Assembly: GCA_025812035.1 (NCBI GenBank)
Contig: GCA_025812035.1_4719.1
Origin: a phage
Reading direction: 5' to 3' (one strand)
Length of the DNA stretch: 64,000 nucleotides
This document shows, in pieces, positions 1 through 64,000 of this stretch. A model generated the notes under the pieces. The model did not search any database and was not told where the DNA came from. It saw nothing but the letters and a program-made list of their open reading frames with translations. The position numbers and the translations under genes were made by a program. Positions within the stretch are counted from its first letter, which is position 1, and the number at the start of each line of letters is the position of its first letter.

Positions 1-41
1 CGAAACGTCAACCGCTGCTATTACCGCTCTATTCTCCGCGT

Positions 42-1418
42 GTGCAGACGGAGTACTACGACGAGTATATTAACACAATTTTAGAGACTGTTCACGCTAT
101 TGTCTCGAATCGTCAGAAACCGTCAGAAGAGCAATTAGAGCAGTTTAATAAAGCCGCAATACAAACAGCCGCTGAGCAGGAATACCGCCCGAATGGTCAA
201 GCTCACGATCGAGCGCTGGAACGTAAGGGCAGTCAGTGGACCAACGTACCCGTAGACTCATCCGGCGTTGGTCGCGTTATTCCCGGCATTCCACAACCGA
301 ACCATATTCCTGATGATGTTGAAGCACCACTGACAGGAACGGACGCGATCTATTTCGCTATCCGTAATACGAAATCAGGTGCACCTGCGGTAATGCCGTT
401 ATGGCACAGCGGTATTAAGCTACAATTCAATCCACCGTCGAATGAACGTGTTGCGATTATGCATGAGCGTATTGCGCGCGATAAAATCCTGGGTGGGCGT
501 GATAGTGCGGGGTTCCTGTTTTCGGCAACGTCGATTATCACCATGAAGCATGCGATCGAATTAGCATTAGAATGCTGTTACATGGCCAACGTGCCGAATC
601 TGGACATTCAACGCCTGAAGGACATTATTCCGGTTACCGATGTTCCAGCGTTACTGTTAAACGTGTTGGTAACCATGTATCCGTACGGTTATCCTTACGT
701 ACAAACCTGTTATCAGAATCCAGAAACATGCGATTATCGTGTTGAAGATATCGTAAGCTTTGCGAAGCTTTATCAAGTTGACAACAGCGCAATTACCAAA
801 CGTATGCGACAGATCATGACCGAAGGTCCGGTCATGACAGATGAACTTTTGCGTGAGTATGCGAACGAGTTAGGTGAAACCAACTCCCGTACGCTGGATC
901 TGTCCGACAACGGTTCTGTTATCATCGAACTTGAAGTACCGAAGATCTCACGACAAATCGCCATGGGTGAACGCTGGTTAAGCGATACACTGGAAGATCT
1001 ACGTGATATTCTGTCACGTCCGTCAATGACCGAAGAAGAGCGCGATCGTGTTATTCGTGAACGTCAGTTCTATAGCTGGATGCGCCAGTATGACGCGTGG
1101 ATCAAATCGATGCATGTGTCGGTAAACGGTACCATGCGTCGTGTAAGTGATGCGGATACGGCAACGGTATTAGCACAGCTTTCACGTGACAGCGACCTTC
1201 GTGAGCGCTATATTGACGGACTGATGCAATTCATCGGTGATTCAACCATTGCGCTTGCGGCAATGCCTGCCTGGAAATGTCCGAAATGCAATGCTGATAC
1301 CGCCGATAATCTACGCGACCAGAAATACTACGACCTGATTGCTTTGGATGTACCCCAGCTTTTTTTTACCCTAAACTCCGTCCAATCTCTGCGGGAGGGG
1401 ATGGACGCGGTATTCTAA
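42..1418 (+). CDS. hypothetical protein, possibly 5' truncated at window edge
   Basis: 458-codon ORF from GTG at 42; frame stays open back to nt 3, so the true start may lie upstream of the window; C-terminal CPKC Cys pair; no family recognised. Confidence 0.5.
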   Translation: MQTEYYDEYINTILETVHAIVSNRQKPSEEQLEQFNKAAIQTAAEQEYRPNGQAHDRALERKGSQWTNVPVDSSGVGRVIPGIPQPNHIPDDVEAPLTGTDAIYFAIRNTKSGAPAVMPLWHSGIKLQFNPPSNERVAIMHERIARDKILGGRDSAGFLFSATSIITMKHAIELALECCYMANVPNLDIQRLKDIIPVTDVPALLLNVLVTMYPYGYPYVQTCYQNPETCDYRVEDIVSFAKLYQVDNSAITKRMRQIMTEGPVMTDELLREYANELGETNSRTLDLSDNGSVIIELEVPKISRQIAMGERWLSDTLEDLRDILSRPSMTEEERDRVIRERQFYSWMRQYDAWIKSMHVSVNGTMRRVSDADTATVLAQLSRDSDLRERYIDGLMQFIGDSTIALAAMPAWKCPKCNADTADNLRDQKYYDLIALDVPQLFFTLNSVQSLREGMDAVF

Positions 1419-1510
1419 TCGATCCGCGATATGGGTTACATGGCGGGCAACTTGTTCGTGACGATGAAAAAATCTGGCAGCTACTGTTAGCGCGTAAAGG
1501 CGACGGCGGC

Positions 1511-1840
1511 ATGAAGCTGAACATCGAAATGGGTATTGCGTACGATACCATGTTCGGTTTGTATGACCGCGTTAACGACTGGACACCGTTGAAATGGGTT
1601 GCCCAGCATCCTGCTGAAGACCCATGGGACAGATTAGGGATTAAACCCTTAATCGAGGATTACGTACGATTCGGTATTAAAGAGTTCATGTCGCTCGACG
1701 CATTTTTAAAAGCACCGTATCCTTATGCGCAAACGGTACTCAAGATCGCACAAGACGAGCTGCGGAAACGCAGTGCTGTATTGGACGACGATGAGGACAA
1801 GTTACGACGAGAAGAAGAACGTTTACGAAACGGAAGATAA
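1511..1840 (+). CDS. hypothetical protein
   Basis: 109-codon ORF, co-directional with flanking plus-strand genes; acidic C-terminus; no motif recognised. Confidence 0.4.
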   Translation: MKLNIEMGIAYDTMFGLYDRVNDWTPLKWVAQHPAEDPWDRLGIKPLIEDYVRFGIKEFMSLDAFLKAPYPYAQTVLKIAQDELRKRSAVLDDDEDKLRREEERLRNGR

Positions 1841-1841
1841 A

Positions 1842-2351
1842 ATGGCGAGATTTACCAGTTTGATTGGGTTGGACATTTGGGAGACACCTGCTGACGTTAG
1901 GGTTATTCCCGTTAACACTGTCGGTGTGATGGGACGTGGTCTTGCGAAGCAGGCAGCCGAGCGTGTGCCCGGTCTTCTTGAAGCGTACCGTAAGCACTGC
2001 TCTGATGGATTTAAGGTGGGCGAAGTCGTATCGTATCAGCACGGCGAGAACGATCAGCTCACCTACGTACTGTTTCCATCGAAATCGGATTGGCGTGAAA
2101 AAACACGACGCGAGTATATCGTTAGCGGCTTACTGGCGTTAAAGGCGTGGTTATTGGAGCTTCAGTTCGAAAGAGATGGCTTCTCATACCGGAGTCCGGC
2201 TGAACCGTTGATCGTAGCGATTCCTCCTGTTGGTTCTGGTTGCGGTAATATCGGTTACGGGCAATCCGAAACAATCCAGCCTCAATGGGTACGCGCACAA
2301 ATCAAACAGTATCTTGCCACCGTACCGAACGTTCATTTCTACTTGTTCTAA
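1842..2351 (+). CDS. macro-domain-like protein (putative ADP-ribose binding/hydrolase)
   Basis: ATG at 1842 preceded by GGAAG and placed 1 nt after the upstream stop; motif VIPVNTVGVMGRGLAKQ resembles the N-x-x-G-x-M-G-x-G-x-A core of OARD1/TARG1-type macro domains; ORF-track start 1725 rejected because it overlaps the upstream gene. Confidence 0.55.
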   Translation: MARFTSLIGLDIWETPADVRVIPVNTVGVMGRGLAKQAAERVPGLLEAYRKHCSDGFKVGEVVSYQHGENDQLTYVLFPSKSDWREKTRREYIVSGLLALKAWLLELQFERDGFSYRSPAEPLIVAIPPVGSGCGNIGYGQSETIQPQWVRAQIKQYLATVPNVHFYLF

Positions 2352-2367
2352 CGCAAAGGTAACATAA

Positions 2368-2399
2368 CCCTCCTCCAACCCGTAAGGGAAGGAGGAGGG
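2368..2399. terminator. GC-rich stem-loop (9-bp CCCTCCTCC/GGAGGAGGG stem, inner CCC-GTAA-GGG) between convergent genes; copy 1 of a 3-copy repeat
   Basis: perfect inverted repeat read directly; sits between the plus-strand gene ending at 2351 and the minus-strand gene ending at 2417; only a weak T-rich tail, so terminator role is inferred. Confidence 0.45.
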
Positions 2400-2416
2400 A
2401 ATATGCTGTTATGTTA

Positions 2417-2791
2417 TTAATGTTCGTTCCAAATGGCATCTTCCGGTGGGACGATAGGATCTTTCTTCGGCATTGACGGCACTTCATGACGATGCTTACG
2501 GAATTGCCTATCAATAACCTCACGAAGCCGGTACGCGTCAACCCACGTTGATTTATTGAATAACTCCAACGTCACGGTTAATCGCGTTCTTGACATTGAA
2601 TAGCTTTTCTTTGCAATCAAATCGGGATAATTCAGTTGAGCGAACCAGGCACGTATTTGCGCTTCGGTAAAAGCGATGCTGTAATAACTGAGTTTACCAT
2701 CATTAAAATCGTGCGCGTGGGTGTAACGTCCCGCATAACGCCAGACAAGATGCACATTCAGATCGATCCATGGTGGGGTGGTATCAGCCAT
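2417..2791 (-). CDS. hypothetical protein
   Basis: 124-codon ORF, first gene of the long minus-strand block; no motif recognised. Confidence 0.45.
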   Translation of the reverse strand: MADTTPPWIDLNVHLVWRYAGRYTHAHDFNDGKLSYYSIAFTEAQIRAWFAQLNYPDLIAKKSYSMSRTRLTVTLELFNKSTWVDAYRLREVIDRQFRKHRHEVPSMPKKDPIVPPEDAIWNEH

Positions 2792-2800
2792 GTGTTACCC

Positions 2801-3370
2801 TCAACGATTCTTCATCACTTTACCCAGGCTTTCGATATTATCCCAAAAGCGATTTTTACTTGGTGCGTCGCCAACGATAACCGACATCAAATCACGACGT
2901 TCGCGACTGATGATACCCTGCGATTTCCAGATCACCATCGTCCAACATGCAGCCAGAACGAACAGATGGTTAATACTCGGTTTGGTTTGTGCGATGAACG
3001 CAAGCCATGCCCAGATACCGGTGTATACTATCGTCACTAAAAAGAGAGAGATTGTTGCAACGACAACAACGAAGTTTTGGATGGCTGGCTGATTGGCATT
3101 ATCCTGAAAAGCGGTAAGATCGGGAAGATTACCTTCAACGGAACTCGTTTCATCGATTTCCAAGTCTTCGATTTCTTTTCGTGTGTCAGGAGCTAATCCA
3201 GCATCATCAAGATGCTTCTTTAACCGCTGAATACTTAATCGCTGACCAACAGGAATGCTGATGTTGTCGTAACTATTAAGCGCATCAACCAGGGAACGTC
3301 CGTCAACGAGAACCAAGCTCGCAGTACCCATCGTCTGCGGTTTTATTTTGTAAAGGTCTTTTACTTTCAT
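2801..3370 (-). CDS. hypothetical membrane protein
   Basis: 189 codons; long hydrophobic stretch FVVVVATISLFLVTIVYTGIWAWLAFIA consistent with transmembrane helices. Confidence 0.45.
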   Translation of the reverse strand: MKVKDLYKIKPQTMGTASLVLVDGRSLVDALNSYDNISIPVGQRLSIQRLKKHLDDAGLAPDTRKEIEDLEIDETSSVEGNLPDLTAFQDNANQPAIQNFVVVVATISLFLVTIVYTGIWAWLAFIAQTKPSINHLFVLAACWTMVIWKSQGIISRERRDLMSVIVGDAPSKNRFWDNIESLGKVMKNR

Positions 3371-3391
3371 GTAGACACCACCTCCAACGTG

Positions 3392-6004
3392 TTATGCGTC
3401 CGGCGTAAAATCAAAAGGAACGTCCGTACGAATGATATCATAGCGTTTTCCTAAGAAATAGAACTCCTCGGGGACCTGACCGGGAACAATACTATCGCCG
3501 ATGAACTGCGGATATGCCCAGATGTACTGAGTGAGTCCTTCGAACATATCCAGGTTATTTGCGTGGTTACCCATGATACGTTTCCAAAGTTCGCGTTTAT
3601 ACGGTGTTTTAACATCGAACCCATAAAGCGGTGCAAGATCCACACCAGGCACAAATCCCAGGTAGTAGTGGATCTGACTGACCGGGAAACCAAGCGTATC
3701 TCGCGGAATGGTGATCGCTTGCTCAGCCTTGGTGACATGCGTCTCAATAATCCAGTCGTAGCACTCCGAATAGAACCGATCGAATTTCTCTGGATTATAC
3801 CACGCTTTGGGAAGATTCAATTTCTCCGTAAAATCGTTCGACATGATCGTCGGCAAGAAAGGAAGTATGCCCGTCTTTATTTGCGTGTATTTTGATTTTA
3901 CGCGATTTACCAGATTCCAACAAGCATAACCGAGCTGATCGTTACAGAACTCAACGTACAGATCGTAATCCCCTCCCGATAATGGATTATTAATATCACC
4001 GATATCAGCTGCGTATTTGTTGGGGTATCGTGTATTAAATGCCAGTTTGGTTTGGTAATCGTAAATGCACGGTTTATTGTTCTTCGTGTTAATCCACCAC
4101 CATGGCTCACCTACCTGCACGCAAATGTCCTGGACATGAGGATAGATAATATCAGCAAATGCTGTTAACACATCCCCTAACCACGCCATCGCATGTTGGT
4201 TACATGGAGACAACAACCAAGACGGTGGCGTATATCCGGTTGCTGCTATGTTTCCTTCCCAATCCTGCTGCGCCCACTCGAATGGACACGCTGTACTCAT
4301 CAATTCGTAACTTAAACTGATGGTGACAGAGAAATGGTGTTTTGCGGCGTATGCAGCAAAGGCTTCATGCCATGCAATACAGGGTGGATTTAGTACATCT
4401 GTGGTGTTCACCAGTAACTTACCCGCACTTGGTGTCCAGACAGTATCGTAGAAATGCGACATTCCGACATAGTGCACTAATTCATCCTGATAACCCGCAT
4501 ACACCAGGTTTTCAAATACACGCTCTGGCGTGATGTTGTAATGGTCATCATAAGCGGTTATTGCACGAAGCTCATGCGGTGTGCAACGGTGACGATTAAC
4601 CGTCATTTCCTGGTACACCCCATCGATAGGAAGAATCTCGATGGTTAAACCAAGATCGATCGGCGTTTCCAGATAGGTCGTTTCTGTAGCACCTTCTTTA
4701 TAATGTCGAGAACTCATGCTGAACATCAACGATGTTACCGATTCAAGTTCGATGGGTTCGTCAGCATAGAACCCCGCCATCGCATCGTTGAAATCGATCG
4801 TCACGGTCGCACTCGTACCGTCTTTAGAAACGTCGGTTGCATATCGGGTTAATGAGATATACTGGCGACTATCGTCTTTGTGAACGACGGTTAAAACCGG
4901 TGGGTTTTCAGTATCAGCAAAATTACGCTGGTCGCCAGTAAACGTGATCTTCGCTTTAAAGATCAAACCGAATAACGACGTCATGGGGGCATACGCAACG
5001 CAACCATGATCCAGTGTATCCGTTGTTCGCCATTCTATCCCGACCAACCCGTTAGCGGTATGACATCGCATATACGCGTTAAGTACCATGTCTTCACTGA
5101 CAACCGCGAAGTTCTCTGTTGACTGACCGTTGATAATCCAATACATCGGTTGCCAAAGATTACGAGTACCTTTTGCATAGCGGTAGGTTGGCGCGCCTTT
5201 TGGGTTGCCGTTATTAAGATGGAATACAGCAGTACCTTGGTAGTGATCGTTCGTATTAATCGGAACGCTGTAAGCGTCACCGATATCCGTACGTTCGACC
5301 TTAGCGACTGTTGCGTTTTCAAACAGTCCACGTAGCGTAGGAAGACCAATATCTTCAGGCGCGTTTTCTCGACGAATCGCATCCGCGATGCGATGGGCTA
5401 AGGCGGGGTAAATGACTTCACCTTGTTGCAGGTTCGCAAGCCCTGCGAAACGATCGGGGTCGATGCCAGCAATCAATAACTCGACATCACCCTTCGTTCT
5501 ATCGTCGCGGAGGTATTTCAGTCCAGTAAGATCGAGATGTCGAATTAACGACAACAGATCGTACTTACGGTTTTCAACAGTCAGTTCGAGATCACCTGCC
5601 CAAACCAAACTTCCCTCATCCGCCGCTACTCTAACGGATTGTCGGCCTGTGGTAGATGTTGTTGTCGTTTTATTTAATTGCTCTTGTAGGAAGTCGGTTG
5701 CGAGGTCAAAGGCAACGCCGTAACGGTCAGCGACGGCTTGCATGATTTCACGTAACTGGGTATCTTCTTCAATGATAATCTTGACAGGTATTCCCAAGAA
5801 CGCTTTAGTGAGGTCCCGCTTAACCATCGAGACGAATACGGATTTGTAATACCGGCTTCCATCTTTCCCTTTAAAAAGAATGGAAGTTGTTTCGGGTGAC
5901 GATAGAACACGTGCAAATTCAACATCGTCGAATGTAAGAGAAAGTCCGTTTTTCTCGTTGGTTAATCTTAATATTTCATTTTGCGCGGTTTCATGTAACT
6001 TCAT
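3392..6004 (-). CDS. tail fibre/spike protein, member of shared-N-domain family
   Basis: 870 codons; N-terminal ~170 aa (NEILRLTNEKN...FDDVEF...YKSVFVSMVKRDLTKAFLGIPVKII...YGVAFDLATDFLQEQLNK) is homologous to the N-termini of ORFs at 12028-12555, 12712-14466 and 51773-53227; large unique C-terminal domain. Confidence 0.6.
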   Translation of the reverse strand: MKLHETAQNEILRLTNEKNGLSLTFDDVEFARVLSSPETTSILFKGKDGSRYYKSVFVSMVKRDLTKAFLGIPVKIIIEEDTQLREIMQAVADRYGVAFDLATDFLQEQLNKTTTTSTTGRQSVRVAADEGSLVWAGDLELTVENRKYDLLSLIRHLDLTGLKYLRDDRTKGDVELLIAGIDPDRFAGLANLQQGEVIYPALAHRIADAIRRENAPEDIGLPTLRGLFENATVAKVERTDIGDAYSVPINTNDHYQGTAVFHLNNGNPKGAPTYRYAKGTRNLWQPMYWIINGQSTENFAVVSEDMVLNAYMRCHTANGLVGIEWRTTDTLDHGCVAYAPMTSLFGLIFKAKITFTGDQRNFADTENPPVLTVVHKDDSRQYISLTRYATDVSKDGTSATVTIDFNDAMAGFYADEPIELESVTSLMFSMSSRHYKEGATETTYLETPIDLGLTIEILPIDGVYQEMTVNRHRCTPHELRAITAYDDHYNITPERVFENLVYAGYQDELVHYVGMSHFYDTVWTPSAGKLLVNTTDVLNPPCIAWHEAFAAYAAKHHFSVTISLSYELMSTACPFEWAQQDWEGNIAATGYTPPSWLLSPCNQHAMAWLGDVLTAFADIIYPHVQDICVQVGEPWWWINTKNNKPCIYDYQTKLAFNTRYPNKYAADIGDINNPLSGGDYDLYVEFCNDQLGYACWNLVNRVKSKYTQIKTGILPFLPTIMSNDFTEKLNLPKAWYNPEKFDRFYSECYDWIIETHVTKAEQAITIPRDTLGFPVSQIHYYLGFVPGVDLAPLYGFDVKTPYKRELWKRIMGNHANNLDMFEGLTQYIWAYPQFIGDSIVPGQVPEEFYFLGKRYDIIRTDVPFDFTPDA

Positions 6005-6026
6005 TGAAAACCTCAGCCTTTTAGAA

Positions 6027-6668
6027 TTAGATGTACTGCTTACCGCCCACGAAGGAAGTCAGCCAGTTCCCTGAAACAAGCTGCGATACCCAACCGGGTA
6101 CCGCTCTACCATTCTGGCTCATGATGTTACCACACCAACCAGGGAATCCGGGACGGATATAATAGAAAGTTAAATTGTAGAGATGGCAATTCCACACCGC
6201 AACGTTATGTTTACCAGAAACCGCTTTAAAGACAAACGCAACGGGTAAAGGCGACGATAGCAATTCGGTCACAGGGACGGCTGACCAATTCGCATTCGCG
6301 TTCCACGGTTGCCAGGTATGGCTACGCGAGTCGCAAAATACGTTACCGTTGTTACCGCGCCCACCCGCATTCCACCACAGCGACGGACTCATGTTCTTAA
6401 GTGAGGTAAATTGCTGCGGTGGAATATTAGGAATAATAACAGGGTTGGTACCTTGCCCATGTTTCTTTTCTTTTGCGTTCACATACCCGCTTATCGATTC
6501 GAGGTATTTGACACCAGGATAATTGTTCTGGACTTGTGTCGCAATATCACGAACATCAAACGTCCAGCAGATCATGGTGTTGTAGTAAGCATCGGTGTTG
6601 TCGTACCATGCGTTACCATCTTGTAAACGTGCGCCACTATTCGGTGTTTTATCTGTGTTTATAGCCAT
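6027..6668 (-). CDS. hypothetical protein, paralog sharing C-terminal domain with 6780-7496
   Basis: 213 codons; C-terminal RPGFPGWCGNIMSQNGRAVPGWVSQLVSGNWLTSFVGGKQY is near-identical to the C-terminus of the next gene. Confidence 0.5.
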   Translation of the reverse strand: MAINTDKTPNSGARLQDGNAWYDNTDAYYNTMICWTFDVRDIATQVQNNYPGVKYLESISGYVNAKEKKHGQGTNPVIIPNIPPQQFTSLKNMSPSLWWNAGGRGNNGNVFCDSRSHTWQPWNANANWSAVPVTELLSSPLPVAFVFKAVSGKHNVAVWNCHLYNLTFYYIRPGFPGWCGNIMSQNGRAVPGWVSQLVSGNWLTSFVGGKQYI

Positions 6669-6769
6669 GGTATTGTCCTATACGTTGACGGTTGAGATGT
6701 CGGATGCCGGATGTGTGTTGTCATCCGGTGGTACGTACAGAAACACCCACAGATAAAACAGTAGCTTCT

Positions 6770-6794
6770 CTAACTTCAATTAAATTGAAGTTAG
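6770..6794. repeat. perfect 12-bp inverted repeat with 1-nt spacer (CTAACTTCAATT-A-AATTGAAGTTAG) centred on the stop codon of gene 6780-7496
   Basis: read directly from sequence; AT-rich palindrome straddling a gene end. Confidence 0.4.
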
Positions 6795-7496
6795 ATATTG
6801 TTTACCTCCAACAAACGACGTTAACCAATTACCTGAAACAAGTTGCGATGCCCAGCCAGGCACTGCCCTACCGTTCTGGCTCATCACGTTACCTGCCCAT
6901 CCCGGAAAACCCGGCCGGAAAATATATACTTGAATATGTGTTAAAGCGTTATCATTACCACCGCCAACAGCAACGTTACGACTCCCAGATGACGGGAAAT
7001 ATTCTTTTAAGAACAGAGGATCGGTTGCTAATAAAGATGCGGGCCAAGGGTTCGCGGATGCATCAACATCGAATTCGGTCCATCGCCATTTACGTCCCGT
7101 GTCGAACCATGTCGATGTACCGCCTCCACGCACTGCAAGATTGCGTGCGTCGCGGGCATTGTAAATTGATTCGATGTTACGCCACCCACCTTTTGCGGCG
7201 TTTGCCGCATAGCAAATCGCATTACCACCATTCTTCTTTTCGTAAACAGTTCGTTTGATATGAACACGATCGATGAACGCTTCACCGTATTTGTTGACGA
7301 GCGTTTGTGCGATATCACGAAGATCGTGCATGTGAAAAGCGATGTCTTCGTTATGGAACCATGTTGTCGGGTTCCAGACGGTACCGTTTGGTTCGGCACA
7401 CATCGATCGGATATTGTTGCGTTGATTAACCGCGATAAAACCCATTGTATACCTCGTTCCTATTCTCAAAAAGGAAATTTCATACGATGACGCCAT
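6780..7496 (-). CDS. hypothetical protein, paralog sharing C-terminal domain with 6027-6668
   Basis: start revised to ATG at 7496 (MASSYEISF...), 5 nt downstream of the GGAGGAG arm of the hairpin at 7501-7530; the ORF-track start at 7532 lies inside that hairpin. Confidence 0.5.
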   Translation of the reverse strand: MASSYEISFLRIGTRYTMGFIAVNQRNNIRSMCAEPNGTVWNPTTWFHNEDIAFHMHDLRDIAQTLVNKYGEAFIDRVHIKRTVYEKKNGGNAICYAANAAKGGWRNIESIYNARDARNLAVRGGGTSTWFDTGRKWRWTEFDVDASANPWPASLLATDPLFLKEYFPSSGSRNVAVGGGNDNALTHIQVYIFRPGFPGWAGNVMSQNGRAVPGWASQLVSGNWLTSFVGGKQYLTSI

Positions 7497-7500
7497 AGCA

Positions 7501-7530
7501 GCTCCTCCTTCCCTTACGGGTTGGAGGAGC
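7501..7530 (-). promoter_or_regulatory. GC-rich stem-loop, repeat copy 2; its 3' arm GGAGGAG lies 5 nt upstream of the ATG at 7496
   Basis: 28-nt core identical to the 2368 and 41224 copies; in the transcript the hairpin 3' arm overlaps the Shine-Dalgarno position. Confidence 0.45.
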
Positions 7531-7538
7531 ATACTTAA

Positions 7539-8045
7539 TTACTCGCTGATAACCTCAACGGAATTGGGATCAGCGATCATCGCACGGTCAGTAGAACAAT
7601 TGAAGAAGACCATGCCGACACCATCGCCGTTCGAGTTCAGGGTTGAACTTACGTAAGACAGGGTTGGTTTATTCATGCGGTAGAAGCGTTCGCTGGTAGC
7701 GGTATTGAACCCCAGATCAACGTAGTCTTTCACCGTGGTATACAGCTGCGTGGATTCGAAGACGGTTACCGGAGAGTCAACGGTAAATTGACTACCTTCA
7801 TCCACAACCAGAACCTTATCGTTCCAGATTTCAGTGGTTGAAAACTTCGGTTTCCAATGTTCGAATTCCTGGGTTGCACCCCAGCAAGAATACACAGCAA
7901 GATTGCTGTTCTTCTCAACAGGTTTCAAACCCACCAGTTGTGTCAGGTCTTTATCCAGGTTCGGTAAGCCTTCCAGCGTAGCACACCCGCCCAGAGAAAG
8001 CACCATCAACATACCAAGAACGATCGCGCAAAGTTTCTTCATCAT
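7539..8045 (-). CDS. putative lipoprotein
   Basis: N-terminal MMKKLCAIVLGMLMVLSLGGC gives a signal peptide plus lipobox-like LGGC. Confidence 0.5.
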   Translation of the reverse strand: MMKKLCAIVLGMLMVLSLGGCATLEGLPNLDKDLTQLVGLKPVEKNSNLAVYSCWGATQEFEHWKPKFSTTEIWNDKVLVVDEGSQFTVDSPVTVFESTQLYTTVKDYVDLGFNTATSERFYRMNKPTLSYVSSTLNSNGDGVGMVFFNCSTDRAMIADPNSVEVISE

Positions 8046-8086
8046 CGGATTTCCTTATATGTTAACGGAAGTGATTTCCATAGTAA

Positions 8087-8503
8087 TTACATAGCAGCAG
8101 GAAATTCCGGCCAATCGATATTTGGTGCAGCATCGGTATCGACAGCCGTCACGGCATCGATGTAATCCAAAACAGCATTAAGTTGAGTCGTTTCTTCCGG
8201 AGTCAGTTTTCGCCCAGCCCGTAATTTTAACTGAATAAGATCGATGGAAGCCAGCGCTGAATCAATCTTTGATTGTTTTATCTGTTCTGCCTCGGCGACG
8301 AGATCTTCGTGCTGCCGCTCGGGTTCAGGAGGCGCGATAAACTCGCCATCCGAGTATAACCAACCTATTCCAGGTGACACAGTTACCGCATCGCTAATAC
8401 TAACCAACTGTTGATTGTCGGATATATTGAGCTCTGCCTCACCATCGTAAACGATCGTGTTTACTACTACCCCATTTTCAATAACAGCGTATGATGTACT
8501 CAT
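8087..8503 (-). CDS. tail fibre assembly chaperone (Tfa-like)
   Basis: start revised to ATG at 8503, overlapping the fibre gene stop (TAATG); C-terminal AVLDYIDAVTAVDTDAAPNIDWPEFP resembles the conserved tail of Tfa chaperones; lies immediately downstream of the fibre gene. Confidence 0.6.
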   Translation of the reverse strand: MSTSYAVIENGVVVNTIVYDGEAELNISDNQQLVSISDAVTVSPGIGWLYSDGEFIAPPEPERQHEDLVAEAEQIKQSKIDSALASIDLIQLKLRAGRKLTPEETTQLNAVLDYIDAVTAVDTDAAPNIDWPEFPAAM

Positions 8504-11500
8504 TACATAAACTCCTCGATGATGCAAATCCCATTAGCACCACGCCCACCAGGCTTAGCGCTTCCTGAGAAAGAGTTGTCGTAAGCACCACCACCACCCG
8601 AACCAGGCGCGAGGCCGTTGTGGGCGGTGCCAACACCGGCGCGACCGCCACCGCCCCAATATGACGCACCCCCACACCCACCGACAGTAATAGTACCGGC
8701 TTGTCCGTCGCCACCGTCTCCGCCCGGAATGCGTATATCCCCGGTATTAGGTACGCCCCCATAGCCACCACCAGTGTTTGTGATAGTTGTTTTTCCTGCG
8801 CCTTGCCCGCCGGGAGCGGTTAGCAGGGATGCAAATTTACTATCCCCACCCCCGTTTCCAGATGTTGCTCCAGAGCCGCCGGAACCACCAGAACCAATTA
8901 CAACAGAATAACTAGTAGCTGATATCGTTATAACCGAAATTACTGTTCCACCGGCCCCACCGCCAGCACCAAAAAACGTTTCACCGTTGGAAAAAGCCTG
9001 GCAACCACCGCCACCGCCTCCACCACCGGTTATTGTTACTCTAATCCGTTTTGTTCCTTGTGTTGGGGTGTACGTCCCTGACGATGTGAAAACACGCATG
9101 TTCAGTAAACGTCCGACATATCCGCTAGAATCGGCTAAACCAAGATCTTTAGCTGCTAACGTGATATTAGCTGTACCGTCAAACGGTTTACCGTTAATCG
9201 TGCGCGCAGTCTGCAACTTCGTCGCCGTTGCTGCGTTTCCTGATGTATTCTGGTTTCCCGCGGCGTTAACACCCGGCAGATTGATGTTCGCACTACCGTC
9301 GAAAGACACCCCACCAATGGTGCGAGCTGTTTTCAGTTTTGTCGCCGTGGCAGCATTACCGGTCGTGTCTTGGTTACCGGTGGTGTTTACCCCAGGCAGG
9401 TTGATATTTGCCGTTCCGTTAAATGAAACACCACCAATCGTCCTTGCCGTTTGCAACTTCGTTGCGGATGCCGCATTCCCCGTGGTGTTTTGGTTACCCG
9501 TTGCATTCACGCCCGGGATACTATCCTTAGATGTGTAGATCTGTGCCCATTCCGACCAGTTCGAATCGGTTGCATCACGACGTGAACGTAGGTAAGCTGG
9601 AGCGTGTGCGCCCGCGGTACCTGACCACCCAATAAAGATCTCGCCTTCACCGACCGATGAAGCGCCTTTAAGATGAATGACGTTACCATAAGCGGTAGGA
9701 TATCCGTTATTGTACGCTTCATACATCTGGATGCCCGCATTGCTGCCCTGAGCTGTGTTAGCTAAAGCCGTAACACGACCTTTGGAGGCGAGAGCGGTAA
9801 TACTGAAGCTAATGTCCTTAGTACCGTCAAAGGCGACCCCATTAATCTTCCGTGCTGTTTGGAGTTTCGTGGCAGTAGCCGCATTACCAGAGGTACTCTG
9901 ATTACCTGCTTTGTTCACGCCTGGTAAATCAATGTTGGCTGTTCCATCAAAGGACACGCCCCCTATGGTTCTCGCCGTCTGAAGTTTTGTTGCTGAGCCA
10001 GCGTTTCCGGAAGTGCTTTGATTACCTGCCGCGTTGACACCCGGTAGGTTAATGCTAGCAGAACCATCAAAAGAAACTCCACCTATCGTGATCGGTGTTT
10101 TCAATTTCGTGGCTGTCGCGGCGTTACCCGTCGTATTCTGATTACCGGCTGCATTGACGCCAGGTAATGCGATATCGGCCGTACCGTCGAACGCGACACC
10201 ACCGATTTTACGGGCGGTTTGTAGCTTGGTCGCTGTAGCCGCGTTACCGCTGGTATTTTGCGTGCCCGCTTTATTTACACCGGGAAGATCGATGTTGGCA
10301 GAACCATCGAATCTGACGCCACCTATCGTTCTTGCAGTAGCAAGTTTAGCTGCTGTGGCTGCATTATTGCCCACTTTTAGCCAATCATCCCATGGACCAT
10401 CCTGGCCGTTCCACGACGCCGTTAAACCACGTACGTAAATATTGCCTGTACGTACAGTGTACCGTTGCATCCCACCGAATTGTCCGGCTGGGAGTACTTC
10501 AAGGTAACCTGCGGCATTTGCTTCAGGGAAATTGTGGGCGGCGTCCGCGTTCGTCGCTATTGGTTTAGACCAAATACCCACAGACGCTTCAACCGGACCG
10601 TAGGTATTCAGATTTGCGTCAGCAGGGAGTGGTCCTCGGAAACGCAGTAATTGTATTGGCGTTAACCCCAACGTTCTTTGCATTCCCTCGACACTCGATT
10701 GCGATAAAAGTGCCCGAGCTGTCGACGTGATGGTCGCTAAAGCAACCTTGTCGACTCCAGTGAAATAAGGGAATTTGTTCGCTGATGTCGCTAAACCTGA
10801 AAAGGCGGTCAGTAATGCATTAAGGGGTTGCTTCCCAGCTAACGCTTTCGTTACTGTCGTTGAGAAATTAGGATCACTTCCTATAGCTCGAGCCAGCTTA
10901 TTAAGCGTATTTAGCGCATCTGGAGACGAGTCAATCAACGACGTGATCGCACGCATCACAAATTCCGTGTTGGCAATCTGTCGACTGCTATTGTTAATTG
11001 CTGCGGTGGGTGTTGTTGGAGTACCGGTGAATACAGGACTATTAAGATCCGCCTTGAGAGCAATGAGGCGTTTAAGTGCTTCGACATCGACTTTCAGGTT
11101 TTCCCACCCGATGAGAGAACCGTCTCCGTTGGTATGATAACGGTTATACCAGAAGTCGCCGTTAACACCCCAAAAGAATATACCTTTCTCTTCGTTTTGC
11201 GGGCCGGAACTATTTCGCGATGAGCCGATATATTTGATTTCAATAAGACCCTCAAACACGACTCCCGGGATTATTTTGTTGTCTCCAGCTGACTGTACTA
11301 CTTGATAAACTCCAGGCGTTGCTGCTCTAACCCATGTTAAGAATTCCGTTATTCCAGCGGTGCCACTGAAACGCTTAACGTCGGTAAGTATCGCCCCATA
11401 ACCGAACATACCCGGTAACGCAACTCGTCCGCCGGTACGGTCACGAATATTTGAGGCAACGACGGGCAGCTTTTTACGAACGCTGTTAACCGCCTTAGGT

Positions 11501-12021
11501 GTGGCTGCTTTTGTCTCGTCATCGCTATCGATGGCGTTGCTCAGGATGGTCAGTCCTCGCTTATCTATGGTTGCGTCGGGAAGAAACGCGTTATCCAACA
11601 CTTTAAGCTGTACAGCGCTCGTGTTACTAACAACGAGATACATCTGGCAGTTAAGAACGCTGCTTGCGCCTTCAGTAGGAACAGGCTTGTATCTTTCCGG
11701 TGCGCTGCAGACAGCGACCAGAACACCTCGATCGTCATACAAGCCGATTTCGCGTACCCAGAATCCACCTTGGTTTACAGGAATAATACCCTCAACAATA
11801 ATCCTGGTTGTGTCGTCTGCGTCAACGCGGATGTTAGAAACTTCCCCGCGATAAACTTCGTGTACAAGGGCTGTTTGACTAGCATCGGGAGTTGGTGTAG
11901 AGCCGTTACCGTCACCAACGGCAAAATGTGTAATTTTTAGTTTCTCGCCGTCCGGAAGTAGTGCGGCGGCGATACGTTCAGTACCTTTATCGGTAATGAC
12001 CGTTCTATATGTTGTACTCAT
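8503..12021 (-). CDS. long tail fibre protein (P2 gpH-like N-terminus, fibre repeats, Gly-rich tip)
   Basis: 1172 codons; N-terminus MSTTYRTVITDKGTERIAAALLPDGEKLKITHFAVGDGNG...ALVHEVYR matches the P2 H/lambda-type fibre N-domain; two arrays of a ~40-aa repeat (GNAATATKLQTARTIGGVSFDG.ANI.LPGVN); Gly-rich C-terminal region. Confidence 0.85.
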   Translation of the reverse strand: MSTTYRTVITDKGTERIAAALLPDGEKLKITHFAVGDGNGSTPTPDASQTALVHEVYRGEVSNIRVDADDTTRIIVEGIIPVNQGGFWVREIGLYDDRGVLVAVCSAPERYKPVPTEGASSVLNCQMYLVVSNTSAVQLKVLDNAFLPDATIDKRGLTILSNAIDSDDETKAATPKAVNSVRKKLPVVASNIRDRTGGRVALPGMFGYGAILTDVKRFSGTAGITEFLTWVRAATPGVYQVVQSAGDNKIIPGVVFEGLIEIKYIGSSRNSSGPQNEEKGIFFWGVNGDFWYNRYHTNGDGSLIGWENLKVDVEALKRLIALKADLNSPVFTGTPTTPTAAINNSSRQIANTEFVMRAITSLIDSSPDALNTLNKLARAIGSDPNFSTTVTKALAGKQPLNALLTAFSGLATSANKFPYFTGVDKVALATITSTARALLSQSSVEGMQRTLGLTPIQLLRFRGPLPADANLNTYGPVEASVGIWSKPIATNADAAHNFPEANAAGYLEVLPAGQFGGMQRYTVRTGNIYVRGLTASWNGQDGPWDDWLKVGNNAATAAKLATARTIGGVRFDGSANIDLPGVNKAGTQNTSGNAATATKLQTARKIGGVAFDGTADIALPGVNAAGNQNTTGNAATATKLKTPITIGGVSFDGSASINLPGVNAAGNQSTSGNAGSATKLQTARTIGGVSFDGTANIDLPGVNKAGNQSTSGNAATATKLQTARKINGVAFDGTKDISFSITALASKGRVTALANTAQGSNAGIQMYEAYNNGYPTAYGNVIHLKGASSVGEGEIFIGWSGTAGAHAPAYLRSRRDATDSNWSEWAQIYTSKDSIPGVNATGNQNTTGNAASATKLQTARTIGGVSFNGTANINLPGVNTTGNQDTTGNAATATKLKTARTIGGVSFDGSANINLPGVNAAGNQNTSGNAATATKLQTARTINGKPFDGTANITLAAKDLGLADSSGYVGRLLNMRVFTSSGTYTPTQGTKRIRVTITGGGGGGGGCQAFSNGETFFGAGGGAGGTVISVITISATSYSVVIGSGGSGGSGATSGNGGGDSKFASLLTAPGGQGAGKTTITNTGGGYGGVPNTGDIRIPGGDGGDGQAGTITVGGCGGASYWGGGGRAGVGTAHNGLAPGSGGGGAYDNSFSGSAKPGGRGANGICIIEEFM
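9157..9516 (-). repeat. in-frame tandem repeat array (3 units, ~120 bp each) inside the tail fibre gene
   Basis: protein residues ~836-955 repeat the motif PGVN..GNQ.T.GNAA.ATKL.TARTIGGVSF.G.ANI. Confidence 0.7.
9787..10371 (-). repeat. in-frame tandem repeat array (~5 units, ~120 bp each) inside the tail fibre gene
   Basis: protein residues ~551-745 carry the same ~40-aa fibre repeat. Confidence 0.7.
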
Positions 12022-12027
12022 GGCGTT

Positions 12028-12555
12028 TTATCCCGGGTAAATAGTGATGGTGTCACCAACGAGGGTTGTGGCACCAGAGTAAAGATACGCTGGTGATGCT
12101 TCACGTTGGTTAGTCACGGTAAGATTCATTTGCCCACGCCAAACCATGGAGGTATTCGCGATGGGAATCAAGATCTTCTTGGAAGTATCGTCACGAAAAT
12201 TAATGGTGGTAGCAAGGGTAGCTGAATCAAAATCAACGTCAGGTTCAAAGATGAACCCGTATTGATCTGAAATAGCTTGAATGACCGCTCTTATAGTTGT
12301 TGTTTCAACCGACTCCAAAACGATTTTTATCGGTATTCCTAGAAACGCTTTCGCGATATCACGTCGTGTGTAAGTAATAAAACTCTCACCACACCACCTT
12401 GTTCCTTCATTTGCTGTGACGATCACTTTTGCCCTGTTAGCACCAGAACTCCCATCCAGGGTTAAAGTGAGATCGGAGTTACTGAATACGCTACTGTTAC
12501 GTTGGTTTATCAACGCAATCAGTTCGTCCTTCCACGGCGGGTAAAGTGAACGCAT
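12028..12555 (-). CDS. fibre-family N-terminal domain protein (short paralog)
   Basis: start revised to ATG at 12555, preceded by GGAGGAGGG; 175 aa aligning only to the shared N-domain of the fibre paralogs (WKDELIALINQRN...YTRRDIAKAFLGIPIKIV...YGFIFEPDVDF). Confidence 0.5.
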   Translation of the reverse strand: MRSLYPPWKDELIALINQRNSSVFSNSDLTLTLDGSSGANRAKVIVTANEGTRWCGESFITYTRRDIAKAFLGIPIKIVLESVETTTIRAVIQAISDQYGFIFEPDVDFDSATLATTINFRDDTSKKILIPIANTSMVWRGQMNLTVTNQREASPAYLYSGATTLVGDTITIYPG

Positions 12556-12669
12556 AAGCGCACCCTCCTCCAACAATCAATTAAAATGCAAAACACCTCG
12601 AAACCAGAGTGCGATTCGAAGCAAGCGTAAACGGCCTGAACGACCGCATAAAATTCCGCGCATATTACC

Positions 12670-12699
12670 CCCTCTACCCCGACAAAGCGAGGTAGAGGG
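12670..12699 (-). promoter_or_regulatory. intergenic stem-loop (CCCTCTACC/GGTAGAGGG, 9 bp), followed in the transcript by AATATGCGCG
   Basis: perfect inverted repeat between gene 12712-14466 and gene 12028-12555. Confidence 0.4.
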
Positions 12700-12711
12700 A
12701 GAATAATACGA

Positions 12712-14466
12712 TTATGCTGCTACGTATCCAGGCCAACGTTCTCTTGGCCAGTTTGTTGCACCCTGTCCGACGGTGTCTTTACCAGAAATGACGTTACTTA
12801 CATCCCATCCACTCAGATCCTGATTGAATGCGGTGTTCTCGCGCATCATGAGATCGATCTTACGTAGTGAGTGGGTATTCCAACCAGATATGTCTTGGTT
12901 GAATGCTTTATTGTAGGCAAACATGTTAGACACGTTCTGTAATTTTGACGTGTTCCAACCACTGATGTCGCTATTGAACGACGTGCTTGAGAACATGCTG
13001 CTCGCATCAACAAGATTGTCGGTTTTCCAATTAACCACTTTATCGCCGTCAAATGCATTGCTGCTGCTGAACATAAAACTCATATTGCTAGCTTTGGACA
13101 CATCCCATTTATCTAACCCTTTACCGACGAACTCATTACATGCCGAGAACATCCAGCTCATATCGGTAACCCGACTCACGTTCCATTTGCTGAAGTCAAG
13201 GTTAAGTTTCTGACACCCTAAGAAGGTCTTATACATGTTGGTGATGCGACTAACATCCCACTCTTGGATGTTAGGGTCGTTAAGCGTCGTTAAGTAGTTG
13301 AACAATGTCGCTAACGACGTCCATTTCTCTGGAATCCGGTTTGGTACCGTACGAAGCGATGCAAGGTTGTTGGTTGACGGAGAGCAGAACATACCGTTAT
13401 CCCAATTTACGATTTCCGTAATTTTGGACCCTTTGATCGTCTGAGTGGTATTACCATCTTTCACTATACCCGTAGCAACGATGGTATATTCACCGGTGCC
13501 TGCATAATCGTGGGCGTAGGCACCGTTACTTGAGGTCTCCGTTACTTTATTCCCATCACCCCAATCGATATTAACTTTATCCCACCCACTTAGGTTGAAC
13601 TGTACTTTGCCTCCGGTAGCTTTTAGGATGTATTTACCTCCATTGTCGGTAAAATAGCAGACAACCATTGAACCGTACAGATTACCTATCCGCCAATCAT
13701 CCTTTTCTGTCACTGCGATTTGCGCTAAGCCACGCTGTACGAAGAGTACTGTGCGGTTCTCGTCAGTCTGTAATGTGGCTAATGCTTGGGCCTTATCGTC
13801 CTCGCTAATTTCATTAGCGCTCACTAAAACGCTTAACATTCTTTCGAAGTATTCGATGGGTAATTGACGTCCTACAGACTTATCAACCGACGGTTCAGCA
13901 AGATCGCCCAACGCTGCAGTGGTGGCCAGCATCAACGAACCCTTGGTCATATCTGTTTCTTGTAGGTAGTGCAGTCCTGTAATCTGGTACGCTTGAATAA
14001 TCGTAATCAGGTTCAGCGTATCGTTAACGACCTGTACTTGTAAATGTCCAGACCATACGTAGCTGCTTTCGGCAATTGGTAGTTCGACCGACTGGATACC
14101 TGATGTTTCAAAGGTGATCTTCTTGTTAAGATCGGTTTCCAGGAAATCAACAGCGAGGTCAAAATTTATACCGTACTTCTCAGCGATAGAATCCACGATG
14201 TTTCTGAAAGCAACGTCATTATTTACGATGAAACGTAATGGGATTCCTGCAAACGCTCTAGCAATGTCTCGACGAACATACGTGAGCGACTGCTCGAAGA
14301 AATAGGGGCTACCATCTCGCGGTTTAATGGTCACCTGACATACTTCGGGATATTCAGCTGGGATTAACGACACGAATTCAACATCGGATTCTTTCAATGA
14401 AAGCATATTCTTCCGGTTTACTAATGCCAGAAGATCGGCTTTCCAACCAGGATAAACTGTAGACAT
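12712..14466 (-). CDS. tail fibre-like protein with PKD-like segment and DUF285-type repeats
   Basis: start revised to ATG at 14466 (GGAGTG upstream; MSTVYPGWKADLLALVN aligns with paralog N-termini); IDWGDGNKVT...YAHDYAGTGEYTI is PKD-like; C-terminal repeats of type FNQDISGWNTS..M..MF are DUF285/BspA-like. Confidence 0.6.
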   Translation of the reverse strand: MSTVYPGWKADLLALVNRKNMLSLKESDVEFVSLIPAEYPEVCQVTIKPRDGSPYFFEQSLTYVRRDIARAFAGIPLRFIVNNDVAFRNIVDSIAEKYGINFDLAVDFLETDLNKKITFETSGIQSVELPIAESSYVWSGHLQVQVVNDTLNLITIIQAYQITGLHYLQETDMTKGSLMLATTAALGDLAEPSVDKSVGRQLPIEYFERMLSVLVSANEISEDDKAQALATLQTDENRTVLFVQRGLAQIAVTEKDDWRIGNLYGSMVVCYFTDNGGKYILKATGGKVQFNLSGWDKVNIDWGDGNKVTETSSNGAYAHDYAGTGEYTIVATGIVKDGNTTQTIKGSKITEIVNWDNGMFCSPSTNNLASLRTVPNRIPEKWTSLATLFNYLTTLNDPNIQEWDVSRITNMYKTFLGCQKLNLDFSKWNVSRVTDMSWMFSACNEFVGKGLDKWDVSKASNMSFMFSSSNAFDGDKVVNWKTDNLVDASSMFSSTSFNSDISGWNTSKLQNVSNMFAYNKAFNQDISGWNTHSLRKIDLMMRENTAFNQDLSGWDVSNVISGKDTVGQGATNWPRERWPGYVAA

Positions 14467-14618
14467 AAGCACTCCAATCATGGGGCGGTAACCGCACCCA
14501 ACGGTTAAATTGTCGATTATGGTCGTTGCTGATAAGACGACCATAACCAACGATGTTTAATATGTAGTATATTGATATCATGACGTTATGGGGATCTAAG
14601 TCATACCATGGAGACGGC

Positions 14619-14672
14619 GAAAAAAAAAAGAAAATAGGAAAACGGTGTTCATCCTTTTAGGGATGAACACCG
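14619..14672 (-). terminator. rho-independent terminator (12-bp stem, long U tract)
   Basis: inverted repeat CGGTGTTCATCC/GGATGAACACCG at 14643-14672, followed in minus sense by a T-rich run including ten consecutive T (plus-strand A10 at 14620-14629). Confidence 0.7.
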
Positions 14673-14691
14673 CGTACCATTTGTAAGACGA

Positions 14692-15300
14692 TTAACGAGG
14701 AATCAGATCGTTAAGCTCTTCTTCTTCGATAACAAAGAAGCTGTTCTGGTTGTCTAAATCTGATAACAGGACTTGCCCAACAGTGAAGCAAGTTCCACCC
14801 TTCTTAGGCATCCATACCGGCTCATTCGTTACCTTATCAGGATACCATTTGAAACGGTTGGTATCTAAGAAGAACGCAGCTTTGTTCTCCTTGTCGGTAG
14901 AACGATAGCTAACCAGCGCTGGCCACTCAATCCAGGTATTTGTACATGGTACATGTAAAGGATACCATGCGCGCCAGCGCTTACCAGGACGTTTCGGATC
15001 CTCCCAATATTCAGCGGTTAGCACGGCGTTCTTATATTGTTTCTGTACCAGCATCTCAAGAACAGATTCATTACCGATTGGTAAACGCACCAACTCTCTT
15101 TCGACGTGTGATGAATCTAAAGTCACTTCAGCCATATAAAGAGATTTAGGTAATCCAGCCTGTTTTGTGGGTGGTATTACGACACCGGTAACCAACGGTC
15201 TGCTCGGTTTACGTTTCTGTTCTTTCCGATGCGTGTAAAGGAATAACCCTACAGCTACGACAACAAGTATAATAAACAACACTATCTTAATCCAGCTCAT
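14692..15300 (-). CDS. hypothetical membrane-anchored protein
   Basis: 202 codons; N-terminal hydrophobic anchor IVLFIILVVVAVGLFLY. Confidence 0.45.
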   Translation of the reverse strand: MSWIKIVLFIILVVVAVGLFLYTHRKEQKRKPSRPLVTGVVIPPTKQAGLPKSLYMAEVTLDSSHVERELVRLPIGNESVLEMLVQKQYKNAVLTAEYWEDPKRPGKRWRAWYPLHVPCTNTWIEWPALVSYRSTDKENKAAFFLDTNRFKWYPDKVTNEPVWMPKKGGTCFTVGQVLLSDLDNQNSFFVIEEEELNDLIPR

Positions 15301-16046
15301 TCGTCAATATCTCCTTCTACAAACAGAGTCAATTTGATTTCAGGGTCATAGAACATGGTAATCACACCATCTTGCTCTACTGAACGTTGCGCTGTCCATA
15401 TTAACTGTTCATCCCGAATATCAAATTTATGCCGTTCGTCGCTGACCACAGCTTCCGCATCAACGTAATGGTAAACATCACCAAGAGGATTCTCAATCCA
15501 GCCACGCACCATCAAACGTTCTTTTTGTTTACGTGTGAAGAAGCGATACGGATCTTCGCACGTGCACCATACGTCTCCGCTCTCATTAACCAGCTCATCG
15601 TAAACTTTAGAAAGTTCGTCAGGCACAGGAATCAAAATGTTATCCTGATAGCTCGACCAGAAACGACGTACATCTTGGATTAAATCGTCGCCTTGCAGTT
15701 TAGTTACCGTGTTGCTATGGTCGATCTGAGCAGTATCTATATCAAGACGGGTAAACGGAAGAGCGTCTAGGTTTGCCGCCACGATCTCGATGTCGTCATG
15801 GTGAACATGAACCCACCCGTCAAACCATCGGTACCCGTCAGCTTGATATAACGTTGTATGATATCTGACAACATTGATGTCTTCGAACGAGTCCAATAAA
15901 GCTTTAGCTGCTAGAAGCGGCGAAAAGTTCTTTGATTGTCCTGGCTTACGTATTTCTTCTTTGATGAACAATTTACCAAGAATCGGATGTTCGATAACAA
16001 AACCACAGGAAAGCATGATGCTTCCTTGATAACGTGCTTCTTGCAT
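15297..16046 (-). CDS. hypothetical protein
   Basis: 249 codons; 4-nt overlap with the downstream gene suggests translational coupling. Confidence 0.45.
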   Translation of the reverse strand: MQEARYQGSIMLSCGFVIEHPILGKLFIKEEIRKPGQSKNFSPLLAAKALLDSFEDINVVRYHTTLYQADGYRWFDGWVHVHHDDIEIVAANLDALPFTRLDIDTAQIDHSNTVTKLQGDDLIQDVRRFWSSYQDNILIPVPDELSKVYDELVNESGDVWCTCEDPYRFFTRKQKERLMVRGWIENPLGDVYHYVDAEAVVSDERHKFDIRDEQLIWTAQRSVEQDGVITMFYDPEIKLTLFVEGDIDE

Positions 16047-16165
16047 TTTCTATTCCTCAAACAAAAGATTGTCTTTTAACGCGACATGATTACAAGTACA
16101 CAAGTTACTGAATTTCTGTAAAAGTTAATTTTCGTAAAATAAAAGAAAACGTGTCCGTGTTTCCT

Positions 16166-16202
16166 GGTTCTTCCCCTCCACAGCTTCAGGAAGAGAAGAA
16201 CC
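16166..16202 (-). terminator. imperfect 14-bp stem-loop followed by U-rich tract
   Basis: GGTTCTTCCCCTCC / GGAAGAGAAGAACC with two mismatches; minus-sense downstream GUUUUCUUUUAUUUUAC. Confidence 0.4.
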
Positions 16203-16222
16203 GTTTGCTAAGTTGTTATGTA

Positions 16223-16471
16223 TTAAAACGCATTGATTGGGTTGCTCAACGCTTTATCACGGATTTGAATCGCTGCCAGCATTGCTTTCTGGTACGAATC
16301 GTAAGCATCAACAGAAACCGTCAAATCAACCAATTTCTCTAATACGGATTCAGCCGCTTTTACGCGGACGCGGAACTTGGTGATTGCGTTATCTTTGTTA
16401 CGATAAACCGTGATATGGTGCAGCGGTTGAACTTTGGTTTTAACAGATTTAGTTGCTTTGATCGTTTTCAT
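16223..16471 (-). CDS. hypothetical protein
   Basis: 82-codon ORF. Confidence 0.4.
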   Translation of the reverse strand: MKTIKATKSVKTKVQPLHHITVYRNKDNAITKFRVRVKAAESVLEKLVDLTVSVDAYDSYQKAMLAAIQIRDKALSNPINAF

Positions 16472-16524
16472 GATGATTTCCTTCTTTATTAGGATGATTA
16501 CATTTAGTCAGTTTAACAGCATAA

Positions 16525-16551
16525 ACCCTTCCCGCGTAAGGCAGGAAGGGT
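16525..16551 (-). promoter_or_regulatory. intergenic stem-loop (ACCCTTCC/GGAAGGGT) followed in the transcript by TTATGCTGTTAAAC
   Basis: inverted repeat read directly; loop contains CGTAAGG, as in the 2368 family. Confidence 0.4.
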
Positions 16552-16564
16552 ATACGGATTTGTT

Positions 16565-17062
16565 TTACGCGTGTCGTCGTTTACCAAAGAAAATATGATT
16601 GTCTACCACGGTGATATTGGTAGCGTGTTTTTTGAAGTGTTTAGGGCGAAGATGTTTCGCGTTAAAGAATACGGCTCCTCGTGTTGGATCGGCTTTACGG
16701 TAAGCAACAATGTCGTTATTGCGCAATGTTGCGACCTCTCGTGCTATTGCTCTTGCTCGCTCAAAAGCAGCATGATCACGTATGACGATTCGTTGTTGTC
16801 TTGCCCAGGGGAATTGACCTCTTTGCAGTACGACGTCTCTGACGTTCGTAGGGAATCGGTAGTCCATAGATCGATTATGTATTAAAAACGCCACGGAGTA
16901 TTGCCCTCTTACAGATTCGCCCCTGGCTTCCATATACACAGCACATGCGACGATCTCTTTCCGGCAATCGATTCTAGGTCCTGCGTTCACCGATGCTTGA
17001 CTGAACGGTGCGATAAGCAACATAACAAGCCCTAAAACCAACGTGTGTAAAATACCTTTCAT
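16565..17062 (-). CDS. SleB-like cell wall hydrolase with signal peptide
   Basis: N-terminal signal MKGILHTLVLGLVMLLIAPFSQA; core CAVYMEARGESVRGQYSVAFLIHNR...FPTNVRDVVLQRGQFPW matches the Hydrolase_2/SleB pattern. Confidence 0.55.
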   Translation of the reverse strand: MKGILHTLVLGLVMLLIAPFSQASVNAGPRIDCRKEIVACAVYMEARGESVRGQYSVAFLIHNRSMDYRFPTNVRDVVLQRGQFPWARQQRIVIRDHAAFERARAIAREVATLRNNDIVAYRKADPTRGAVFFNAKHLRPKHFKKHATNITVVDNHIFFGKRRHA

Positions 17063-17315
17063 CTTAATAACCTCACGATAAGGTGCTGTCCACTGGCGTC
17101 ATGATAACGCATCCCGTCTATCGGGTTGTTCTATTCAGCGGGCAGCAGGTTAGCGTCAGATGTTTGCCCGACATCCACGACAGAAATAAATGGTACTGAA
17201 AATGCGGTCTCCTCTGGTTTGGCAATAAACATAACGTTGGATAACAGAACCCATTTTCCGCATCCAACGCGGTAAAGGCGTACATCGTTTGAATTCATAT
17301 AGTTTCTCAAAGATG

Positions 17316-17684
17316 TTAACCTCTACCGTCAAGCCATAAGTTGTACTTATCCCGAACGTATGGCTCACGATAAATACGTCGATAGACTTGATGTGGTATA
17401 AACTTGCAATGTACGAGTTCGTCGCTTAATTTCTGACGTCGTTCCATACCGTTGTGTATACGGCGTATCTCCCGGATATTAAAGGTTGTTTTATTCAAGA
17501 GAATAGACATAATGGCAGATCGATGATCTAGATCAAAGATTGACATCAGGCTTCGTATCTCACGTAAAACAACTTCTCTATCGACAAGGATGCGGTTATT
17601 GAACTTAAGATTCTCGGCGATACCCATAACCTTCACCTTCGACACGTCGACATGCCGGTAAAAATAAACACCAGCTTGTTGCAC
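17316..17684 (-). CDS. hypothetical protein
   Basis: 122-codon ORF; N-terminus overlaps the upstream gene, so the true start may be internal. Confidence 0.3.
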   Translation of the reverse strand: MQQAGVYFYRHVDVSKVKVMGIAENLKFNNRILVDREVVLREIRSLMSIFDLDHRSAIMSILLNKTTFNIREIRRIHNGMERRQKLSDELVHCKFIPHQVYRRIYREPYVRDKYNLWLDGRG

Positions 17685-17976
17685 TGAGGATCGTCATTGC
17701 GATGATATCTGCGACATCACTTAGTCGAGCACCAGCTTGCCACATGACGAGTATAAAAAGAACGTATGCGAATCCATACCAGACAAACCGTTTGATGTTA
17801 CGTGTCGACCAAGTACAAATATACAAAAGGGGAAGTTGTCCTATAACACTAACGATGTTTCGGATAACATAATAGGCGCGTTCCGTCGTTGCCTCGAAAT
17901 CGATGTTCGTTGCAGAAATCCCAATCAATATAAAAGTGATAAAGCAATAGATTTTTGCGTACGTTTTTAAACTCAT
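17605..17976 (-). CDS. hypothetical membrane protein (holin-like candidate)
   Basis: 123 codons with several hydrophobic helices; near the cell wall hydrolase gene. Confidence 0.4.
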   Translation of the reverse strand: MSLKTYAKIYCFITFILIGISATNIDFEATTERAYYVIRNIVSVIGQLPLLYICTWSTRNIKRFVWYGFAYVLFILVMWQAGARLSDVADIIAMTILSATSWCLFLPACRRVEGEGYGYRRES

Positions 17977-17991
17977 AACTTTTCCCGTTCG

Positions 17992-18225
17992 TTATTTGCG
18001 TTTCCCTATACTCCTCAACAATGTGACGATAACGAATACCGCTGTCATCAAGAAGAGGAACCATAACCCTACGTTAATTCGGGCGGCGGGTTCATCTACC
18101 ATGAAGAACATCGTTCCACAAAACCCAATAACCATCCAGGTTAAGACCATCCCTGTTAATCCCCGTAGTAGCATATGCCCCATCATGAACTCCTTCTTAC
18201 TTTTTCTGATAAAGCGACGATTCAA
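17992..18225 (-). CDS. small membrane protein
   Basis: 77 codons, two hydrophobic helices. Confidence 0.4.
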   Translation of the reverse strand: MNRRFIRKSKKEFMMGHMLLRGLTGMVLTWMVIGFCGTMFFMVDEPAARINVGLWFLFLMTAVFVIVTLLRSIGKRK

Positions 18226-18359
18226 GTTTTAGAAACATCGCTAACGCGAATGCGATTATTATCGCACGTATCCACATACCTCCTTGACAACTGTTGTACA
18301 ACATAAAGACCAGAGCGATGCCGCCCATATGCAGGCGGCACTTATCGAACAGTGTGGGT

Positions 18360-18587
18360 TTATACATAGGAAATTAATCGTTGAATGATTTTTACTTTGC
18401 CTTTACCTGGGCCTTTCTTGCGACGATTCAACAGACGGATACGGTTTCCAATTACGGAATCGCCATCATAATCAGCACGTAACTGTGGTGGGAGAGCAAG
18501 ATGTTCGCGATTGACACCCGGGTTGTTATAAAAACGATTGAAACTTAAAAGATGGTTAGTTGGAATCATTGTATTGTCCTTATTCAA
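18360..18587 (-). CDS. small basic protein with KKGPGKGK motif
   Basis: 75 codons; ...NRIRLLNRRKKGPGKGKVK...; motif shared with ORFs at 36428-36631 and 36854-37000. Confidence 0.4.
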   Translation of the reverse strand: MNKDNTMIPTNHLLSFNRFYNNPGVNREHLALPPQLRADYDGDSVIGNRIRLLNRRKKGPGKGKVKIIQRLISYV

Positions 18588-18944
18588 TTATTTACCCAGA
18601 TAGAGATATTCAGCGCCCTGAACAACGCCGGTTGTTGGATCAACCAGTACGCGAACCCGTGCGTAGGTCTTGAAAGAGGGATTGAAAACTTCGAAGTCAG
18701 CCACTTTCAATTTCACGCTAGGGTTGATAGGGTTCTTAACACCCGGAAGTTCTTTCGGTAACCCGAAATCGACTCCATCTTCTTCAAGGTCTGCTGGCGT
18801 CATGTTCTCCATGGCCATGTAGACCGCTTTTGCTTTATCGTAAACTTCTGGGCTATCCAGCAACCCAGCCTGTGCTGAACCGACAACACCACCGAACAGA
18901 ATAGCAACAGCAACAAACAATTTCGCTAACGTTTTCATGATCAT
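18588..18944 (-). CDS. secreted hypothetical protein
   Basis: signal-peptide-like N-terminus MIMKTLAKLFVAVAILFGGVVGSAQA. Confidence 0.5.
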   Translation of the reverse strand: MIMKTLAKLFVAVAILFGGVVGSAQAGLLDSPEVYDKAKAVYMAMENMTPADLEEDGVDFGLPKELPGVKNPINPSVKLKVADFEVFNPSFKTYARVRVLVDPTTGVVQGAEYLYLGK

Positions 18945-18973
18945 CTCCTTAAGAGTAAATGGTACAATACTTA

Positions 18974-19396
18974 TTAACGTACGGCAGCAACGCTACCAGC
19001 ACATGCCTGAATATCATCTGTATTTACGATGATGGTTTCGTTAAACGCACGAATACGTGCACGACGTGCTTCTTTAAGGCTAGCAATTGCGTTAGCAGCT
19101 TGATCTGTATTCGCAAGGCTAATAACCGGGATCAAACGCATATCGGGACTGCAGATATTCAATGCTTGGTACACACGTCCGTTAATTCCTACGGTATCAG
19201 ACATCGGATAGTGCGCACGACATTGAAATTGACCCATGACAACAAGCGAACGATCTGAGATACCAATCTGATAACGACCATCTTCACTGTAGGCGTAGCA
19301 GTTTTGACCACGAGCCATCCAGTTAGCTTGTGCTTGTGTGCTAACAAAAGCCAGGGTGGTGACGATAGCAAATACGATATTTTTGAACAGTTTCAT
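18974..19396 (-). CDS. secreted hypothetical protein
   Basis: signal-peptide-like N-terminus MKLFKNIVFAIVTTLAFVSTQAQA. Confidence 0.5.
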   Translation of the reverse strand: MKLFKNIVFAIVTTLAFVSTQAQANWMARGQNCYAYSEDGRYQIGISDRSLVVMGQFQCRAHYPMSDTVGINGRVYQALNICSPDMRLIPVISLANTDQAANAIASLKEARRARIRAFNETIIVNTDDIQACAGSVAAVR

Positions 19397-19453
19397 GATA
19401 GAGATCCTTATTGAAATAAAATCGGTATAAAGCCCCCCATTAGGGGGACCTGA

Positions 19454-19771
19454 TTAGTTTGCACGTAAGAAATGACCCAGAACCGTTACGATTGGGAACA
19501 GTCCTGTGACGGTATTATCACCCGAAAACATCATGTTTGAGCCGTTAACGGTGATGAAGCGGATGTCGGTTGCGGACCCATCAATAGCGACAAAACGCAT
19601 TGAGTTCGGTGGAAGATCCTCAACAACATCCTCGAGGTATTCGCGATTTTCAAAGGCTTCTTTAACACGACGCATGAAACGAATCAAGGTTCCTTCCGCG
19701 TCGGCTTCCAAATGACCTAAGATATCGCGATTGTTGCGAATAGCGAATACAGCCATTTTAAACATACACAT
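19454..19771 (-). CDS. hypothetical protein
   Basis: 105-codon ORF with AAGAGGA upstream. Confidence 0.45.
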   Translation of the reverse strand: MCMFKMAVFAIRNNRDILGHLEADAEGTLIRFMRRVKEAFENREYLEDVVEDLPPNSMRFVAIDGSATDIRFITVNGSNMMFSGDNTVTGLFPIVTVLGHFLRAN

Positions 19772-19835
19772 CTTGACATCCTCTTATATTGGATTGATTG
19801 CTAATAATTCAAGGTGAAGCTAATTACTGCATTGC

Positions 19836-19872
19836 TTCACCTAGGTAATATAGCCGTGAAAATTAATGCATT
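19836..19872. promoter_or_regulatory. 37-nt conserved intergenic element, copy A
   Basis: TTCACCTAGGTAATATAGCCGTGAAAATTAATGCATT; shares an exact 17-mer GTAATATAGCCGTGAAA and flanking TCAC/TGCATT with the element at 49420-49456. Confidence 0.4.
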
Positions 19873-19879
19873 AATCCAT

Positions 19880-20833
19880 TCACGCCTTTGCTATATAGGG
19901 TTGGATCTCATTGATACGTTTAACCACAACCTCAGGGAAAAGTTTGAGTATTTCATCGGGTGGTATTGCACCTTCTGTCCAACGATAGCGTTCAACCTTC
20001 TCGATGCGTGGACTCCCTCCGACGTCAGCGATACGAAAGATACAGGCAATGCCTAAATCAAAACACACGCTGTAAATATCTTCCGTGCCTCCTTTATCAG
20101 CAAGTATTTTCGCAAAATGTTCGTTATCAGGAAGAATGGCTAAATTACGTATACGCCAAACATTATTACCCATTTCTTCAAGGATTGGGTATGTTAAAGT
20201 GTGTCCGTGTCGTGTTAACCATCGATGATTTTCGAGGTAGAAGTCCTTATCCCCTGGCCGGTAACCCAATATCACTCTGGTGTAGAAGAGATTGGGCATG
20301 TCGAGCAGTTCTTGAATCGTTGGACCGGTATACTCCCAGAGACAGATTTGTTTGCGGTCTATATCGTAATCTGTGACGTTACTCACCTCCCAACTTATCG
20401 TAAGTTCGTCAACAACATGCCAACCGAAAGTGTGTTCGCAGCCAAGCAGATTAACAATCGCTGATATCTCATGCTTGTCAAATACCCCCAAATTACATGG
20501 TGGCTGCATCGTACGTAATGGTTCCCACAACACACTGTAATCATAAAGCAAATGGCGACATAAACTTTTTGTTAAGGGTGTATGTTCAGTAAACAGTGGA
20601 AGAATCACCGTATCTAACAGTGGACGTAATGGATGGTTGTCAGGCGGTAGAGGAGAAACCAGACGACCTCCTTCTTTAGGGTAATCAAGACCAAACCCGT
20701 AACGCTCCGAAATGAGTGCGATCAGCACTTTTGCTACGCGATTACGTAGCATGCGATGGATATCATCACTGTAACTGAATTTCGGTTTATTTCCGCAAAC
20801 GAAGGTGAAGTATCTAGGTGATAACTTAACCAT
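19880..20833 (-). CDS. hypothetical protein
   Basis: start revised to ATG at 20833 (AAGGAAAA upstream), which removes a 62-nt overlap; 317 aa, no motif recognised. Confidence 0.45.
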   Translation of the reverse strand: MVKLSPRYFTFVCGNKPKFSYSDDIHRMLRNRVAKVLIALISERYGFGLDYPKEGGRLVSPLPPDNHPLRPLLDTVILPLFTEHTPLTKSLCRHLLYDYSVLWEPLRTMQPPCNLGVFDKHEISAIVNLLGCEHTFGWHVVDELTISWEVSNVTDYDIDRKQICLWEYTGPTIQELLDMPNLFYTRVILGYRPGDKDFYLENHRWLTRHGHTLTYPILEEMGNNVWRIRNLAILPDNEHFAKILADKGGTEDIYSVCFDLGIACIFRIADVGGSPRIEKVERYRWTEGAIPPDEILKLFPEVVVKRINEIQPYIAKA

Positions 20834-20843
20834 AATCTTTTCC

Positions 20844-21290
20844 TTAATCCAAATAGTACGTGATGGATAGGTCTTTTCCATTGAATACAATATCCGTACA
20901 GTCATGGATCGTCGGTAATACCATTTTGGCGGCTACCGGAACATACGCCTGCAACTCCATGAAGTTATCCATACGGAATGCACGACGCACCATCAACGGT
21001 GTTAGTGTAAATGTTACGCTGACGTTACCGCTTGGAGTCAAGTGCATTATCGCATGCCCATGATCGCACCAACAATGGTTTTCGATCCATCCAGTGTAAA
21101 TCAGAATATTTTTATCCTCGTCGTAATAAGCAATGCCAGTCTGCTTTAAACGGCTGGTAAATCGAGAGGCTTGCTCATAGCCTGCACGCAACATTCGAGC
21201 AACCAGGCGAGTGTTGTTAGCGATTCGATTCTGTTCGTTGGTTTTTGTGGTTTTGAAAAGTTCGATACGTTCTGCTTTTGTAATTTGCAT
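20844..21290 (-). CDS. hypothetical protein
   Basis: 148-codon ORF. Confidence 0.45.
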   Translation of the reverse strand: MQITKAERIELFKTTKTNEQNRIANNTRLVARMLRAGYEQASRFTSRLKQTGIAYYDEDKNILIYTGWIENHCWCDHGHAIMHLTPSGNVSVTFTLTPLMVRRAFRMDNFMELQAYVPVAAKMVLPTIHDCTDIVFNGKDLSITYYLD

Positions 21291-21295
21291 GATTA

Positions 21296-21709
21296 CTAAC
21301 CTAATGAATTGCGTTTAAATAATTGGATGTATGGGGTACCAAATAAAGGACTGTATGAATGTATTCGGTTCTCCTCTGATTCGTAATACTCGATAGGCCA
21401 CGATATTGGTTTAGGTAAGCGATCTAACGCTTGCAACACGGCGAGTTTAACGCTATTACTTTCGATCGGATACGGAAGTACCGTTGACGAACAGAACACA
21501 TGTGTTCGATGCAAATAAATGAGATGCTGCTGTAGCTTAGACAAACGCCTACGCTTGATTAAGAAACCAGTTACGTGGCAATCGGAGTGATCGTAGTGAT
21601 AACGTGCGCTATCGAAATAAACCTGTTCTCCTCTAACAATGAGATACTTTATCGCTTGCATGAAAGAGTAACGGCGTAATTCTCCATTAGCCAACATGAC
21701 ACGAATCAT
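21296..21709 (-). CDS. hypothetical protein
   Basis: 137-codon ORF. Confidence 0.4.
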   Translation of the reverse strand: MIRVMLANGELRRYSFMQAIKYLIVRGEQVYFDSARYHYDHSDCHVTGFLIKRRRLSKLQQHLIYLHRTHVFCSSTVLPYPIESNSVKLAVLQALDRLPKPISWPIEYYESEENRIHSYSPLFGTPYIQLFKRNSLG

Positions 21710-22308
21710 TACTTAGGCTCCAGAATCGGTCCGAACAACCAGAAAGTCAGACGCTGGTAGATCTGTTCGATGACTGCGGATTCTGTTTGCTCTTCTAGTG
21801 ATTTCCCTTTTTTATGCTGTATTTCTGGCGGGATGTCGCCAGTGTAAACATACCCTGTTGAGAAGTCCCATGCTAGCCGTTTACCGAAAGTGGGTAAGAA
21901 CACCTCTTCGAATCGGAACGCTTTCGAATTCCAATGAAGCAGCTGATCGGATTCAACATGTAAAGCTTTGTTACGTTTGCTTGGCATGTTTCCGAAGTAC
22001 TGAACGATAGCTGATTTCATAACCCGGTCTGCGAAGTCTTTGGCTTCGGCCTCATCGAGGGGAGGCAGGCGATGCGATAGATTCAGCTTGCGTTGTTCAA
22101 CATCAATCTTACGCATCGCTTTAATCAAATCACTAGGAACGATTTTACCCTTATGTCCTTCCTGTCGGTGTATGAAACACCCCTGGAATAACACGCAAAG
22201 TTCTTGAGGTGCGGTACTTTCCATTCGTCCGTAAGCAACGATCACCGAACGGCGACGGTCGATAACTTCGCGGATAAACCGCGGCTCAGTAATACTCACC
22301 ACTGTCAT
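21709..22308 (-). CDS. hypothetical protein
   Basis: 199-codon ORF. Confidence 0.45.
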   Translation of the reverse strand: MTVVSITEPRFIREVIDRRRSVIVAYGRMESTAPQELCVLFQGCFIHRQEGHKGKIVPSDLIKAMRKIDVEQRKLNLSHRLPPLDEAEAKDFADRVMKSAIVQYFGNMPSKRNKALHVESDQLLHWNSKAFRFEEVFLPTFGKRLAWDFSTGYVYTGDIPPEIQHKKGKSLEEQTESAVIEQIYQRLTFWLFGPILEPK

Positions 22309-22352
22309 TTAAAGCCCTCTTTATCTTTTTCCATTTCTCTTTACATAACCAC

Positions 22353-23039
22353 TTAAGACGTTGCCATCTTATCTTCCAGAGACTTCTTCGGTAAACCATG
22401 GATAACTCCTTTCGGGGTTAAGAACACACAGTCTGGATTCTGCGTTCGCGAACGGTCGTCTGGAGTGTTCAACGAGAACAACAACGCAGAAATACCTTTT
22501 GTCCGGTTTAACGTCGCTACGATCACGTCAAGCTGTCGTAGTGCATCCGATACCGTTCGATGAGGAACGATTCGTGACTGTTTGAAGCTGGCTAACCGCC
22601 AAGTCTCGAACAAACAACGTAGTTTAAACACGTCGGACGGAACAGCAGTAGATCCCTGTTCGATAACCTCAACCCGATCAGCTTCAGGGTAACCTACAGC
22701 AACCGCACTAAAGTGTCTTACCCCGTTATGAAAATCATCGATAGATGCTTCAGCGTATTTACATACCGTGCCAGAAACGACCATCACTTTTGCTAAACCG
22801 CGATAGTTGATCGTCAGCGGAATACGAAATACACGTAAAGCATGTTCCGGATTTAATGAGACGTCGTTAACCTTTGTTGCGGTCAGCTTACCACGCTCGT
22901 AACGTGCGGTGAACGGCAGACCGTCATAAACGGGATTGATCACAACGCCCCCTGGGGAGGCGTTAGCATTGAGATGGGTGTTAAGCCAATCGGATACTTC
23001 CTGTCTACTAGTTACGATTAACATAAAACGATCCTCCAT
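22353..23039 (-). CDS. hypothetical protein
   Basis: start revised to ATG at 23039 (AAAGGA upstream) to avoid overlap with the methyltransferase gene. Confidence 0.45.
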   Translation of the reverse strand: MEDRFMLIVTSRQEVSDWLNTHLNANASPGGVVINPVYDGLPFTARYERGKLTATKVNDVSLNPEHALRVFRIPLTINYRGLAKVMVVSGTVCKYAEASIDDFHNGVRHFSAVAVGYPEADRVEVIEQGSTAVPSDVFKLRCLFETWRLASFKQSRIVPHRTVSDALRQLDVIVATLNRTKGISALLFSLNTPDDRSRTQNPDCVFLTPKGVIHGLPKKSLEDKMATS

Positions 23040-23049
23040 TTCTTTTCCT

Positions 23050-23700
23050 TTATTCATGACGAGTATCTTCCAAATCATCCCTTTGTTTTGTAAATTCTGA
23101 TTGCTTGCGATAAACCGTCCATGAGTCGTATATGCCGTGAAAGTTCAGATGACGTGCGTTTAAGTTAACGGTGAATTCCTCCACGTTAACGAAATCTGAA
23201 CGAAGCATCAGATGAAAGTTATCGTCCCCGGTGCAGCCGCCGTATCCTTCGCCCTGATAGACCAAAAGCTGATGTGGTTGAATACGCGAGGCAACCAACG
23301 CAGCTTGTGGTTCGCAGTAAGGCGGCCACGACAGTAAAATAACATCGTACTGTGAAAGATCGATGTTCGTGTAGTCGACCTGCTGAATGTCCTCGATAAA
23401 CGGGTGGGGATGTAATTCCGTATCGTAAGCGGTAATGTCCTCAACACCAAGTTTACGCAGGACGTAAGTCAGGTAACCTGTCCCACAACCCAGGTCAGCG
23501 ACACGTCTACCGTAACAGATGTTCGCCAACTGGAGTGCTGTATCCATAGTTAACAACGACCATCCAACGTGCTGGGTATATTCTTCACGTACATCCCACT
23601 GTTGGCGGTACGTCATGGGTTCTATGATATCCGCAAGCCGTGGATACGGCAACGGCATTTTGGTTTCGCCTTGCGTGAGTAATGCAATAACGTCGTTCAT
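23050..23700 (-). CDS. putative SAM-dependent methyltransferase
   Basis: motif I VADLGCGTGYLT and a downstream LLSWPPY (PPY-type motif IV, as in amino-methyltransferases); substrate not determinable. Confidence 0.5.
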   Translation of the reverse strand: MNDVIALLTQGETKMPLPYPRLADIIEPMTYRQQWDVREEYTQHVGWSLLTMDTALQLANICYGRRVADLGCGTGYLTYVLRKLGVEDITAYDTELHPHPFIEDIQQVDYTNIDLSQYDVILLSWPPYCEPQAALVASRIQPHQLLVYQGEGYGGCTGDDNFHLMLRSDFVNVEEFTVNLNARHLNFHGIYDSWTVYRKQSEFTKQRDDLEDTRHE

Positions 23701-23716
23701 TTTATTTCCTTTTTAT

Positions 23717-23744
23717 CGGCATAAGCCCTCCCATAACGGGAGGG
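23717..23744 (-). promoter_or_regulatory. stem-loop (CCCTCCC-loop-GGGAGGG) followed by CTTATGCCG box
   Basis: hairpin 23726-23744 plus box 23717-23725 in minus sense, between the stop of gene 23750-24178 and the start of the methyltransferase gene. Confidence 0.45.
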
Positions 23745-23749
23745 TACGA

Positions 23750-24178
23750 TTATTCATTTTCAATAACTTTAAGATTCGGTGTACCGAGTGTTTTCTTCAC
23801 GAGTGCCTCGGCAACGCGTTTCTCGATGAAATCGGTTGCATTGCTTCCGTCTATCGTACGCATATCACCACGGAAGTTATTGAAGACCATAAACAAGTCG
23901 CAACCATCAATGGGTATCGCAAGGTCGTAGCTGACTTGCGATGCTGTGAAGTGGACACCAACGACAACAGCGGGGACGAATTCAACGGCGGTGTTATCTC
24001 CTTCTTCTCCAGTTCCGAACGGAAGCTCAACACGATCGCCGATAGAAAATTGCGCAACATCACCGATGATACGAGTTAACGCTGCTCGTTGCATGTCGGC
24101 GATGGTTTCCTTATTTGCATCGCATGGTAAATCTAAGACTTCTTCCAGCGTGAGGAATTTACGATCGAACCAACTCAT
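23750..24178 (-). CDS. hypothetical protein
   Basis: 142-codon ORF. Confidence 0.4.
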   Translation of the reverse strand: MSWFDRKFLTLEEVLDLPCDANKETIADMQRAALTRIIGDVAQFSIGDRVELPFGTGEEGDNTAVEFVPAVVVGVHFTASQVSYDLAIPIDGCDLFMVFNNFRGDMRTIDGSNATDFIEKRVAEALVKKTLGTPNLKVIENE

Positions 24179-24179
24179 G

Positions 24180-24719
24180 TTAAGCTCCTTTCTGTTTTGT
24201 TTTGATTGATGATGTTAACCAGGACGATCTTACAGTGAAACCCTCAGACTCATAGAACGCCTGGGCTTCGTCGTTATCAGCACGAACATCCAGACCGATA
24301 GAATGCCCACCGCATCGGTAAGCGATGTTACGTGCTTCATTCATCAAGGCGTGGCCGATACCACGTCCACGGTATTCTGGTTTTACAACAATCGATGTAA
24401 CGTCATGAATGCCCATATGGCTCTCTGTATTCACTTCCAAGAGACCTACTGGTATCGAAGCGACGGCGTCGATCATAACGACCAACTTTGCGGTGTCCGG
24501 TAAACGCTTTTCTAATTCTAAGGCATCGTATTCACGTTTTAAGTCAGGGATATTCTCGAACATAAACGTGGTGGCCCACGCCTCTGATTCTACATCGTCG
24601 AGAATACGATACAGTTCACGAATCTGTTGTTTATGTGGATAAAGGTGTGGGTCAGCGGCCGTTGAGGCGATAACGCAATAGAACGGTCGTTCATTAATAA
24701 CTACTGTTTTGATGCTCAT
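24180..24719 (-). CDS. GNAT family N-acetyltransferase
   Basis: motif A VVKPEYRGRGIGHALMNEA and C-terminal ...AQAFYESEGF; start overlaps the stop of the upstream HTH gene by 4 nt. Confidence 0.65.
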   Translation of the reverse strand: MSIKTVVINERPFYCVIASTAADPHLYPHKQQIRELYRILDDVESEAWATTFMFENIPDLKREYDALELEKRLPDTAKLVVMIDAVASIPVGLLEVNTESHMGIHDVTSIVVKPEYRGRGIGHALMNEARNIAYRCGGHSIGLDVRADNDEAQAFYESEGFTVRSSWLTSSIKTKQKGA

Positions 24720-25222
24720 GCTAAAATTCCCTCATTACCTAACAGTCGATTACAGTGACGTCGGTACATTTGACAAAGTGTTGTGATTTGATAAAGTTTG
24801 TTATAGCGTATCTCGATACGTTTTTGCACCTCTTTCCATGGAAGTTTATCGTATTGTCGGTAACGATGAATTTCATTTAACATACGAAGACGAGTAGGAT
24901 CGGTATTCTTTATTGTCGTGAGCTTCACGCGTTGGTATCCGCGCTGTAGTCCCGATTCCGAATACGTGACACCAAACTCATCCTGAATGATAGTGATGAT
25001 CTCCCGCCATCGGCGCTTCTCACCGTCACGTAAGTGCACAACCCGTGCCAGAATGTCGTTCCGATTACGATGACTCAGTTTAATATTAAGCATCGAAGCG
25101 ATCGCGCTAATTGCTCTCTGACTCCGTCCTAATGCTTCACCGATTTCTTTTGATGTCATGACGCCAGCGTTTCGGCGTATGAATGCGATTTCGGTTGTTG
25201 TGTATTCTTTACCTGCTGCCAT
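24716..25222 (-). CDS. Myb/SANT-like HTH repeat protein (array member 6)
   Basis: repeats with pattern W/Y-x2-[ED]-E-x-x-x-[LI]...IA..L.RS..AI; paralogous to the five upstream genes; alternative start at 25159 possible. Confidence 0.5.
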   Translation of the reverse strand: MAAGKEYTTTEIAFIRRNAGVMTSKEIGEALGRSQRAISAIASMLNIKLSHRNRNDILARVVHLRDGEKRRWREIITIIQDEFGVTYSESGLQRGYQRVKLTTIKNTDPTRLRMLNEIHRYRQYDKLPWKEVQKRIEIRYNKLYQITTLCQMYRRHCNRLLGNEGILA

Positions 25223-25692
25223 TTCTTACCACGTGTGTTATAATAGTAACGCTGACAAAGATGTGTGTGATGATACTCCCGCTTGAACTCAACACTGATG
25301 ATGCGAGCAACTTCTCTCCAGTTAACCCCTTCACGTCGAAGTGCTGTGATGCGGTCTGAAATTTTGCACCATTCGCCAGGATCGTATCGTCGTAGCTTAT
25401 GACGTCGTATCACAGAGGCGACGCTTGCTTTCGAGCGGCCAAGGTGATTCGCCATTTGTTTAACCGAGTATCTGTGGATATTGCTACGGATATAGGAAAG
25501 CTCATCGTCAGTATACGTGGCGTTGGTTCTCGGCGAAGGGAACAACACGTACAACTTATTCTTAATCGCGCTTTCTGTACGTTGAAATACAGTAACCAGA
25601 TCACTAATCGGTGGTCTGGGTATCTGATATGCGTAATTCTCGAGGCGTGTGAGTTCCTCATCTGTCCAGCGACGGTACTTGCGCATGGGCAA
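25156..25692 (-). CDS. Myb/SANT-like HTH repeat protein (array member 5)
   Basis: three repeats (RWTDEELTRLENYAY...; TYTDDELSYIRSNIHRYSVKQMANHLGRSKASVASVI; third repeat ...CQRYYY). Confidence 0.5.
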   Translation of the reverse strand: MPMRKYRRWTDEELTRLENYAYQIPRPPISDLVTVFQRTESAIKNKLYVLFPSPRTNATYTDDELSYIRSNIHRYSVKQMANHLGRSKASVASVIRRHKLRRYDPGEWCKISDRITALRREGVNWREVARIISVEFKREYHHTHLCQRYYYNTRGKKWQQVKNTQQPKSHSYAETLAS

Positions 25693-26161
25693 CTCCTTTG
25701 TTTTTCATGTAGTAGCACCAACGTTGATACAACGCATGTTTATTCGTTGTAATCCCAAATTTAACAACAACGTCGTACGTAATAACATTCCAATTTTGGG
25801 TAACGTTAAGTCGTTCCGCGATAAACGCGATGATCGCTTCCCGTTCTTGCTTGGTTAATGCACGACGAATTCCATTAAGCCGTATAAACTGACGAACTGA
25901 GTCATACGAACGGTTTAAATCGTACGCGATCTCACGCAACGATTTTTGTTTGATTACGGACTTAATATACGCACGTTCTTCTTCCGTATATGGTCGATGC
26001 TTTTGGCGTTGGCGTATTCCCAAACGCCCCAGACACGCGTCGATGCTGGCGTGTGTTCGTCCTGTCCGTTGTGCAATTTCATCAATCGTCAGCGACGTGT
26101 TCAAGTACAGATGTGTAACATCTTTTAACTCATCGTTACGCCACGGCCGAGGTTGTCCCAT
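25658..26161 (-). CDS. Myb/SANT-like HTH repeat protein (array member 4)
   Basis: three repeats (PWRNDELKDVTHLY...; PYTEEERAYIKSVIKQKSLREIAYDLNRSYDSVRQFI; ...YQRWCYY). Confidence 0.5.
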   Translation of the reverse strand: MGQPRPWRNDELKDVTHLYLNTSLTIDEIAQRTGRTHASIDACLGRLGIRQRQKHRPYTEEERAYIKSVIKQKSLREIAYDLNRSYDSVRQFIRLNGIRRALTKQEREAIIAFIAERLNVTQNWNVITYDVVVKFGITTNKHALYQRWCYYMKNKGVAHAQVPSLDR

Positions 26162-26639
26162 CGTGTATCCCTCTTTTCTTTCTATGATGCCACCAACGCT
26201 GATAAACAGCTTGCTTCGTCCGTGTTATGCCAAAATGCGCATTAACCCGTTCAGCAATGTGGTACCAATCCTGCGTTTCTTCTAACAATGCATCAACGAA
26301 GGCTATGAAGATCTTAGTATCATCCTCGCTTAACCGCTTGAAGCCATGGCGGTGTGCTATTGTTCGAATACTGTTTGGATCTCTGTTTAAATCGCGTGCA
26401 AGCTGTTTGTAACTTTTGTGCTTACAGTGTAGCCTGATATGTTCCAATTCATCGACGCTGAAACGTTTATGTGGTTTACGGCGTTCGACGTTTAAGTACC
26501 TCAACCTCGATTCGATTGCACCGTACGTCGTTTCCATGATTTCCGCGATTTCACGGATTTTTAATTTCGGACGACGGTCGTACAATTTCAGCAACTGTTC
26601 GTCGTACTGACGATTCCATCGTCGTATAGGTGGTTTCAC
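26136..26639 (-). CDS. Myb/SANT-like HTH repeat protein (array member 3)
   Basis: three repeats (RWNRQYDEQLLKLY...; FSVDELEHIRLHCKHKSYKQLARDLNRDPNSIRTI; ...YQRWWHH); GTG start. Confidence 0.5.
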   Translation of the reverse strand: MKPPIRRWNRQYDEQLLKLYDRRPKLKIREIAEIMETTYGAIESRLRYLNVERRKPHKRFSVDELEHIRLHCKHKSYKQLARDLNRDPNSIRTIAHRHGFKRLSEDDTKIFIAFVDALLEETQDWYHIAERVNAHFGITRTKQAVYQRWWHHRKKRGIHDGTTSAVA

Positions 26640-26652
26640 AACTAAGATTCTC

Positions 26653-27120
26653 CTATTCTACGCGTCTTAATGCCTGAGTGTAGTAAAGAGCATGAACTCC
26701 GCTTAACGTGTAATGGGTGTTAAATTCGTTATTGATGATATTCCGTATTCTCTCCCAGGTTTTCTTCTCTTTTCTAAGAGTGTGTATTCGATGATAAATC
26801 ATCTCTCTACGTTGCGCCTTGCATGCAACGATGCCGTAACGGTAGCAGAGTTTAGCGATCGCGTCCACGCTACGATTGAACATTACGGCGGCTTCTTTTA
26901 CGCTGTGTGTTTTAAGATAATCGGCTAACATTACCCGTTCTTCGAAACAACAATAGCGGTGACGTGACATGAGTTTCCAGCGCTTGCGATTGCGGTTAAT
27001 TCGACCTTGAACCGAACCTTCCGTTCGGCCAAGCCGTACCGCAATCTCTTGCATCGGGATACCGTTTCGATAGAGGGTAATCAACAACGCATCTTCTTCG
27101 GGTGTCCAGTCCTTGACCAT
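26653..27120 (-). CDS. Myb/SANT-like HTH repeat protein (array member 2)
   Basis: WTPEEDALLITLYRNGIPMQEIAVRLGRTEGSVQGRI is a close match to the SANT/Myb pattern, followed by two further repeats. Confidence 0.55.
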   Translation of the reverse strand: MVKDWTPEEDALLITLYRNGIPMQEIAVRLGRTEGSVQGRINRNRKRWKLMSRHRYCCFEERVMLADYLKTHSVKEAAVMFNRSVDAIAKLCYRYGIVACKAQRREMIYHRIHTLRKEKKTWERIRNIINNEFNTHYTLSGVHALYYTQALRRVE

Positions 27121-27132
27121 AATGCCACCCCA

Positions 27133-29820
<2,688 letters not shown>

Positions 29821-29840
29821 AAAATTGTCAAAACGTACAT

Positions 29841-29875
29841 CGGCATAACGCCCGTGCCCGCCCGCAATGGGAGGG
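29841..29875 (-). promoter_or_regulatory. stem-loop (CCCUCCC/GGGCGGG with one G-U pair) followed 7 nt later by GTTATGCCG box
   Basis: read directly; intergenic between gene 29901-30533 and gene 29509-29820. Confidence 0.35.
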
Positions 29876-29900
29876 ACACAGGCAATACGCTTTTATTTCC

Positions 29901-30533
29901 TCAGGACTTCACGACGCATTCGACTTCGTCGTTCATATAGGCTTCGTATAAAGACAGCACTTCCTTCATTTTAATTTCAGGTAACGCAACGGAACGAATC
30001 GCTTTTAGGATATTGCGTGTTTGATGGTGTTTAACCTTCGCCTCGCGTAGTTTACAGAATTGACGGATACAGGTATTAACCTTGCCACCGTCTGCACGTT
30101 CGAGGGCGACATGCAGTTTCAGGTCCAGTAATACTTCCGTGAGTTCCTGGGTGGCAGGATCGTTACGAATAAGCCGCACGGTACGTTCATCCGGGTTCAG
30201 CATCGTGAGAAACTGAAGCTTGACCTGTTCAGGTACGGGTTTCGTGTTCATCATGATGGCGTCAAACTGTTCTTTAACATCCAACTCATTGAACACATAA
30301 CGTTCGATATGTACGACGTGTGCTTTTCCTGATTCACCGTAAACCGCCATCGCGCGATAATCATCAAACAACACGACATACATCAGATCTTGTTCCGGTC
30401 CGATGGTACCATCCATGAGTTTCGGCGCGTGCTTCTTAAAGAAGCCATAGCGAACAGCCTCATCCGGCATGAGCGTCCACGCTTTAACGGGTTGCTTTAC
30501 GAGTTCCATGTAACACCTCATCAAGATTATCAC
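29901..30533 (-). CDS. hypothetical protein
   Basis: 210-codon ORF; start may be internal (M9) given overlap with the upstream ORF. Confidence 0.45.
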   Translation of the reverse strand: MIILMRCYMELVKQPVKAWTLMPDEAVRYGFFKKHAPKLMDGTIGPEQDLMYVVLFDDYRAMAVYGESGKAHVVHIERYVFNELDVKEQFDAIMMNTKPVPEQVKLQFLTMLNPDERTVRLIRNDPATQELTEVLLDLKLHVALERADGGKVNTCIRQFCKLREAKVKHHQTRNILKAIRSVALPEIKMKEVLSLYEAYMNDEVECVVKS

Positions 30534-30804
30534 TTACACCTGGCGGTACTACGATACCGGTGCGAATCACAGCAGCAACTTCCTGCATGCCTTTACCCTT
30601 CAACGCATATGTTTCATGTACCACATTACGTCGAGTCGTTAATCCAACAAATTTACATACCACCATGTTGTTTTCTGAAAGGTAAGCGGTATCAAGTTCA
30701 CCATGCAACAATTCTTTTTCTTTGGTATCGATACCTAATAATGCAATTTGATAAGCCGAAAGTTTCCAATAACGCATGTTATCACCCAAACTGTTAAGAA
30801 GCAT
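30484..30804 (-). CDS. hypothetical protein
   Basis: 106-codon ORF; overlaps neighbours at both ends, so boundaries are uncertain. Confidence 0.35.
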   Translation of the reverse strand: MLLNSLGDNMRYWKLSAYQIALLGIDTKEKELLHGELDTAYLSENNMVVCKFVGLTTRRNVVHETYALKGKGMQEVAAVIRTGIVVPPGVSDNLDEVLHGTRKATR

Positions 30805-31210
30805 CCTGTTTAATGTTGATGACTATTTCCGTTCGAACCGGGTTGGTCAGCACAGCTCGCATGCGTTCAAGCATCGCTAAGTTATCCGTAACCACCACAT
30901 CGGCGTAACACAGTGGATGACTTTCGAACGCTTCGGTGTCGCTTACTAACAGAACACCCATCACATTTACGTATTGCGGTATACGACCACGAATGCGCTG
31001 CCACAGGTCATGAGTAAGGTCTTCGCTTTCTAATGCAACCACGACGACAGGACTGATATTTACCGGGAAACGCGGATGTACCGTACGACGAAATGTTATC
31101 CAGTTTTCGATGTGGGATAACGCAAGTTCAAGGGAACAACATTTTGGAGAAATCTGTATGTTTATTTGTTGAATCAATGAAAGGGGGTTTTGTACAGTCG
31201 CTTCAGCCAT
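30794..31210 (-). CDS. hypothetical protein
   Basis: 138-codon ORF. Confidence 0.4.
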   Translation of the reverse strand: MAEATVQNPLSLIQQINIQISPKCCSLELALSHIENWITFRRTVHPRFPVNISPVVVVALESEDLTHDLWQRIRGRIPQYVNVMGVLLVSDTEAFESHPLCYADVVVTDNLAMLERMRAVLTNPVRTEIVINIKQDAS

Positions 31211-32188
31211 TTACTTTTTCCTGAAAATCAATGTCGGTAAACCGTTCCTTACGGCATAGTACAACACTAAGAGGTTAATCTTACCAGCGGATACCGTAAG
31301 CATCTTACGACGACGTGGTAAACTAACCGGTACGGTCGACGCCATCGTCGCACTGTTCTTAAACGTTTGGGAATAACGTCGCAGCGATGCTTCACCTAAC
31401 AACGGAAGGAAAAGATCCTCGGTAAGAACATCATCGCAGATATACGTGATCGCAAGTAACGATGGATTCCACTCGTTCAGGAACTCGAAAATCTCGTTTG
31501 CGATACCCAACGCATTATTAGGAAGCGGAACCTCACGAACGTATTTCTGATTGCCTTTATCCAACAGGATTCTCGACATACAGTAATCGTGGATAATACC
31601 CGCAACGTCATCGGCTGTTTCTGCTGACTGCATCAACGCTTGTGCTTCTTCCCAGGCCAGTTGACGTTTTGTTTCGTAATAGGTTGGTTTCAATACCGCG
31701 TAGAAATCGTGGATCAAACGACCAACGTCCCCACGAGTTTTTGCTGCCAGCGCGATGGCGTATGCTTTCTTCTCCGCATCCGTTAAGATCTGATTACGCC
31801 AGAGCACATATTCGTCTAACAGCTCGGTGTATTTAGCCGTCCATTCAGAGGAAAGATAATAACCGATACTATCAATCAACTCGTGTGTTAAAACACCCAG
31901 ATTCTCGCGTCGTGGATCGGCCGACGGCTCGTAGACGAAAGGTAGCTTCGGTTTTTCAAAACCACCGGCTACAATGGTATCTGAAAAAGCGTTAGCAAAA
32001 ACACCCATCGGTTTCCACGACGTAAGGAGATCCTGATACAGCATCGGATGGACGTTATTAATCGCTGTGAATTTATCATCGAAAAGACTCACGCTTGGAT
32101 GTTCGGCATTCGCAAGCTCAAAATAAATTCTTTCGAGCAATGCCTTTACCGCATCGCGTGTCTTATCAATCGGGCCAACAGAAGCCAT
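31211..32188 (-). CDS. hypothetical protein
   Basis: 325-codon ORF; no motif recognised. Confidence 0.45.
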   Translation of the reverse strand: MASVGPIDKTRDAVKALLERIYFELANAEHPSVSLFDDKFTAINNVHPMLYQDLLTSWKPMGVFANAFSDTIVAGGFEKPKLPFVYEPSADPRRENLGVLTHELIDSIGYYLSSEWTAKYTELLDEYVLWRNQILTDAEKKAYAIALAAKTRGDVGRLIHDFYAVLKPTYYETKRQLAWEEAQALMQSAETADDVAGIIHDYCMSRILLDKGNQKYVREVPLPNNALGIANEIFEFLNEWNPSLLAITYICDDVLTEDLFLPLLGEASLRRYSQTFKNSATMASTVPVSLPRRRKMLTVSAGKINLLVLYYAVRNGLPTLIFRKK

Positions 32189-32202
32189 TTAAATTATCCT
32201 CG

Positions 32203-32469
32203 TTAAAAAGTACCCATGACGGATAGGGCAACATGGTCTTTGTTCGCACGTGCTTGTATCGACATATCGAGACCGTTTTTCTTAATATGCCAACGTGCTA
32301 CCAGTTCCGGCTGGTCAACAGAATACAGCCCTTCTCGATGTTGATTCAACCATTTAGCAATCGGATGCAATTTATCAGGATTAACCACACCCAATTCCAA
32401 GCCACCCGGGGTTAATGGTTTAGAATAAAAGTCAAGTGCGTTCCGTAAAAAGTCATCCTCGATACTCAT
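32203..32469 (-). CDS. hypothetical protein
   Basis: 88-codon ORF. Confidence 0.4.
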   Translation of the reverse strand: MSIEDDFLRNALDFYSKPLTPGGLELGVVNPDKLHPIAKWLNQHREGLYSVDQPELVARWHIKKNGLDMSIQARANKDHVALSVMGTF

Positions 32470-32582
32470 CGTAGCATACCTACCATGCCAATTATGGCAA
32501 ACAGTATACCAACAGCGCTATATGCAAGCAGTGCTTTAGCAACCCAAGATTTTATTTCAGCACACTCTTCATGGTTCACCAT
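32466..32582 (-). CDS. small membrane protein (38 aa), not in the ORF track
   Basis: ATG at 32582 preceded by GAGGTG; encodes MVNHEECAEIKSWVAKALLAYSAVGILFAIIGMVGMLR with one hydrophobic helix; stop TGA overlaps the ATG of the downstream gene (ATGA). Confidence 0.35.
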   Translation of the reverse strand: MVNHEECAEIKSWVAKALLAYSAVGILFAIIGMVGMLR

Positions 32583-32658
32583 TTTTTTCACCTCGTTTGG
32601 TTATTGTCTGATCTCATACCTTTACCTAAGCGTACCCCGCCATTAAGACGGGGGCTTA

Positions 32659-33033
32659 TCACCAGAGACGATTACCTTCCTCATCCCACCACGCGATTGC
32701 TTGCGTCGACTCAAATGAGTTAGGACGTAATACCATACCCTTACGGTCAACGATTAACCGCAATTCGGTACCGAACCATTCAATCGAGATAAACAAACCT
32801 TGACGAATGATTGCTTGATAACCTGATAGCCGGTCAAAGAGTCGTTGAAAGAGTTCATCGTGTTCGCACGACGTTAACGCTTCTGAATAACGTTGCATCG
32901 ATCTTGCATCAGTAGGTAAACGTGTTTTACAGTTCCACCACGACACAGCGTACATCAATGCGGCGTTACGCAACCGTAACGATTGAACCGGCGTTAGTTG
33001 CCGTCCTTCAACATCATCGATAATGACATACAT
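32659..33033 (-). CDS. hypothetical protein
   Basis: 124-codon ORF. Confidence 0.45.
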   Translation of the reverse strand: MYVIIDDVEGRQLTPVQSLRLRNAALMYAVSWWNCKTRLPTDARSMQRYSEALTSCEHDELFQRLFDRLSGYQAIIRQGLFISIEWFGTELRLIVDRKGMVLRPNSFESTQAIAWWDEEGNRLW

Positions 33034-33039
33034 TGCGTC

Positions 33040-33228
33040 TTATTCCGCGTTTGTTTCCTTAACATGGACACATTCCGCATCGATAGTCACACCGGTAGAA
33101 CGATTGGTCTCGTTGGTATAATCGAATCCGCTGTTGAACAACATTGCGAACGTGTTATTATCCATACGAGCAAAGGTCTCCGCAATACGATCGGGATGAA
33201 AATCGGTGCGGTTGATGGTCGATTTCAC
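33040..33228 (-). CDS. hypothetical small protein
   Basis: 62 codons from GTG with AGGAG 8 nt upstream; fills an otherwise empty gap. Confidence 0.3.
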   Translation of the reverse strand: MKSTINRTDFHPDRIAETFARMDNNTFAMLFNSGFDYTNETNRSTGVTIDAECVHVKETNAE

Positions 33229-33267
33229 AAAAAACTCCTGTAAACAATTTAATTATTGGTATTAAGA

Positions 33268-33753
33268 TTAAAGCAGGATCTGCGGACAGCAGCATGATTC
33301 GTAACCACCTTCATGCGGTAACGTATTGCTGGTGTCAGGCCAGACAAGCTGAATACCTGCAACTTTCTTACCGTATCGGGCGGCAGCAGCTATCGCATAC
33401 ACTTCATTGAAGGATTCAATATCCTCAATTTCGCGTACGTCGAGACGCAACGTTTCGCCCGTACCCTTCAAAGTCAGATTGCCATCGAACGCGCCTAACG
33501 GGATGGTCTTTGCTTTCACCATGAAGTTACCCAGCTTGTTGATTGCTGAACCGAGGGCTGGGCAGTAACCGGATACGAAGATTTCCGGCATCCCATGTTC
33601 GGTTAGACCAACAGTATACATAAAGCCAGGCTCGTCGCTTCCCTCATCAGGAGCGACACTGATAATAGCCCACTGCTTTTTCTCGATATATTCTTCGACA
33701 AAATCGTCCAGTTTTGAAAAATTGTTTTCATTAAGTTTAACTGTGTTACTCAT
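33268..33753 (-). CDS. hypothetical protein
   Basis: 161-codon ORF; C-terminal CCCP. Confidence 0.45.
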   Translation of the reverse strand: MSNTVKLNENNFSKLDDFVEEYIEKKQWAIISVAPDEGSDEPGFMYTVGLTEHGMPEIFVSGYCPALGSAINKLGNFMVKAKTIPLGAFDGNLTLKGTGETLRLDVREIEDIESFNEVYAIAAAARYGKKVAGIQLVWPDTSNTLPHEGGYESCCCPQILL

Positions 33754-34027
33754 GTTCTTTATCCTTTAATGCGTTTTCTAACCAGCGGACATAACTTTCA
33801 CGATAAACATGAATATGTCTTTTACCGTCGCGAAAGTTAGGGTCAATAAGATGAATCGCAGCGTGGGTTGAGGCAGCCGCATGCTGCAAATGTTTTCGTG
33901 TTAATCGTCCACGTTTTACCCAGCGTTGAATATACCGCGCATCTGCTGCGAGACAGGTACGTTCATCGATGAAAGGTACCAATACCTGAACGATACTACC
34001 GTAATACACCATCGAACTGTTGAACAT
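33746..34027 (-). CDS. hypothetical protein
   Basis: 93-codon ORF. Confidence 0.4.
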   Translation of the reverse strand: MFNSSMVYYGSIVQVLVPFIDERTCLAADARYIQRWVKRGRLTRKHLQHAAASTHAAIHLIDPNFRDGKRHIHVYRESYVRWLENALKDKEHE

Positions 34028-34057
34028 CTGCGTCTCCGTGCAAATGGATGAAGCTGA

Positions 34058-34363
34058 TTAGTGAAGAATTACCGTTTGCATCCGTCTCTCGTATTCGGAT
34101 TGCAACTCGTCATAACGACGATTAACTCTTTCAATAGCATCGTCTATATCTTCGAGGGAGAAGTCTTTTGTTCTTCCGCGTGACGATTCTAGTCGATATA
34201 TAAAAGCATCGCGCATACCTTCAGCGGCGGCAAGTTCACACATCGCGTGATGCTTATCTTCATGGAATATGATGACTGGCTTATCGTATTCACTTGCAGT
34301 AAAGTAGTTACGAATTTCAGCCAATCGTTCCTCTGAGATTGTTACACTGATATTTTCGCTCAT
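34058..34363 (-). CDS. hypothetical protein
   Basis: 101-codon ORF. Confidence 0.4.
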   Translation of the reverse strand: MSENISVTISEERLAEIRNYFTASEYDKPVIIFHEDKHHAMCELAAAEGMRDAFIYRLESSRGRTKDFSLEDIDDAIERVNRRYDELQSEYERRMQTVILH

Positions 34364-34375
34364 CTTGTATCCCTC

Positions 34376-34708
34376 TTAAAGTTTTAACGTATTGACGCCG
34401 CTTATAAAGGCGTTGATTTCATTGTCGATGTTACCAGTTTGTTCGATAATCTTCTCCACCATCAATCTTGGTTTGTTGTAAGCGATACTTACAGCATCAG
34501 GGCCATTTCCATACATGCTCGCGACGTAAATTCGAAGTTCTTTTAAACGATCAAGTAACAACTGTGTGATATCCAGAACTTCTTCTGTGGCGGTCCGTGT
34601 GTTGCTTTCGCGTAACTTGTGCTCTAACAGCGATGTCGCGGCATCGAGCATGGATGTGTATTTACGATAGTTATAAATATCAATTATAGCTGTCTGATTC
34701 ATATACAC
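34376..34708 (-). CDS. hypothetical protein
   Basis: 110-codon ORF. Confidence 0.4.
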   Translation of the reverse strand: MYMNQTAIIDIYNYRKYTSMLDAATSLLEHKLRESNTRTATEEVLDITQLLLDRLKELRIYVASMYGNGPDAVSIAYNKPRLMVEKIIEQTGNIDNEINAFISGVNTLKL

Positions 34709-34713
34709 GTTAT

Positions 34714-35082
34714 TTATTTATCGGGGTCTGGAAAATAGTAAAATCGCCAATGCAAAATAGAAATCGCATTTCTTATTTGATTCGCACGAACACAGCGTCC
34801 GAGAAAGGATTTGTAGCAAGAATCGCAATCCATAAACAACTCGTGGCTCGATTTCATCAAAACCACGATGTCTCTTATATACGAATTGCAGTACTCGATA
34901 AACGGATCTGTATCGTACGTATATTTCCTCGCACTACCTATCCCCAACTCTCTATTTAACTCACGACAATTTATCATGAGCTTCACATAACGGATAAGCC
35001 GAACGAAGTCACGTAAATTACGATTAAACCAATATCGATACCAAAATGACTGTATGCCCCAAACAGTTCTATTTAACTTCAT
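34714..35082 (-). CDS. hypothetical protein
   Basis: 122-codon ORF. Confidence 0.4.
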   Translation of the reverse strand: MKLNRTVWGIQSFWYRYWFNRNLRDFVRLIRYVKLMINCRELNRELGIGSARKYTYDTDPFIEYCNSYIRDIVVLMKSSHELFMDCDSCYKSFLGRCVRANQIRNAISILHWRFYYFPDPDK

Positions 35083-35710
35083 TGATACCCTCTATTAGTT
35101 GTACGGCAACTTCTCTTTCGGTGTTATAAAAGAACTTGCGATGGAACTGAACAAGAAGTTTTTCGAATTTACATTGAACGATCTTTTTACGTTCGATGTG
35201 ACCCAGGGAGAGCAAAGCACCCATGCAACGTACTGCTTGTTCGAGAACTTGTTTCGCGGTATCGTGATCGTCAGGCAACGGTAAATCTTCCTCATCATCT
35301 TTAGCGATAAGGCGTCTGATGATGTTATCAATACGTATCTCATCACCGTTAATAAAAGCCCCCTTCTCCCAGTCATCGAATCGTTGATGGATTCGACGTT
35401 GTAAGTTGGCCCTGTCTTCCATTAACTCTTTCAACTGGTTTTCTAAGTTGAATACGGTACGGCGATCTGTTTCAGTGAATCTTTCCGACTCTTTGTACCA
35501 CCAATCATTACGTGCCAGTAAATCATTGACACGCGATACCATCCGACGACATTCACCAACAAGTCCATCACCATTCGGTAGCTCTGTACCGAAATAGCAT
35601 TTGTATTTATAACGCATAACACGGATTAAATGTTTTGCTAGAAAACCTTGTTTTTCCAGTTTCTTCTTCAGTTGCGTGTATTTCTCTTCTTTTGTTTCCA
35701 TTAATTCCAT
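35069..35710 (-). CDS. hypothetical protein
   Basis: 213-codon ORF, charged and helix-rich. Confidence 0.45.
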   Translation of the reverse strand: MELMETKEEKYTQLKKKLEKQGFLAKHLIRVMRYKYKCYFGTELPNGDGLVGECRRMVSRVNDLLARNDWWYKESERFTETDRRTVFNLENQLKELMEDRANLQRRIHQRFDDWEKGAFINGDEIRIDNIIRRLIAKDDEEDLPLPDDHDTAKQVLEQAVRCMGALLSLGHIERKKIVQCKFEKLLVQFHRKFFYNTEREVAVQLIEGINEVK

Positions 35711-36099
35711 GATGTTGTACCTCGTTCAGCAATCAGGAGGGTCGTGGTTGTGCTTTTCACTAATCTATTAAAGTCTTGATATATCCGCCTGAGGGATGAT
35801 TTCAAATCGCAATAACGACTGAAATAAGCCTTCAGGTCATCTTTTGTCACCGTCTCCGTATTTATTTTCGTAGAAACACCGAGATCGATAAACTCTTTTC
35901 TTAATTGGGATAATTCGTCAAGAAGTCGATGATGGCTTAGATAAATAATAGATTTATCGGATAATAACTCGCCGGTTATCCGGCTCTGGCGTTCATCGAG
36001 ATATTGGAGCCGCCATTCAATTCGCTTGCGTAATTTATCAAGTAAATCAACAAAAGCGGTATAGCTGTTAACGGCTAGGTTAACTTGACTCGCTATCAT
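35701..36099 (-). CDS. hypothetical protein
   Basis: 132-codon ORF. Confidence 0.4.
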   Translation of the reverse strand: MIASQVNLAVNSYTAFVDLLDKLRKRIEWRLQYLDERQSRITGELLSDKSIIYLSHHRLLDELSQLRKEFIDLGVSTKINTETVTKDDLKAYFSRYCDLKSSLRRIYQDFNRLVKSTTTTLLIAERGTTSWN

Positions 36100-36446
36100 T
36101 CCACATTCTCCGTTATATGCTTTAAACTGTTACGTATACTTCTCAATCGATGGTTAAATCCGGAACGATAACATTTCCGTTCAAACCGTGCCGCTCGCGA
36201 TTTATTCGCCTGATGAAGCTGTTCGTTCACCTGCGACGCTATACGTAAACGCTCTAATAAAGACCTCAGCCGAACGACAACCAACGGCTGTTCTTTCACC
36301 TTCTCTAGTTTGAGTAAATTGTCAACACGAAACTTTATTTCGATAATCTGATTCCTGTTTTTGCGGTACTGATGAATATACCAACATCGACGAAAATAGG
36401 CGATGCTAAACATAGGGTAGGTCCTTTTCAACGCCACCTCCAACAA
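36096..36446 (-). CDS. hypothetical protein
   Basis: 116-codon ORF, basic. Confidence 0.4.
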   Translation of the reverse strand: MLEVALKRTYPMFSIAYFRRCWYIHQYRKNRNQIIEIKFRVDNLLKLEKVKEQPLVVVRLRSLLERLRIASQVNEQLHQANKSRAARFERKCYRSGFNHRLRSIRNSLKHITENVE

Positions 36447-36631
36447 TAAAACGGATTAGGTGCTTTATGGTATTTATAAATACCCACTTTCTTCCGTCTG
36501 CCTTTACCCGGTCCTCGTTTAATACGTTTGTTATAAACACGACCCAAATATCGAGTGACGATAGATCGGGATAAATACATCGGATCGATATAATCCAGAG
36601 TACCCGCTTCTGTTTCTTCGAGACATTGCAT
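36428..36631 (-). CDS. small basic protein with KRGPGKGRRKK motif
   Basis: 67 codons; shares the basic Gly-Pro-Gly-Lys-Gly motif with ORFs at 18360-18587 and 36854-37000. Confidence 0.35.
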   Translation of the reverse strand: MQCLEETEAGTLDYIDPMYLSRSIVTRYLGRVYNKRIKRGPGKGRRKKVGIYKYHKAPNPFYCWRWR

Positions 36632-36657
36632 ACGTAACTCCTCTTTCCTCTAAGAAG

Positions 36658-36864
36658 TCAATCCAGCATAAGCCATGGCATCGCTTTCGCGATAGAATCC
36701 ACCGCAGCATTTGCTATCCTTCGTTCAGTCATTGGCACCACGTGCGCAACGAACCGTTTCCCTTTATTGCAACCTTTCTTGTGTTTTCCTTTGACTAAAC
36801 GAACACCGATCATGTCGTTGATAACATGATTTAGTATGTAGCGCTGTAGAGAATTAATCATCAC
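36658..36864 (-). CDS. hypothetical protein
   Basis: 68-codon ORF with GTG start. Confidence 0.35.
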   Translation of the reverse strand: MMINSLQRYILNHVINDMIGVRLVKGKHKKGCNKGKRFVAHVVPMTERRIANAAVDSIAKAMPWLMLD

Positions 36865-37000
36865 TTTTACTCCAGGCAGAGAAGACCCTCGGTTTTAGTT
36901 CTATCTGTCCGCATATCCAGGTGTATCTCCATTTACCTTTACGAGGACCTTTCTTATTTTTAACGCCTATCAGAATACGATAGGGATATGACCAAGTCAT
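36854..37000 (-). CDS. small basic protein (48 aa) with KKGPRKGK motif, not in the ORF track
   Basis: ATG at 37000 preceded by AAGGGGGG; encodes MTWSYPYRILIGVKNKKGPRKGKWRY... Confidence 0.3.
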   Translation of the reverse strand: MTWSYPYRILIGVKNKKGPRKGKWRYTWICGQIELKPRVFSAWSKSDD

Positions 37001-37012
37001 TCTAAACCCCCC

Positions 37013-37306
37013 TTAATGCAGCCGCTTCTCGAAGTCAGTTTTAAGAAGCACCACTCTTTCATCGATGGTATCCAACGCTTTCAGTAATGATTTACGCTGT
37101 TCCTTTGTAAGCATCTCCGTCTTAAGACGCTTGTTAATTGTTACTTTAAGCTGCACCGCTAGAGTCTGAACAAGCACGCTATCAGCTTCTATCTCGTAAC
37201 TATTTTCTGGCGGTGATAGCACCTCGCTAACGCCAGCGAGATAACAACCTATAACGGTCATTCGTCTATCCATTGCTTCCAGCAACTCAGAACTTACTTC
37301 ATCCAC
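37013..37306 (-). CDS. hypothetical protein
   Basis: 97 codons; GTG start with GGAGGG upstream. Confidence 0.4.
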   Translation of the reverse strand: MDEVSSELLEAMDRRMTVIGCYLAGVSEVLSPPENSYEIEADSVLVQTLAVQLKVTINKRLKTEMLTKEQRKSLLKALDTIDERVVLLKTDFEKRLH

Positions 37307-37344
37307 GATAACCCTCCGCGAGTTTCTCTATTTCGTTCTGTGTT

Positions 37345-37366
37345 GCGGGTGGATACACCCACCCGC
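37345..37366 (-). promoter_or_regulatory. intergenic 8-bp stem-loop (GCGGGTGG/CCACCCGC) just downstream of thyA
   Basis: perfect inverted repeat read directly; no U tract. Confidence 0.3.
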
Positions 37367-37375
37367 ATCGTTAAT

Positions 37376-38395
37376 TTACACCGCCACCTTAGCCTTGATA
37401 GCCGGATGCGATTGATATCCAACGAACACAAAGTCTTCGTAACGGTAATCCGTAATACTTTCCGGTTTACGTACGATCGTTAGCTTCGGTAATGGATACG
37501 GCTCACGACTGAGCTGCTCTTTAACCTGTTCGAAGTGGTTGTGATAGATGTGACAATCTCCACCAGTCCACACGAACTCACCGACGTCCATATTCAGCTG
37601 TTGGGCAAGCATATGCGTTAACAACGAATATGAGGCGATGTTAAAGCTCCAACCCAAGAGCGTGTCGCACGAACGCTGATAAAGCTGACAGGATAAAGCA
37701 CGTGTTGGTACGTTATGTGTGTTCAACCAAAGTTCTATTTCACTACGTCGTACATCATCCATAACCCACTGGGTTCTTAGTACGTCGTTGCGTCGGACAT
37801 AATCAACGCGTTCATCGATCGTGAGTTCGTGGGTATAGAACTGATAGAAACTGTGGCACGGGGCGAGGTGCATGTCGTCTAAATCGCCTACGTTCCACGC
37901 GCTAACGATGATCCGTCGAGAATCAGGATCTTCTTTAAGCTGACGCATCACGTTTGCAATCTGATCGTGATGTTTAACATACACGAGGTGTTTTAGCATA
38001 CCGTCGTTAAGAATACCACAATACTCGTAACCGCGTTGCATCAACTCGCGAGTACGTTCTGTATCGTGCGGAACAACCACTTTGTAGTCAATCCATTCCC
38101 GCCATTGGCTACCGTAAATCGGTCCTAGATTCCCTTCTTCGTCAGCCCACTCATTCCAAATACGAACACCGTTATCTTGAAGATAAGCAACGTTTGTATC
38201 ACCATTAAGAAACCAGAGCAGTTCGTGGATAACGCTCTTAAGGTGAATCTTCTTAGTGGTTACCAGCGGGAATCCTTTCTTCAAGTCAAAACGCATTTGA
38301 CGTCCGAATACCGAACGGGTACCAGTACCTGTGCGGTCGGCTTTATCGCGACCATTATCCATGATGTCTTGCAAAAGGTCCAAATACTGTTTCAT
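37376..38395 (-). CDS. thyA: thymidylate synthase with two large insertions
   Basis: strong collinear match to ThyA: [40 protein letters not shown], catalytic [31 protein letters not shown]; 339 aa versus ~264 for typical ThyA, owing to two inserted segments. Confidence 0.9.
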
Positions 38396-38604
38396 TTTAA
38401 TCCTCTAAGTGTTTTAACTAGTTCCTGTAATTTGTAATGATATTTAGAATCGCTTAACGTGTAGCAGCAACCACGTAACACGTTATACGCGAAATCAGCT
38501 TGTAAACCACGAACCTTCGGATCCGATGATAGGTTCAATGACGCATCATCAAAAATCCACGCTTCAATGTTCCTCTTAGATTCCTTCGTTAACATCGTTC
38601 TCAC
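38392..38604 (-). CDS. hypothetical protein
   Basis: 70 codons; 4-nt overlap with thyA start. Confidence 0.4.
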
Positions 38605-38666
38605 CTCGTAGTAAAAGTAAATAGGATTTGTCGAGACGCCCTAATTACTTACAACGTAGGTTCTCC

Positions 38667-39551
38667 TCAATAACGGCCGTAGCGTTCCTCGAGCCGTTCT
38701 GGTTTTCTCAGAAGGCTATCTTTAAGCGGTACGACGTCGATATCAACACTCTCTGAGTAATAGCCGTTAGAACTACCATACCAACGGATGACAACACAGC
38801 CCTTCGCAGTGCGGATATGGTAGAATGTCCATTGTGTACGTTCGCTATAATAGCCGTAGTCATCGGTTCTTTCCTCGGTTCTTTCTTCAGCACTGAGTAT
38901 CTTTTCACCGATGATATCGTTAATATCGCCCTCAATGTCTTCAAGATACACCTCTTCGCAGCAATCCTGCTGATGACAGAATTCGACAACGTTTCCATCG
39001 CCGCGATAGAAAAGAAGGGCGATACCGTTTCGTAATTGCTCGCTCGTTACATCAGACACGCAATGCAAACTTTTATCGTCGGTTATCACCAAGACATTGT
39101 TGATTACATGCCCGGCAAGCGCTCCAATCTTATTTACCGTAACAATCGGACGAACCGGTTCAGATTGAACGATAGGAATACGGACACAACCAATTAAGGC
39201 CATCCGTCCTTTCGTTGGTCTAACCGCAAGATAAGGTGATTTTCTTGGGTGGTTATGTAGTCGTATTTCTACTTCGTTGAATTTAATCCCGTATGAACAC
39301 AGAAAATAATTGAATAGTTTACGGAATTCCTCGGTTGCTTCTTGCAACGTGATGTTATTTACTGTGAGTTTATGTCCCCTAAACACCCGGGTTAAATCGA
39401 TAACATCCAGTGTTTTGAAATATATTTCCGTAAGGGGATGACCCGTGTATTCCAGGCAAGTAATTGTTCTTTGAACCACGATTTTAGGCGGTGCGCCTTT
39501 AAAACGTTTCAGGTATTTAACGCGATAACGGGTATGATCTGACGTTAACAT
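38667..39551 (-). CDS. hypothetical protein
   Basis: start revised to ATG at 39551 (AGGAGAGGAG 7 nt upstream); the ORF-track N-terminus at 39552-39650 coincides with a hairpin+TTTATGCCG element and is more likely 5' UTR. Confidence 0.5.
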   Translation of the reverse strand: MLTSDHTRYRVKYLKRFKGAPPKIVVQRTITCLEYTGHPLTEIYFKTLDVIDLTRVFRGHKLTVNNITLQEATEEFRKLFNYFLCSYGIKFNEVEIRLHNHPRKSPYLAVRPTKGRMALIGCVRIPIVQSEPVRPIVTVNKIGALAGHVINNVLVITDDKSLHCVSDVTSEQLRNGIALLFYRGDGNVVEFCHQQDCCEEVYLEDIEGDINDIIGEKILSAEERTEERTDDYGYYSERTQWTFYHIRTAKGCVVIRWYGSSNGYYSESVDIDVVPLKDSLLRKPERLEERYGRY

Positions 39552-39616
39552 TTTAATCTCCTCTCCTGGCTTCAGAGAATTCTCAAAATCCGTTAGTTTT
39601 GATAGACGGGATAAGA

Positions 39617-39646
39617 CGGCATAAAAGCCTCCCGTATTGGGAGGCT
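39617..39646 (-). promoter_or_regulatory. stem-loop (AGCCTCCC/GGGAGGCT, 8 bp) followed by TTTATGCCG box
   Basis: hairpin 39626-39646 and box 39617-39625 in minus sense, about 65 nt upstream of the revised start at 39551. Confidence 0.45.
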
Positions 39647-39658
39647 CCATTAATCGGC

Positions 39659-40207
39659 TTATTTCACAAGGACAGCGAATTCGAGAACGTAAATAGCTTC
39701 ATCGTCCATCGGATTTGTCGTGGTATAACCAACGAAGCAATAACCCATAAGCGAGATAAACTCGCTAAGTTTATCGATGACTGATGCCTCGATACGATCG
39801 TCAACAGACAGACGACATTTACGGGTTATGCTACATCCGCGAGGAACGCCAGATAATACGGATAGGAAATGCACGATCCGGTTATTGGTTGTGAACTGTG
39901 CATAATCGTCGTAGTGTTTAAGGTCTTTCATCGTAACCTCTACCGCCACACGGCGATCGGGTGCTACGTATTCAGAGTACGCATACGATGCGATCGTACG
40001 ACGATCTTCAGTTAGGTAAGTATTCCCATCAGGATGATAGCTTTCGATTGTTCCGTCTTCATAGGTGATGGTTACAACAGGTGCGCCGTATTCGTCGCGA
40101 CCGAAATCAACTTTACATTTGTCCGAAAGCGGTAGAACCGTACAAGGCTTTGCATTGTTCTCATCAGGGAGATCGTAACCACTCATCATTTTCAAGAACA
40201 TAGACAT
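39659..40207 (-). CDS. hypothetical protein (tandem paralog A)
   Basis: 182 codons; N-terminus MSMFLKMMSGYDLPDENNAKPCT parallels MSVIVKVMANCDTSDRNNAKPFT of the next gene. Confidence 0.45.
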   Translation of the reverse strand: MSMFLKMMSGYDLPDENNAKPCTVLPLSDKCKVDFGRDEYGAPVVTITYEDGTIESYHPDGNTYLTEDRRTIASYAYSEYVAPDRRVAVEVTMKDLKHYDDYAQFTTNNRIVHFLSVLSGVPRGCSITRKCRLSVDDRIEASVIDKLSEFISLMGYCFVGYTTTNPMDDEAIYVLEFAVLVK

Positions 40208-40237
40208 AATAGAACCTCATGATAATAGATAATAGAA

Positions 40238-40283
40238 ATGATAGATAGTACAACAAATTGAGGGGGTATTATCCCACCCCCTC
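40238..40283 (-). terminator. stem-loop (GAGGGGGT/ACCCCCTC) with downstream U-rich tract
   Basis: hairpin 40260-40283; minus-sense downstream AAUUUGUUGUACUAUCUAUCAUUUCUAUU. Confidence 0.45.
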
Positions 40284-40293
40284 GTAGGGATTG

Positions 40294-40827
40294 CTACTTA
40301 ACGATCGCGATGATTTTGCCGCCCGCACCGGCGTAATATGCCGTTAACTTACCAGTAAACAACTCTTGTAAAAGACGATTTACGTGACTAACAAAGTTAG
40401 GATTGTCTGATTTTACAAAATCGATGTTTCGCGTTTGTTTTATATCACGATCGATTAAGCGTATTTCCAACAACGCACAAATAAGGCGATCGTCGAGTTT
40501 ACCACTCGTATCCAGCACTTCCCCATACTTCGTAGCACGGACGTCCGCATACATACGGTCAACATCATCCTTCCCAAAACCACAGGAATAGGCGTACGTT
40601 GCGATGGTATTACCATTGTCCATCACGTAAACGTTACCGCCTGGGTAATCGATAAATCGTTGATCCTTATCACCATGAGCGACGAACTCCAGTGTCGGTC
40701 TACCCATCGAATCACGGTTGAATTCAATTGTGGTCAAGCGATCTGGTACCACATGCAACGTAAACGGTTTTGCGTTGTTACGATCGCTAGTATCGCAGTT
40801 AGCCATTACTTTTACAATAACACTCAT
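40294..40827 (-). CDS. hypothetical protein (tandem paralog B)
   Basis: 177 codons; paralogous to 39659-40207. Confidence 0.45.
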   Translation of the reverse strand: MSVIVKVMANCDTSDRNNAKPFTLHVVPDRLTTIEFNRDSMGRPTLEFVAHGDKDQRFIDYPGGNVYVMDNGNTIATYAYSCGFGKDDVDRMYADVRATKYGEVLDTSGKLDDRLICALLEIRLIDRDIKQTRNIDFVKSDNPNFVSHVNRLLQELFTGKLTAYYAGAGGKIIAIVK

Positions 40828-40901
40828 GTTTTATTCCTTAGTAGTCCTAGTAGTAGTATTGAGGAATTTCACCTCATTAGATAGTCTATTTTGGTAATGT
40901 T

Positions 40902-41201
40902 TTACTGAAACAAGACATTAAATTCGACGAGATACCCATCGGATCTATCACCACGATATCTGTTGCAGAAAACACCGAATTTCATCAAGAACTCACATAA
41001 CTCTTCGGCTTTGTATAGCGGAATACGATTTTCGTCGAGCAGAGGGCACTTATGGCTAACCCGCTCCGACGAATCAACGCAACACAAATAAAGAAGGAAT
41101 CGAACAATAGCTCGGTTCTTAGTGAAGCTCTCGAATTCACCTGCGGTTCTGAACTCATCGAGGAGCTTTGTCGTTTTCTTCAATCGTTCACGATCAAGCA
41201 T
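40902..41201 (-). CDS. hypothetical protein
   Basis: 99-codon ORF. Confidence 0.4.
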   Translation of the reverse strand: MLDRERLKKTTKLLDEFRTAGEFESFTKNRAIVRFLLYLCCVDSSERVSHKCPLLDENRIPLYKAEELCEFLMKFGVFCNRYRGDRSDGYLVEFNVLFQ

Positions 41202-41223
41202 GTTAACCTCAATACGAACATAA

Positions 41224-41255
41224 CCCTCCTCCTTCCCTTACGGGTTGGAGGAGGG
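41224..41255. repeat. GC-rich stem-loop, repeat copy 3 (32/32 identical to the reverse complement of copy 1)
   Basis: CCCTCCTCCTTCCCTTACGGGTTGGAGGAGGG on the plus strand; intergenic between two minus-strand genes. Confidence 0.5.
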
Positions 41256-41264
41256 GATATGCTG

Positions 41265-41579
41265 TTATTCTGTTTTCGGTGTTGAACCGTTCTTCTTGAA
41301 GTCGGATTCGTATTTCACGTTAGAATCGAGAACCTCACGAACGGTTTTATCCGTACAACCACGAGCGATGTATGCATTAAGATCGTCACGTAATTTACGC
41401 ATCGTTGTTTTATCCGCATCAGAAACATCTGACTTGGTAAGACGGAATGCGATTGCGTCGCGAATCTTATTCAGCATTGCTGGGTTATTACGCTGTTCTG
41501 TAAATACCGCTTTGATGAATTTATCGCTATCTTTCGAAGCGATGGCGGCATCAAGAATCTCAATATGCTTTTCAGACAT
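41265..41579 (-). CDS. hypothetical protein
   Basis: 104-codon ORF, Lys/Asp-rich. Confidence 0.4.
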   Translation of the reverse strand: MSEKHIEILDAAIASKDSDKFIKAVFTEQRNNPAMLNKIRDAIAFRLTKSDVSDADKTTMRKLRDDLNAYIARGCTDKTVREVLDSNVKYESDFKKNGSTPKTE

Positions 41580-41630
41580 CTTCTTTCCTTTATTAAACGA
41601 TCATCGTCATATTCATTGCGCGTGACGTCA

Positions 41631-42860
41631 TCACTTCAGAAGCTTAGACGCCGCCATGCTACGTGCCTTCGCAACGTCATACGCATCCATGATCGCGTCG
41701 CCGATAGCGGTATGACGAATCAACGGAATACCCATGTCTGGATACTCTTTGGTGCCTAAGATGGATACTGGTTTGTCTTGATACGCGGCAAGCATCGAAC
41801 GGATATCCTGAACCTGGTTATACCGACAAACTGGCTTAAAGCCTGCTTTACGGAACCAATGCTCTAATTGAGGCCAATCTGTTTCACCGCGAGCAAGATA
41901 ATAGAAGGTATCTTTACCGTAGTATTCGGTCATCTCATCACGGATATTGTTAACAAATGCATTTACTGTAGCAATGGCTTCTTTATAGTCCATCACTCCG
42001 TCATGCTGAAAACAATAGTCGCGCGCTTCCTTCGGTGCTTTGGTTTGCCACCATTCTACCGTGGACTTACTAATATCACCGCCATCAGCGATTTGACCGT
42101 AAACGTCAGGGAAGATATCTATACGTGGGCCGTTAATAACAGATTCTGGATTAGCCAGATCGAAGAACAAGATGCCGATTTCCAGCAATACCCCGTTCTT
42201 TTCTAGACTGAGATTCTCCACATCCAGGCAAAACGCAGGTTTCTCTACCGCTGAAAAATCAAAATATTCTTCGAGACGCGGCGTTGGTTCGGCGGCGAAA
42301 AACGTCTCATGAATGAACTGGGCGAATGTCTTATTCATTGCTACTAAGTCAATGCCCAATTTACTTAGCAGAGGTATAATCGCGTGGTCATTCTGCTGTA
42401 TCACCACCCACTCTCGGCTTTTGATAGAACGACCAATTGAGTAAAAGAGATGAACGATGTCTAACGGTTTGTACGGAGCCTCAAAAGTTGTTCCCTGGAA
42501 CGACTCAGCCAGCGCCTTATGCGTTTCTTCACGATGATTCATCAGTTGGAGAATAGCGCGGCGCAGATAATACCGTAATGTTATCTCGTGAAGGTGTGAT
42601 ATATCTTCCTGAAATAACGTCATGAAACCGTGGTATGTATAATGCTCGCCTCTTTTAATTTCGTCGAAGAGTTCTTTGTTCCCCTTTATTTCTTCTGGTG
42701 TTACCTGTTTGATTTGATCGTGGATAATGTTGAGCAGGTCACTGCCGTGTACCTTAAACAGTTTTTCAACGCTAAAATCGGGTAATGTCGCAATTGCTGC
42801 GTACATTAATGTTTCTGCGGGATTAAGTTCTTTATTGTCAATTGTGATGGTTAAAGCCAT
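41631..42860 (-). CDS. protein with C-terminal DEDDh-type 3'-5' exonuclease-like domain
   Basis: start revised to ATG at 42860 (GAGGT upstream); candidate Exo I FCLDVENLSL and Exo III HTAIGDAIMDAYDV motifs; N-terminal ~200 aa unassigned. Confidence 0.5.
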   Translation of the reverse strand: MALTITIDNKELNPAETLMYAAIATLPDFSVEKLFKVHGSDLLNIIHDQIKQVTPEEIKGNKELFDEIKRGEHYTYHGFMTLFQEDISHLHEITLRYYLRRAILQLMNHREETHKALAESFQGTTFEAPYKPLDIVHLFYSIGRSIKSREWVVIQQNDHAIIPLLSKLGIDLVAMNKTFAQFIHETFFAAEPTPRLEEYFDFSAVEKPAFCLDVENLSLEKNGVLLEIGILFFDLANPESVINGPRIDIFPDVYGQIADGGDISKSTVEWWQTKAPKEARDYCFQHDGVMDYKEAIATVNAFVNNIRDEMTEYYGKDTFYYLARGETDWPQLEHWFRKAGFKPVCRYNQVQDIRSMLAAYQDKPVSILGTKEYPDMGIPLIRHTAIGDAIMDAYDVAKARSMAASKLLK

Positions 42861-42885
42861 TTTATTATACCTCATCGAAATCAAA

Positions 42886-43227
42886 TTAGTTAAATTCAGG
42901 TTTATCAGCAGCCAGACCAAGTCCAGCCAGTATTACGTAATCATACCAAGCTTTTACTTTCGCTTTCGCATCATCTAAACTATCTGCGTTGATGTGCGGA
43001 AACTCATCGTTGACTGGGAAAGGTAAATCGCAGTCGTAGCTTGTATAGTCTTTCCAACCTTTCCATTCGATAGTTAGAGGACCAAAAACGGTCTCAGCAA
43101 CAACATGGTTATAGCGACAGTTTTCACATGGCGGGTGCTCTTCCGACCAAACAAGCTCATGTCGCGCTAAAAGTTGTTGTACGACCGATAATGGTTGCTC
43201 TTCATTAAGTTCGATACTGTCTATCAA
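42886..43227 (-). CDS. hypothetical protein
   Basis: 113-codon ORF. Confidence 0.4.
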   Translation of the reverse strand: MIDSIELNEEQPLSVVQQLLARHELVWSEEHPPCENCRYNHVVAETVFGPLTIEWKGWKDYTSYDCDLPFPVNDEFPHINADSLDDAKAKVKAWYDYVILAGLGLAADKPEFN

Positions 43228-43820
43228 CGTATACCCTCCTTTTCTTTATCGTAATTACTACAAATATTGACAAACGCAGTATTATCAGACAGCATGCTGA
43301 CCATCTGACGGATTGCGGCCAACGGTTCAAGTTTAGGATTGATTGATTCACCGGTCAACGCGCTTATTGCCCGTGTGATCTCAACCAAATCGACGTTCGG
43401 GTCGTTATCATCAATAATGAGCAGACTCTTCGCTGGTTTCTGACGACGTTTGATGATTAACAAATACGTGATGAGATTCTCACGCCAAGCGTCAGAATCC
43501 AGATTGCGTATTACGGTTAACGCACGACGCTCTTCCGCCCATGATGGTTTCTCACGGATAACAGGCATGTAAGATAATTGCTCAGCAAGCCCTTTCAAGC
43601 TGACGCGGTTGGTGCCACCAGGATGCTCACTAATCCGCAGCATCTCGGTTAACAGACGGACATATGCGGCTGTTGTAGAAACACCCCGCAGCGGCAGGAA
43701 CAAATTATGTCCCGGAACCCCATCGTGACTCAGCGGTGCGATATACGCCATGAATCGCCGAATATCATCGTCGGTCTGTTCTCCAGCAACGAACTTAAAC
43801 GCTTCACGTAAAACGCTCAC
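43224..43820 (-). CDS. hypothetical protein
   Basis: 198-codon ORF. Confidence 0.45.
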   Translation of the reverse strand: MSVLREAFKFVAGEQTDDDIRRFMAYIAPLSHDGVPGHNLFLPLRGVSTTAAYVRLLTEMLRISEHPGGTNRVSLKGLAEQLSYMPVIREKPSWAEERRALTVIRNLDSDAWRENLITYLLIIKRRQKPAKSLLIIDDNDPNVDLVEITRAISALTGESINPKLEPLAAIRQMVSMLSDNTAFVNICSNYDKEKEGIR

Positions 43821-44106
43821 TATGAAGTCTCCTTAATGTTTCTTGCATACGTAGTCTCTTCGGCAGATATAGACGTTTGTATAGATCAACTAACAGATAA
43901 CGCATAACGGAAGCAACCACCAGGTATTCACCTTCGGCTTCCGAATAGCGTATCATGTTAATTGGGTAATTCAAATAAGAATAAGAAAAGAGATCATCGT
44001 TGGTGAGGCGATGATCTTCAAGATACTGGCGAAACAATTCTGCTAAGGCATCGTACTCCATTCCGTAGTAACACAACGATACCTGTCTTACCGACAGTCG
44101 TTTCAT
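43804..44106 (-). CDS. hypothetical protein
   Basis: 100-codon ORF. Confidence 0.4.
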   Translation of the reverse strand: MKRLSVRQVSLCYYGMEYDALAELFRQYLEDHRLTNDDLFSYSYLNYPINMIRYSEAEGEYLVVASVMRYLLVDLYKRLYLPKRLRMQETLRRLHSERFT

Positions 44107-44945
44107 GCTGGGTTACCTTTTAGTTTTTCACGTATCATGTCAACAACGCGTGAGGGATCAGAAATAACATTGGTGATAAGATGATCGATAGGCAGGTCGA
44201 GAACGATTTTCTCCAGCTGGAAAGTCGTATCGTTACAGCGCACACCGTAGAACATTCCTTCTTTAAACACAACCTCGTATGAAATGGGGAGCTGGTTGAT
44301 GATGGTGTTGGCATAGTCACCCAACCACATCGACCCTGCCATCAGATGCACACAAATCAAATGGCTCATACGCACATCCTTGTTCTTCTTGTTAGCATCT
44401 CCGGTTTTCGACATGGTGACCAGAAGCTCACCGATCTTACTCAACAAACCGTCATATACCCCAAAGAACTTAATCAGTTGTTGGGCACCTAACGATATAA
44501 ATGTTTCTCGTGGTAAAACACAACACACCTGCGGTAACGTTCCAACCCCATAAACGCAACTGTGTGGTGATAATGGAAGCAAATCAGCAACCGCATCCTT
44601 GATGTTGTTATACTCAACGATATCGTTGAACGGTGAAAGACCTTTCGTAACCGGTTTATCAATCGCTACATCGAACTCCGCGAACGTCCATGCTGCTTTA
44701 CGAGGTTCCCCTTTCTGGTATGGTGGAGCCAGTACAGCAACAACACGAAGCCGGTATTCGTTGGTATCGCGTAGCTTAAGTTGAATGCCTTCACCGTCGC
44801 CTTTGCGCACGAGCGTGTAGCGGCTTGCGCAACCGTCGCAGACCACCGTTGGTTCATGTTGGCCGTATGCGGCAAGCATCGGTTTACTAAGATCTTTATC
44901 GCAACGACTGCAGCGATGATCCTGTTCCTGGTAACTGATTTTCAC
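44103..44945 (-). CDS. hypothetical protein with N-terminal Cys4 zinc-ribbon-like motif
   Basis: start revised to GTG at 44945 (AAGGGAG upstream), which removes a 98-nt overlap; CSRCDKD...CDGCASRY. Confidence 0.45.
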   Translation of the reverse strand: MKISYQEQDHRCSRCDKDLSKPMLAAYGQHEPTVVCDGCASRYTLVRKGDGEGIQLKLRDTNEYRLRVVAVLAPPYQKGEPRKAAWTFAEFDVAIDKPVTKGLSPFNDIVEYNNIKDAVADLLPLSPHSCVYGVGTLPQVCCVLPRETFISLGAQQLIKFFGVYDGLLSKIGELLVTMSKTGDANKKNKDVRMSHLICVHLMAGSMWLGDYANTIINQLPISYEVVFKEGMFYGVRCNDTTFQLEKIVLDLPIDHLITNVISDPSRVVDMIREKLKGNPA

Positions 44946-44961
44946 ACCGAGACTCCCTTTA

Positions 44962-45918
44962 TTAATGCAATACGCGATCTGCTGGAATTGTCGAAGCGTT
45001 GCTGGCAGACAGATCCGTCGCTTTACGATCAGGACTGAATCGACGAGCGTTCTCTTCATGATAGTTGACGGGGTTATCCTGTTTTAACAGTTCCATTGCT
45101 TCATCAAACGCCAACTCACGAAATCCTCTTGGATAGAGGAACAGAGGCTCATCAACATCCAGCCCTTTAACAAACCCATGCGACAGCCAGACACTACCAT
45201 CAGCACTGTAGAGAACCGGCTCAACATCGTAATCCAAAACGTATTGATACCAGTAATTAAACAGTTGGGCGATCCACCGATTACGTAATAAGTAATCGAT
45301 CACAATCGCACTACGCACGCTATGACACCAGCCGATCTTACCATCAACTTTCTGCAACAACGTACCGTCGTTTGCTTGATGAATAACCGCATTAAATAAC
45401 CACGCAAGATCGGTTGCGAAAAGCGCCGCTTCTTGAATATCGTTAATGTAGCGCACGGGTATCGTCAGATGGGTGCGGTAATGCGCCATCGCCTCTTCGT
45501 AGTTGTCTCCATCGATGCAGAGAATACCGTTTGGCGATAGATGTCCTTGATTCAACGACTGGTTGATGTAAAGATCGGTAATCTCGTTAATATGTTCGAC
45601 GGTACCCAAGGTTAACTCGGACATAAAACGACCGATATCAACAGACATTGATGTACCGGAAACAAACGGATTAGCCGGGTGAGTTGTATTCGAGAAAATA
45701 ATTGACCAAACCGCTTCGTGTTTTTCATCCGACGGGACGAACGAAATATGCCGTTCTGCGCTATCGTCATCAACAGCTACCTTTACTGTTTTCAAACAGC
45801 TGGTACAAACATAGCACGTGTTCGGCAGTGGCATATCCGAAAACATATCGTAACGAATTGATGCGAGAGAAATATCATATCCACAATGGGGGCATGTGTT
45901 ATCGATAAGCGTTTTCAT
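44962..45918 (-). CDS. hypothetical protein with N-terminal zinc-ribbon-like motif
   Basis: 318 codons; CPHCGYD...CYVCTSC. Confidence 0.45.
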   Translation of the reverse strand: MKTLIDNTCPHCGYDISLASIRYDMFSDMPLPNTCYVCTSCLKTVKVAVDDDSAERHISFVPSDEKHEAVWSIIFSNTTHPANPFVSGTSMSVDIGRFMSELTLGTVEHINEITDLYINQSLNQGHLSPNGILCIDGDNYEEAMAHYRTHLTIPVRYINDIQEAALFATDLAWLFNAVIHQANDGTLLQKVDGKIGWCHSVRSAIVIDYLLRNRWIAQLFNYWYQYVLDYDVEPVLYSADGSVWLSHGFVKGLDVDEPLFLYPRGFRELAFDEAMELLKQDNPVNYHEENARRFSPDRKATDLSASNASTIPADRVLH

Positions 45919-46184
45919 TGTTGAATTCCTTTTGATAAAAATAACTGGATATCGGTAAGCTGGTCTTCAGGAACATCATCGGCGGCAGTTAGAACCTTAG
46001 GGCCGTGTTCGCTGAGGTAAGCTTCCTGTTGAAGATGATAAAGTCGATTGGCTTCTTGGAACTCACTGTCCGTCATGTAAACCAACTTAAACTTCGAGCG
46101 TTTATTCGGATTATATTTCTTATTACGTTTCTTTGGTTTCTTCGCCATAATAGCCTCGTGAAGGTGGATGGGTTTACCATCCAC
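45915..46184 (-). CDS. hypothetical protein
   Basis: 89 codons, basic N-terminus. Confidence 0.4.
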   Translation of the reverse strand: MDGKPIHLHEAIMAKKPKKRNKKYNPNKRSKFKLVYMTDSEFQEANRLYHLQQEAYLSEHGPKVLTAADDVPEDQLTDIQLFLSKGIQQ

Positions 46185-46195
46185 CTTCCTCCATG

Positions 46196-46717
46196 TTAAA
46201 GTGCGTTCATCTCTTCAGGTGTACGTACAGTACGAGTGCTGGGATCGACCATTGCTGGCACGCCTGCCGGACATTTACGGACATCGATTCGCATCTCCGG
46301 TTCAATCGGACGAACGCGATAGGTTTTGCCGTCGTCGGTTAACACCGAAATCGTCAACGCCTGGTTCAGCTCATTAACGAAATTCACTAAACGCTGTTGT
46401 CCACCCTTCGTCCAGAAGTTAAGATCGGTTTCACCGTTGAAATAACTGATTCCTTCAGCTGTTCCAATCGTGATTTTAACGATGCCTGGATAATCACGAA
46501 GAAGGGGTGCTTGATAGCCTTCGTCTTCCGTATCCAATTTTACCCATGCGCCTCCTGTGGATAAGCAGTTAACTTCCAGGGCGGTTGGCGCACTAACTTC
46601 TGCTGATGACCAGGTATACATCGTGCCTAGTTTAGCGTGTCCGGTTTCCAGTTCGCTGTAATCCCAAGCATGTGCTGATGCTGTAATAAAGAAAGCCGCA
46701 AGAAATAACTTTTTCAT
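46196..46717 (-). CDS. secreted hypothetical protein
   Basis: signal-peptide-like MKKLFLAAFFITASAHA. Confidence 0.5.
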   Translation of the reverse strand: MKKLFLAAFFITASAHAWDYSELETGHAKLGTMYTWSSAEVSAPTALEVNCLSTGGAWVKLDTEDEGYQAPLLRDYPGIVKITIGTAEGISYFNGETDLNFWTKGGQQRLVNFVNELNQALTISVLTDDGKTYRVRPIEPEMRIDVRKCPAGVPAMVDPSTRTVRTPEEMNAL

Positions 46718-46772
46718 TCTTTTCTATTCCTATTAAAAGTGACCGATTTCTGTGGTCAGGATTGCTAATAAA

Positions 46773-47234
46773 TTAATTCCGGTTTTGTTTCCGTATCGCA
46801 CGGTTACGTTTACGTTCTTGGTCCTTGACTGTACCAAGAAACTGCTTTAATTCTGACGGTTTGATCGTGCCCTCGCGCACCACACCGTTTTGTTCGATAT
46901 GGTACGACCAATAACCAACTTCAGCCGTTAAGGTTAACGTTGTCGGCTGTTCATCGGGTAACGATCGGGGTGAGAAAATAAAGAGTAATTCAAAAGGTGT
47001 TTCTCGGCTGATGATAGGACGGATACTAACATCAAGACCCTCCCATCGCTGAGGTTTAAATATTCCTCCAGCAGCAATGATTGTCTCCGAGCGTTGATCT
47101 ACAAGCTCGGCTAATTCACGATCATCGTTGAAATAAATATCGTGAAGAATATCTGTGTCGATAAAAAACCCGCGTTCCAAATCGTGACGAACAATGGAAT
47201 TCTTCATTCTGCTGCCTTTGTTGTTTGTTTTCAT
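46773..47234 (-). CDS. hypothetical protein
   Basis: 153-codon ORF. Confidence 0.4.
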   Translation of the reverse strand: MKTNNKGSRMKNSIVRHDLERGFFIDTDILHDIYFNDDRELAELVDQRSETIIAAGGIFKPQRWEGLDVSIRPIISRETPFELLFIFSPRSLPDEQPTTLTLTAEVGYWSYHIEQNGVVREGTIKPSELKQFLGTVKDQERKRNRAIRKQNRN

Positions 47235-47283
47235 GTCCTATACGAACACGAAAAACCGTTAATTTTTACCATAACCACGTGCG

Positions 47284-47559
47284 TTAAAATTCCACACCAC
47301 GACCTGTCATCGACGAAGGAACCGCGCGATAATAGAAGTAGATGTAATGGTCACGATGGCTAAAATAGTTTTTGCAAGCATAGAACTCTCCGGATCCAAT
47401 GAATGATTTAATACGTGTAACTTGAGGGTGTCGTGCGATTAACGCCTGTATGACGATTTCCATTTGGTGTGCACTCAAACCAGGTCGAGCTGCAACATGA
47501 TAATGAAGCTCCCTAAGAAATCGTTTCCAGGGGTCGGATTGGGTCGATGATCGAGACAT
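47284..47559 (-). CDS. hypothetical protein
   Basis: 91 codons with AAGGAGA upstream. Confidence 0.4.
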   Translation of the reverse strand: MSRSSTQSDPWKRFLRELHYHVAARPGLSAHQMEIVIQALIARHPQVTRIKSFIGSGEFYACKNYFSHRDHYIYFYYRAVPSSMTGRGVEF

Positions 47560-47588
47560 CTTTATCTCCTTAACGGTTGCTGGTAACG

Positions 47589-47615
47589 CGGCATAAACCC
47601 TCCCCGAAGGGAGGG
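47589..47615 (-). promoter_or_regulatory. stem-loop (CCCUCCC-UUCG-GGGAGGG) followed directly by TTTATGCCG box
   Basis: hairpin 47598-47615 with a UUCG tetraloop in minus sense, box 47589-47597; between the phosphatase gene and the next gene. Confidence 0.45.
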
Positions 47616-47625
47616 TGATTAACGA

Positions 47626-48183
47626 TTACTCCATCCATACTTCTTCGTCGTAATGATTTTCTATCGCATTACGCCAAAAACGCACGGTGTCTAAACTAAT
47701 CGGTGCATAAAAGTGCTGGTCGACGCCTACATTAAGTCCGTTGGCTTTCGCTAACATACAGCGATGAATATGTCCGAATAGATTGAAGTAGCCTGGGTTT
47801 CTTTCGCTGGGTTTATGGCAGAGCCAGTAGGATTCGTCATTGCTGATTGGCAACACCAACGGATGTTCATAAACCGCAGCAAACCCCATACCGAGCAGTT
47901 TATCACGCCAAGCTTCGAAGCTTAACCCTGTTGCTCTGCATGCGTCTTCGTCCCAATTCCCCAACACCAATTGAACCTGGATATCAGAACGAATGGCTTC
48001 CACGAACTCAAACTTACCCCAATCACCCAAATGCCATAAGACACTGTTCTTTGGAAGATTGTTGATGGCTTTCAGCATATGCTGGTTCATATCAGCGACG
48101 CTTGCAAACGGGCGACGTGAATACTTCCAGGTACGCTCGCTATCAAAATGGGTATCCGACGTAAAGAAGATGGGTGGGGTCAT
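47626..48183 (-). CDS. calcineurin-like metallophosphoesterase (Ser/Thr phosphatase-like)
   Basis: motifs FTSDTHFD, LGDW, GNWD and GHIH in the order typical of the metallophosphatase fold. Confidence 0.65.
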   Translation of the reverse strand: MTPPIFFTSDTHFDSERTWKYSRRPFASVADMNQHMLKAINNLPKNSVLWHLGDWGKFEFVEAIRSDIQVQLVLGNWDEDACRATGLSFEAWRDKLLGMGFAAVYEHPLVLPISNDESYWLCHKPSERNPGYFNLFGHIHRCMLAKANGLNVGVDQHFYAPISLDTVRFWRNAIENHYDEEVWME

Positions 48184-48662
48184 TGATCTAATTGCTCCAG
48201 AAACGCACGTCCCGATTTACTTGCTCGTAAATGTTGTTCTGCGGAAGTAAGCAATACGTCAGTTGGTGTATATGCGACGCTACCTTTCCACTCCGTTTTC
48301 AACTTACCCTTTTCGATACTGAACTGAATCAGTTGTTGGGTGCCGAAGTTAAGCGTGTTCGTCGCGGCACTAAATACACCGCCCATCATGCTGTAACCAA
48401 AGACTTTCGCATCTTCTGCGTAAAAGTCATTGTCAATCAATTTGCTCTGAAGCTCAAGTTGGTCGGACGGCAGCAGCCCACCATCAAAGATACTTAAAAT
48501 ACCCGCCAGGCGATAGAGACTCACCTTTCCTGAAACACCTACCACGTAGTTGCCGTACTGTGTTTCCTCCAGTTTGCCAACAACGGTGCGATCGTCGGAG
48601 GTTTTCATCGAAACCTCGATACCGTCCTCAACTTCCGTTAACGTTAAATCAACAATACTCAT
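48180..48662 (-). CDS. hypothetical protein
   Basis: 160 codons; 4-nt overlap with the phosphatase start. Confidence 0.4.
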   Translation of the reverse strand: MSIVDLTLTEVEDGIEVSMKTSDDRTVVGKLEETQYGNYVVGVSGKVSLYRLAGILSIFDGGLLPSDQLELQSKLIDNDFYAEDAKVFGYSMMGGVFSAATNTLNFGTQQLIQFSIEKGKLKTEWKGSVAYTPTDVLLTSAEQHLRASKSGRAFLEQLDQ

Positions 48663-48685
48663 TTATTACTCTCCGCGTTCTCGTT

Positions 48686-49372
48686 TTAACACATGATTTC
48701 GCCATGTTTCTTTTCAACATACATATAAACGTCATCCAAATAAGCGATGAGTTTATCACGATTCGCACAAAGCGATTTAATCATTGCAATCTCTCTCATG
48801 TAAAGCTGCTTACCTAATGCCGGATAAGTAATCCAAGCATAGCCGTCAGGGGCAAATTTAGAAATAAGATAATCAGCAGTTTCCTGCAAGGCGAACTCTT
48901 TGCTCATCTGACCGTAACGATGCTCGATTGCACGGATACCAAAACGTTCGCTGTCAAGACGACCCATATCCGCCAAACGAAGAACCTGTGAAGCAACCGA
49001 GCTGCGAGGACCGGAATAGGAGGCGCGATGTTCAGCAATAAGCACGCGTATCTCCTCGATGTCTTCCGGTGTGAAAATATCTTGCTCGTTACGAAGCAAA
49101 ATAACTGACGCACGAATACCACCGATAAGGTGGTGGTATGTTCTGTTTTCGTGGCAAGCAATATCATGCATAAAAGCAGCGGTTAATAAACGACGACGTT
49201 CCGTGGGTCTAATGATACCAACCACGTCAGCAAGTTCATTTGCCAGTTCGACAACCGCGAGTACATGCTCTTCTTGATGCGCAAGATCATTCTTACGAAT
49301 ATTTTCAATTACTTCGGCGCGTGTTTCCTGAGTTAAGAACTTTAAACAATCCAACGAATATAAAGATTTCAT
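48686..49372 (-). CDS. HD-domain phosphohydrolase-like protein
   Basis: HQEEH...AAFMHDIA pattern (H...HD) consistent with the HD superfamily. Confidence 0.55.
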   Translation of the reverse strand: MKSLYSLDCLKFLTQETRAEVIENIRKNDLAHQEEHVLAVVELANELADVVGIIRPTERRRLLTAAFMHDIACHENRTYHHLIGGIRASVILLRNEQDIFTPEDIEEIRVLIAEHRASYSGPRSSVASQVLRLADMGRLDSERFGIRAIEHRYGQMSKEFALQETADYLISKFAPDGYAWITYPALGKQLYMREIAMIKSLCANRDKLIAYLDDVYMYVEKKHGEIMC

Positions 49373-49419
49373 CGTACGTACCTCTTTGAATCGGTAAATA
49401 TATTAATAAATATTGTTTA

Positions 49420-49456
49420 CTCACGTAAGTAATATAGCCGTGAAAGGATTTGCATT
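49420..49456. promoter_or_regulatory. 37-nt conserved intergenic element, copy B, in the divergent region
   Basis: CTCACGTAAGTAATATAGCCGTGAAAGGATTTGCATT; exact 17-mer shared with 19845-19861. Confidence 0.4.
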
Positions 49457-49526
49457 GGTCCGTTTCGATGACCATCGTATTTTATGGATTGTCGAATGAC
49501 GTCATTTTTAAAGGGACATCCCCGGC

Positions 49527-49560
49527 CTCCTCCCCGGGAAAGGTGCGGGGAGGAGTTTTT
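49527..49560 (+). terminator. plus-strand stem-loop (10-bp CTCCTCCCCG/CGGGGAGGAG) followed by TTTTT, ~30 nt upstream of the helicase start
   Basis: read directly; location upstream of a gene makes attenuator or 5'-UTR structure an alternative. Confidence 0.4.
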
Positions 49561-49589
49561 ACATACTTTCTATTAATTCGAGCGCGATT

Positions 49590-51671
49590 ATGTTGGATAG
49601 AATAAATCGTCTAATGAACCGAATAGCGGTTAAAAATCAGAGTAACAACACCGTGCATATCGGGGGTATCGATGCCTGGCGTCTTTCAGATGACATTCAG
49701 AGAATATGGGGTACCTCCCGATTTATGAAACATATGTTTCGTAATTTCTCTTCCAGTGGACTCAGTCTTCACAACTTTTACCTTCCCGATTTCGTTTATA
49801 TTCTTGAAACGATCATCGAGGCAAAGAATACCCGCAGTAACAAACGCATGCTGAAACACCTTATCGAGGTGCTGCTGCAGGAAACATGGCTGCAAAATAC
49901 CACAATCGAGCAACCTGCAATCCTCGATAAAGCGCGCATGAAGAAAATGATGACGCTTTCTTTGTTCGATTATCAAGATGAGTTTATCGACATCTATAAC
50001 CGTAACGTACCTAAATATCGACTGAAAGGATACGTGTGTGCGATGGGTGCCGGTGCCGGTAAAACTATTACCGCCTTGGCCTTAAGTGCCGCCATGAACG
50101 TCGACGTGTTTGTGGTGTGTTGTCCTAAAAATACGATGCGTTCAGCATGGCAATCCGATGTAAACAAAGCCATCGTTGACCCTGCAACAGAAACCGCGTT
50201 CTGGTCAGATACCATGCCACCATCACAACTACAGAAAAGCGATAAGTACTATTTCCTGCATTACGAATCGATGGGCTTATTAAACGATGTAATGATCAAA
50301 CATAAACGTACAGCGAAACGCGTTCTTATTGTTGTTGACGAAAGCCATAACTTCAACGACAAGAACAGTCAACGTTCCCAACGATTGGTTGATCTTGTAC
50401 AGACGATGCGTCAGACCATGAATGCGGATGTGCATGTCTTGTTTATGTCGGGTACGCCTGTTAAGCAGATGGGTTCTGAGATGATCCCGTGTTTAGGTTG
50501 TATTGACCCGATGTTCCAAGGACAGGTGGTCGATAGCTTCAAATCAATTTACGGTTTAACCAGCAGCCGTGCTAACGATATCCTCAGACATCGTCTTGGG
50601 TTCATGATGCACGTTGTACCTAAAGAAGCTTATCGTAAAACCCGCCCGGAAGTTCAGGACGTTTACGTGAAACTTCCTAACGGTAGCGATTATACCATCT
50701 CGAGTATCCGTGACGATATGGCGATATTTGTACGCGATCGGGCTAAGTATTACAAGGATAACTGGGGGCATTACCGAAAGATCTTTGATGACGCCTTGGA
50801 TTATTACCGTAAAACTATCCGTACTGATGGAGAACGTAGAGAGCTGTCTCGATATGAATCGATTGTCGCTCGTTTCCAGAAAGGTTACGATCCTGTCAGA
50901 GACAAAGAAGATGCGATGTTCTGCAACGCGTTTGAAAAACGTTCCATCATGCCGGTTCTTCCTTCCGATTTAAGGATCGCTTTCAAAGACGCCAAGAGCG
51001 TCATCAAGTACGTTGGGTTGAAAATTCAGGGTGAAGCGTTAGCTCGTGTTCTAGGTGCTGCCCGCATTCGGTGTCATGTCGACATGGTGGAGTACATTGA
51101 CTTCGAAGGGTACATCAACAACGCTGAAGCCAAGGTGTTGATCTTCACGTCGTATGTTCAGGTGGTTGAACGTGTCGACACCATGCTTCGCGATGCTGGT
51201 TTCTTACCTGAACCGATTTACGGGAAGACTAACAAGAACATCAACCAGATACTTGCTCGTTTACGTGACGATCCTGACAGCGGTCCCGCTATCGCAACAT
51301 TTGATAGTTTGGCTGAAGGGGTTCCAATGCTGATGTGTAATGTGGGCCTTTTCCTGAACAACCCATGGCGTTCGTCTGATGAAATTCAGGCCATCAGCCG
51401 TCTCGATCGTGTAGGGCAAACGCAACCTGTTCGGATTTATCGTTTCATGTTAGACACAGGAAGTGAGGGTAACGTTTCTACACGTAGTCATGAGATCATG
51501 GAGTTAAGTCGACAGCTTGTTGAAGAAATCACTGGCGTCAAATACGTAGTGAACAAGCAAGATGATGTTAACTTGCAAGAAACGTTAGCGATGGAAGGAT
51601 ACGATCAATACGTTACCGTAAACCCTAAGGAATACGATATTAAACCGCGGTCTGTGTTCTTGGAATGGTGA
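49590..51671 (+). CDS. SNF2-family helicase
   Basis: Walker A MGAGAGKT, motif II VVDESHNF, motif III FMSGTPVKQ, motif VI QAISRLDRVGQTQPVRIYRF. Confidence 0.8.
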   Translation: MLDRINRLMNRIAVKNQSNNTVHIGGIDAWRLSDDIQRIWGTSRFMKHMFRNFSSSGLSLHNFYLPDFVYILETIIEAKNTRSNKRMLKHLIEVLLQETWLQNTTIEQPAILDKARMKKMMTLSLFDYQDEFIDIYNRNVPKYRLKGYVCAMGAGAGKTITALALSAAMNVDVFVVCCPKNTMRSAWQSDVNKAIVDPATETAFWSDTMPPSQLQKSDKYYFLHYESMGLLNDVMIKHKRTAKRVLIVVDESHNFNDKNSQRSQRLVDLVQTMRQTMNADVHVLFMSGTPVKQMGSEMIPCLGCIDPMFQGQVVDSFKSIYGLTSSRANDILRHRLGFMMHVVPKEAYRKTRPEVQDVYVKLPNGSDYTISSIRDDMAIFVRDRAKYYKDNWGHYRKIFDDALDYYRKTIRTDGERRELSRYESIVARFQKGYDPVRDKEDAMFCNAFEKRSIMPVLPSDLRIAFKDAKSVIKYVGLKIQGEALARVLGAARIRCHVDMVEYIDFEGYINNAEAKVLIFTSYVQVVERVDTMLRDAGFLPEPIYGKTNKNINQILARLRDDPDSGPAIATFDSLAEGVPMLMCNVGLFLNNPWRSSDEIQAISRLDRVGQTQPVRIYRFMLDTGSEGNVSTRSHEIMELSRQLVEEITGVKYVVNKQDDVNLQETLAMEGYDQYVTVNPKEYDIKPRSVFLEW

Positions 51672-51772
51672 TTAAGAAGCTCTGCCTGATGTCAGGCAGA
51701 GCTTTATGCTGCGTTTACTGCAAAATCGTATGACGTATATACGTCGTAATGATTAAAAATAGGGCAGAACAC

Positions 51773-53227
51773 ATGAAACTCAAACAAAGCTGGAAAAACG
51801 AACTCCTTGCATTAGTAAACAGCAAAAACAGTTTACAACTGACATTAGACGACGTAAAATTTGAACTAACCGAACCGGTAAGCGAAGTGCCTGGAACGGT
51901 CGTTGTTACGATCAAACCGAACGATAATAGTCGCTACTTTAACGAGCAGTCTCTGACCTACGTCCGTCGAGACATTGCTAAAAACTTCACCGGGATTCCG
52001 TTACGGGTTATCGTTAAAAAAGATACCGCCGTAAGGGATATCATCAGTACGATTGCTAAACGTTACGGACTGGTATTTGATACCACTGTCGACTTCCTCG
52101 AATCAGAACTGAATAAGCAAATTACTTTCGCAGACACCGGTATTAAAGACGTTACGGTTCCGGTTGCCAATACGTCTTATGTTTGGGCCGGTAATCTTCA
52201 GTTCAATATCGCTAACGATACGTTAAGCTTGATTACTATCATCAAGAAAACCGATCTTACGAATCTGGTTTATCTGGATGGTGTTGAAGCTGACACATCG
52301 GGGTCGTTACTGTTAGCAACCGCAGCACTTGTTAACGAACACGTAAATGAACCGATGGTTGAAAACGAAGATATCGTTAATGAATTCATTAACGTTCTTA
52401 ATGCTCTAGCCAAATATGGTGACATAACCGGCGATGAATTAGATGCCGCCTTACAAGCGTACGATGAAGCAGAAAACAGGAATAAAACCACGGTAATAAC
52501 TCTTGGTGATATCGAGTGCGTTGCAACCGAAAAAGACGATTGGGAAATTGGACATTTACGCGGTCGGATGGTTCTCGCGCTCAAATCCGATAAACAACCG
52601 GAGCTCGATAACACGTTCAGGTTGTTTACGAATGGTGGTGATGTATCGCTAACGTTAAACACAATGAAAGATATAAGTATCGATTGGGGTGATGGGAATA
52701 AAGTAACGTTGGATGCCGAAGAAAGATACGCGCACCACACATATGCCGACAATAACCAATACCAAATCGAAATTGTGTCTCGTACGGACCCAGATGTGCT
52801 GCGACCAAATTATATTTCTGGGAGTGAGATAACCGAAGTAATTCACTGGGCTACTACTTCAACAATAGCTCTGAATTTTGTTGGATGCGATAATTTAGCG
52901 ACTGTTCCAGATGAGATCCCAACTTCGTGGACAACGTTGGACAGCATGTTTGAAAGTTGTACGAATTTGAATGATCCGTCTATCTCTAACTGGAATACAA
53001 GTAACATCACATCAATGAATGGTATGTTCGGCGGATGCACTAAATTTAACCAACCTTTAGCTGCCTGGGATGTCAGCTCGGTAACTGACATTGGTGGTAT
53101 GTTTGTCGGGTGTAGCAGTTTTAACCAAGATTTAAGTGGATGGCGATTACCGTCTGGAGTAAACCACCGCGATTACGATAGTGGTGCTTTCTCGTGGCAG
53201 ACGGAACATAAACCGACGTTCAAGTAA
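51773..53227 (+). CDS. tail fibre-like protein (shared N-domain, PKD-like segment, DUF285-type repeats)
   Basis: start revised to ATG at 51773 (MKLKQSWKNELLALVN aligns with paralog N-termini); IDWGDGNKVT...YAHHTY; C-terminal ...FNQPLAAWDVSSVTDIGGMF...FNQDLSGW. Confidence 0.55.
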   Translation: MKLKQSWKNELLALVNSKNSLQLTLDDVKFELTEPVSEVPGTVVVTIKPNDNSRYFNEQSLTYVRRDIAKNFTGIPLRVIVKKDTAVRDIISTIAKRYGLVFDTTVDFLESELNKQITFADTGIKDVTVPVANTSYVWAGNLQFNIANDTLSLITIIKKTDLTNLVYLDGVEADTSGSLLLATAALVNEHVNEPMVENEDIVNEFINVLNALAKYGDITGDELDAALQAYDEAENRNKTTVITLGDIECVATEKDDWEIGHLRGRMVLALKSDKQPELDNTFRLFTNGGDVSLTLNTMKDISIDWGDGNKVTLDAEERYAHHTYADNNQYQIEIVSRTDPDVLRPNYISGSEITEVIHWATTSTIALNFVGCDNLATVPDEIPTSWTTLDSMFESCTNLNDPSISNWNTSNITSMNGMFGGCTKFNQPLAAWDVSSVTDIGGMFVGCSSFNQDLSGWRLPSGVNHRDYDSGAFSWQTEHKPTFK

Positions 53228-53247
53228 AAAAAAAATAGTTAGCATAT

Positions 53248-53280
53248 CTTCCTCCCCGCCCATAACGGGCGGGGAGGAAG
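53248..53280. terminator. bidirectional terminator candidate (14-bp stem CTTCCTCCCCGCCC/GGGCGGGGAGGAAG) between convergent genes
   Basis: perfect inverted repeat; preceded by A10 on the plus strand (U tract for the minus strand) and followed by GTTTATGCGC. Confidence 0.55.
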
Positions 53281-53297
53281 GTTTATGCGCTTATGAC

Positions 53298-53636
53298 TTA
53301 GAACCAGAGTTCTTTCATGAAGTAGGCTTCCATATCGTAGATAAGCCACTCATCAGGGATTTCTAAAGGATCGTCTTCGGTTAAGGTCAGCATGTGCAGG
53401 GCGAACGCACGCTTAATATCTTCCAGCAGCTTATCGTCACCGTAATCTTCGGGTAGTTTATTATCAACCAACTGGGTTTGTTTATAAACATCACGGAACG
53501 CTTCAGGACTATGTTTGTCCATTGGGAATTGTTCGGCAGCCTGGACCATCGATAACGTCCAGCTCACAACGTTGTAACGTTCGTCGTTAATTCCACTGAA
53601 CTTATCATCGATTAAACAAATTTGTTGTACGTTCAT
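53298..53636 (-). CDS. hypothetical protein
   Basis: 112-codon ORF, acidic. Confidence 0.4.
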   Translation of the reverse strand: MNVQQICLIDDKFSGINDERYNVVSWTLSMVQAAEQFPMDKHSPEAFRDVYKQTQLVDNKLPEDYGDDKLLEDIKRAFALHMLTLTEDDPLEIPDEWLIYDMEAYFMKELWF

Positions 53637-54598
53637 TCAATTTCTCCATTCTTATCTTGGTCGCAGTCGCATTCTTCGTTGTTCTTCTTACTTAAACGTA
53701 AGACACCGAGTGCAGCATGCTTGAGTTCTTGCAAGGCGCTTTTCAGCTGACCTTCTTCGTCGAAATCAAAATACTTCTCGTTGTAGCTTAATGCTGGAAT
53801 CATATTTACGAGAGGTTCGATGGCAGGCATCAGCATTTCAATGACGACCTTAGGGTCAACAAAACGTTCAAACCCTTCAGGAAGTTTACTTGCCACAACC
53901 TTATCGTTCTTGATGTAGAATTTGTTCTTGAACAAATCGTCAAGAATAGCGTTTTCTTCATCCGTGCGTTCCGCATAAGGACGATCGATCATCTGAACGA
54001 AAACACCATTCAATGTTTCAGGTACAGATGGATTTTCACGAATCGAAACCCCACCAGGAATCTCAATATCGATCTTCGCCCACTCAACTACCTGATGGTC
54101 TCGCGTGTAGATAACATCTACTTCCCACGCCAGACCGTCAGGACTTTCTACGGTGTAACGTGTTTTCGCTTGACCTTCCGGAGCCATACGCTCAATGGCA
54201 TCAAACATCTCGACCGGAATTTCTACTTCGCTTTCCGTCGCGTCACCTGGACCGCGATACACCTTCGTGGTCATGATGTATTTCGGTTCTTCGTTACCGA
54301 TCTGTATCGCACGTGCGCGCACCTGACCTTTCACACCACCAACGGCTGTGTTATCGAACAACCATTGATGTTGCACCATATGTTCAATTTTCGATGCTAC
54401 TTGACGAAGACGTTCAACGCCATCTTCGGCCAGTTTGCCAAAGAAGACCAGCTCACGTTCCTGCTGTGTCTCACCACTTAACATCATTAAATTGGCGATT
54501 TGTTTCACGCCTCTTACTTTTGACATACATGCTCCGGTTATAAGGGTCTGTTTCCAGACCCCTCGTTGATTTTTGATTTCACCAAACGCTATCGTCAC
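53633..54598 (-). CDS. hypothetical protein
   Basis: 321 codons; 4-nt overlaps with the genes on both sides suggest an operon with the helicase. Confidence 0.45.
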   Translation of the reverse strand: MTIAFGEIKNQRGVWKQTLITGACMSKVRGVKQIANLMMLSGETQQERELVFFGKLAEDGVERLRQVASKIEHMVQHQWLFDNTAVGGVKGQVRARAIQIGNEEPKYIMTTKVYRGPGDATESEVEIPVEMFDAIERMAPEGQAKTRYTVESPDGLAWEVDVIYTRDHQVVEWAKIDIEIPGGVSIRENPSVPETLNGVFVQMIDRPYAERTDEENAILDDLFKNKFYIKNDKVVASKLPEGFERFVDPKVVIEMLMPAIEPLVNMIPALSYNEKYFDFDEEGQLKSALQELKHAALGVLRLSKKNNEECDCDQDKNGEIE

Positions 54599-56856
54599 AA
54601 TTCGAAATCTTCATCGATAACGCGCTGTGTGAGCACCTTGTCACTGAAGAACTCTACTTTGCGCTGATGGTATTTACGGTGCGCTTCGATAGAGGTACAC
54701 ACCAGATACCAGAACGTTGGCGTCATTCCTTCAAACTTCCCTTTCAGCTGACGCAGTCGCCCCAACACCTGAATGTTACCGGTTCGTGATCCCATCGCTA
54801 ACGTCATGAACGCCATCACCAAATCAGGGAGGTCGATACCTGTCCCCGCCGATTTCACGGTTGTAACGCTGATATCGTTATCCAACAAGACCATGAAATC
54901 TTCTTCAGCGGTATAAGGACCGATCTCTAACTCGGGAATACGTTCACTGAGATAGTGCGACAATGACTTACACATATCAACGGTTGCACAATACACCAGC
55001 ATCTTCATACCTTCCTGATACTGGTTCATGAAACCTTTGATGATAACCGTATAGATAAAGTTGAAATACGCGAGTTTGAGTTGCTTATTCTTCATGATAG
55101 ACTGTTCGAATATCGTGTGTGAATAAGAACCCCCAAAGCCTTTGTATCTGATTTTATCTGTACTACGTAGTCGATACGTCACGGCATTTACCGCAATGTA
55201 TTTCTTGTATTCGCCTTTTGCGAAACGCGCTTCTTTCGGATACATCAAATACAACATCCGCTCGATGAACGGATCATCGGATACCGCTGTTGCCGACAGA
55301 TAAATGATTTCCGGAATATTGGCGTAACACTTGACTTTAAACAAGAAATGCAAGGCTTCGTGACATTCGTCGTGAATCAGTAGACCTATACCCGTCTTTT
55401 CCCAAAACTCAGCGGGATGGAAGGCGTATGGCGCAACGCAGTTATTCTTCTCGTAGTCCGCAATATAACGTTGGAACATGTTCAAGGAGAATAACGCGAT
55501 TTTGAAATCCAGCTCGCCTTGTTCCACCAACGTCTGGAATTCCAGCATGCTGTAACGAGGAATGTCGGGATGCGGTGGATCCTCCTTAGCGTTCCCGCGT
55601 ATCTCAATAACGTCCCCTGGTTCCATTCCGAAGAAGTTCAGCAATGAGCTTCGCCAACCTGGCATATACCGTGGAGAGAGTATGATGCCTGTGCGTACAC
55701 CACGTCGAAACACGATTTCCTGTGACATCGCGGTGTTGTGTGTGACGATGTGGTCTTTAATGACATAAAGGCTTTCGTCATTATCCACCGTGATGCAACG
55801 TGCTTTCGCTTTAACTGTCGGTACGATGCTATCAATCGCTAAACCAGGAAGCCTGTTAACAGGGAGATCGTCTGGAATCTCAACGTCGTCAGGAATAAGC
55901 TTAAGTAAATCGGAATGATAAATTAATGTCTCCATCGTGTAACTATCGATGGGGCATTTATACGCAATTCCTCCTAACTGATACGCCAACTCCCAAACCT
56001 TGGTTGTTATCTGTGAATCAACGGTTCTGACCGCAAGGTGAGCCTGTCCGTTTTCGATTCGCAACTCACAACGACCTTTGACCACCACCTTAAATTCTTC
56101 GAGACCTACGAGTTCTTTCGGTTCGTAAAGTCGGATTCTTATCGGACGGGGTCTGGCAGGTTTATCGTAAAGACATTCCATGATTTCGTCTGTGCTGAGA
56201 ACCTTATCGGGGTCAGTACAACGCCAGAGATGATCGCCACAAGCTTCAACCATTCTACCGTCCTCAAAGAAGATAGCATAAAGCTGAATATTGTCATGAT
56301 CGAAGATCGCTGTAACGTTGGTCGGTAGCCCATTCGCACCAATAACCCGATCCCCTACTTGAAGCTCACCAATCGGCTTCCAACCACCTGGAACCTTTAC
56401 AGGCGTATGAAGCGCTAGCGCTTTGCCACTGCCTGTTTGAGCGGTGTTTAGGCTCATTCTGAAGGGGGTATCCTTACCCCCGTTCATGTACTCCAGCCAT
56501 TCTTGCTGATCTTCTCGCCACGGAAACTTCCATTTCTTTACGAACTCCACTTCCTTACCGGGTACCGGATCATGGTAAACGATCTCCAGCCACTCTTTTC
56601 GGATTCCTCGGGAAAAGATAAAATCCAAAAACGATTTCAACTGTTCGCGGAGTAAGTATACCTCGCTATAATCGCTTCTCGCTGCGGCATACGTGTTTAT
56701 GGTATCGGTAACCATTCTCCGTGTACGAGGGTCACGTCGTTTCCTCAGATGCAAACAACGGTCTCGAAGGTAATGGCCGATAAGATGGGCAAATCGAAGT
56801 CCGTATCCGCTCAGCTTCATGCCATGCGAGAAGACGTCGATACGAGCTAACTTCAT
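54595..56856 (-). CDS. DExH-box helicase interrupted by an intein
   Basis: Walker A AQTGSGK...T split by an insertion; motif II LIHDECHE; SAT; motif V/VI VKSAGTGIDLPD and QVLGRLRQ. Confidence 0.7.
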   Translation of the reverse strand: MKLARIDVFSHGMKLSGYGLRFAHLIGHYLRDRCLHLRKRRDPRTRRMVTDTINTYAAARSDYSEVYLLREQLKSFLDFIFSRGIRKEWLEIVYHDPVPGKEVEFVKKWKFPWREDQQEWLEYMNGGKDTPFRMSLNTAQTGSGKALALHTPVKVPGGWKPIGELQVGDRVIGANGLPTNVTAIFDHDNIQLYAIFFEDGRMVEACGDHLWRCTDPDKVLSTDEIMECLYDKPARPRPIRIRLYEPKELVGLEEFKVVVKGRCELRIENGQAHLAVRTVDSQITTKVWELAYQLGGIAYKCPIDSYTMETLIYHSDLLKLIPDDVEIPDDLPVNRLPGLAIDSIVPTVKAKARCITVDNDESLYVIKDHIVTHNTAMSQEIVFRRGVRTGIILSPRYMPGWRSSLLNFFGMEPGDVIEIRGNAKEDPPHPDIPRYSMLEFQTLVEQGELDFKIALFSLNMFQRYIADYEKNNCVAPYAFHPAEFWEKTGIGLLIHDECHEALHFLFKVKCYANIPEIIYLSATAVSDDPFIERMLYLMYPKEARFAKGEYKKYIAVNAVTYRLRSTDKIRYKGFGGSYSHTIFEQSIMKNKQLKLAYFNFIYTVIIKGFMNQYQEGMKMLVYCATVDMCKSLSHYLSERIPELEIGPYTAEEDFMVLLDNDISVTTVKSAGTGIDLPDLVMAFMTLAMGSRTGNIQVLGRLRQLKGKFEGMTPTFWYLVCTSIEAHRKYHQRKVEFFSDKVLTQRVIDEDFEL
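55735..56421 (-). other. intein (~229 aa) inserted in the helicase P-loop
   Basis: N-terminal block ALALHTPVKVPGGWKPIGELQVGDRVIG resembles intein block A but begins with Ala; C-terminal block ...SLYVIKDHIVTHN followed by Thr; removing it restores GSGKT. Confidence 0.55.
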
Positions 56857-58859
56857 AACGTGAATACATCCTCTGGTTTAGGTTCTTTACGCGGTAAAAG
56901 CATGTAGTCGATCGGATGATCCGGCTTCATGGTTGGGATATAACTGTTCGGGTTTTGGAACGCATCCAGCTGCTCTTGGTGGGCGAACTTCATACTCAAG
57001 GAGCGCATGTTCATGTTCTTCTTGAAGGTACTGAAGTATCGTGTTGTTCCCTGTTTCGGCATGCGATAATCTTTCGTGTGTGGCGAACGAATCATGCTAG
57101 CGTAGAGAATAACATCGAGATGCGAGAGGTTCATTCGCAGACGCTGGGCACATAGACGATGCCAATAATACAGCACGTTTGCAACTTCTTCCGGCGTTGC
57201 TTCGTCTTCCGAAAGGAATCCAGCACTGAAAGAACCTTTCCCGAATTTGAATTCACGTTCGATTTCTTTTGCGTATTCCATCATGTTTTTGTGGATTAAC
57301 GGCATCTGGAATAACGTACGTGAATTGTCCCAATGTTTCAAGTCGAAAATCACAATCCCATCGGACGTCACTTCCCAGCTATGGCGTTTGAGATAACGGA
57401 TAAACGCTTTACTCGGCACAACGGGACGCCCACAGAAATCGAAATTGACTTTGAGCTTACGATAGCTTTCATCTTTCCTGTCGTAAATCTCCATATCACA
57501 AAGCGTCATGTTAAACAAACGCTGCGGTATCAGCGAACTGATTTCTTCCGCTTCTGCTACGTCGTACAACATGTTGGCAAGACCTAACTTCATCTTAATC
57601 AACACATGTTTACCTTTCAGCTCACGTGCGAGTTTGATGTCGTTCATGTTCTGGCTGTAGCGAAGGATATGTTGATATTCCGGCGGGATCGGTGCTGTGG
57701 ATACCGTCGACGAACCATCGTGGTGTTTGGTAGAAAGAATGTTCTGTGTTACCTGTTGCGAACAGGTACGCGCTGCACCATCGCCAACATTATCGGTTAA
57801 TGCGAAGTTATGGCTTAATTCACCATAACACGTCGTGCACACCCCGGCTGGATCGGGATGATGGCAATAGTTAACGGAGCGCATACGCACTGTCGTGCCG
57901 ATTAATTCTTTCATATGCGGCTGTATCGCTACCAATGAACCGTCGTCGCGAATAATGAATCGACCGTGGAATCCACGTAGGTCGGTCTCATCACGGATTG
58001 GCATCGGGATGGTCTCTTTACTACCACAATCACCAGGATGGAGTCGTTGTACAACCGCTGTCGCTATCTGAAGTTCACGACCGAAATACTCAGACTTTTT
58101 AATCTGCTCTTTGTTGAACAGCAACGATTTCGCTGCAGAACGGCTTTCTTTCAAGCTGTCGGGAAGAGAGATCAAACCGGCTGCGTATGACCGCATTACC
58201 GGGTCACGGAATATCTCGGAGTTAATATCAGTTAAGAATCCACGCATTCCGATACATTGCAACACCTGCCCGATCGAAACGTGTTCGGTTCTTACCGCAC
58301 GTGCGATAGGGTTAGCATGCAACGTTTTATCGGTGCTTAACACCTTCGTCAGTTTCTTGTATGCGCTTTCGATGCCTTCGCGGGTAGGCTCCGCTTCAGC
58401 GATGATTTTCTTAACTTCAGGGTGTACGGTAATCTGATAAAAATCGTCCGCGCAAATAGTTGTTACGTATTCCTCCAACGCATACGTAAAGAAGTTATAT
58501 ACGTTATTAAACATATCGAACAGTGCTTTCCAGAGAACCTCGCGATTCTCTTGCGGATAAGCATACATGCACTGACGATATGCGGCGCTTTGCAACGCAA
58601 CCGATGAACCAGCGGTAAACTTGCGTTTATCGACCAGGTTCTCTTTTGTCAACGGTGTCTCAGGGTACATGCGATGCACAGACCAATGCATGTAGCTAAA
58701 GAAAATGCGTCGCGCACGCAGTTCATGAACACCATCATCCATCTCGATATACACGCGGTCATTAGGCTGTGCCCACTCGAACACCTCATCAACAGGCCAA
58801 TGCATAAGCTCGCGTGCCCGCACACGGCGTTTCGTGCCGGTCATCTGTGTTGTAGTCAT
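56853..58859 (-). CDS. hypothetical large protein (668 aa), co-operonic with the helicase
   Basis: 4-nt overlap with the helicase start; Cys/His cluster CHHPDPAGVCTTC; no family recognised. Confidence 0.5.
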   Translation of the reverse strand: MTTTQMTGTKRRVRARELMHWPVDEVFEWAQPNDRVYIEMDDGVHELRARRIFFSYMHWSVHRMYPETPLTKENLVDKRKFTAGSSVALQSAAYRQCMYAYPQENREVLWKALFDMFNNVYNFFTYALEEYVTTICADDFYQITVHPEVKKIIAEAEPTREGIESAYKKLTKVLSTDKTLHANPIARAVRTEHVSIGQVLQCIGMRGFLTDINSEIFRDPVMRSYAAGLISLPDSLKESRSAAKSLLFNKEQIKKSEYFGRELQIATAVVQRLHPGDCGSKETIPMPIRDETDLRGFHGRFIIRDDGSLVAIQPHMKELIGTTVRMRSVNYCHHPDPAGVCTTCYGELSHNFALTDNVGDGAARTCSQQVTQNILSTKHHDGSSTVSTAPIPPEYQHILRYSQNMNDIKLARELKGKHVLIKMKLGLANMLYDVAEAEEISSLIPQRLFNMTLCDMEIYDRKDESYRKLKVNFDFCGRPVVPSKAFIRYLKRHSWEVTSDGIVIFDLKHWDNSRTLFQMPLIHKNMMEYAKEIEREFKFGKGSFSAGFLSEDEATPEEVANVLYYWHRLCAQRLRMNLSHLDVILYASMIRSPHTKDYRMPKQGTTRYFSTFKKNMNMRSLSMKFAHQEQLDAFQNPNSYIPTMKPDHPIDYMLLPRKEPKPEDVFTL

Positions 58860-58885
58860 TATCGCTTTCCGATTTAAATGGTTTT

Positions 58886-58913
58886 ATCATACGGTTTACC
58901 AATTCCGTTGGAA
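58886..58913 (-). promoter_or_regulatory. candidate sigma70-like promoter for the 58859 operon
   Basis: minus-strand TTCCAA, 16-nt spacer, TATGAT about 30 nt upstream of the start; weak -35. Confidence 0.25.
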
Positions 58914-59004
58914 TTTACTATCGCTGTGATAGCATTGGGAATCCCTTCCCTTAGGTTATGTAGGTGTTAATATATCTCCACTACTGACGTAAAGGTCAGC
59001 AGCA

Positions 59005-59490
59005 TTATCCAGCTTTCTGTTGTAAAGCGTATGGATCCATAGCGTCCGACATATCAGCAAAAACGGTGAGAATAAACCCCTTTATCTGTCTCACTTCAGT
59101 GACACGAAATCCTTTATCGTTACGATATACGTTTTCCTCACCAACTAACTTTGGCCGAATAGCATAAACCCCATCAACAAACGGGAATGTCGAATACGGA
59201 TAAACACCAATACGAATGATGTTTGGGTGATCGCCTAGAAGGTCACGTCCGAACTTATCGACTCGACCATAGATCGTTCCATCCGTACCTTCCACTTCAA
59301 TGAGGTTATTTCGAATATCCTGAAATAGCTGCTCTAACGTGTCAGCGGGGTACGTGTATGCGATACCTAACGCAGGATCCTCGATCGTTTTGACACTGAA
59401 TCCGTTAAGCCAAACAATCCGTTCATCTGCCCATGTATCTTTATATATTGTTAATCCATCGCCGTATATGTTGGCGCGTGCTATCTCCAT
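59005..59490 (-). CDS. hypothetical protein
   Basis: 161-codon ORF. Confidence 0.45.
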   Translation of the reverse strand: MEIARANIYGDGLTIYKDTWADERIVWLNGFSVKTIEDPALGIAYTYPADTLEQLFQDIRNNLIEVEGTDGTIYGRVDKFGRDLLGDHPNIIRIGVYPYSTFPFVDGVYAIRPKLVGEENVYRNDKGFRVTEVRQIKGFILTVFADMSDAMDPYALQQKAG

Positions 59491-59580
59491 AATCTCATTT
59501 CCTCTTCTACGTTAGGATAGATGACATGTTGGATATATGTTGCCTTTGCATATATTGCTTTATTTCCGTCAGAAATAACG

Positions 59581-59633
59581 GAAAAATAAACAACAACATA
59601 AAACCCTCCCACCTCCACGCGGGAGAGGGAGGG
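59581..59633 (-). terminator. stem-loop with bulge (CCCUCCC...GGGAGGG) followed by UUUUAUGUUGUUGUUUAUUUUUC
   Basis: hairpin 59604-59633 plus U-rich run in minus sense downstream of gene 59652-60014. Confidence 0.5.
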
Positions 59634-59651
59634 CGATTGGTTAATCTTTCG

Positions 59652-60014
59652 TTACTCTATACTGTCTTCTTCTGTATCTTCCTCTTCGGAACCATCGAAC
59701 GTTTTCTGCACTACCGTGGTATCCCAGTTAGCGGCGTAATCGGCCATCGCCTCACGTAACGCTTCTTCACCAGCATCACCAGCCAGGTCAAGTATGACCA
59801 ACCCTTGTGCGACGTTTTGAGCAACGGTATCAATAACGGTAGCATCTTCTTCGAAACTACGTACCGGCTCAATGGTGCCTACGTCAACAGCATAGTTCGT
59901 GGTTGCTGTAAGCACTGCGACTTGTAACGCATTGCTATCCTCATCGTGCAGTGCTGCTTCAATACCGATCGGACGGGCCAGTTCTTGCAGTGTCAATTTG
60001 CGAATTAAGTTCAT
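59652..60014 (-). CDS. hypothetical acidic protein
   Basis: 120-codon ORF, C-terminal acidic tail. Confidence 0.4.
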   Translation of the reverse strand: MNLIRKLTLQELARPIGIEAALHDEDSNALQVAVLTATTNYAVDVGTIEPVRSFEEDATVIDTVAQNVAQGLVILDLAGDAGEEALREAMADYAANWDTTVVQKTFDGSEEEDTEEDSIE

Positions 60015-60037
60015 TATGTCTTTTCCTCAGGTGAATG

Positions 60038-60388
60038 TTAGCAATCGTTTAAAACTTTTTCAATACGGTGGTTGACGAGTTCATTGAACGACTCTTCAAC
60101 TTGTTCGATAATTTCATCAACATCGATATCCAATTGTTGGGGTTGAATAACGTGCTCTTTCATGGTTTCTAGCCAGTATTCGGCTTTAACCATAACGTTA
60201 GCTACTTGTTCGACCTGGCTGCGTATGTCGATGATCTGGCAGTCTGGATTTTTAATGTCGATGATGTGTCCGTGATGACTGATAAAACCGAGCTTATTCG
60301 ATGCCTTTACCGCATCGCGGGCAAGTTCTTGCAAGATTAAATTATTTACGTAGTTCACTGCTACGGAACGATTTTCTTTATCACTCAT
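60038..60388 (-). CDS. hypothetical protein
   Basis: 116-codon ORF. Confidence 0.4.
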   Translation of the reverse strand: MSDKENRSVAVNYVNNLILQELARDAVKASNKLGFISHHGHIIDIKNPDCQIIDIRSQVEQVANVMVKAEYWLETMKEHVIQPQQLDIDVDEIIEQVEESFNELVNHRIEKVLNDC

Positions 60389-60467
60389 ACCAGGGATCCT
60401 CTTTTAAGTGGTCACATTCTAGTGTTAAGCAGTTAAAATAAACCGTCCCTTTAATCAGCATAAACAT

Positions 60468-60496
60468 CCTCCTCCCACCACATGGGCAGGAGGAGG
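60468..60496 (-). promoter_or_regulatory. stem-loop (CCTCCTCC/GGAGGAGG) followed in the transcript by GAUGUUUAUGCUG
   Basis: perfect 8-bp inverted repeat with 13-nt loop, intergenic. Confidence 0.4.
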
Positions 60497-60507
60497 CGTA
60501 ATATACA

Positions 60508-60921
60508 TCAGAAAGGTGTGCGGTTTTTATATTCGAATAGTGTCTGAAGGACGCATCGCGCTAGCGAGTTTTGTAATTCGATACGTCCTTGTTCTCCGAA
60601 CAGATCCAACACCATCATCCCTTTTGCTGTTTTCTCTGCCACTTCTTCACAAATCTGTAAATTGTACATGTCGTCATTACCGAGTTCCTTTCGACCGATC
60701 GAACTGACATGCATCAACTCACCTTTACTATCGCGAACATCGGAGAATGCATCATAGACCGCATCGATGTTCGCAGAACGCGTCAAACCCTCCGCTTCAC
60801 GCCATTCTCGGTATGTATCATCAAGCGTTTGTTCCTCGCTCGAGGTCGTTGATTCACCGTTAGTAGTTGGACGAATCAAATTGGGTGTTATCATTGCTAT
60901 TACGCTATCGTAATGCTCCAT
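60508..60921 (-). CDS. hypothetical protein
   Basis: 137-codon ORF. Confidence 0.4.
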   Translation of the reverse strand: MEHYDSVIAMITPNLIRPTTNGESTTSSEEQTLDDTYREWREAEGLTRSANIDAVYDAFSDVRDSKGELMHVSSIGRKELGNDDMYNLQICEEVAEKTAKGMMVLDLFGEQGRIELQNSLARCVLQTLFEYKNRTPF

Positions 60922-60932
60922 CGTTTACCTCG

Positions 60933-63101
60933 TTAGCTTTCACAGTCATCTGCGTCGATGATTTGTCCGCCAGCAACGTTCAGTTGATGATACAGAATCC
61001 TCAACGCACGGTTACCGCCAATGGGATACTTCTCGAAGTTGGTCGCAATAGGAATCGCTGATGGCTTATCGGTCGCATAGATACTCTCAGTGATGCTATC
61101 CACCTGTTTTGGATTGTTCGCATAGTCCATAAAGACGCTCGCGAACCATCCGCCAGCAAAGGCGGTAACTTCACGATGTTCAGATTCACCGCAGTAACGA
61201 GTCGGTTGCTCTTTACCAGGAGAACTGTATTTATCGCTATTACTGAGTTTCGACGGTAACCCATGTGCTTGAAGTTTAGGGATACCCACCGCCGACCAAT
61301 CGTTCGCCGTTTTCTCCAACATCATGATGTACGTGTCGCCGATCGCAATAGCGTTCTTGGTTGTCCGCCACTGCCCAGAACGCCCACGGTACCGTACAGG
61401 ACCTTTCTTCAACGGGAACTCACGAATCAGATTCTCCATACGTTCTGAACCTGCTGCGATACTGTCTGTCGGGATATAAACCTCCGTACCATGGCGTTGT
61501 ACGTACCGTAAATGATCCCATTTATCCTCATCCGTGATACAGTGTTTCTCAACAACCTGTTCCACGAATTCAGGACTGACGATATAGTAGTAACGCATCA
61601 ATGTGTTCCATGCTGTCTCCAGATCACCGGCATCCATCACCGGTTTCAGCTCACGCATGATCTGGTCACCAACACCGTTGATGTATGGCGCATTAACACG
61701 ACTTAAGCTCATCCTTTTGATTACTGTACTATCGTCGAACATGAAGTCCGCAACATTGCCCCATTGGTCAACCGGCATCTCATCGTCTTCCATGATGTCG
61801 GTTACGACGAATTTATCGCCAGCCATCCCAGTGAATTTAAACCCGATGCCCGGAACAACGTCGTACGTGTATGTGATAGTCACACGCCAATCATCAAGAT
61901 TCTCTTTACGATAATCGCGGGTCGGCAACACATGACGTAGCTGTCCGTTAGGGTTGCGGATATCAATACCGTGTTCAGCATCAGCCAGGTTCAACCACCA
62001 CATCACGGTTTGATGATGGCGTATTGGTGTACCGACACGTTCACGTTCGTACTTACGAACAGCATCCTGAATCCGGGTGTAAAGCAAACCGATCGCGTTC
62101 TCGTATTTCAGGAATTGACGATACGGAGGACGCATCTTCTCTTCCATCATAATCGCACGCTCGCGGGCTTGACGTCCAGAACGACGGTGTCGATCGCTGA
62201 CAACATCAATATCCGTTACACGCGCATTCGGTTCGGCGTAAGTGAGATCATCGTAAACATAATCCACACGCTGAAGATTGCATGTCATCATGTCAACAAC
62301 GCTGAGAATAGGATCTATTTCACGTGTTGCTGCAAGTAACCCATCTTTACGAATACGCTCACCGTTCTCGGGTATCGCTTGATATACCTCGTCATCACCG
62401 TAGAGATTGATTGGGTATCGCGATTTACCTGATGTAATTGTTCGCTTCTCAATACCGGTACTGGTGAAATGCTTCAATACACCACGACGGGCAACACCAC
62501 CATCTTCAATACACTGGTAGAAGCTACCGAAACACACCTTGCAATCGCGACCGTAACCCCACTCGCGTGTTTCTTGATTGATCGCTGGGCTTTCCATCAA
62601 ACGAGAATATCGCGGTACGATCTGGCCTCGACGAAGGGAATGGAACAAATTGGTTGGTCGAAAACGGAAACCGTACTGCTGATGCATGATGTGATGCTCA
62701 GGCACTTCAAGCAATCGTAGTTCATGGCGGTTACCATCCTCTTGGTTTTCATACAGCACGTAATGCATCGTGTTTGTTTTGATGCTGTTTGCTGTATGCC
62801 CCGGCTGAAAACGTGGGATGATATCTATGATGCGAGATTCAACTGGAAACTCTACTGACCACGTGTTCTGTCCGTACTGGTATTCGATCCCCGTCGTCAG
62901 TCTGGACGGCTTCGCATCCTTGATAACTAAGGCTTGACTAAGGTGACCGCCAAACATCGCAGCACGCTGCGCTGAGTTATAATGCAATAGCCCGTTAAGT
63001 CCAGTCCCTACACCAGTATACTCCTGTTTAATGGGGATGATTTTACCTTCAGCGATTGCCTGCTTCACAGATTCATAAAGAGGTTTTTCTTTATAATGCA
63101 T
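60933..63101 (-). CDS. hypothetical large protein (722 aa)
   Basis: start revised to ATG at 63101 (AGGAAG upstream; MHYKEKPLYES...), which removes overlap with the divergent plus-strand gene; no family recognised. Confidence 0.5.
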   Translation of the reverse strand: MHYKEKPLYESVKQAIAEGKIIPIKQEYTGVGTGLNGLLHYNSAQRAAMFGGHLSQALVIKDAKPSRLTTGIEYQYGQNTWSVEFPVESRIIDIIPRFQPGHTANSIKTNTMHYVLYENQEDGNRHELRLLEVPEHHIMHQQYGFRFRPTNLFHSLRRGQIVPRYSRLMESPAINQETREWGYGRDCKVCFGSFYQCIEDGGVARRGVLKHFTSTGIEKRTITSGKSRYPINLYGDDEVYQAIPENGERIRKDGLLAATREIDPILSVVDMMTCNLQRVDYVYDDLTYAEPNARVTDIDVVSDRHRRSGRQARERAIMMEEKMRPPYRQFLKYENAIGLLYTRIQDAVRKYERERVGTPIRHHQTVMWWLNLADAEHGIDIRNPNGQLRHVLPTRDYRKENLDDWRVTITYTYDVVPGIGFKFTGMAGDKFVVTDIMEDDEMPVDQWGNVADFMFDDSTVIKRMSLSRVNAPYINGVGDQIMRELKPVMDAGDLETAWNTLMRYYYIVSPEFVEQVVEKHCITDEDKWDHLRYVQRHGTEVYIPTDSIAAGSERMENLIREFPLKKGPVRYRGRSGQWRTTKNAIAIGDTYIMMLEKTANDWSAVGIPKLQAHGLPSKLSNSDKYSSPGKEQPTRYCGESEHREVTAFAGGWFASVFMDYANNPKQVDSITESIYATDKPSAIPIATNFEKYPIGGNRALRILYHQLNVAGGQIIDADDCES

Positions 63102-63132
63102 AGGACTTCCTATTATCGAATTGAGGTACGTT

Positions 63133-63486
63133 ATGTCTAACACGCCCCTGAACGACTTCCTTAAGACAAACCCCGATGACCTCATCCACGATCTTGATTT
63201 CAGGAACGTTGTTGAGATGCATCTGGAATATTTCAAAAATGCCGGACTGGTCTCTACAATAGACATACCACCCGAACGCGCCTACGAATTCGATGGTAAC
63301 TTTTATGGATTGTGTCGTGTTCTGCTTGGCGAGGGCAGTGAAACAATGCACTGGATCACCATGAGACTCAGTGGTTATCGTGACCCTACGGAATACACCG
63401 CCGATGTTCTAACCATGAAGATTGTCGATGCAAGCGCAATCAACACACTAAAACAGCAATATCGTACAATCCACTACAGCGCTTAA
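63133..63486 (+). CDS. hypothetical protein (isolated plus-strand gene)
   Basis: ATG at 63133 with GAGGT upstream (ORF track begins at an in-frame TTG at 63121); 117 aa. Confidence 0.4.
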   Translation: MSNTPLNDFLKTNPDDLIHDLDFRNVVEMHLEYFKNAGLVSTIDIPPERAYEFDGNFYGLCRVLLGEGSETMHWITMRLSGYRDPTEYTADVLTMKIVDASAINTLKQQYRTIHYSA

Positions 63487-63490
63487 GATA

Positions 63491-63531
63491 ACCCTCCCGC
63501 GACGTTAAGCGTAGGGAGGGTATTTATGCCG
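63491..63531 (+). terminator. stem-loop (ACCCTCCC/GGGAGGGT) followed by ATTTATGCCG, at the 3' end of the plus-strand gene
   Basis: hairpin 63491-63521 plus box 63522-63531; no plus-strand gene downstream, so a 3'-end role is favoured here. Confidence 0.5.
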
Positions 63532-63550
63532 TCGTCTATGGTTTAACGCA

Positions 63551-64000
63551 TCAGAAACGATTTACGGTACGTCCTGTCCACGCATTCAAGATGCTGTTAC
63601 GTTCCATCTCAGCGCGACGACGTAAACCGTTTGGCGTCTGCGGTGCTGGCGGCATCCCCCATCCAGCAGGCTGCATACCCATACCTGGCCAAGCGGCATT
63701 ATTGAACGTCGTACCGTTGCGTTCTGCGACACGGCTCATCAACGCATCAAATGCGCTATTCCCTGCCGGTTGGTTACCGCCACTTTCCCATTGATTAGGT
63801 TGAACCGGAGCGGTTTTACCTAACAGGTTATCGATCACATTGCCCGTTGCACCAGGACGCGACTGCATGCCTTCATGTGCGGCTGCTGATGGGTTTGGCT
63901 TAACCGTCGGCTGTGGACGACTGTTCAGCGTTACACCCATGTTGTATTTCGCTGGCGGAATCTGACCACGATGTTGGTTAATCGGTTCAAAATCCTCGAC
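63551..64000 (-). CDS. Gly/Pro/Gln-rich hypothetical protein, probably 5' truncated at window edge
   Basis: ORF-track start at 63940, but the frame stays open to nt 64000 with no stop, so the gene may begin beyond the window. Confidence 0.4.
   Translation of the reverse strand, partial: VEDFEPINQHRGQIPPAKYNMGVTLNSRPQPTVKPNPSAAAHEGMQSRPGATGNVIDNLLGKTAPVQPNQWESGGNQPAGNSAFDALMSRVAERNGTTFNNAAWPGMGMQPAGWGMPPAPQTPNGLRRRAEMERNSILNAWTGRTVNRF

Follow-up and report, generated by a model that had tools for sequence, protein, structure and literature searches.

On the minus strand of a 64,000-nucleotide stretch of phage DNA, here called the window, positions 23717 to 23744 carry a short GC-rich hairpin followed by a conserved box, and the same arrangement recurs at other loci. 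This raises the question whether such elements end transcripts, start them, or serve the processing or translation of RNA. The original prediction favoured a role at transcript 3' ends within a transcription system specific to the phage, and the evidence presented here supports this leaning. Judged by sequence comparison and by position relative to genes, the elements are quite likely transcription terminators of a phiKZ-like jumbo phage (chimallivirus).

The source phage and the hairpin-plus-box family

The window shares 91% identity over 12 kb with Escherichia phage vB_EcoM_Goslar, a nucleus-forming jumbo phage of the chimalliviruses (Chimalliviridae) with a 237-kb genome and E. coli as host, and is, on the strength of this identity, a relative of that phage. 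Two genes of the window (56853-58859 and 60933-63266) encode RNA polymerase subunits of the phiKZ type. These were identified with PHROGs (phrog_3015, E=5e-170, and phrog_3295, E=8e-181) and the annotation of Goslar, while Pfam returned no match for either subunit. By analogy with phiKZ, phages of the Goslar type would transcribe their own genomes by virion and non-virion multisubunit polymerases, independently of the host enzyme. In the segment 12001-32000, matches to sigma-70-like promoters are depleted (20 versus 36.6 +/- 5.6 in shuffles) and classic terminators consisting of a hairpin and a T run are not enriched (24 versus 18.9 +/- 3.8 in shuffles), which is consistent with the host polymerase playing no part in transcription of the genome. 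A search of the whole window with Rfam at gathering thresholds gave no match.

Five exact copies of the octamer TTATGCCG had been named in the original prediction. All five are confirmed; each is positioned just 3' of a hairpin and oriented like the neighbouring genes. A sixth exact copy at 15427 on the plus strand lies inside a coding sequence and lacks a hairpin. With six occurrences in the window versus 2.4 expected, the octamer alone is mildly over-represented. The composite of hairpin and box is a far stronger signal, as TATG with a fold of -14 kcal/mol or lower within 4 nt upstream occurs 32 times versus 7.7 +/- 2.6 times in 20 dinucleotide shuffles. The highest-ranking entries form one coherent family, with 18 copies counted by strand at about 15 loci. 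In this family, a GC-rich hairpin, pyrimidine in its 5' arm and purine in its 3' arm, is followed by the tail box (T)TATG-C-Y-G(T), mostly 0-3 nt after the stem; TATG is present in 17 of the 18 copies. The looser variants that had been proposed alongside the exact copies are borne out as well. Further copies were found at 51676-51714 (plus strand), 59591-59635 (minus strand), 41212-41267 (both strands), 19420-19451 (minus strand) and 7488-7531 (minus strand). The elements are listed below; E values refer to the covariance model R1, trained on phiKZ copies and described in the next section, and z values to shuffled sequences.

2360-2411, both strands: putative bidirectional terminator at a convergent junction (2352-2416); hairpin 2368-2399 with AA-TATGCTG (plus) and T-TATGTTA (minus); E=7.4e-4 (plus) and 0.066 (minus); Goslar orthologue annotated as putative terminator.
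7488-7531, minus strand: doubtful member; hairpin core as in 2368-2399, then CTGC-TATGGCG; E=0.081.
12658-12703, minus strand: putative terminator element, loose variant; CTCCCTCTACCTCG-CTTTGT-CGGGGTAGAGGGGG, then TAA-TATGCGC; -25.4 kcal/mol; conserved in Goslar.
16514-16551, minus strand: putative terminator element; ACCCTTCCTGC-CTTAC-GCGGGAAGGGT, then TTATGCTGT; -22.8 kcal/mol, z = -5.8; E=4.9e-5; a G.U pair in the stem (16523) is A-U in Goslar, so that pairing is kept.
19420-19451, minus strand: putative variant element with TATA for TATG; AGGTCCCCC-TAAT-GGGGGGCTT, then TATACCG; E=0.029; same TATA variant in Goslar.
23714-23745, minus strand: putative terminator element; CCCTCCC-GTTAT-GGGAGGG (23726-23744), then C-TTATGCCG (23717-23724); 5 nt past the stop codon of gene 23750-24178 and 17 nt ahead of the start of gene 23050-23700; -15.2 kcal/mol; E=0.0019; the loop differs in Goslar, stem and box are kept.
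29841-29885, minus strand: putative terminator element; interrupted long hairpin GCCTGTG-T-CCCTCCC...GGGCGGG-CACGGGC, then G-TTATGCCG; -31.6 kcal/mol, z = -4.25; missed by R1 owing to the longer, interrupted stem; TTATGCTG in the Goslar copy.
39614-39648, minus strand: putative terminator element; GAGCCTCCC-AATAC-GGGAGGCTT, then TTATGCCGT; E=1.6e-4; Goslar orthologue is a 'putative transcriptional terminator' in GenBank.
41212-41267, both strands: putative two-sided element (41202-41270); hairpin 41224-41255 with GA-TATGCTG (plus) and T-TATGTTC (minus); E=0.0029 (plus) and 0.021 (minus); hairpin core inverted relative to Goslar.
47586-47617, minus strand: putative terminator element; ACCCTCCC-TTCG-GGGAGGGT, then TTATGCCG; E=2.6e-4.
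51676-51714, plus strand: putative terminator element between two plus-strand genes; GAAGCTCTGCCTG-ATGT-CAGGCAGAGCTT, then TATGCTG; stem not of the pyrimidine/purine type; -23.7 kcal/mol, z = -5.5; E=0.0011; Goslar orthologue annotated as putative terminator.
53240-53293, both strands: putative bidirectional terminator at a convergent junction (53228-53297); 16-bp hairpin 53246-53282 with GTT-TATGCGC (plus) and A-TATGCTA (minus); -34.2 and -32.8 kcal/mol; weak matches to R1.
59591-59635, minus strand: putative terminator element; GCCCTCCCTCTCC...GGTGGGAGGG, then TTT-TATGTTGT; top R1 score in the window, E=6.5e-6.
60453-60497, minus strand: putative terminator element; CCTCCTCCTGCC-CATGT-GGTGGGAGGAGG, then ATGTT-TATGCTG; -23.9 kcal/mol, z = -4.5; E=0.059.
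63490-63534, plus strand: putative terminator element at a convergent junction; CCCTCCCGCG...CGTAGGGAGGG, then TA-TTTATGCCGT; E=0.003; follows gene 63121-63486 (plus), confirmed as a gene by phrog_3455 (E=1e-20), and is followed by gene 63551-63940 on the minus strand.

The stems of the window have folding energies from -15 to -34 kcal/mol, with z from -2.5 to -5.8, and the G of TATG lies 5-9 nt (mode 6) past the GC-rich stem. The asymmetry of the two arms that had been described for the exact copies is a property of the family: 5' arms consist of 93% pyrimidines in the box elements of the window versus 53% in hairpins of coding regions, and the respective values in Goslar are 87% and 50%. The box is not equally frequent in coding DNA without hairpins; instead, TTATGCYG is about 15 times denser in intergenic DNA. 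A hairpin precedes all seven intergenic TATGCYG sequences in the window and 24 of the 26 in Goslar, which leaves none and two, respectively, without one. When hairpins were selected without regard to strand, the RNA of the box strand was the more stable one at 19 of 26 one-sided loci (p=0.035); the significance is modest, and copies within one genome are not independent. An earlier stability test with elements selected by box strand (33 versus 11) was set aside, being biased by the selection.

In the doubtful copy at 7488-7531, ORF 6780-7496 probably begins at the ATG of the box and would use the 3' arm GGAGGAG as its ribosome-binding site. The region between the orthologues of gp087 and gp088 spans about 870 nt in the window (6669-7538) versus 177 nt in Goslar. 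The extra DNA contains ORF 6780-7496 (238 aa), which starts at the TATG after hairpin 7501-7530 and for which PHROGs gave no match. An identical 24-nt hairpin core, CCTCCAACCCGTAAGGGAAGGAGG, is found at 2372-2395 (plus), 7504-7527 (minus) and 41228-41251 (minus), with no occurrence expected, and is part of a cassette of roughly 55 nt at no fewer than ten junctions of Goslar. The inverted orientation of the core at 41224-41255 suggests flipping or exchange between palindromic copies of the putative terminator.

Relation to the mapped terminators of phiKZ and 201phi2-1

Transcript ends have been mapped in two relatives. In the ONT-cappable-seq study of phiKZ (Putzeys et al. 2024, microLife, PMC10914365), 133 termination sites were mapped, 61 of which share the motif 5'-BCCYCCCCHWWDGGGRRGGBYTTATKYYGT-3', and most of the motif-bearing terminators were classed as intrinsic by ARNold. 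For 201phi2-1, Poppeliers et al. (2024, PMC11512511) describe a 'motif A' in 59 of 132 terminators, which 'strongly resembles' the phiKZ motif. The element of the window shares with both motifs the CCYCCC 5' arm, the loop of 4-5 nt, the GGGRGG 3' arm and the tail TTAT-K-Y-Y-G-T at equal distance from the stem. It is likewise located after genes, often in a bidirectional arrangement, and the genome is also that of a chimallivirus with its own multisubunit RNA polymerases. On this sequence agreement, the element is a putative phiKZ-type terminator, of a kind that has been published for two relatives and is partly annotated in Goslar. The two types are not identical in detail. At position 5 of the tail, the present copies nearly always have G, where phiKZ has G or T; at the base after it they mostly have C, whereas T is more frequent in phiKZ. 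In addition, many stems of the window are longer (9-16 bp) than those of phiKZ, and a dispersed identical 24-nt core is a feature of the present element.

Several searches with the phiKZ motif lead to the same loci. The full published consensus matches 39616-39645 with three mismatches (0 expected), and its 3' half, GGRGGNNTTATKYYG, occurs seven times in the window with at most one mismatch versus 0.8 expected. The copy at 47586-47617, ACCCTCCCttcgGGGAGGGTtTATGCCG, is nearly identical to the copy GCCCTCCCttcgGGGAGGGCttTATGTTGT located after the major capsid gene of phiKZ. A covariance model built from the 18 copies of the window was dropped, as the variable lengths of loops and stems caused MAFFT to misalign the stems; a model from phiKZ copies was used instead. 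This model, R1, was built from only seven phiKZ copies, all of uniform architecture. In the window it identifies nine full-length copies with E<=0.003 and five more with E<0.1, all of them on the strand expected from the local genes, and it misses or scores weakly the long-stem copies at 29841, 12658 and 53240. In Goslar it identifies 23 sites, several of which coincide with features annotated in GenBank as 'putative transcriptional terminator', including the orthologues of the elements at 39614 and 51676.

The tail is conserved beyond the window. In Goslar, its consensus (n=45) is T-TATG-C(60%)-Y(89%)-G(64%)-T(53%), in line with TTATKYYGT, and an unbiased count of k-mers 3' of intergenic hairpins gave TTAT, TATG, TATGC and TTATG as the most enriched ones (11-14 fold in Goslar). 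Between the window and Goslar, loops change (23723, 39623) and stems and boxes are kept; two boxes differ by a CCG to CTG change, which stays inside the Y-Y of the consensus. A scan of IMG/VR with the exact core revealed multiple copies, often on both strands, in many contigs of 200-325 kb, lengths that would fit known phiKZ-like phages. In 154 distinct instances from IMG/VR, TTATGY is continued by Y (94%), then G (64%) and T (60%). The fact that TTATG-Y-Y-G-T is kept in phages of Pseudomonas and Escherichia as well as in these metagenomic viral contigs suggests that it is recognised by the conserved phage polymerases and not tied to a particular host.

The comparison with phiKZ also bears on the claim that these elements are not ordinary intrinsic terminators. 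The part concerning the U tract stands, since three to four T are followed by the conserved G-C-Y-G-T instead of a U tract of 7-9 nt. A standard scan for hairpins with a T run (at least five T in the 8 nt after the stem) accordingly flags none of the five box elements in 12001-32000, where the only clear classic terminator is located at 14642-14673. Exclusion from the intrinsic class is an overstatement, as the phiKZ sites with the same motif were assigned to this class by ARNold (PMC10914365). In several respects the elements do resemble bacterial intrinsic terminators: a GC-rich hairpin lies just past a gene, a T-containing stretch is located directly 3' of the stem, A/T-rich upstream bases are able to pair with the tail, and the arrangement is bidirectional at convergent genes. 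A further difference is the enzyme, which is presumably a phage polymerase without alpha and omega subunits.

Placement at gene ends and the alternative readings

The position of the elements relative to genes distinguishes a stop signal from a free-standing promoter. Of the intergenic hairpins, 11 of 32 (window) and 45 of 129 (Goslar) have TATG within the following 6 nt, as compared to 6 of 137 and 16 of 586 hairpins in coding regions. In the whole assembled genome of Goslar, for which a crude ORF map was used, a gene on the same strand runs into the hairpin at 39 of the 45 intergenic sites, with a median distance of 15 nt from stop codon to hairpin, and only one of the 45 has a downstream gene without an upstream one. 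The argument made for the copy at 63491, that no gene follows on the same strand, can be generalised, as this also applies to 19 of the 39 Goslar sites. Furthermore, a single hairpin carries a box on each side at the convergent junctions 2352-2416 and 53228-53297 and also at 41202-41270. Taken together, gene-end placement, the sites without a downstream gene and the two-sided boxes at convergent junctions indicate that the box belongs to a stop signal. The possibility of a pure promoter for a phage-specific system, raised in the original prediction, is unsupported, because the boxes are tied to hairpins and gene ends. The box is not obligatory, since about half of the strong intergenic hairpins in Goslar (35 of 74 loci) lack it.

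A coupled function would add to termination and not take its place. In a fused terminator-promoter, the hairpin would stop the polymerase and the TATG of the box would restart the non-virion polymerase with the G as +1. Such a fusion is suggested by the late promoter of the non-virion polymerase of phiKZ (Yakunina et al. 2015, PMC4666361): its consensus, 5'-TATG-3', in which the G is the start site, corresponds to the most conserved part of the box. Between genes of the same direction, only 17-70 nt separate the box from the next start codon, too few for another promoter, and TATGCYG is commoner at Goslar sites with a following gene on the same strand (14 of 20 versus 6 of 19, p=0.026). This association was not reproduced in 100 kb of phiKZ, however (5 of 10 versus 8 of 17, p=1.0), and half of the boxes (19 of 39 in Goslar) would be promoters without a gene, as would those flanking the hairpins of convergent junctions. 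Late promoters of phiKZ such as P119L, which has been studied best, have neither an upstream hairpin nor a conserved downstream sequence, the sequence downstream of P119L being different from that of the box, whereas the present box is tied to hairpins and gene ends and not to gene starts. Moreover, the phiKZ consensus permits T at the start-site G (TTATK), and the available portions of the phiKZ and 201phi2-1 transcriptome papers do not report start sites at terminators. TATG without a hairpin shows no strand bias in intergenic regions of Goslar (23 sense versus 29 antisense) and no flanking consensus, which agrees with the literature, according to which middle and late promoters cannot be predicted bioinformatically. 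On balance, a fused terminator-promoter appears unlikely.

A specific form of this coupling is conceivable, in which the pocket of the beta-like subunit that reads the late-promoter TATG also reads the tail, holds the enzyme after the hairpin for release, and then allows a restart at the same G. This must be regarded as decidedly unlikely. If true, one signal of four bases would serve as stop and start for a non-canonical multisubunit polymerase, which would bear on the puzzle of how a promoter of four bases achieves specificity. The overlap of the tail with the late-promoter TATG is in any case a cheap lead for laboratories that have purified phiKZ polymerase at hand.

Transcript ends can also arise by processing. 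In this case, a nuclease would cut the RNA or trim it up to a protective hairpin, and the box would be a site for a nuclease or an RNA-binding protein. The long-read 3' ends mapped in phiKZ do not by themselves separate termination from processing, and the same applies to 201phi2-1. The tail is not a U tract, and a stable 3' hairpin would protect mRNAs that are exported from the phage nucleus. A paper on the RNA-binding protein ChmC reports no bound motif. Evidence against processing comes from reporter assays with eight mapped terminators of 201phi2-1, which may or may not carry the motif: placed between two reporters in uninfected cells, they stopped transcription in vivo and cut distal expression, several of them more strongly than lambda T0 (PMC11512511). 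Most of the conserved box would also lie 3' of the trimmed end and hence be absent from the mature RNA, and a strand-specific box at a fixed distance from the stem is what is expected of a signal that is read during transcription. Processing is thus a very improbable origin of these elements.

Finally, the purine arm GGGAGG resembles a Shine-Dalgarno sequence, and the ATG of the box could be a start codon, so that the hairpin would regulate translation of a mini-ORF. In most copies GGAGG is indeed located 4-6 nt ahead of ATG, all five exact copies would start with Met-Pro, and the ATG at 7488-7531 is probably a true start codon. This reading was rejected as hardly credible, because the resulting ORFs comprise 6-10 codons and have nothing in common past Met-Pro, the Shine-Dalgarno sequence is locked in a stem of -15 to -34 kcal/mol, copies with TATA (19420-19451) or TATT (phiKZ) destroy the ATG, and convergent junctions carry boxes on both strands.

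Possible mechanism, related signals and further elements

Termination thus being the preferred reading, the following course of events can be proposed. The nascent RNA of the element would fold into a stable hairpin of a C-rich and a G-rich arm. This hairpin, together with the adjoining short and weak U-U-A-U, would cause the RNA to be released shortly past the stem, within a few nucleotides, in a manner similar to intrinsic termination. The conserved tail (T)TATG-C-Y-G-T would replace the long U tract of bacteria and form part of the stop signal. At convergent junctions, one hairpin with a box on each side would stop transcription from both directions; a two-way stop by a single hairpin is feasible because a hairpin with a pyrimidine arm and a purine arm has an identical reading on either strand. 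Directly seen are the family of sequences, where its members lie with respect to genes, and their identity with the motif of mapped phiKZ 3' ends; we infer that 3' ends form at the elements of the window and that one of the two phage polymerases responds to them.

The distance of 5-9 nt past the stem is roughly where classical terminators release RNA. The tail contains GCCG and is not U-rich, so that the RNA-DNA hybrid would not be weak and the classical mode of release may not apply as such. As a guess, the G-Y-Y-G-T part of the tail could act as a sequence-dependent pause of the kind described by the bacterial pause consensus: the RNA would end in a pyrimidine, G would be added next, and the G-rich 3' arm would lie about 10 nt upstream. 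Another parallel is provided by the class II pause and termination signals of T7 RNA polymerase, a single-subunit enzyme, which consist of a short conserved sequence without a hairpin. As in T7, a phage polymerase would respond to a short conserved sequence and not just to a hairpin with a U run; in contrast to T7, a hairpin is always present here.

As putative terminators, the elements mark the ends of transcription units in a poorly annotated jumbo phage of E. coli, for which the GenBank record of Goslar annotates only some of the sites. The phiKZ-trained model, or simply the rule of a hairpin plus TATGCYG, locates such sites genome-wide and can be used for the annotation of operons. The element could also serve as a compact insulator for phage engineering.

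Some further intergenic elements were observed. The hairpin CCCCGTC-TTAAT-GGCGGGG at 32635-32653 (minus) is followed by TACGCTT in the window and by A-TATGCTT in Goslar, apparently a box that has decayed in just one of these two closely related phages. Intergenic hairpins of another kind, without a TATG box, are found at 14642-14673 (minus), 40260-40283 (minus) and 49527-49555 (plus). Of these, 14642-14673 is a terminator of the classic type, its T run being long, and the tails of the remaining two are rich in T; the annotation of Goslar lists the orthologues of these two as putative terminators. An AT-rich intergenic motif, tttCACGGC-TATATTAC-yTAnGTGA, is located at 19837-19864 (minus) and 49421-49448 (minus). 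Goslar has about eight further copies, including one upstream of the nuclear shell gene, and the motif looks like a candidate early promoter of this phage group, used by the virion RNA polymerase.

Follow-up and report, generated by a model that had tools for sequence, protein, structure and literature searches.

Escherichia coli AcrZ, MgrB, MgtS, SgrT, KdpF and CydX are small single-pass inner-membrane regulators of about 30-50 aa, and regulators of the AcrZ/MgrB type bind a larger membrane protein via helix-helix contacts. The 38-residue phage peptide described here is similar to them in its size, its one transmembrane (TM) helix and its short polar ends, and by analogy it may also act through helix contacts, although it shares no sequence similarity with them, comes from a lytic jumbo phage and is encoded by an open reading frame (ORF) overlapping the gene of a soluble protein, gp127. 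Type I toxins such as TisB, Hok, Ldr, Ibs and ShoB are likewise small, hydrophobic and helical, and they enter the inner membrane once the ribosome has released them. While these toxins are silenced translationally by antisense RNAs and structured leaders, the phage ORF has a strong Shine-Dalgarno (SD) sequence that is predicted to be exposed, lies in a uniformly transcribed string of genes and matches no toxin family. Small single-TM holins resemble the peptide as small membrane proteins encoded by phages, but the peptide has neither a charged C-terminal domain nor lysis-gene neighbours, and it is early-type rather than late. The coat protein of the filamentous phage Pf3 (44 aa), a model for YidC-dependent insertion, is another short single-span protein, acidic in its N-terminal tail and basic at its C-terminal end, which makes it a plausible model for post-translational insertion, whereas its sequence is unrelated and its role in the virion is structural.

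The closest described gene is gp128 of Escherichia phage vB_EcoM_Goslar. The window, that is, the whole stretch of 64,000 nucleotides that was analyzed (GCA_025812035.1, contig GCA_025812035.1_4719.1), is judged by its sequence to come from a Goslar-like nucleus-forming jumbo phage (Goslarvirus), as the DNA of the region and that of Goslar agree at 91.6% identity, with Goslar the sole match among 50,697 phage records. Goslar gp128 (Goslar_00128 / HOV27_gp128, QBO63921.1 / YP_009820813.1) is a 117-nt CDS, presented as 'hypothetical protein' in GenBank and RefSeq, and its product is MVNNEEYTEIKSWVAKALLAYSAVGILFAVIGMVGMLR. The translation of the 38-codon ORF in the window, MVNHEECAEIKSWVAKALLAYSAVGILFAIIGMVGMLR, is 89.5% identical to this product over 38/38 residues (tblastn E = 1e-14). 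Both genes encode 38 aa, occupy the slot between gp129 and gp127 on the same strand and overlap gp127 by 4 nt (ATGA), whereas the two peptides differ by four substitutions (H4N, C7Y, A8T, I30V) and the spacer between the SD sequence and the ATG is two A shorter in Goslar. Considering similarity and synteny together, we assign the ORF to the Goslar gp128 orthologue group. The preliminary description had called the ORF untracked; since Goslar annotates gp128, this holds only for the ORF track used there. The gene is already known: the reference genome annotates it, and a published Goslar transcriptome gives read counts for it. It is an ordinary gene of a familiar kind, a small single-pass membrane peptide, and the findings do not suggest an unusual mechanism. 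In the literature, a paper on 'gp128' concerns phiKZ gp128, an unrelated virion protein, and was set aside.

Start codon, leader and transcription of the small ORF

The minus-strand reading around the small ORF (AACGAGGTGAAAAAAATGGTGAAC) places its ATG at 32582-32580 and its TGA at 32468-32466. GAGGTG is located at 32594-32589 and extends as GAGGTGA to 32588, with a 6-nt A-rich spacer between GAGGTG and the ATG, and the 7-nt match bears out the earlier statement that ATG 32582 is preceded by a well-spaced GAGGTG. A 7-nt SD match at proper spacing is found at 11 of the 2363 ATGs of the window (0.47%), and the SD matches of the genes neighbouring the small ORF are 0-5 nt long, such that no gene nearby has a ribosome-binding site as strong as that of the small ORF. 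For comparison, the DNA of 20 related loci was fetched, and the comparisons cover 21 loci with 9 distinct ORF haplotypes; the SD sequence is GAGGTGA or GGGGTGA in 21/21 of them. The overlap of the TGA with the ATG of the gene at 32203-32469, also noted before, was seen again, with the junction reading ATGA. If the small ORF were left out, its neighbours would be 189 nt apart, compared with a 95th percentile of 135 nt for the gaps of the window in a greedy gene map. These features, like the hydrophobicity peak and the purifying selection described below, go beyond chance expectation. The features of the locus are listed in Table 1.

Table 1. Positions of the small ORF, its leader and its neighbours in the window
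Feature	Position	Strand	Remarks
Upstream gene, orthologue of Goslar gp129	32659..33033	-	124 aa, hypothetical
GC-rich hairpin CCCCGTC-TTAAT-GGCGGGG with outer AAGC/GCUU stem	32627..32658	-	begins right behind the upstream gene's stop; no U-tract
Invariant 22-nt block GTAAAGGTATGAGATCAGACAA	32604..32625	-	5' leader; contains TATG 32618-32615
Shine-Dalgarno GAGGTGA	32588..32594	-	7 nt complementary to the 3' end of 16S rRNA; 5 nt between it and ATG
Small ORF CDS, orthologue of Goslar gp128	32466..32582	-	38 codons
ATGA stop/start overlap	32466..32469	-	TGA of small ORF and ATG (32469-32467) of the 88-codon gene; 21/21 loci
Downstream gene, orthologue of Goslar gp127	32203..32469	-	88 aa, soluble, without family match
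Orthologue of Goslar gp126, virion collar-filament protein	31211..32188	-	325 aa, two genes downstream of small ORF

The mechanical ORF list begins the frame three codons upstream, at GTG 32591, which would give a product of 41 aa. This start was rejected, as the GTG is in frame in the window only and the spacer is 2 nt shorter in every relative, where it reads AGAC, AAAC or AGAT/AAAT. Because the upstream GTG is out of frame in all relatives, we take the ATG as the true start. The spacer of the window phage (AAAAAA at 32583-32588, minus strand) contains two extra A that are unique to it, and these account for both the 2 nt of additional spacing and the GTG being in frame.

Between gp129 and the small ORF, the hairpin is kept in all haplotypes, where a G/A change retains pairing (T.G or T-A). 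The 22-nt block is identical in 11/11 distinct upstream haplotypes, including that of a divergent Salmonella-associated lineage, and is unique in the window, and synonymous sites near it vary by about 21%. Its TATG, also invariant, lies 33 nt upstream of the small ORF, the SD sequence of which is unpaired in the predicted leader fold. The ATG within the block opens a 9-codon mini-ORF (MRSDNNQTR; 32588-32617, minus strand), the TGA of which is formed by the last three bases of the SD sequence GAGGTGA. Both this ATG and this TGA are present in all haplotypes; codon 7 varies freely (CAA, CGA, ATA, CTA), there is no usable SD sequence, and the mini-ORF is probably coincidental. Upstream of gp129, the gene at 33040-33228 (minus strand; Goslar gp130) is called inconsistently in relatives L005-L018, either with 84 aa overlapping a DUF4262 gene or with 62 aa from a later start, and only the 62-aa, GTG-started form is listed in the window.

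In phiKZ, TATG is the defining motif of late promoters, and transcription starts at its G (PMC4666361). In many intergenic gaps of the window, a strong GC-rich hairpin recurs with (T/A)TATGC immediately behind it, in the orientation of the downstream gene. We counted 13 hairpin-TATG sites, ten with stems of 8-16 bp; dinucleotide shuffles gave 4.3 +/- 2.7 sites. Examples are found at 12668-12701(-), 16525-16551(-), 23726-23744(-), 29843-29880(-), 39624-39648(-), 47597-47616(-), 53246-53282(+/-), 59604-59627(-), 60468-60496(-) and 2352-2416. In form, the motif is like a terminator joined to a TATG start site of the phiKZ type; however, the block containing these sites has ChmA-independent (early-type) transcription in Goslar. 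A scan for sigma-70 promoters and intrinsic terminators gave counts at chance level, with none in the gap upstream of the small ORF. A further motif, TATATTAC, occurs at 19845-19852, 49429-49436 and 60498-60505 (all minus strand), three times compared with 2.2 expected, which is not above chance. All three sites lie on the coding strand in intergenic gaps, two of them within GGCTATATTAC, and they may be elements of early promoters; upstream of the small ORF, the closest copy is at a distance of about 17 kb.

In the published Goslar transcriptome, the read counts for gp128 at 30 min after infection are 109/121/110 (Supplementary Table 2), a density of about 1 read/nt as for gp125-gp130. Its log2 fold changes on ChmA knockdown are -0.51/-0.12/-0.02; late genes fall by 4-7 log2 units, and gp106-gp159 are all unaffected (bioRxiv 10.1101/2023.09.20.558163). 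The flat density and the ChmA independence therefore indicate that gp128 RNA is made and that it belongs to a nucleus-independent, early-type programme. Reads are equally dense before and after the hairpin, which therefore does not act as a strong terminator at 30 min, and no strong promoter follows it at that time. The hairpin and the invariant TATG upstream, together with the collar gene gp126 downstream, had led us to propose that gp128 heads a phiKZ-type late TATG unit. This proposal was rejected, as gp106-gp159 are ChmA-independent and the reads are flat across the gap. Goslar gp126 (YP_009820811.1 = HOV27_gp126) is identified as the collar-filament protein in a 2026 preprint on the Goslar virion (bioRxiv 10.64898/2026.04.21.720040). 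Its gene is itself ChmA-independent in Goslar (log2 fold change +0.04 to +0.33), unlike the capsid, portal and tail genes.

The predicted membrane helix

The peptide begins with an acidic and variable N-terminus (residues 1-11), which is followed by a hydrophobic helix reaching to L37 and a terminal R38. The Kyte-Doolittle mean has its maximum of 2.21 in the 19-residue windows that start at residues 17-19 (covering 17-37, ALLAYSAVGILFAIIGMVGML), a peak matched by only 6/403 mechanically listed ORFs of 30-60 aa. For the hydrophobic 19-mers, the summed Hessa-scale value is about -0.5 kcal/mol, using scale values after Hessa et al. 2005. AlphaFold2 (AF2) on the family alignment gave one uninterrupted helix of residues 4-37 with a mean pLDDT of 86.5. 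The single hydrophobic helix named in the preliminary description is thus recovered both by the hydrophobicity scan and by the AF2 model. The sequence holds one C-terminal hydrophobic segment of bilayer-spanning length, as in small single-pass or tail-anchored proteins, and with R38 as the sole residue beyond the helix, its architecture resembles that of tail-anchored proteins. Based on these predictions, the peptide is likely to form a membrane-inserted helix.

Residues S22, G25, A29, G32 and G35 are invariant among the protein clusters of the family and fall on one face of the helix by helical-wheel arithmetic. This stripe of small residues weakly suggests helix-helix packing, because small-xxx-small motifs are common in TM helices. 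The flanks carry K11 and K16 on one side and R38 on the other, and counting these K/R residues slightly favours an N-in orientation, a weak bias; the acidic N-terminus would also allow an N-out orientation as in the Pf3 coat protein.

Among the products of gp123-gp134, only that of the small ORF has a TM-like segment. Searches of the peptide against PHROGs, Pfam, NCBIfam, PADLOC and PDB sequences returned no usable match, and the only family match was DUF4064 with 16 bits, compared with a cut-off of 32 bits. Elsewhere in the window, a 56-aa ORF on the same strand (18197-18367, minus; MYKPTLFDKCRLHMGGIALVFMLYNSCQGGMWIRAIIIAFALAMFLKLESSLYQKK) has two hydrophobic segments (Kyte-Doolittle maximum 1.91) and no obvious SD sequence, and it may encode another small membrane protein.

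Conservation and alternative readings

In a word-indexed search of a collection of 5.8 billion proteins, queried with the 41-aa GTG form of the peptide, we found 8 protein clusters of the small ORF product, all exactly 38 aa long. Gene calls of 38 aa for it are found on hundreds of public contigs, with lengths of up to 245 kb. The ATG, the single terminal TGA, the length of 38 codons and the ATGA overlap are kept in all 21 loci, as are the order and strand of gp129, the small ORF and gp127. A frame not kept in relatives had been set beforehand as the refuting outcome; across the 21 loci the frame passes this test, being intact, 38 codons long and marked by coding-type substitutions. The Nei-Gojobori dN/dS amounts to 0.19 over the whole ORF and to 0.11 in codons 12-38, which is similar to the 0.07-0.12 of the neighbouring gp126, gp127 and gp129. 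The excess of synonymous variable sites is significant for the whole ORF (binomial P = 6e-6), and it is not significant in the N-terminal codons 2-11 (P = 0.08), where residues 4-8 are variable. As all relatives are close, with at least 81% nucleotide identity in the ORF, the evolutionary depth of these comparisons is shallow.

The most distant lineage found is a contig of 244,573 bp filed in a Salmonella enterica assembly (L019; GCA_041342935.1, contig ABUDGX010000009.1), in which the collar protein gp126 is only 68% identical to that of the window and far more diverged than gp127-gp129 (82-93%). Gene callers left its 189-nt gap empty, and the 38-codon ORF is intact there at 3607-3723 with the SD sequence GGGGTGA and the ATGA overlap. 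Together with L020, this contig, a Goslar-like jumbo-phage genome, suggests a Salmonella-associated lineage of the Goslar-like group. Outside Goslar-like phages, no homologues were found by tblastn against the 50,697 phage records or in the 5.8-billion-protein search, an exhaustive HMMER scan of 1.84 billion representatives recovered nothing beyond the cluster of the peptide itself, and searches based on the neighbours gp127 and gp126 gave no relatives outside these phages. Judged by this distribution, the small ORF is a genus-restricted orphan in a genus-restricted block.

Several alternatives to a functional membrane peptide were weighed. The invariant 22-nt block and the conserved hairpin adjoin the ORF, so that constraint at the RNA or DNA level does exist nearby, and neither gp127 nor gp128 is among the entries in the accessible part of the Goslar mass-spectrometry table, which covers virions only (bioRxiv 10.64898/2026.04.21.720040). 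Both points would suit a stretch that is not translated but is a conserved 5' leader or RNA element of gp127, open by chance. This reading is very unlikely, considering that the 32 variable sites split 6/5/21 by codon position (chi-square p = 5e-4), that the 21 loci contain neither indels nor stops in the ORF while the adjacent non-coding stretch of 76 nt ranges over 75-79 nt among relatives, that Rfam gave no family match at the locus, and that the 7-nt SD sequence is correctly spaced. The coding signal might instead stem from an ATG-started antisense ORF of 53 aa that is present in the window (32485-32646, plus strand) and shares the third-codon positions; in that frame, pN/pS is equally low (0.21). 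We nevertheless rejected this ORF, since it is broken in relatives, being 12 aa long in L011, changing frame after about residue 33 or ranging from 53 to over 76 aa, and since it has no SD sequence (upstream sequence agcatacctacc). It would also cross the indel-bearing intergenic region and oppose 86 of the 101 greedy gene calls, which are on the minus strand, and its chance of being the source of the signal is close to nil.

Another alternative accepts translation and denies the peptide a function, such that the ORF would be a pure translational device delivering ribosomes to gp127. The invariant ATGA, the SD match of 7 nt compared with 4 nt for gp127 and the poorly constrained N-terminal codons are all in keeping with it. 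However, purifying selection acts exactly in the hydrophobic part, where codons 12-38 have 16 synonymous and 6 non-synonymous variable sites (P = 1e-5) besides their low dN/dS, the substitutions in the helix are conservative (I/V, A/V, M/I), and a device would not need to keep a 21-residue TM segment with its small-residue positions, so we consider it improbable. In the case of a lysis-timing protein (holin, antiholin or pinholin-like) that permeabilizes the inner membrane late, a small single-TM phage peptide with possible oligomerization motifs, and with the virion structural gene for the collar protein gp126 two genes downstream, would fit. Yet the Goslar transcript is of the ChmA-independent early type and not of the late class, R38 comes directly after the helix without a charged C-terminal tail, and no holin family in Pfam, NCBIfam or PHROGs matches the peptide. 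A Pfam scan of eight products of the block likewise gave no endolysin or spanin-like domain, gp126, gp127 and gp129 have no NCBIfam match, and a role in lysis timing is accordingly given little credence. We therefore prefer the reading of a genuine protein-coding gene for a 38-residue predicted single-pass, tail-anchored-type membrane peptide. Taken as a whole, this explanation is moderately probable, and that the small ORF is a real translated gene appears very probable.

Proposed coupling with gp127 and possible roles

The preliminary description had pointed to the stop/start overlap with the downstream gene as translational coupling, with which the invariant ATGA and the weak SD sequence of gp127 agree. 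The SD match of gp127 itself is AGGT, and its A is a synonymous-variable site among relatives. Because gp127 has this weak ribosome-binding site, coupling is plausible, and from the arrangement of the two genes we would rate functional translational coupling as somewhat favoured. Ribosomes terminating on the small ORF would then reinitiate on gp127, which would tie the output of both genes together.

At 38 residues, the peptide would be too short to be targeted while still being translated, and it would thus insert into the host inner membrane after its release from the ribosome. There, the stripe of small residues could pack against another TM helix, either in its own copies or in a host inner-membrane protein, and the peptide may tether or work with the co-produced soluble gp127, for which the AF2 model had a pLDDT of 53.5 and was too poor to use. 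That the peptide is a helix-packing modulator of a host or self partner is a tentative proposal, and modulation of host membrane proteins, to which the preliminary description had pointed, would be at most compatible with the early-type transcription class.

A more specific role would be that of an early, post-translationally inserting factor at a membrane stage of the phage. It might sit, for instance, in the leaflet of the early phage infection (EPI) vesicle that faces the cytoplasm, or in the inner membrane at the injection site. The literature names no phage-encoded membrane component for the EPI vesicle, and the gene is transcribed in the EPI-vesicle (ChmA-independent) programme. Together with gp127, such a factor might aid genome hand-over or block superinfecting Goslar-like phages. 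Because EPI vesicles are family-wide and the gene is genus-restricted, we place this role among the least probable ones.

Taken all together, the finding has little significance of its own: an ORF of the window that fell below the length threshold proves to be a real gene. Some automated callers skip it, as it is uncalled in the Salmonella-associated contig and annotated in Goslar. In a search for early Goslar membrane factors it would be a cheap knock-down candidate, though not singled out as one, and it encodes the sole predicted membrane protein of a roughly 5-kb genus-specific early-type block in a nucleus-forming phage.

Follow-up and report, generated by a model that had tools for sequence, protein, structure and literature searches.

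Two predicted folded modules inserted into the conserved large domain of a jumbo-phage thymidylate synthase

The 64,000-nucleotide stretch of phage DNA analyzed here (hereafter, the window; contig GCA_025812035.1_4719.1 of GenBank assembly GCA_025812035.1) comes from a nucleus-forming jumbo phage resembling Goslar and probably encodes a canonical, working thymidylate synthase, which, judging from sequence comparisons and structure prediction, carries two folded, putatively non-catalytic peripheral modules of old jumbo-phage ancestry. The gene itself is ordinary, as a phage thymidylate synthase has already been annotated in Goslar. What is worth keeping is that nucleus-forming jumbo phages share a ThyA with two, and often three, folded modules, and that the modules described here interrupt the most conserved region of an enzyme that is among the best studied.

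An intact and canonical thymidylate synthase gene

The whole window has ~90% DNA identity to Escherichia coli phage Goslar (Chimalliviridae), and its thyA is equal in length to Goslar gp141, with 89.9% nucleotide and 93.8% amino-acid identity. An identical protein is already present in NCBI (EKA1377552.1, on a 238.6-kb contig). The features to which the text refers are the following:

37376..38395, minus strand: thyA coding sequence, ortholog of Goslar gp141, 339 aa, intact and intron-less (from the ORF list and Pfam and NCBIfam scores)
38392..38604, minus strand: small upstream ORF, homolog of Goslar gp142, whose stop overlaps the thyA start as ATGA
37976..38092, minus strand: insert 1, residues 102–140, between QWREW and the helix starting HDQIANV
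37856..37858, minus strand: codon of the catalytic Cys180 (E. coli Cys146), a column invariant in all alignments
37700..37831, minus strand: insert 2, residues 189–232, capping the beta-hairpin made by FYQFY and LSCQLYQR
37640..37702, minus strand: hyper-divergent patch, codons 232–252, around the site at which relatives carry an intron (codons 241/242, between window positions 37673 and 37672)

Functionally, the protein matched PF00303 end to end (profile positions 1–266 of 266, E-value 1.9e-115, 385 bits against a cut-off of 24.3) and passed the NCBIfam ThyA equivalogs NF002499 (425.7 bits, cut-off 405) and NF002497 (419.7 bits, cut-off 327), as well as TIGR03284 (361.1 bits, cut-off 108.35), with the ThyA equivalogs and PHROG 160 "thymidylate synthase" being its best profile matches. 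The original prediction, made from the letters of the DNA, held that the context of the catalytic cysteine is kept, and this is borne out by the alignments, in which Cys180 and all the catalytic residues are present. The nucleophile, C180, sits with H181 in an LAPCH motif, and the dUMP phosphate-binding set is retained (R21, R160, R161, R241, and S242, corresponding to R21, R126′, R127′, R166, and Ser167 of the E. coli enzyme), all of these columns being invariant or nearly so in a 40-sequence alignment. Also kept are the uracil-specifying Asn252 (E. coli N177), Q240, and the folate and proton-relay residues E58, W80, W83, Y94, D244, H282, and Y284, the last three of which correspond to E. coli D169, H207, and Y209.

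The annotated start is correct, because the N-terminus aligns from residue 1 to E. coli MKQYLELMQKV, a GAGGA ribosome-binding site is found upstream of thyA, and the start codon shares an ATGA with the stop codon of the ORF before it; a misassigned start, which had been named as a possible source of the extra length, is thereby ruled out. Given the same overlap, the upstream ORF and thyA are probably co-translated. This small ORF had no family match in PHROGs, and a gp142 homolog beside thyA is not conserved in other genera.

Evolutionarily, a recent capture of a host thyA was ruled out, since DNA identity to E. coli thyA is only ~67%. At the protein level, the window core is 70% identical to E. 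coli ThyA, and in a neighbour-joining analysis restricted to the core it was as close to Ralstonia (71%) as to Enterobacterales (69.5%), with a specific Enterobacterales affinity appearing solely in the group of CR5, Phobos, and Asesino.

Placement and predicted fold of the inserts

A phmmer search against the PDB broke the match to E. coli thymidylate synthase (TS) into three collinear blocks (query residues 1–101, 141–188, and 233–339 against E. coli residues 1–101, 107–154, and 158–264), from which insert 1 is placed at residues 102–140 and insert 2 at residues 189–232. The protein had been described as collinear with bacterial ThyA but about 75 aa longer, owing to two in-frame inserts, one after the WREW region and the other between FYQFY and CQLYQRSCD; each part of that description stands, the inserts lying exactly where they had been located and the net extra length relative to E. 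coli ThyA being 75 aa (339 − 264). Insert 1 stands in for the 5-residue E. coli loop PTPDG, and insert 2 for the 3-residue hairpin turn ADG.

Structure prediction has both inserts folding as extra units on the ThyA core. In an AlphaFold monomer model built from the 40-sequence alignment (pLDDT 95.2, pTM 0.92), insert 1 forms a strand-helix-hairpin unit (strand 101–107, helix 112–120, strands 124–130 and 135–143; pLDDT 94–97), and insert 2 a three-helix unit (helices 193–202, 204–209, and 217–226) on the extended strands 181–190 and 232–244 (pLDDT 84–97). Structure prediction, proposed earlier as a check, thus gives both inserts confident folds. Even in a model built from 12 close sequences, with a poorly predicted core (pLDDT 66), the inserts were confident. 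When the model was compared with the PDB by Foldseek, E. coli TS was the top match (E-value 1e-41, TM-score 0.96 normalized on the target), and no solved TS covered the inserts (TM-score 0.75 on the query).

Module 1 comes after the helix bearing Tyr94 and Gln97 and before the helix leading to the Arg160/Arg161 pair, whereas insert 2 lies ~nine residues along the strand from the catalytic cysteine. By homology to the human and E. coli enzymes, insert 2 would emerge at the rim of the dimer interface, because it caps a hairpin whose two strands form part of the sheet at that interface. The interface-strand peptide of TS is LSCQLYQR (PMC8041318), and Tyr187 of the window protein, the residue preceding insert 2, aligns with human TS Tyr202, which is found at the perimeter of the inter-monomer interface (PMC9831607). 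In the human enzyme, this interface is under current investigation as a site for drugs. The part of TS known to vary is the small domain, which walls the folate site, and not the large domain (PMC6479881); in the window protein, both inserts sit in the conserved large domain and the small domain is without extra residues.

A trademark of jumbo-phage thymidylate synthases

The inserts are a trademark of a jumbo-phage ThyA family, the insert-bearing (chimallivirus-type) group being defined operationally in this analysis, and are not peculiar to the window phage. Both insert sites are filled in the ThyAs of Goslar, SPN3US, Caitlin, Asesino, CR5, Phobos, phiKZ (fnug), 201phi2-1, and Xoo-sp14, and the insert-bearing clade also takes in Erwinia and Cronobacter phages and >100 metagenomic clusters formed at 50% identity. 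An HMMER search with residues 96–240 against 1.84 billion cluster representatives returned 443 matches below 1e-10, and among the best 150 of these most span both inserts in one stretch. Structurally, the top match in BFVD was B3FJL1, the thymidylate synthase of 201phi2-1 (TM-score 0.93, rmsd 2.5, 36% identity); as this TM-score is normalized on the query, the inserts are included in the superposition. The idea that the insertions belong to this protein in particular was therefore not upheld, as they are homologous, positionally fixed modules across a large clade of jumbo-phage ThyAs. The converse suggestion, that the extra length might come from segments common to many ThyA proteins, holds within the jumbo-phage clade; of the enzymes compared outside it, E. 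coli ThyA, the T4 enzyme, and the best-matching 80 cellular loci of a GTDB species set, these 80 all being of canonical length, have neither insert.

Each module has a recognizable signature. Insert 1, a module of 36–48 aa following Q-W-R-x-W, shows the family motif W-x-D-x-[KR]-[IV]-[IV] ... G-[YF] ... G, which window residues 101–140 fit as WIDYKVV...RGYEYCG; insert 2, a module of 40–73 aa, shows T-x-E-[LM]-[ST]-x-x-E-R ... [VI]-P-x-R-x-L-S-C, fitted by window residues 188–236 as THELTIDER...NVPTRALSC. In phiKZ, 201phi2-1, and many metagenomic members, a third insert follows I-W-D-E-W in the small domain; the window protein and all enterobacterial members are of canonical length at this site, and the third insert is therefore optional and does not define the group. 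Nor is the pair always complete: Erwinia phage Stratton shows a clean loss of insert 1 that its congener Asesino does not share, so this natural deletion makes insert 1 dispensable at least in Stratton, and ThyAs with insert 2 alone or insert 1 alone also occur.

An insert-only tblastn against 50,697 phage records recovered only the ThyA of Goslar and, weakly, that of Stratton, and nothing outside ThyA. No conserved partner gene was found beside thyA, the flanks being unrelated among Goslar-, SPN3US-, CR5/Phobos-, phiKZ-, and 201phi2-1-type phages, and PHROGs held no family for the ORFs flanking thyA. No description of these inserts was found in the literature searched.

Selection on the inserts and an intron-associated patch

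Between the window and Goslar, dN/dS was 0.20 for insert 1, 0.10 for insert 2, and 0.01 for the core outside the hyper-divergent patch, and on these sequence-based estimates the inserts are selected, under purifying selection. Across genera, identity falls to 14–37% in the inserts, compared with 48–73% in the core, and insert 2 ranges from 40 to 73 residues, with conserved stems and with tips that vary in sequence and length. Such low identity and such a range of lengths would be equally compatible with decoration under loose constraint and with an interface that co-evolves. The G+C content and codon usage of the inserts are like those of the remainder of the gene (44–45% vs 47%).

The window allele was said to hold neither intron nor intein, which agrees with its continuous 339-codon ORF and with the lack of any Rfam intron family match in the gene. 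In a close relative (L173), thyA carries a 1107-nt group I intron between R241 and S242 that encodes a 284-aa GIY-YIG ORF, and the spliced product is 339 aa long and 96% identical to the window protein. The intron site in relatives is nine codons downstream of insert 2, and their intron endonuclease is of the GIY-YIG/NUMOD3/I-TevI-DNA-binding type, resembling I-TevI and I-BmoI. The intron-less allele of the window is heavily recoded just 3′ of the R241/S242 junction, and in alleles without the intron the recoding of the homing site extends to residues that do not vary among the cellular enzymes sampled. Within the patch (codons 232–252), 6 of 21 codons agree with Goslar at the third position, compared with 258 of 318 elsewhere, and seven amino-acid haplotypes occur among 13 near-identical phages. 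Recoding around the homing site accounts for the unusual active-site strands MLLARSQD and FYMMRSND of some relatives, and thyA provides a clean natural example of intron-endonuclease pressure.

What the modules might do

We posit that the enzyme would convert dUMP and methylene-tetrahydrofolate to dTMP through an E. coli-like core, into the large domain of which two autonomously folding modules would have been inserted in an old jumbo-phage ThyA ancestor, and that both modules would have been inherited from it and kept by purifying selection. The modules would themselves be non-catalytic, and their most likely site of action would be the periphery of the obligate dimer, which they may enlarge or stiffen, or where they may offer a docking surface for a phage partner, with four modules per dimer. 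The enzyme is probably active in the cytoplasm and not inside the phage nucleus, as a thymidylate synthase–GFP fusion was excluded from the nucleus of phage PhiPA3 (PMC9067925).

Several other accounts of the inserts have to be weighed against this one. It is possible, though on balance unlikely, that they are tolerated decorations at two permissive surface sites, lacking any specific role but structurally entrenched, such that their loss would destabilize the protein, and kept by purifying selection for folding alone. The conservation of stems alone beside variable tips, the low inter-genus identity of the inserts relative to the core, the loss of insert 1 in Stratton, the existence of single-insert ThyAs, and the lack of a conserved partner gene nearby would all be expected of such decoration; it sits less easily with the retention of both modules, with their motifs and the same predicted fold, across divergent phages whose cores are only ~55% identical, with an insert dN/dS of 0.1–0.2, and with the tendency of phage genomes to shed useless sequence. 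We are more doubtful that the modules are docking surfaces for phage-specific partners, in line with the original prediction that they may be extra surface elements for phage-specific interactions. The candidate partners would be further enzymes of phage nucleotide metabolism, in a dNTP-synthesis complex like that of T4, or the phage nucleus at its surface, such that dTMP would be made where it is consumed. The insert-bearing clade does largely coincide with nucleus-forming jumbo phages, the inserts lie exposed on the surface of a conserved large domain in which little else varies (PMC6479881), and fast-evolving tips would fit co-evolution with lineage-specific partners, but no conserved adjacent gene was found, the published fusions are diffusely excluded from the nucleus and not shell-bound (PMC9067925), and the TS of SPN3US was seen merely as a trace contaminant of mutant particles (PMC5694885).

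Two further explanations carry less weight. That the enzyme has shifted to another reaction or substrate, the inserts contributing to the shift, seems very improbable; it might then be, for instance, a dUMP or dCMP hydroxymethylase that supplies a modified base. Although thymidylate synthase homologs do act as hydroxymethylases in other phages (PMC7824862) and some relatives have the unusual active-site strands noted above, the latter are explained by recoding at the intron homing site, and the window protein keeps Asn252, Tyr94, His181, Gln240, Asp244, His282, and Tyr284 and scores above the ThyA equivalog cut-offs. We give almost no credence to the inserts being relics of mobile elements, whether degenerate inteins or in-frame remnants of introns or homing endonucleases, even though the thyA of relatives hosts the 1107-nt intron with its GIY-YIG endonuclease only nine codons past insert 2. 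The inserts, with 39 and 44 residues, are much too short to be inteins, mini-inteins being ~130 aa or more. They have no intein junction residues, no repeats flanking either of them, no Rfam intron match, and no similarity outside ThyA, their composition and codon usage are ordinary for the gene, and both are confidently folded and conserved across the clade. Mobile-element origin was rejected on these grounds, with the Rfam, flanking-repeat, composition, and insert-only tblastn checks all negative.

Beyond the preferred reading, in which a canonical synthase carries peripheral non-catalytic modules, a bolder variant can be imagined, which we hold to be improbable: that the modules at the interface rim are a platform, specific to nucleus-forming jumbo phages, that links dTMP synthesis to a phage partner, or else that they exert allosteric control via the interface strands. 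The partner of such a platform would be either the phage nucleus, through its cytoplasmic face, or a complex for nucleotide synthesis. If this were true, the modules would be a handle on how a DNA compartment that excludes metabolic enzymes is fed.

Comparison with known thymidylate synthases

Among the Chimalliviridae, Goslar gp141, SPN3US gp100, phiKZ gp235, and 201phi2-1 gp350 have the same insert sites, motifs, and predicted fold as the window protein. Most of the differences between Goslar gp141 and the window protein fall in three short hot spots, one of them at the active-site strand (MLLARSQD in Goslar, QLYQRSCD in the window), whereas phiKZ (488 aa), 201phi2-1 (457 aa), and Xoo-sp14 (407 aa), with cores 55–59% identical to the window core, have a third, large small-domain insert that the window protein is without.

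The E. coli enzyme (PDB 2TSC, 1TYS, and others) has its fold and its catalytic and ligand-binding residues in common with the window protein, and the interface strand is identical in the two, but it has PTPDG and ADG where the window protein has 39 and 44 residues. T4 TS has extra residues in the small domain and near the C-terminus, and none at either insert site. A dCMP hydroxymethylase of the T4 gp42 type has Asp at the uracil-specifying position, whereas the window protein retains Asn252.

With respect to introns, T4 td (I-TevI) and Bacillus mojavensis thyA (I-BmoI) carry a group I intron in the gene, as do relatives of the window thyA, in contrast to the window allele itself. The relatives' intron site is presumably displaced 21 nt upstream from the one in T4 td. 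Their insertion point, between CGT and AGT (Arg and Ser of YQRS), agrees with the −2 G/−1 T context of I-BmoI (PMC3161791).

No solved TS shows anything comparable to insert 2, but lineage-specific insertion into this very conserved enzyme has precedents. Lactobacillus casei and Enterococcus faecalis TS have a small-domain insert of ~50 aa, at a site that many relatives of the window protein fill, as the L. casei-type enzymes do, and the window protein does not. The "eukaryotic inserts" of human TS are another such case, and the 8-residue one at residues 146–153 falls in what we take to be the same loop as insert 1 of the window protein.

Identity and architecture of the viral ThyA

As judged by sequence and predicted fold, the window enzyme is a normal, dTMP-forming thymidylate synthase. 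The features of the locus are as follows:

37376-38395, minus strand: thyA ORF, 339 residues
37976-38092, minus strand: insert 1, residues 102-140, replacing a five-residue E. coli loop
37700-37831, minus strand: insert 2, residues 189-232, replacing a three-residue E. coli hairpin turn
38392-38604, minus strand: upstream ORF of 67-70 aa, homolog of gp142 of Escherichia phage vB_EcoM_Goslar (85% identical), in ATGA overlap with the thyA start

The protein matched the Pfam thymidylate synthase model over its full length (E 1.9e-115), scored above curated cut-offs for three NCBIfam ThyA equivalog models, and had its best matches among solved structures in E. coli thymidylate synthases. Collinearity with bacterial ThyA and a preserved catalytic-Cys context, both proposed in the original prediction, were borne out, with residues 1-101, 141-188 and 233-339 aligning to E. 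coli residues 1-101, 107-154 and 158-264, and with every residue known for catalytic importance in place (R21, E58, W80, W83, Y94, R160/R161, C180, H181, Q240, R241, S242, D244, N252, H282 and Y284). Residues 102-140 therefore stand in for a five-residue loop, and the two inserts together give a net gain of 75 residues over E. coli, matching the predicted excess of about 75. A misassigned start does not account for this length: residues 1-11 line up with the N-terminus of the E. coli enzyme, eight bases 5' of the ATG there is a GAGGA, and this ATG overlaps (ATGA) the stop of the small upstream ORF, so that on sequence grounds there is no doubt about the assigned start codon. The overlap also suggests translational coupling. 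The upstream ORF had no family match and no counterpart beside thyA in other genera, and a search for any small neighbour gene kept beside thyA across genera found none.

The inserts are in frame, as predicted; the thyA frame is uninterrupted in the window, an Rfam search of the window gene returned no intron, and a search for repeats flanking the inserts found none. At 44-45%, their G+C content resembles the 47% of the remaining gene. The window thyA shares 89.9% DNA identity with gp141 of Goslar, a nucleus-forming jumbo phage of 237 kb, and the surrounding 24 kb share 90.6% with Goslar across 95% of their length. In Goslar, hypothetical genes surround thyA and two predicted terminators lie upstream of it. 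This thyA belongs to a known enzyme family as an ordinary representative and has already been annotated in Goslar; an identical protein is deposited at NCBI under the name 'thymidylate synthase [Escherichia coli]', encoded on a contig of 238.6 kb.

Distribution of the inserts

Whether the extra segments are common to many ThyA proteins has a divided answer, since they occur clade-wide in jumbo phages but neither is present in the E. coli and T4 enzymes, nor in any of the best 80 matching cellular loci listed from one genome per bacterial species (0/80; spans of 774-831 nt). A protein search returned hundreds of ThyA of 339-353 residues, 63-66% identical to the window protein and encoded on contigs of ~220-250 kb, all with both inserts; in the phage collection, the same architecture was found in SPN3US, SPFM phages, Cronobacter phage CR5, Phobos, Proteus phage 7, E. 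coli phage EC001, and Erwinia phages Caitlin, Asesino, phiEaH2 and Machina. When residues 96-240 (insert 1, the 48-residue core block and insert 2) were scanned with HMMER against 1.84 billion cluster representatives, 3526 matches fell below 1e-3 and 443 below 1e-10, and most of the top 150 spanned the entire query in a single stretch. In IMG/VR, site 2 was filled by 30 or more inserted residues in about 25 of 80 viral loci.

A 40-sequence alignment placed 36-48 residues at site 1 in most members (versus 8 in canonical forms) and 40-73 at site 2 (versus 5). In many members the small domain holds a third insert (16-104 residues), and there are single-insert forms with only insert 1 or only insert 2. 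Across the whole set, insert 1 keeps the motif W-x-D-x-[KR]-[IV]-[IV] ... G-[YF] ... G, and insert 2 keeps T-x-E-[LM]-[ST]-x-x-E-R ... [VI]-P-x-R-x-L-S-C. With a distant insert-bearing member as query, the best phage matches were all chimalliviruses, including 201phi2-1 (457 aa), phiKZ-type phages (488 aa) and Xanthomonas phage Xoo-sp14 (407 aa). The inserts are thus a clade-wide trademark of jumbo-phage thymidylate synthases and not peculiar to this phage.

The contig of a distant insert-bearing thyA has a Goslar-like neighbourhood (DUF4262 protein, ribonucleotide reductase, NAD-dependent ligase). Separately, NZ_CP173450.1, a 221,873-bp circular replicon deposited as a 'plasmid' in the complete genome of E. 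coli strain 98232, holds an SPN3US-like insert-bearing thyA, hypothetical genes and a giant transglycosylase-domain protein, and is probably a jumbo phage genome assembled together with its host; many similar contigs (~220-226 kb) occur in E. coli, Shigella and Salmonella isolate assemblies.

Predicted structure

AlphaFold, run on the 40-sequence alignment, gave a model with mean pLDDT 95.2 and pTM 0.92; both inserts were folded with confidence, as they had been even in a first run with a poor core. Insert 1 is predicted to comprise strand 101-107, helix 112-120 and the beta-hairpin 124-130/135-143, and insert 2 three helices (193-202, 204-209, 217-226) atop a lengthened core hairpin (181-190 and 232-244), with the conserved residues of both located in their stems. 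The model core matched E. coli thymidylate synthase with a target-normalised TM of 0.96 and a query-normalised TM of only 0.75, and the inserts are therefore uncovered by any solved thymidylate synthase. Among predicted viral structures, the best match was the 201phi2-1 enzyme, 36% identical and with a query-normalised TM of 0.93, and the modules are thus conserved in structure.

The known variable part of thymidylate synthases is the small domain, the large domain being the conserved core (PMC6479881); both inserts lie in the large domain. Their placement relative to the dimer interface was taken from homology to known enzymes. Insert 2 begins at the hairpin's far end, nine residues from the catalytic Cys along a strand, and the final residue preceding it, Tyr187, aligns with human Tyr202, a perimeter residue of the monomer-monomer interface that lies against Phe59' of the other subunit (PMC9831607). 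The strand following insert 2 is LSCQLYQR, a peptide reported to bind at the human monomer-monomer interface (PMC8041318).

Selection and possible role of the inserts

Between the window and Goslar (dS ~0.4-0.5), dN/dS was 0.20 for insert 1, 0.10 for insert 2, and 0.01 for the core computed without the recombinant patch, and thus both inserts are under purifying selection that is looser than that on the core. Between genera, inserts are 14-37% identical and cores 48-73%. Erwinia phage Stratton (305 aa; locus L005, 301-1218) has lost insert 1 cleanly and in frame (QWRAWMGPGYETIDQ) but kept insert 2, and Asesino of the same genus (locus L009, 301-1320) keeps both, a natural deletion experiment for insert 1.

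The inserts are real and selected, and we judge both modules to be non-catalytic. The original observation is confirmed, and its interpretation, extra surface elements for phage-specific interactions, is partly supported. Our best-supported reading is that the modules would be a peripheral elaboration of the obligate dimer, which could act as a stabilising extension of the dimer interface or as a docking surface. A reading that competes seriously with this one is neutral decoration that has become entrenched. GFP-fused thymidylate synthase is kept out of the PhiPA3 nucleus (PMC9067925), which by analogy makes a cytoplasmic location likely, and in SPN3US particles the enzyme has been seen as no more than a trace contaminant (PMC5694885). 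There is apparently no published study of the inserts' role, and this gives the finding modest interest.

In an identity matrix and tree, the cores of CR5, Phobos and Asesino group with Enterobacterales ThyA (80-84% identical) and are only ~55% identical to phiKZ-type enzymes with homologous inserts; either these cores evolve slowly (rate heterogeneity) or they were homogenised with host-like sequence while the inserts were retained. The window core has no specific affinity (69.5% to Enterobacterales, 71% to Ralstonia).

A putative intron homing site and its recoding

The window and Goslar ThyA show few differences outside three hot spots:

37640-37702, minus strand: codons 232-252, third positions matching Goslar at 6/21 versus 258/318 elsewhere, synonymous divergence saturated
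37982-38014, minus strand: codons 128-138, tip of insert 1, where Goslar reads VVDAGMVKHLL and the window differs
37859-37870, minus strand: codons 176-179, just before the catalytic Cys, HLAP versus ALPA in Goslar

The predicted lack of an intron holds for the window allele, but close relatives carry one, of group I type, at R241|S242. Two 249-residue proteins of the same 90% cluster end after LSCQLYQR, and from these we traced a split thyA that explains the patch at codons 232-252. In L173, a 237-kb Goslar-like contig from a Salmonella assembly, exon 1 ends in CAG CGT, and a 1107-nt intervening sequence (4724-5830), starting after T and ending in G, separates R241 from S242; it encodes a 284-residue ORF with GIY-YIG, NUMOD3 and I-TevI DNA-binding domains (PDB 1i3j, E 4.6e-9) and gives a weak, partial Rfam group I match (16 bits, E 0.34). 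Joined in silico, the exons yield 339 residues that share 96% identity with the window ThyA and include the canonical SADVFLGVPFNIASY, the window being the intron-less allele. Among 150 representatives of insert-bearing ThyA, 41 end at most 14 residues past LYQR, many with a shared read-through peptide, K-x-x-C-A-[FL]; from these sequences, the intron seems widespread in jumbo-phage thyA, and gene callers seem to report truncated 'exon 1' proteins for intron-bearing genes. On the contig of the distant insert-bearing thyA, the large ribonucleotide reductase subunit carries intein and LAGLIDADG domains, a further case in these phages of a mobile element lodged in a gene for nucleotide metabolism.

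Over the 42 nt upstream of the site, the window and the intron-containing allele are identical; of the 30 nt immediately downstream, 16 differ, after which identity returns. Goslar is recoded on either side. Across 13 near-identical phages, residues 236-253 (18 residues) form seven amino-acid haplotypes, variable columns are concentrated within 237-253 (9/17 versus 31/322 elsewhere; Fisher 2e-5), and haplotypes at the homing site and the other two hot spots all assort freely, a pattern indicating frequent short-patch recombination. Residues invariant in 29 sampled cellular enzymes are altered in the window (L246 for Phe, S250 for Pro) and in Goslar (L239 for Tyr, A240 for Gln, A179 for Pro), and the window has W249 where cellular ThyA has V/L. 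A large SPN3US-like group (contigs ~225 kb) carries the non-canonical core motifs NPCHNYFQFY and SCFYMMRSND, coinciding with the Goslar-group hot spots at the catalytic-Cys strand and homing site, and ELVYSGVDVHLY further downstream, which may reflect endonuclease escape carried further, or changed function.

The recoding has the appearance of homing co-conversion or of selection for intron-less alleles that resist the endonuclease, and it is an additional, more dynamic feature of the thyA locus. For another gene, an intron endonuclease has been shown to mediate interference between chimalliviruses that infect together (PMC11620839). The insertion point falls between Arg and Ser of YQRS (CGT|AGT) and fits the -2 G / -1 T context reported for I-BmoI, the endonuclease of the Bacillus mojavensis thyA intron and an isocaudomer of I-TevI (PMC3161791).

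Follow-up and report, generated by a model that had tools for sequence, protein, structure and literature searches.

The window analyzed here, a 64,000-nucleotide stretch of phage DNA, carries three hydrolase genes within about 8 kb, and they raise the question of whether a DEDDh-type exonuclease, a calcineurin-like metallophosphoesterase, and an HD-domain protein work together, for example in destroying nucleotide second messengers or reversing host phosphorylation, as an earlier note made from the sequence alone had proposed, or whether they are independent enzymes that happen to share a neighborhood.

Genomic setting of the three hydrolase genes

The window's phage is a Goslar-like nucleus-forming jumbo phage: Goslar (an E. 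coli jumbo phage of the Chimalliviridae) is ∼91% identical to the window, and the three hydrolase genes are orthologues of Goslar gp147 (exonuclease, 41631-42860), gp157 (phosphoesterase, 47626..48183), and gp159 (HD protein, 48686..49372), all on the minus strand at the coordinates first listed. All three have intact catalytic residues and are under strong purifying selection (dN/dS values below), and transcripts and mass spectrometry detection are both available for the Goslar orthologues. Transcription is early throughout this minus-strand block in Goslar, thymidylate synthase included, a class that is unusual for packaged proteins as far as the exonuclease and phosphoesterase genes are concerned; upon chmA knockdown, gp140-gp159 changed by log2 values of only -1.0 to +1.2, versus about -5 for gp160-gp161.

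Every gene between the three hydrolases is a Goslar-lineage orphan. Nine co-directional ORFs (42886..47559, minus strand), the orthologues of gp148-gp156, are all syntenic and 75-97% identical among Goslar-like genomes, and searches of Pfam, PHROGs, NCBIfam, and PADLOC gave no significant family match for them except PHROG 33319 for gp148; the gp154 orthologue has Goslar as its sole match in the phage collection. Two of the block's proteins are Zn-ribbon-like (44103-44945 and 44962-45918, both minus strand; 44945 is the most likely start of the ORF first given as 44103-45059), and another (46196-46717, minus strand) has a canonical signal peptide by sequence reading (MKK, a hydrophobic stretch, and AHA followed by W), in agreement with the secreted protein anticipated among these ORFs. 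The remaining orphan, the gp158 orthologue (48180..48662, minus strand; 160 aa), adjoins the phosphoesterase gene, its stop overlapping the phosphoesterase start (ATGA). It has matches in the phage collection only in Goslar and a dN/dS of 0.03-0.08, and Goslar gp158 is present at ∼926 estimated copies per virion, ranking second in abundance among the unmodelled proteins.

The block is bordered by a further virion-protein gene and by a conserved intergenic region. Directly downstream of the exonuclease gene lies the gp146 orthologue (41265..41579, minus strand; 104 aa), 94% identical to Goslar gp146, the capsid “latch” protein of the major-capsid-protein penton in a cryoEM model (bioRxiv 10.64898/2026.04.21.720040). 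At the other end, the divergent region between the HD gene and a late SNF2-type helicase gene (49373..49589) has 87% column identity across three genomes, versus a flanking dS of ∼0.9, and contains a GC-rich hairpin whose pairing survives a G-C to A-T double change.

Across phages, the three hydrolases are distributed differently and share no partner genes. In RAY and in SA002, the exonuclease core and the HD gene flank thymidylate synthase within ∼8 kb; in Goslar, they do so within ∼11 kb. Since the distributions differ, the intervening genes are lineage orphans, and the block includes virion-protein genes, the single functional cluster proposed earlier finds no support: by distribution and gene content, the three hydrolases do not form a dedicated module.

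An exonuclease with an exchangeable N-terminal domain

The gp147 orthologue is a DEDDh 3′-5′ exonuclease of the Rv2179c/T4 DexA type, 409 aa long. Its exonuclease domain (aa 206-409; 41631..42245, minus strand) matches the Pfam family PF16473 (Rv2179c-like; aa 211-393, E 1.1e-14; 55 bits, cut-off 27) and PHROG 255 “exonuclease” (3e-27), and the five DEDDh residues (D213, E215, D328, H383, and D388) are unchanged in 17 of 17 homologues, so the C-terminal exonuclease domain that had been read from the letters is confirmed. Only one solved relative was found by sequence, T4 DexA (8kel), with a weak match; the RefSeq name for gp147 is 3′-5′ exoribonuclease. The likeness to T4 DexA and Mycobacterium tuberculosis Rv2179c lies in the C-terminal 200 aa, which score above the profile threshold, and in the D-x-E, D, and H-x4-D catalytic residues. 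By this likeness, the enzyme would cut 5′-mononucleotides from free 3′-OH ends of single-stranded DNA or RNA, through two-metal DEDDh catalysis. In phage RAY, the homologue gp64 localises to the cytoplasm, as does thymidylate kinase (PMC10299810), and RAY leaves the host chromosome undegraded (PMC12908238); because RAY keeps the exonuclease core without degrading host DNA, salvage of that DNA is not the whole story.

What sets the Goslar-type enzyme apart is its N-terminus. The DexA/Rv2179c-type relatives are all single-domain proteins of ∼170-250 aa (among phages, RAY gp64, the SA002 exonuclease, DexA of T4-like Aeromonas phages, and lambdoid-prophage exonucleases), whereas the gp147 orthologue adds an orphan 205-aa domain that occurs in two alleles, and gp147, unlike these relatives, is recovered with virions. 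The full-length protein is confined to Goslar-like phages. The N-terminal domain (aa 1-205; 42246..42860, minus strand), here the type A allele, is acidic and mostly alpha-helical, and none of the searches run detected a relative outside Goslar-like phages, so the extension stays without a family, just as the earlier note had left it. No fold match was obtained either, which is weak evidence because the structure model has low confidence (pLDDT 45-51 over its whole length, with local values of 60-87).

Comparison of the Goslar-like genomes revealed that the two versions of this domain are only ∼23% identical, whereas neighboring genes are 75-96% identical and the exonuclease domain itself is ∼91% identical between the two types. 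Nucleotide identity shows sharp breakpoints, and for the other neighborhood genes compared, identity between types equals identity within types. Both types are present in E. coli and in Salmonella assemblies, and the neighborhood holds no partner gene that co-varies with N-domain type. The dN/dS of the N-terminal domain is 0.30, and that of the exonuclease domain 0.06-0.12. The alleles thus behave as a deeply diverged, exchangeable cassette that segregates independently of the genomic background, and it is this lineage-only domain in two swapped versions that is the noteworthy feature of the locus.

The phosphoesterase and the HD protein

The gp157 orthologue is a small metallophosphoesterase (185 aa) of the COG4186/Metallophos_2 type. 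It matches PF12850 (Metallophos_2; E 3.3e-7; 30.9 bits, cut-off 27) and PHROG 547 (2.9e-31), and the metal ligands D10, H12, D54, N76, H123, H138, and H140 are unchanged in all 35 homologues; the gene has a dN/dS of 0.03-0.04. The calcineurin-like assignment therefore stands, and the label “Ser/Thr-phosphatase-like” is right at the level of the superfamily but not of the PPP family. The protein shares with lambda NinI/lambda-PP and the other PPP-family phosphatases the calcineurin-like fold and the D-x-H metal motif, but PF00149 scores below its cut-off (16.2 vs. 21.5), and the PPP signatures GDxVDRG and GNHE are replaced by LGDWG and GNWD. A PPP-type Ser/Thr phosphatase was accordingly rejected, as the protein falls in the branch of Aquifex aq_1665 (PDB 1xm7, E 1e-13) and the MJ0936 phosphodiesterase; in Enterococcus phage EFP01, a NinI-like phosphatase is annotated separately, adjoining the gp157-type homologue. 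The likeness to aq_1665 and MJ0936 includes, besides the sequence profile, a size of ∼185 aa and all dinuclear-metal ligands, and aq_1665 itself has no known substrate; unlike aq_1665, the phage enzyme shows translational coupling with a virion protein of high copy number and is recovered with virions. Homologues occur in Erwinia phages of the Yoloswag type and, among phages of Gram-positive hosts, in Herelleviridae and Streptomyces phages. The neighbors of homologues in other phages are RNase H, ribonucleotide reductase, and DNA polymerase in some cases and primase, RNA ligase, and SSB in others, and some homologues carry a fused nucleoside 2-deoxyribosyltransferase-like domain (PF15891). Hydrolysis of phosphodiesters or phosphomonoesters on nucleotides or phosphorylated nucleic-acid ends would be the expected activity.

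The HD call is likewise upheld: the gp159 orthologue, a YedJ-like HD phosphohydrolase of 228 aa, matches PF01966 (E 5.1e-8; 33.6 bits, cut-off 22) and PHROG 3921 (9e-30), and H36, H69-D70, H80-H81, H115, and D135 are unchanged in six chimallivirus homologues. Generic HD is its only Pfam family match, and no conserved GYP motif is evident in the six-sequence alignment. The nearest solved relatives by profile are YedJ (3gw7, 1.1e-7) and 2pq7 (8e-6), with which it shares the H...HD...HH...H...D metal motif and an upstream ND-x-AH motif; both are structures without an assigned activity. YedJ has been aligned with the nucleotide pyrophosphohydrolase YpgQ and the nucleoside 5′-monophosphatase PenF (PMC11592144), which makes nucleotide dephosphorylation a plausible activity, with the reservations that core identity to the YedJ/YpgQ/PenF group is only about 25-30% and that YpgQ was not recovered by the HD profile search. 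The gene has a dN/dS of 0.03-0.04, and the phage family (about 97 records), unlike the YedJ group, is spread through phages, chiefly chimalliviruses, in variable genomic contexts.

Virion co-purification and competing explanations

Mass spectrometry of Goslar virions gave ∼59 estimated copies per virion of the exonuclease, including peptides of its N-terminal domain, and ∼75 of the phosphoesterase, but only 1.1 of the co-expressed HD protein, a background level, and 0.3 of gp151, the one further neighbor checked. The two higher values resemble those of tail fibres and of PF12699 inner-body proteins, and they exceed the values for all five vRNAP subunits (7-21). The association is nevertheless only suggestive, since the preparation also contained non-virion proteins (thymidylate synthase ∼20, RecA ∼27, nvRNAP gp38 ∼25, ChmC ∼78, chimallin ∼126, and PhuZ ∼171 copies); the authors of the virion study noted that nucleus fragments and PhuZ filaments had co-purified.

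These copy numbers, the translational coupling to the abundant gp158, and the lack of an N-terminal domain in single-domain relatives such as the cytoplasmic RAY gp64 would fit packaging of the exonuclease (via this domain) and the phosphoesterase in the capsid and their injection with the genome, the alleles then reflecting selection by host sensors. We think this unlikely, if worth keeping in view: soluble enzymes and non-virion assemblies reach 20-170 “copies” in the same preparation, the virion study neither modelled nor discussed either enzyme, the transcripts are early rather than late, and no neighborhood gene tracks the allele.

Less probable again is that the exonuclease acts as an Rv2179c-like exoribonuclease in the cytoplasm, degrading host RNA or processing phage RNA, with the phosphoesterase healing 2′,3′-cyclic-phosphate or 3′-phosphate ends so that the RNA can be degraded or ligated. 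The Pfam and RefSeq names point this way, as do the position of the Yoloswag phosphoesterase three genes from an RNA ligase, the RNase H next to an Enterococcus phage homologue, and the location of RAY gp64 where mRNA resides; but T4 DexA, the one solved relative, is a deoxyribonuclease, RNA ligase and polynucleotide kinase were not found in this block, and it is thymidylate synthase, not RNA-repair genes, to which the enzymes are linked.

The superfamilies of the three hydrolases include phosphodiesterases for cyclic nucleotides. Known phage anti-signalling enzymes are likewise early-expressed hydrolases, with other folds (2H phosphoesterase for Acb1, metallo-beta-lactamase for Apyc1, and ring nuclease for AcrIII-1), and DEDDh enzymes require a free 3′ end. 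Destruction of immune messengers (cyclic oligonucleotides, cyclic mononucleotides, or alarmones) or reversal of defence-related phosphorylation by one or more of the enzymes, although it would suit early expression and an N-terminal domain whose two fast-evolving alleles resemble an arms-race interface, is the least probable reading and that part of the earlier proposal finds no support, because the three proteins were assigned DEDDh, calcineurin-like, and HD folds, with no link to known anti-signalling families in Pfam, PHROG, NCBIfam, or PADLOC profiles; the DEDDh enzyme would not open cyclic messengers; the phosphoesterase lies outside the PPP protein phosphatases; the HD protein is nearest YedJ/2pq7, with generic HD as its match and the GYP motif not evident; the latter two genes evolve slowly for arms-race proteins; and gene neighborhoods in other genomes speak for nucleotide and DNA metabolism.

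Nucleic-acid and nucleotide turnover is, judging from sequence, the better-supported role for the three enzymes, and we consider it somewhat probable that they are independent, individually conserved metal-dependent hydrolases of such turnover, with an exchangeable N-terminal domain on the exonuclease that likely serves as an adaptor. In the Goslar lineage, an exonuclease that elsewhere has a single domain would have gained, by fusion, an orphan domain of ∼205 residues, acidic and helical, that most likely tethers the nuclease to a partner; as the exonuclease and phosphoesterase co-purify with virions and the HD protein and gp151 do not, the virion or another large phage assembly would be the favored partner.

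Enzyme assignments in a Goslar-like phage

Over its whole length, the stretch 41000-50000 of the window aligns with a nucleus-forming jumbo phage of the Chimalliviridae, Escherichia phage vB_EcoM_Goslar (90.9% nucleotide identity), and the first 25 kb likewise matches it without a change of orientation. Close relatives are mainly ~240-kb contigs within E. coli, Salmonella and Shigella assemblies, which fits the description of “persistent” Goslar-like phages (bioRxiv 10.1101/2024.12.31.630880). Bacterial assemblies contain about 60 genomes of the Goslar-like kind. The three ORFs singled out in the earlier note are all present, and all lie on the minus strand: an exonuclease (41,631-42,860), a phosphoesterase (47,626-48,183) and an HD protein (48,686-49,372). 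Their Goslar orthologues carry RefSeq names, 3′-5′ exoribonuclease (gp147), metallophosphoesterase family protein (gp157) and HD domain-containing protein (gp159), respectively; the genes are thus already annotated, and taken as a cluster they are unremarkable.

With 409 aa and 84.4% identity to Goslar gp147, the exonuclease matches PF16473 over residues 211-393 (E 1.1e-14; 55 bits, cut-off 27), in agreement with its DEDDh call, and it also matches PHROG 255 (3e-27) and, weakly, T4 DexA, whose D-x-E aligns with D213/E215. The catalytic residues of D-x-E, D and H-x4-D (D213, E215, D328, H383 and D388) are invariant in 17 sequences, and motifs II and III can be recognized by inspection in RAY gp64, a cytoplasmic protein (PMC10299810), and in the SA002 exonuclease. 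The exonuclease domain has a dN/dS of 0.06-0.12 (against Goslar and a Salmonella-assembly relative). Judged from sequence, the protein is Rv2179c/DexA-like (PF16473), a putative 3′-5′ exonuclease on single-stranded DNA or RNA. It differs from PF16473 relatives, which are single-domain proteins of about 170-250 aa, in carrying 205 further residues as an N-terminal domain: every phage relative outside the Goslar group aligns to residues 210-406 only, and single-domain homologues of the core occur in RAY (gp64), SA002, RisingSun, T4-like Aeromonas phages (DexA) and lambdoid prophages.

The phosphoesterase matches PF12850 (30.9 bits, cut-off 27) and PHROG 547, and its dinuclear metal ligands (DxH, GD, GN, H, GH and GHxH; residues D10, H12, G53-D54, G75-N76, H123, G137-H138 and H140) are invariant in 35 homologues. 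A profile of these homologues matches 1xm7 (the uncharacterised Aquifex aq_1665, E 1e-13) and the MJ0936 phosphodiesterase (2ahd, E 5e-4), so that we place the protein, by profile similarity, with the small Metallophos_2/COG4186 type related to aq_1665/MJ0936. The “Ser/Thr-phosphatase-like” label therefore stands as to a metallophosphoesterase but not as to a PPP-type protein phosphatase (PF00149, 16.2 bits against a cut-off of 21.5): where the PPP family (lambda-PP/NinI) has the signatures GDxHG, GDxVDRG and GNHE, the phosphoesterase has SDTHF, LGDWG and GNWD. Its dN/dS is 0.03-0.04 (against Goslar and a Salmonella-assembly relative). Homologues in unrelated phages lie in DNA, RNA or nucleotide-metabolism neighbourhoods: in Enterococcus phage EFP01 (where a separate NinI-like phosphatase is encoded as well) the gene lies near RNase H, in Bacillus phage phiAGATE near ribonucleotide reductase and DNA polymerase, and in Erwinia phage Yoloswag near primase, RNA ligase and SSB. 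Two homologues from metagenomes carry a fused nucleoside 2-deoxyribosyltransferase-like domain.

The HD assignment likewise holds (PF01966, 33.6 bits, cut-off 22; PHROG 3921), and the H...HD...HH...H...D residues (H36, H69-D70, H80-H81, H115 and D135) are invariant in six chimallivirus homologues, which were taken from phage records; a word-indexed homologue search gave one near-identical cluster only. The nearest solved relatives are E. coli YedJ (3gw7, E 1.1e-7) and 2pq7 (8e-6), with both of which the protein shares an upstream ND-x-AH motif. In a published alignment (PMC11592144), YedJ stands beside the nucleotide pyrophosphohydrolase YpgQ and the nucleoside 5′-monophosphatase PenF. These matches assign the protein, as a predicted phosphohydrolase, to the YedJ-like branch of the HD superfamily; its gene has a dN/dS of 0.03-0.04 (against Goslar and a Salmonella-assembly relative). 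In Pfam only the generic HD family exceeded its cut-off (HD-CE, E 0.07, and AAA_lid_2, 0.092, were sub-threshold), the sole NCBIfam match was HDIG, below its cut-off (15.5 against 27.6), and a conserved GYP motif was not evident in the six-sequence alignment. With no evident GYP motif and only generic HD above its cut-off, neither an HD-GYP cyclic-dinucleotide phosphodiesterase nor a SpoT/Mesh1-type (p)ppGpp hydrolase is supported as an identity for this protein.

Gene neighbourhood and transcription of the block

The proposed cluster holds as a loose neighbourhood of the exonuclease core, thymidylate synthase and the HD gene, and not as a dedicated unit: the three hydrolase genes are distributed differently across phages, and for the intervening genes Pfam, PHROGs and the phage collection gave no relatives beyond the Goslar lineage. 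The neighbourhood around thymidylate synthase is conserved, spanning ~8 kb in RAY and SA002 and ~11 kb in Goslar, and this points to nucleotide metabolism. A conserved pair of the HD gene with its downstream gene was ruled out, since the ~160-aa genes that follow HD in RisingSun, RAY, OBP and PCH45 are homologous neither to gp158 nor to each other. The gp158 orthologue (48,180-48,662, reverse strand) is an acidic 160-aa lineage orphan of the early transcript class, translationally coupled to the phosphoesterase gene by an ATGA overlap with its start. The surrounding block further holds genes of virion components: besides gp158 there is, next to the exonuclease, the orthologue of gp146 (41,265-41,579, reverse strand), the capsid “latch” on the penton (bioRxiv 10.64898/2026.04.21.720040).

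Goslar RNA-seq 30 minutes post infection showed practically no change for gp140-gp159 under chimallin knockdown (log2 -1.0 to +1.2), and a ~30-fold fall (log2 ~-5) for the oppositely oriented gp160-gp161; the authors equate the former profile with early, vesicle-stage transcription (bioRxiv 10.1101/2023.09.20.558163, Supplementary Table 2). The gp160-gp161 region (49,590-53,227, forward strand), of the Goslar late class, encodes orthologues of an SNF2-type helicase (gp160) and a DUF7941 + DUF285 repeat protein (gp161, in Goslar RefSeq a BspA-type leucine-rich repeat protein). Within the block the terminator scan found one strong terminator-like hairpin only, 3′ of the gp144 orthologue. Read from the sequence, GC-rich hairpins also lie directly 3′ of the phosphoesterase gene (47,560-47,625) and of the capsid-latch gene (41,202-41,264), both on the reverse strand and both absent from the scan's reported sites; they may split the block into an HD-gp158-phosphoesterase unit and a gp156...exonuclease-gp146 unit. 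Sigma-70-like promoter matches between 38,500 and 50,000 number 12, about half of the 22.7 +/- 5.4 expected by chance, which fits transcription by phage-encoded RNA polymerases. Upstream of the HD gene, the intergenic region 49,373-49,589 is 87% conserved, far above flanking synonymous sites, and holds a 10-bp GC-rich hairpin whose pairing is kept despite a G-C to A-T double change (Goslar and the related genome L002). A PhiKZ-type early promoter motif, TATATTAC, occurs 57 nt upstream of the HD start, but with 3 occurrences in the window where 2.2 would be expected it shows no enrichment, and we rejected it.

Several neighbouring genes deserve a remark. Between the gp143 orthologue and thymidylate synthase lies a 327-aa ORF (38,667-39,650, reverse strand) with a C-terminal DUF7448 domain (E 3.7e-24), a variable accessory gene present in the relatives L014 and L015 and absent from Goslar, L002, L016 and L017. 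In L015 (15,135-17,262) a GIY-YIG/NUMOD3 homing-endonuclease gene interrupts the one for thymidylate synthase, apparently as an intron-type insertion. The gp143 and gp144 orthologues (39,659-40,207 and 40,294-40,827, reverse strand) are mutual paralogues (36-40% identity over the first 81 residues), and a 99-aa ORF co-directional with the block (40,902-41,201, reverse strand; 99% identical in Goslar, with gene calls in related contigs) is a weak paralogue of the gp143 C-terminus; the opposite-strand gp145 of Goslar RefSeq at this site is probably a misannotation. The 318-aa ORF listed at 44,103-45,059 (reverse strand) overlaps its upstream gene by 98 nt and has a 280-aa product in all relatives, so its true start is probably 44,945. 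No paralogy between gp151 and gp152 was detectable. The secreted protein mentioned earlier is the signal-peptide gp154 orthologue (46,196-46,717, reverse strand), the region's most conserved gene (96.5% to Goslar and to a Salmonella relative; dN/dS 0.02-0.03), which has no homologue outside the Goslar lineage in the phage collection.

The N-terminal domain of the exonuclease

Among 17 full-length homologues of the exonuclease, the first ~205 residues split into two types that are ~23% identical and still weakly alignable (E 0.007), whereas the exonuclease domain is nearly invariant. Against a type-B genome, nucleotide identity falls from ~80% to 40-50% over precisely the stretch from the gene start to the domain junction and then returns to 84%; the neighbouring proteins are 75-96% identical between genomes whose N-terminal domains differ, and for the other neighbourhood genes compared in seven genomes the between-type identity equals the within-type identity. 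Both types occur in E. coli and in Salmonella assemblies, which rules out host-genus specificity of the alleles. The sharp drop, the type-independent neighbours and the occurrence of both types in both host genera together identify the N-terminal domain, at the level of genome comparison, as a discrete polymorphic cassette segregating independently of genomic background. No partner gene co-varies with the type within the 12-kb neighbourhood. Within type A, which the window carries, the dN/dS of the domain is 0.30, the highest of the region.

The domain is acidic and, in an AlphaFold model, helical by prediction. It had been called unassigned, and so it stays, since neither the sequence searches nor the fold searches detected a relative: scans with the full-length protein gave no Pfam, PHROGs or NCBIfam match in this region, a profile of the domain against PDB sequences found only uL15m, sub-threshold (E 0.12), and profile HMMER run exhaustively against 1.84 billion representatives returned only Goslar-like exonucleases and spurious repeat proteins (e.g., an assembled RHS repeat). 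The full-length model has a mean pLDDT of 51, with 60-87 in the N-terminal domain and below 50 in the exonuclease domain, because the alignment there is almost invariant; the N-terminal domain modelled alone was worse (44.7). Neither prediction yielded a fold assignment for the domain, the fold searches having used a low-confidence model.

Virion association and competing explanations

Label-free quantitative mass spectrometry of CsCl-purified Goslar virions, with estimated copies per virion, gave ~75 copies of the gp157 phosphoesterase (14 peptides, 63% coverage) and ~59 of the gp147 exonuclease (22 peptides, 51% coverage), within the range of the tail-fibre and PF12699 inner-body proteins; the five vRNAP subunits had 7-21 copies, gp160 and gp154 ~11 each, gp161 ~111, the HD protein gp159 ~1.1 and gp151 ~0.3. 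The gp158 protein, at ~926 copies per virion, is second in abundance among the unmodelled virion proteins (bioRxiv 10.64898/2026.04.21.720040). Peptides from residues 48-62 of gp147 were detected, which indicates that the N-terminal domain is not removed and makes a cleaved capsid-targeting propeptide unlikely. Packaging of the exonuclease and the phosphoesterase is thus suggested, with a serious caveat: the same preparation contained PhuZ (171 copies), chimallin (126), ChmC (78), RecA (27), an nvRNAP subunit (25) and thymidylate synthase (20), and the study's authors report that nucleus fragments and PhuZ filaments co-purified with the virions.

We lean, by a little over an even chance, towards a joint reading in which the three hydrolases would be separate nucleotide and nucleic-acid turnover enzymes of an early block, and the Goslar lineage would have added to the exonuclease an exchangeable adaptor domain that probably tethers it to the virion or another large assembly. 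That the exonuclease and the phosphoesterase are virion-delivered effectors is rather unlikely; this explanation overlaps the favoured one and depends on the proteomics being real. We hold it similarly improbable that the orphan domain is a virion-targeting and delivery module whose two strongly divergent alleles recombine freely and persist under selection by host sensors for chimallivirus proteins that are early or injected; if true, it would be an exchangeable targeting head on the enzyme cargo of a nucleus-forming phage, and we know of no enzyme cargo besides RNA polymerase in such phages. A role in RNA decay or end-healing is doubtful. Least probable, by a small step, is the earlier idea that the hydrolases destroy second messengers or reverse host phosphorylation: it lacks homology support, as general Pfam, PHROGs, NCBIfam and PADLOC scans (the last with zero matches) found no Acb1, Apyc1 or AcrIII-1 family, and it has against it the fold classes, here DEDDh, calcineurin-like and HD, the slow evolution of the HD and phosphoesterase genes, and the genomic contexts.

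As a hydrolase cluster these annotated genes carry little weight, since they look like accessory nucleotide and nucleic-acid turnover enzymes. What is new is that a DexA-like exonuclease bears an orphan head in two allelic forms and is apparently present in the virion. The exonuclease is the more useful of the findings, as it joins known chemistry to a lineage-specific, cassette-swapped domain in a protein found full-length with virions in published proteomics. CRISPRi-ART knockdown and virion-labelling assays already exist for Goslar, and through the exonuclease, cargo targeting or host recognition could be put to the test in a chimallivirus that infects E. coli.
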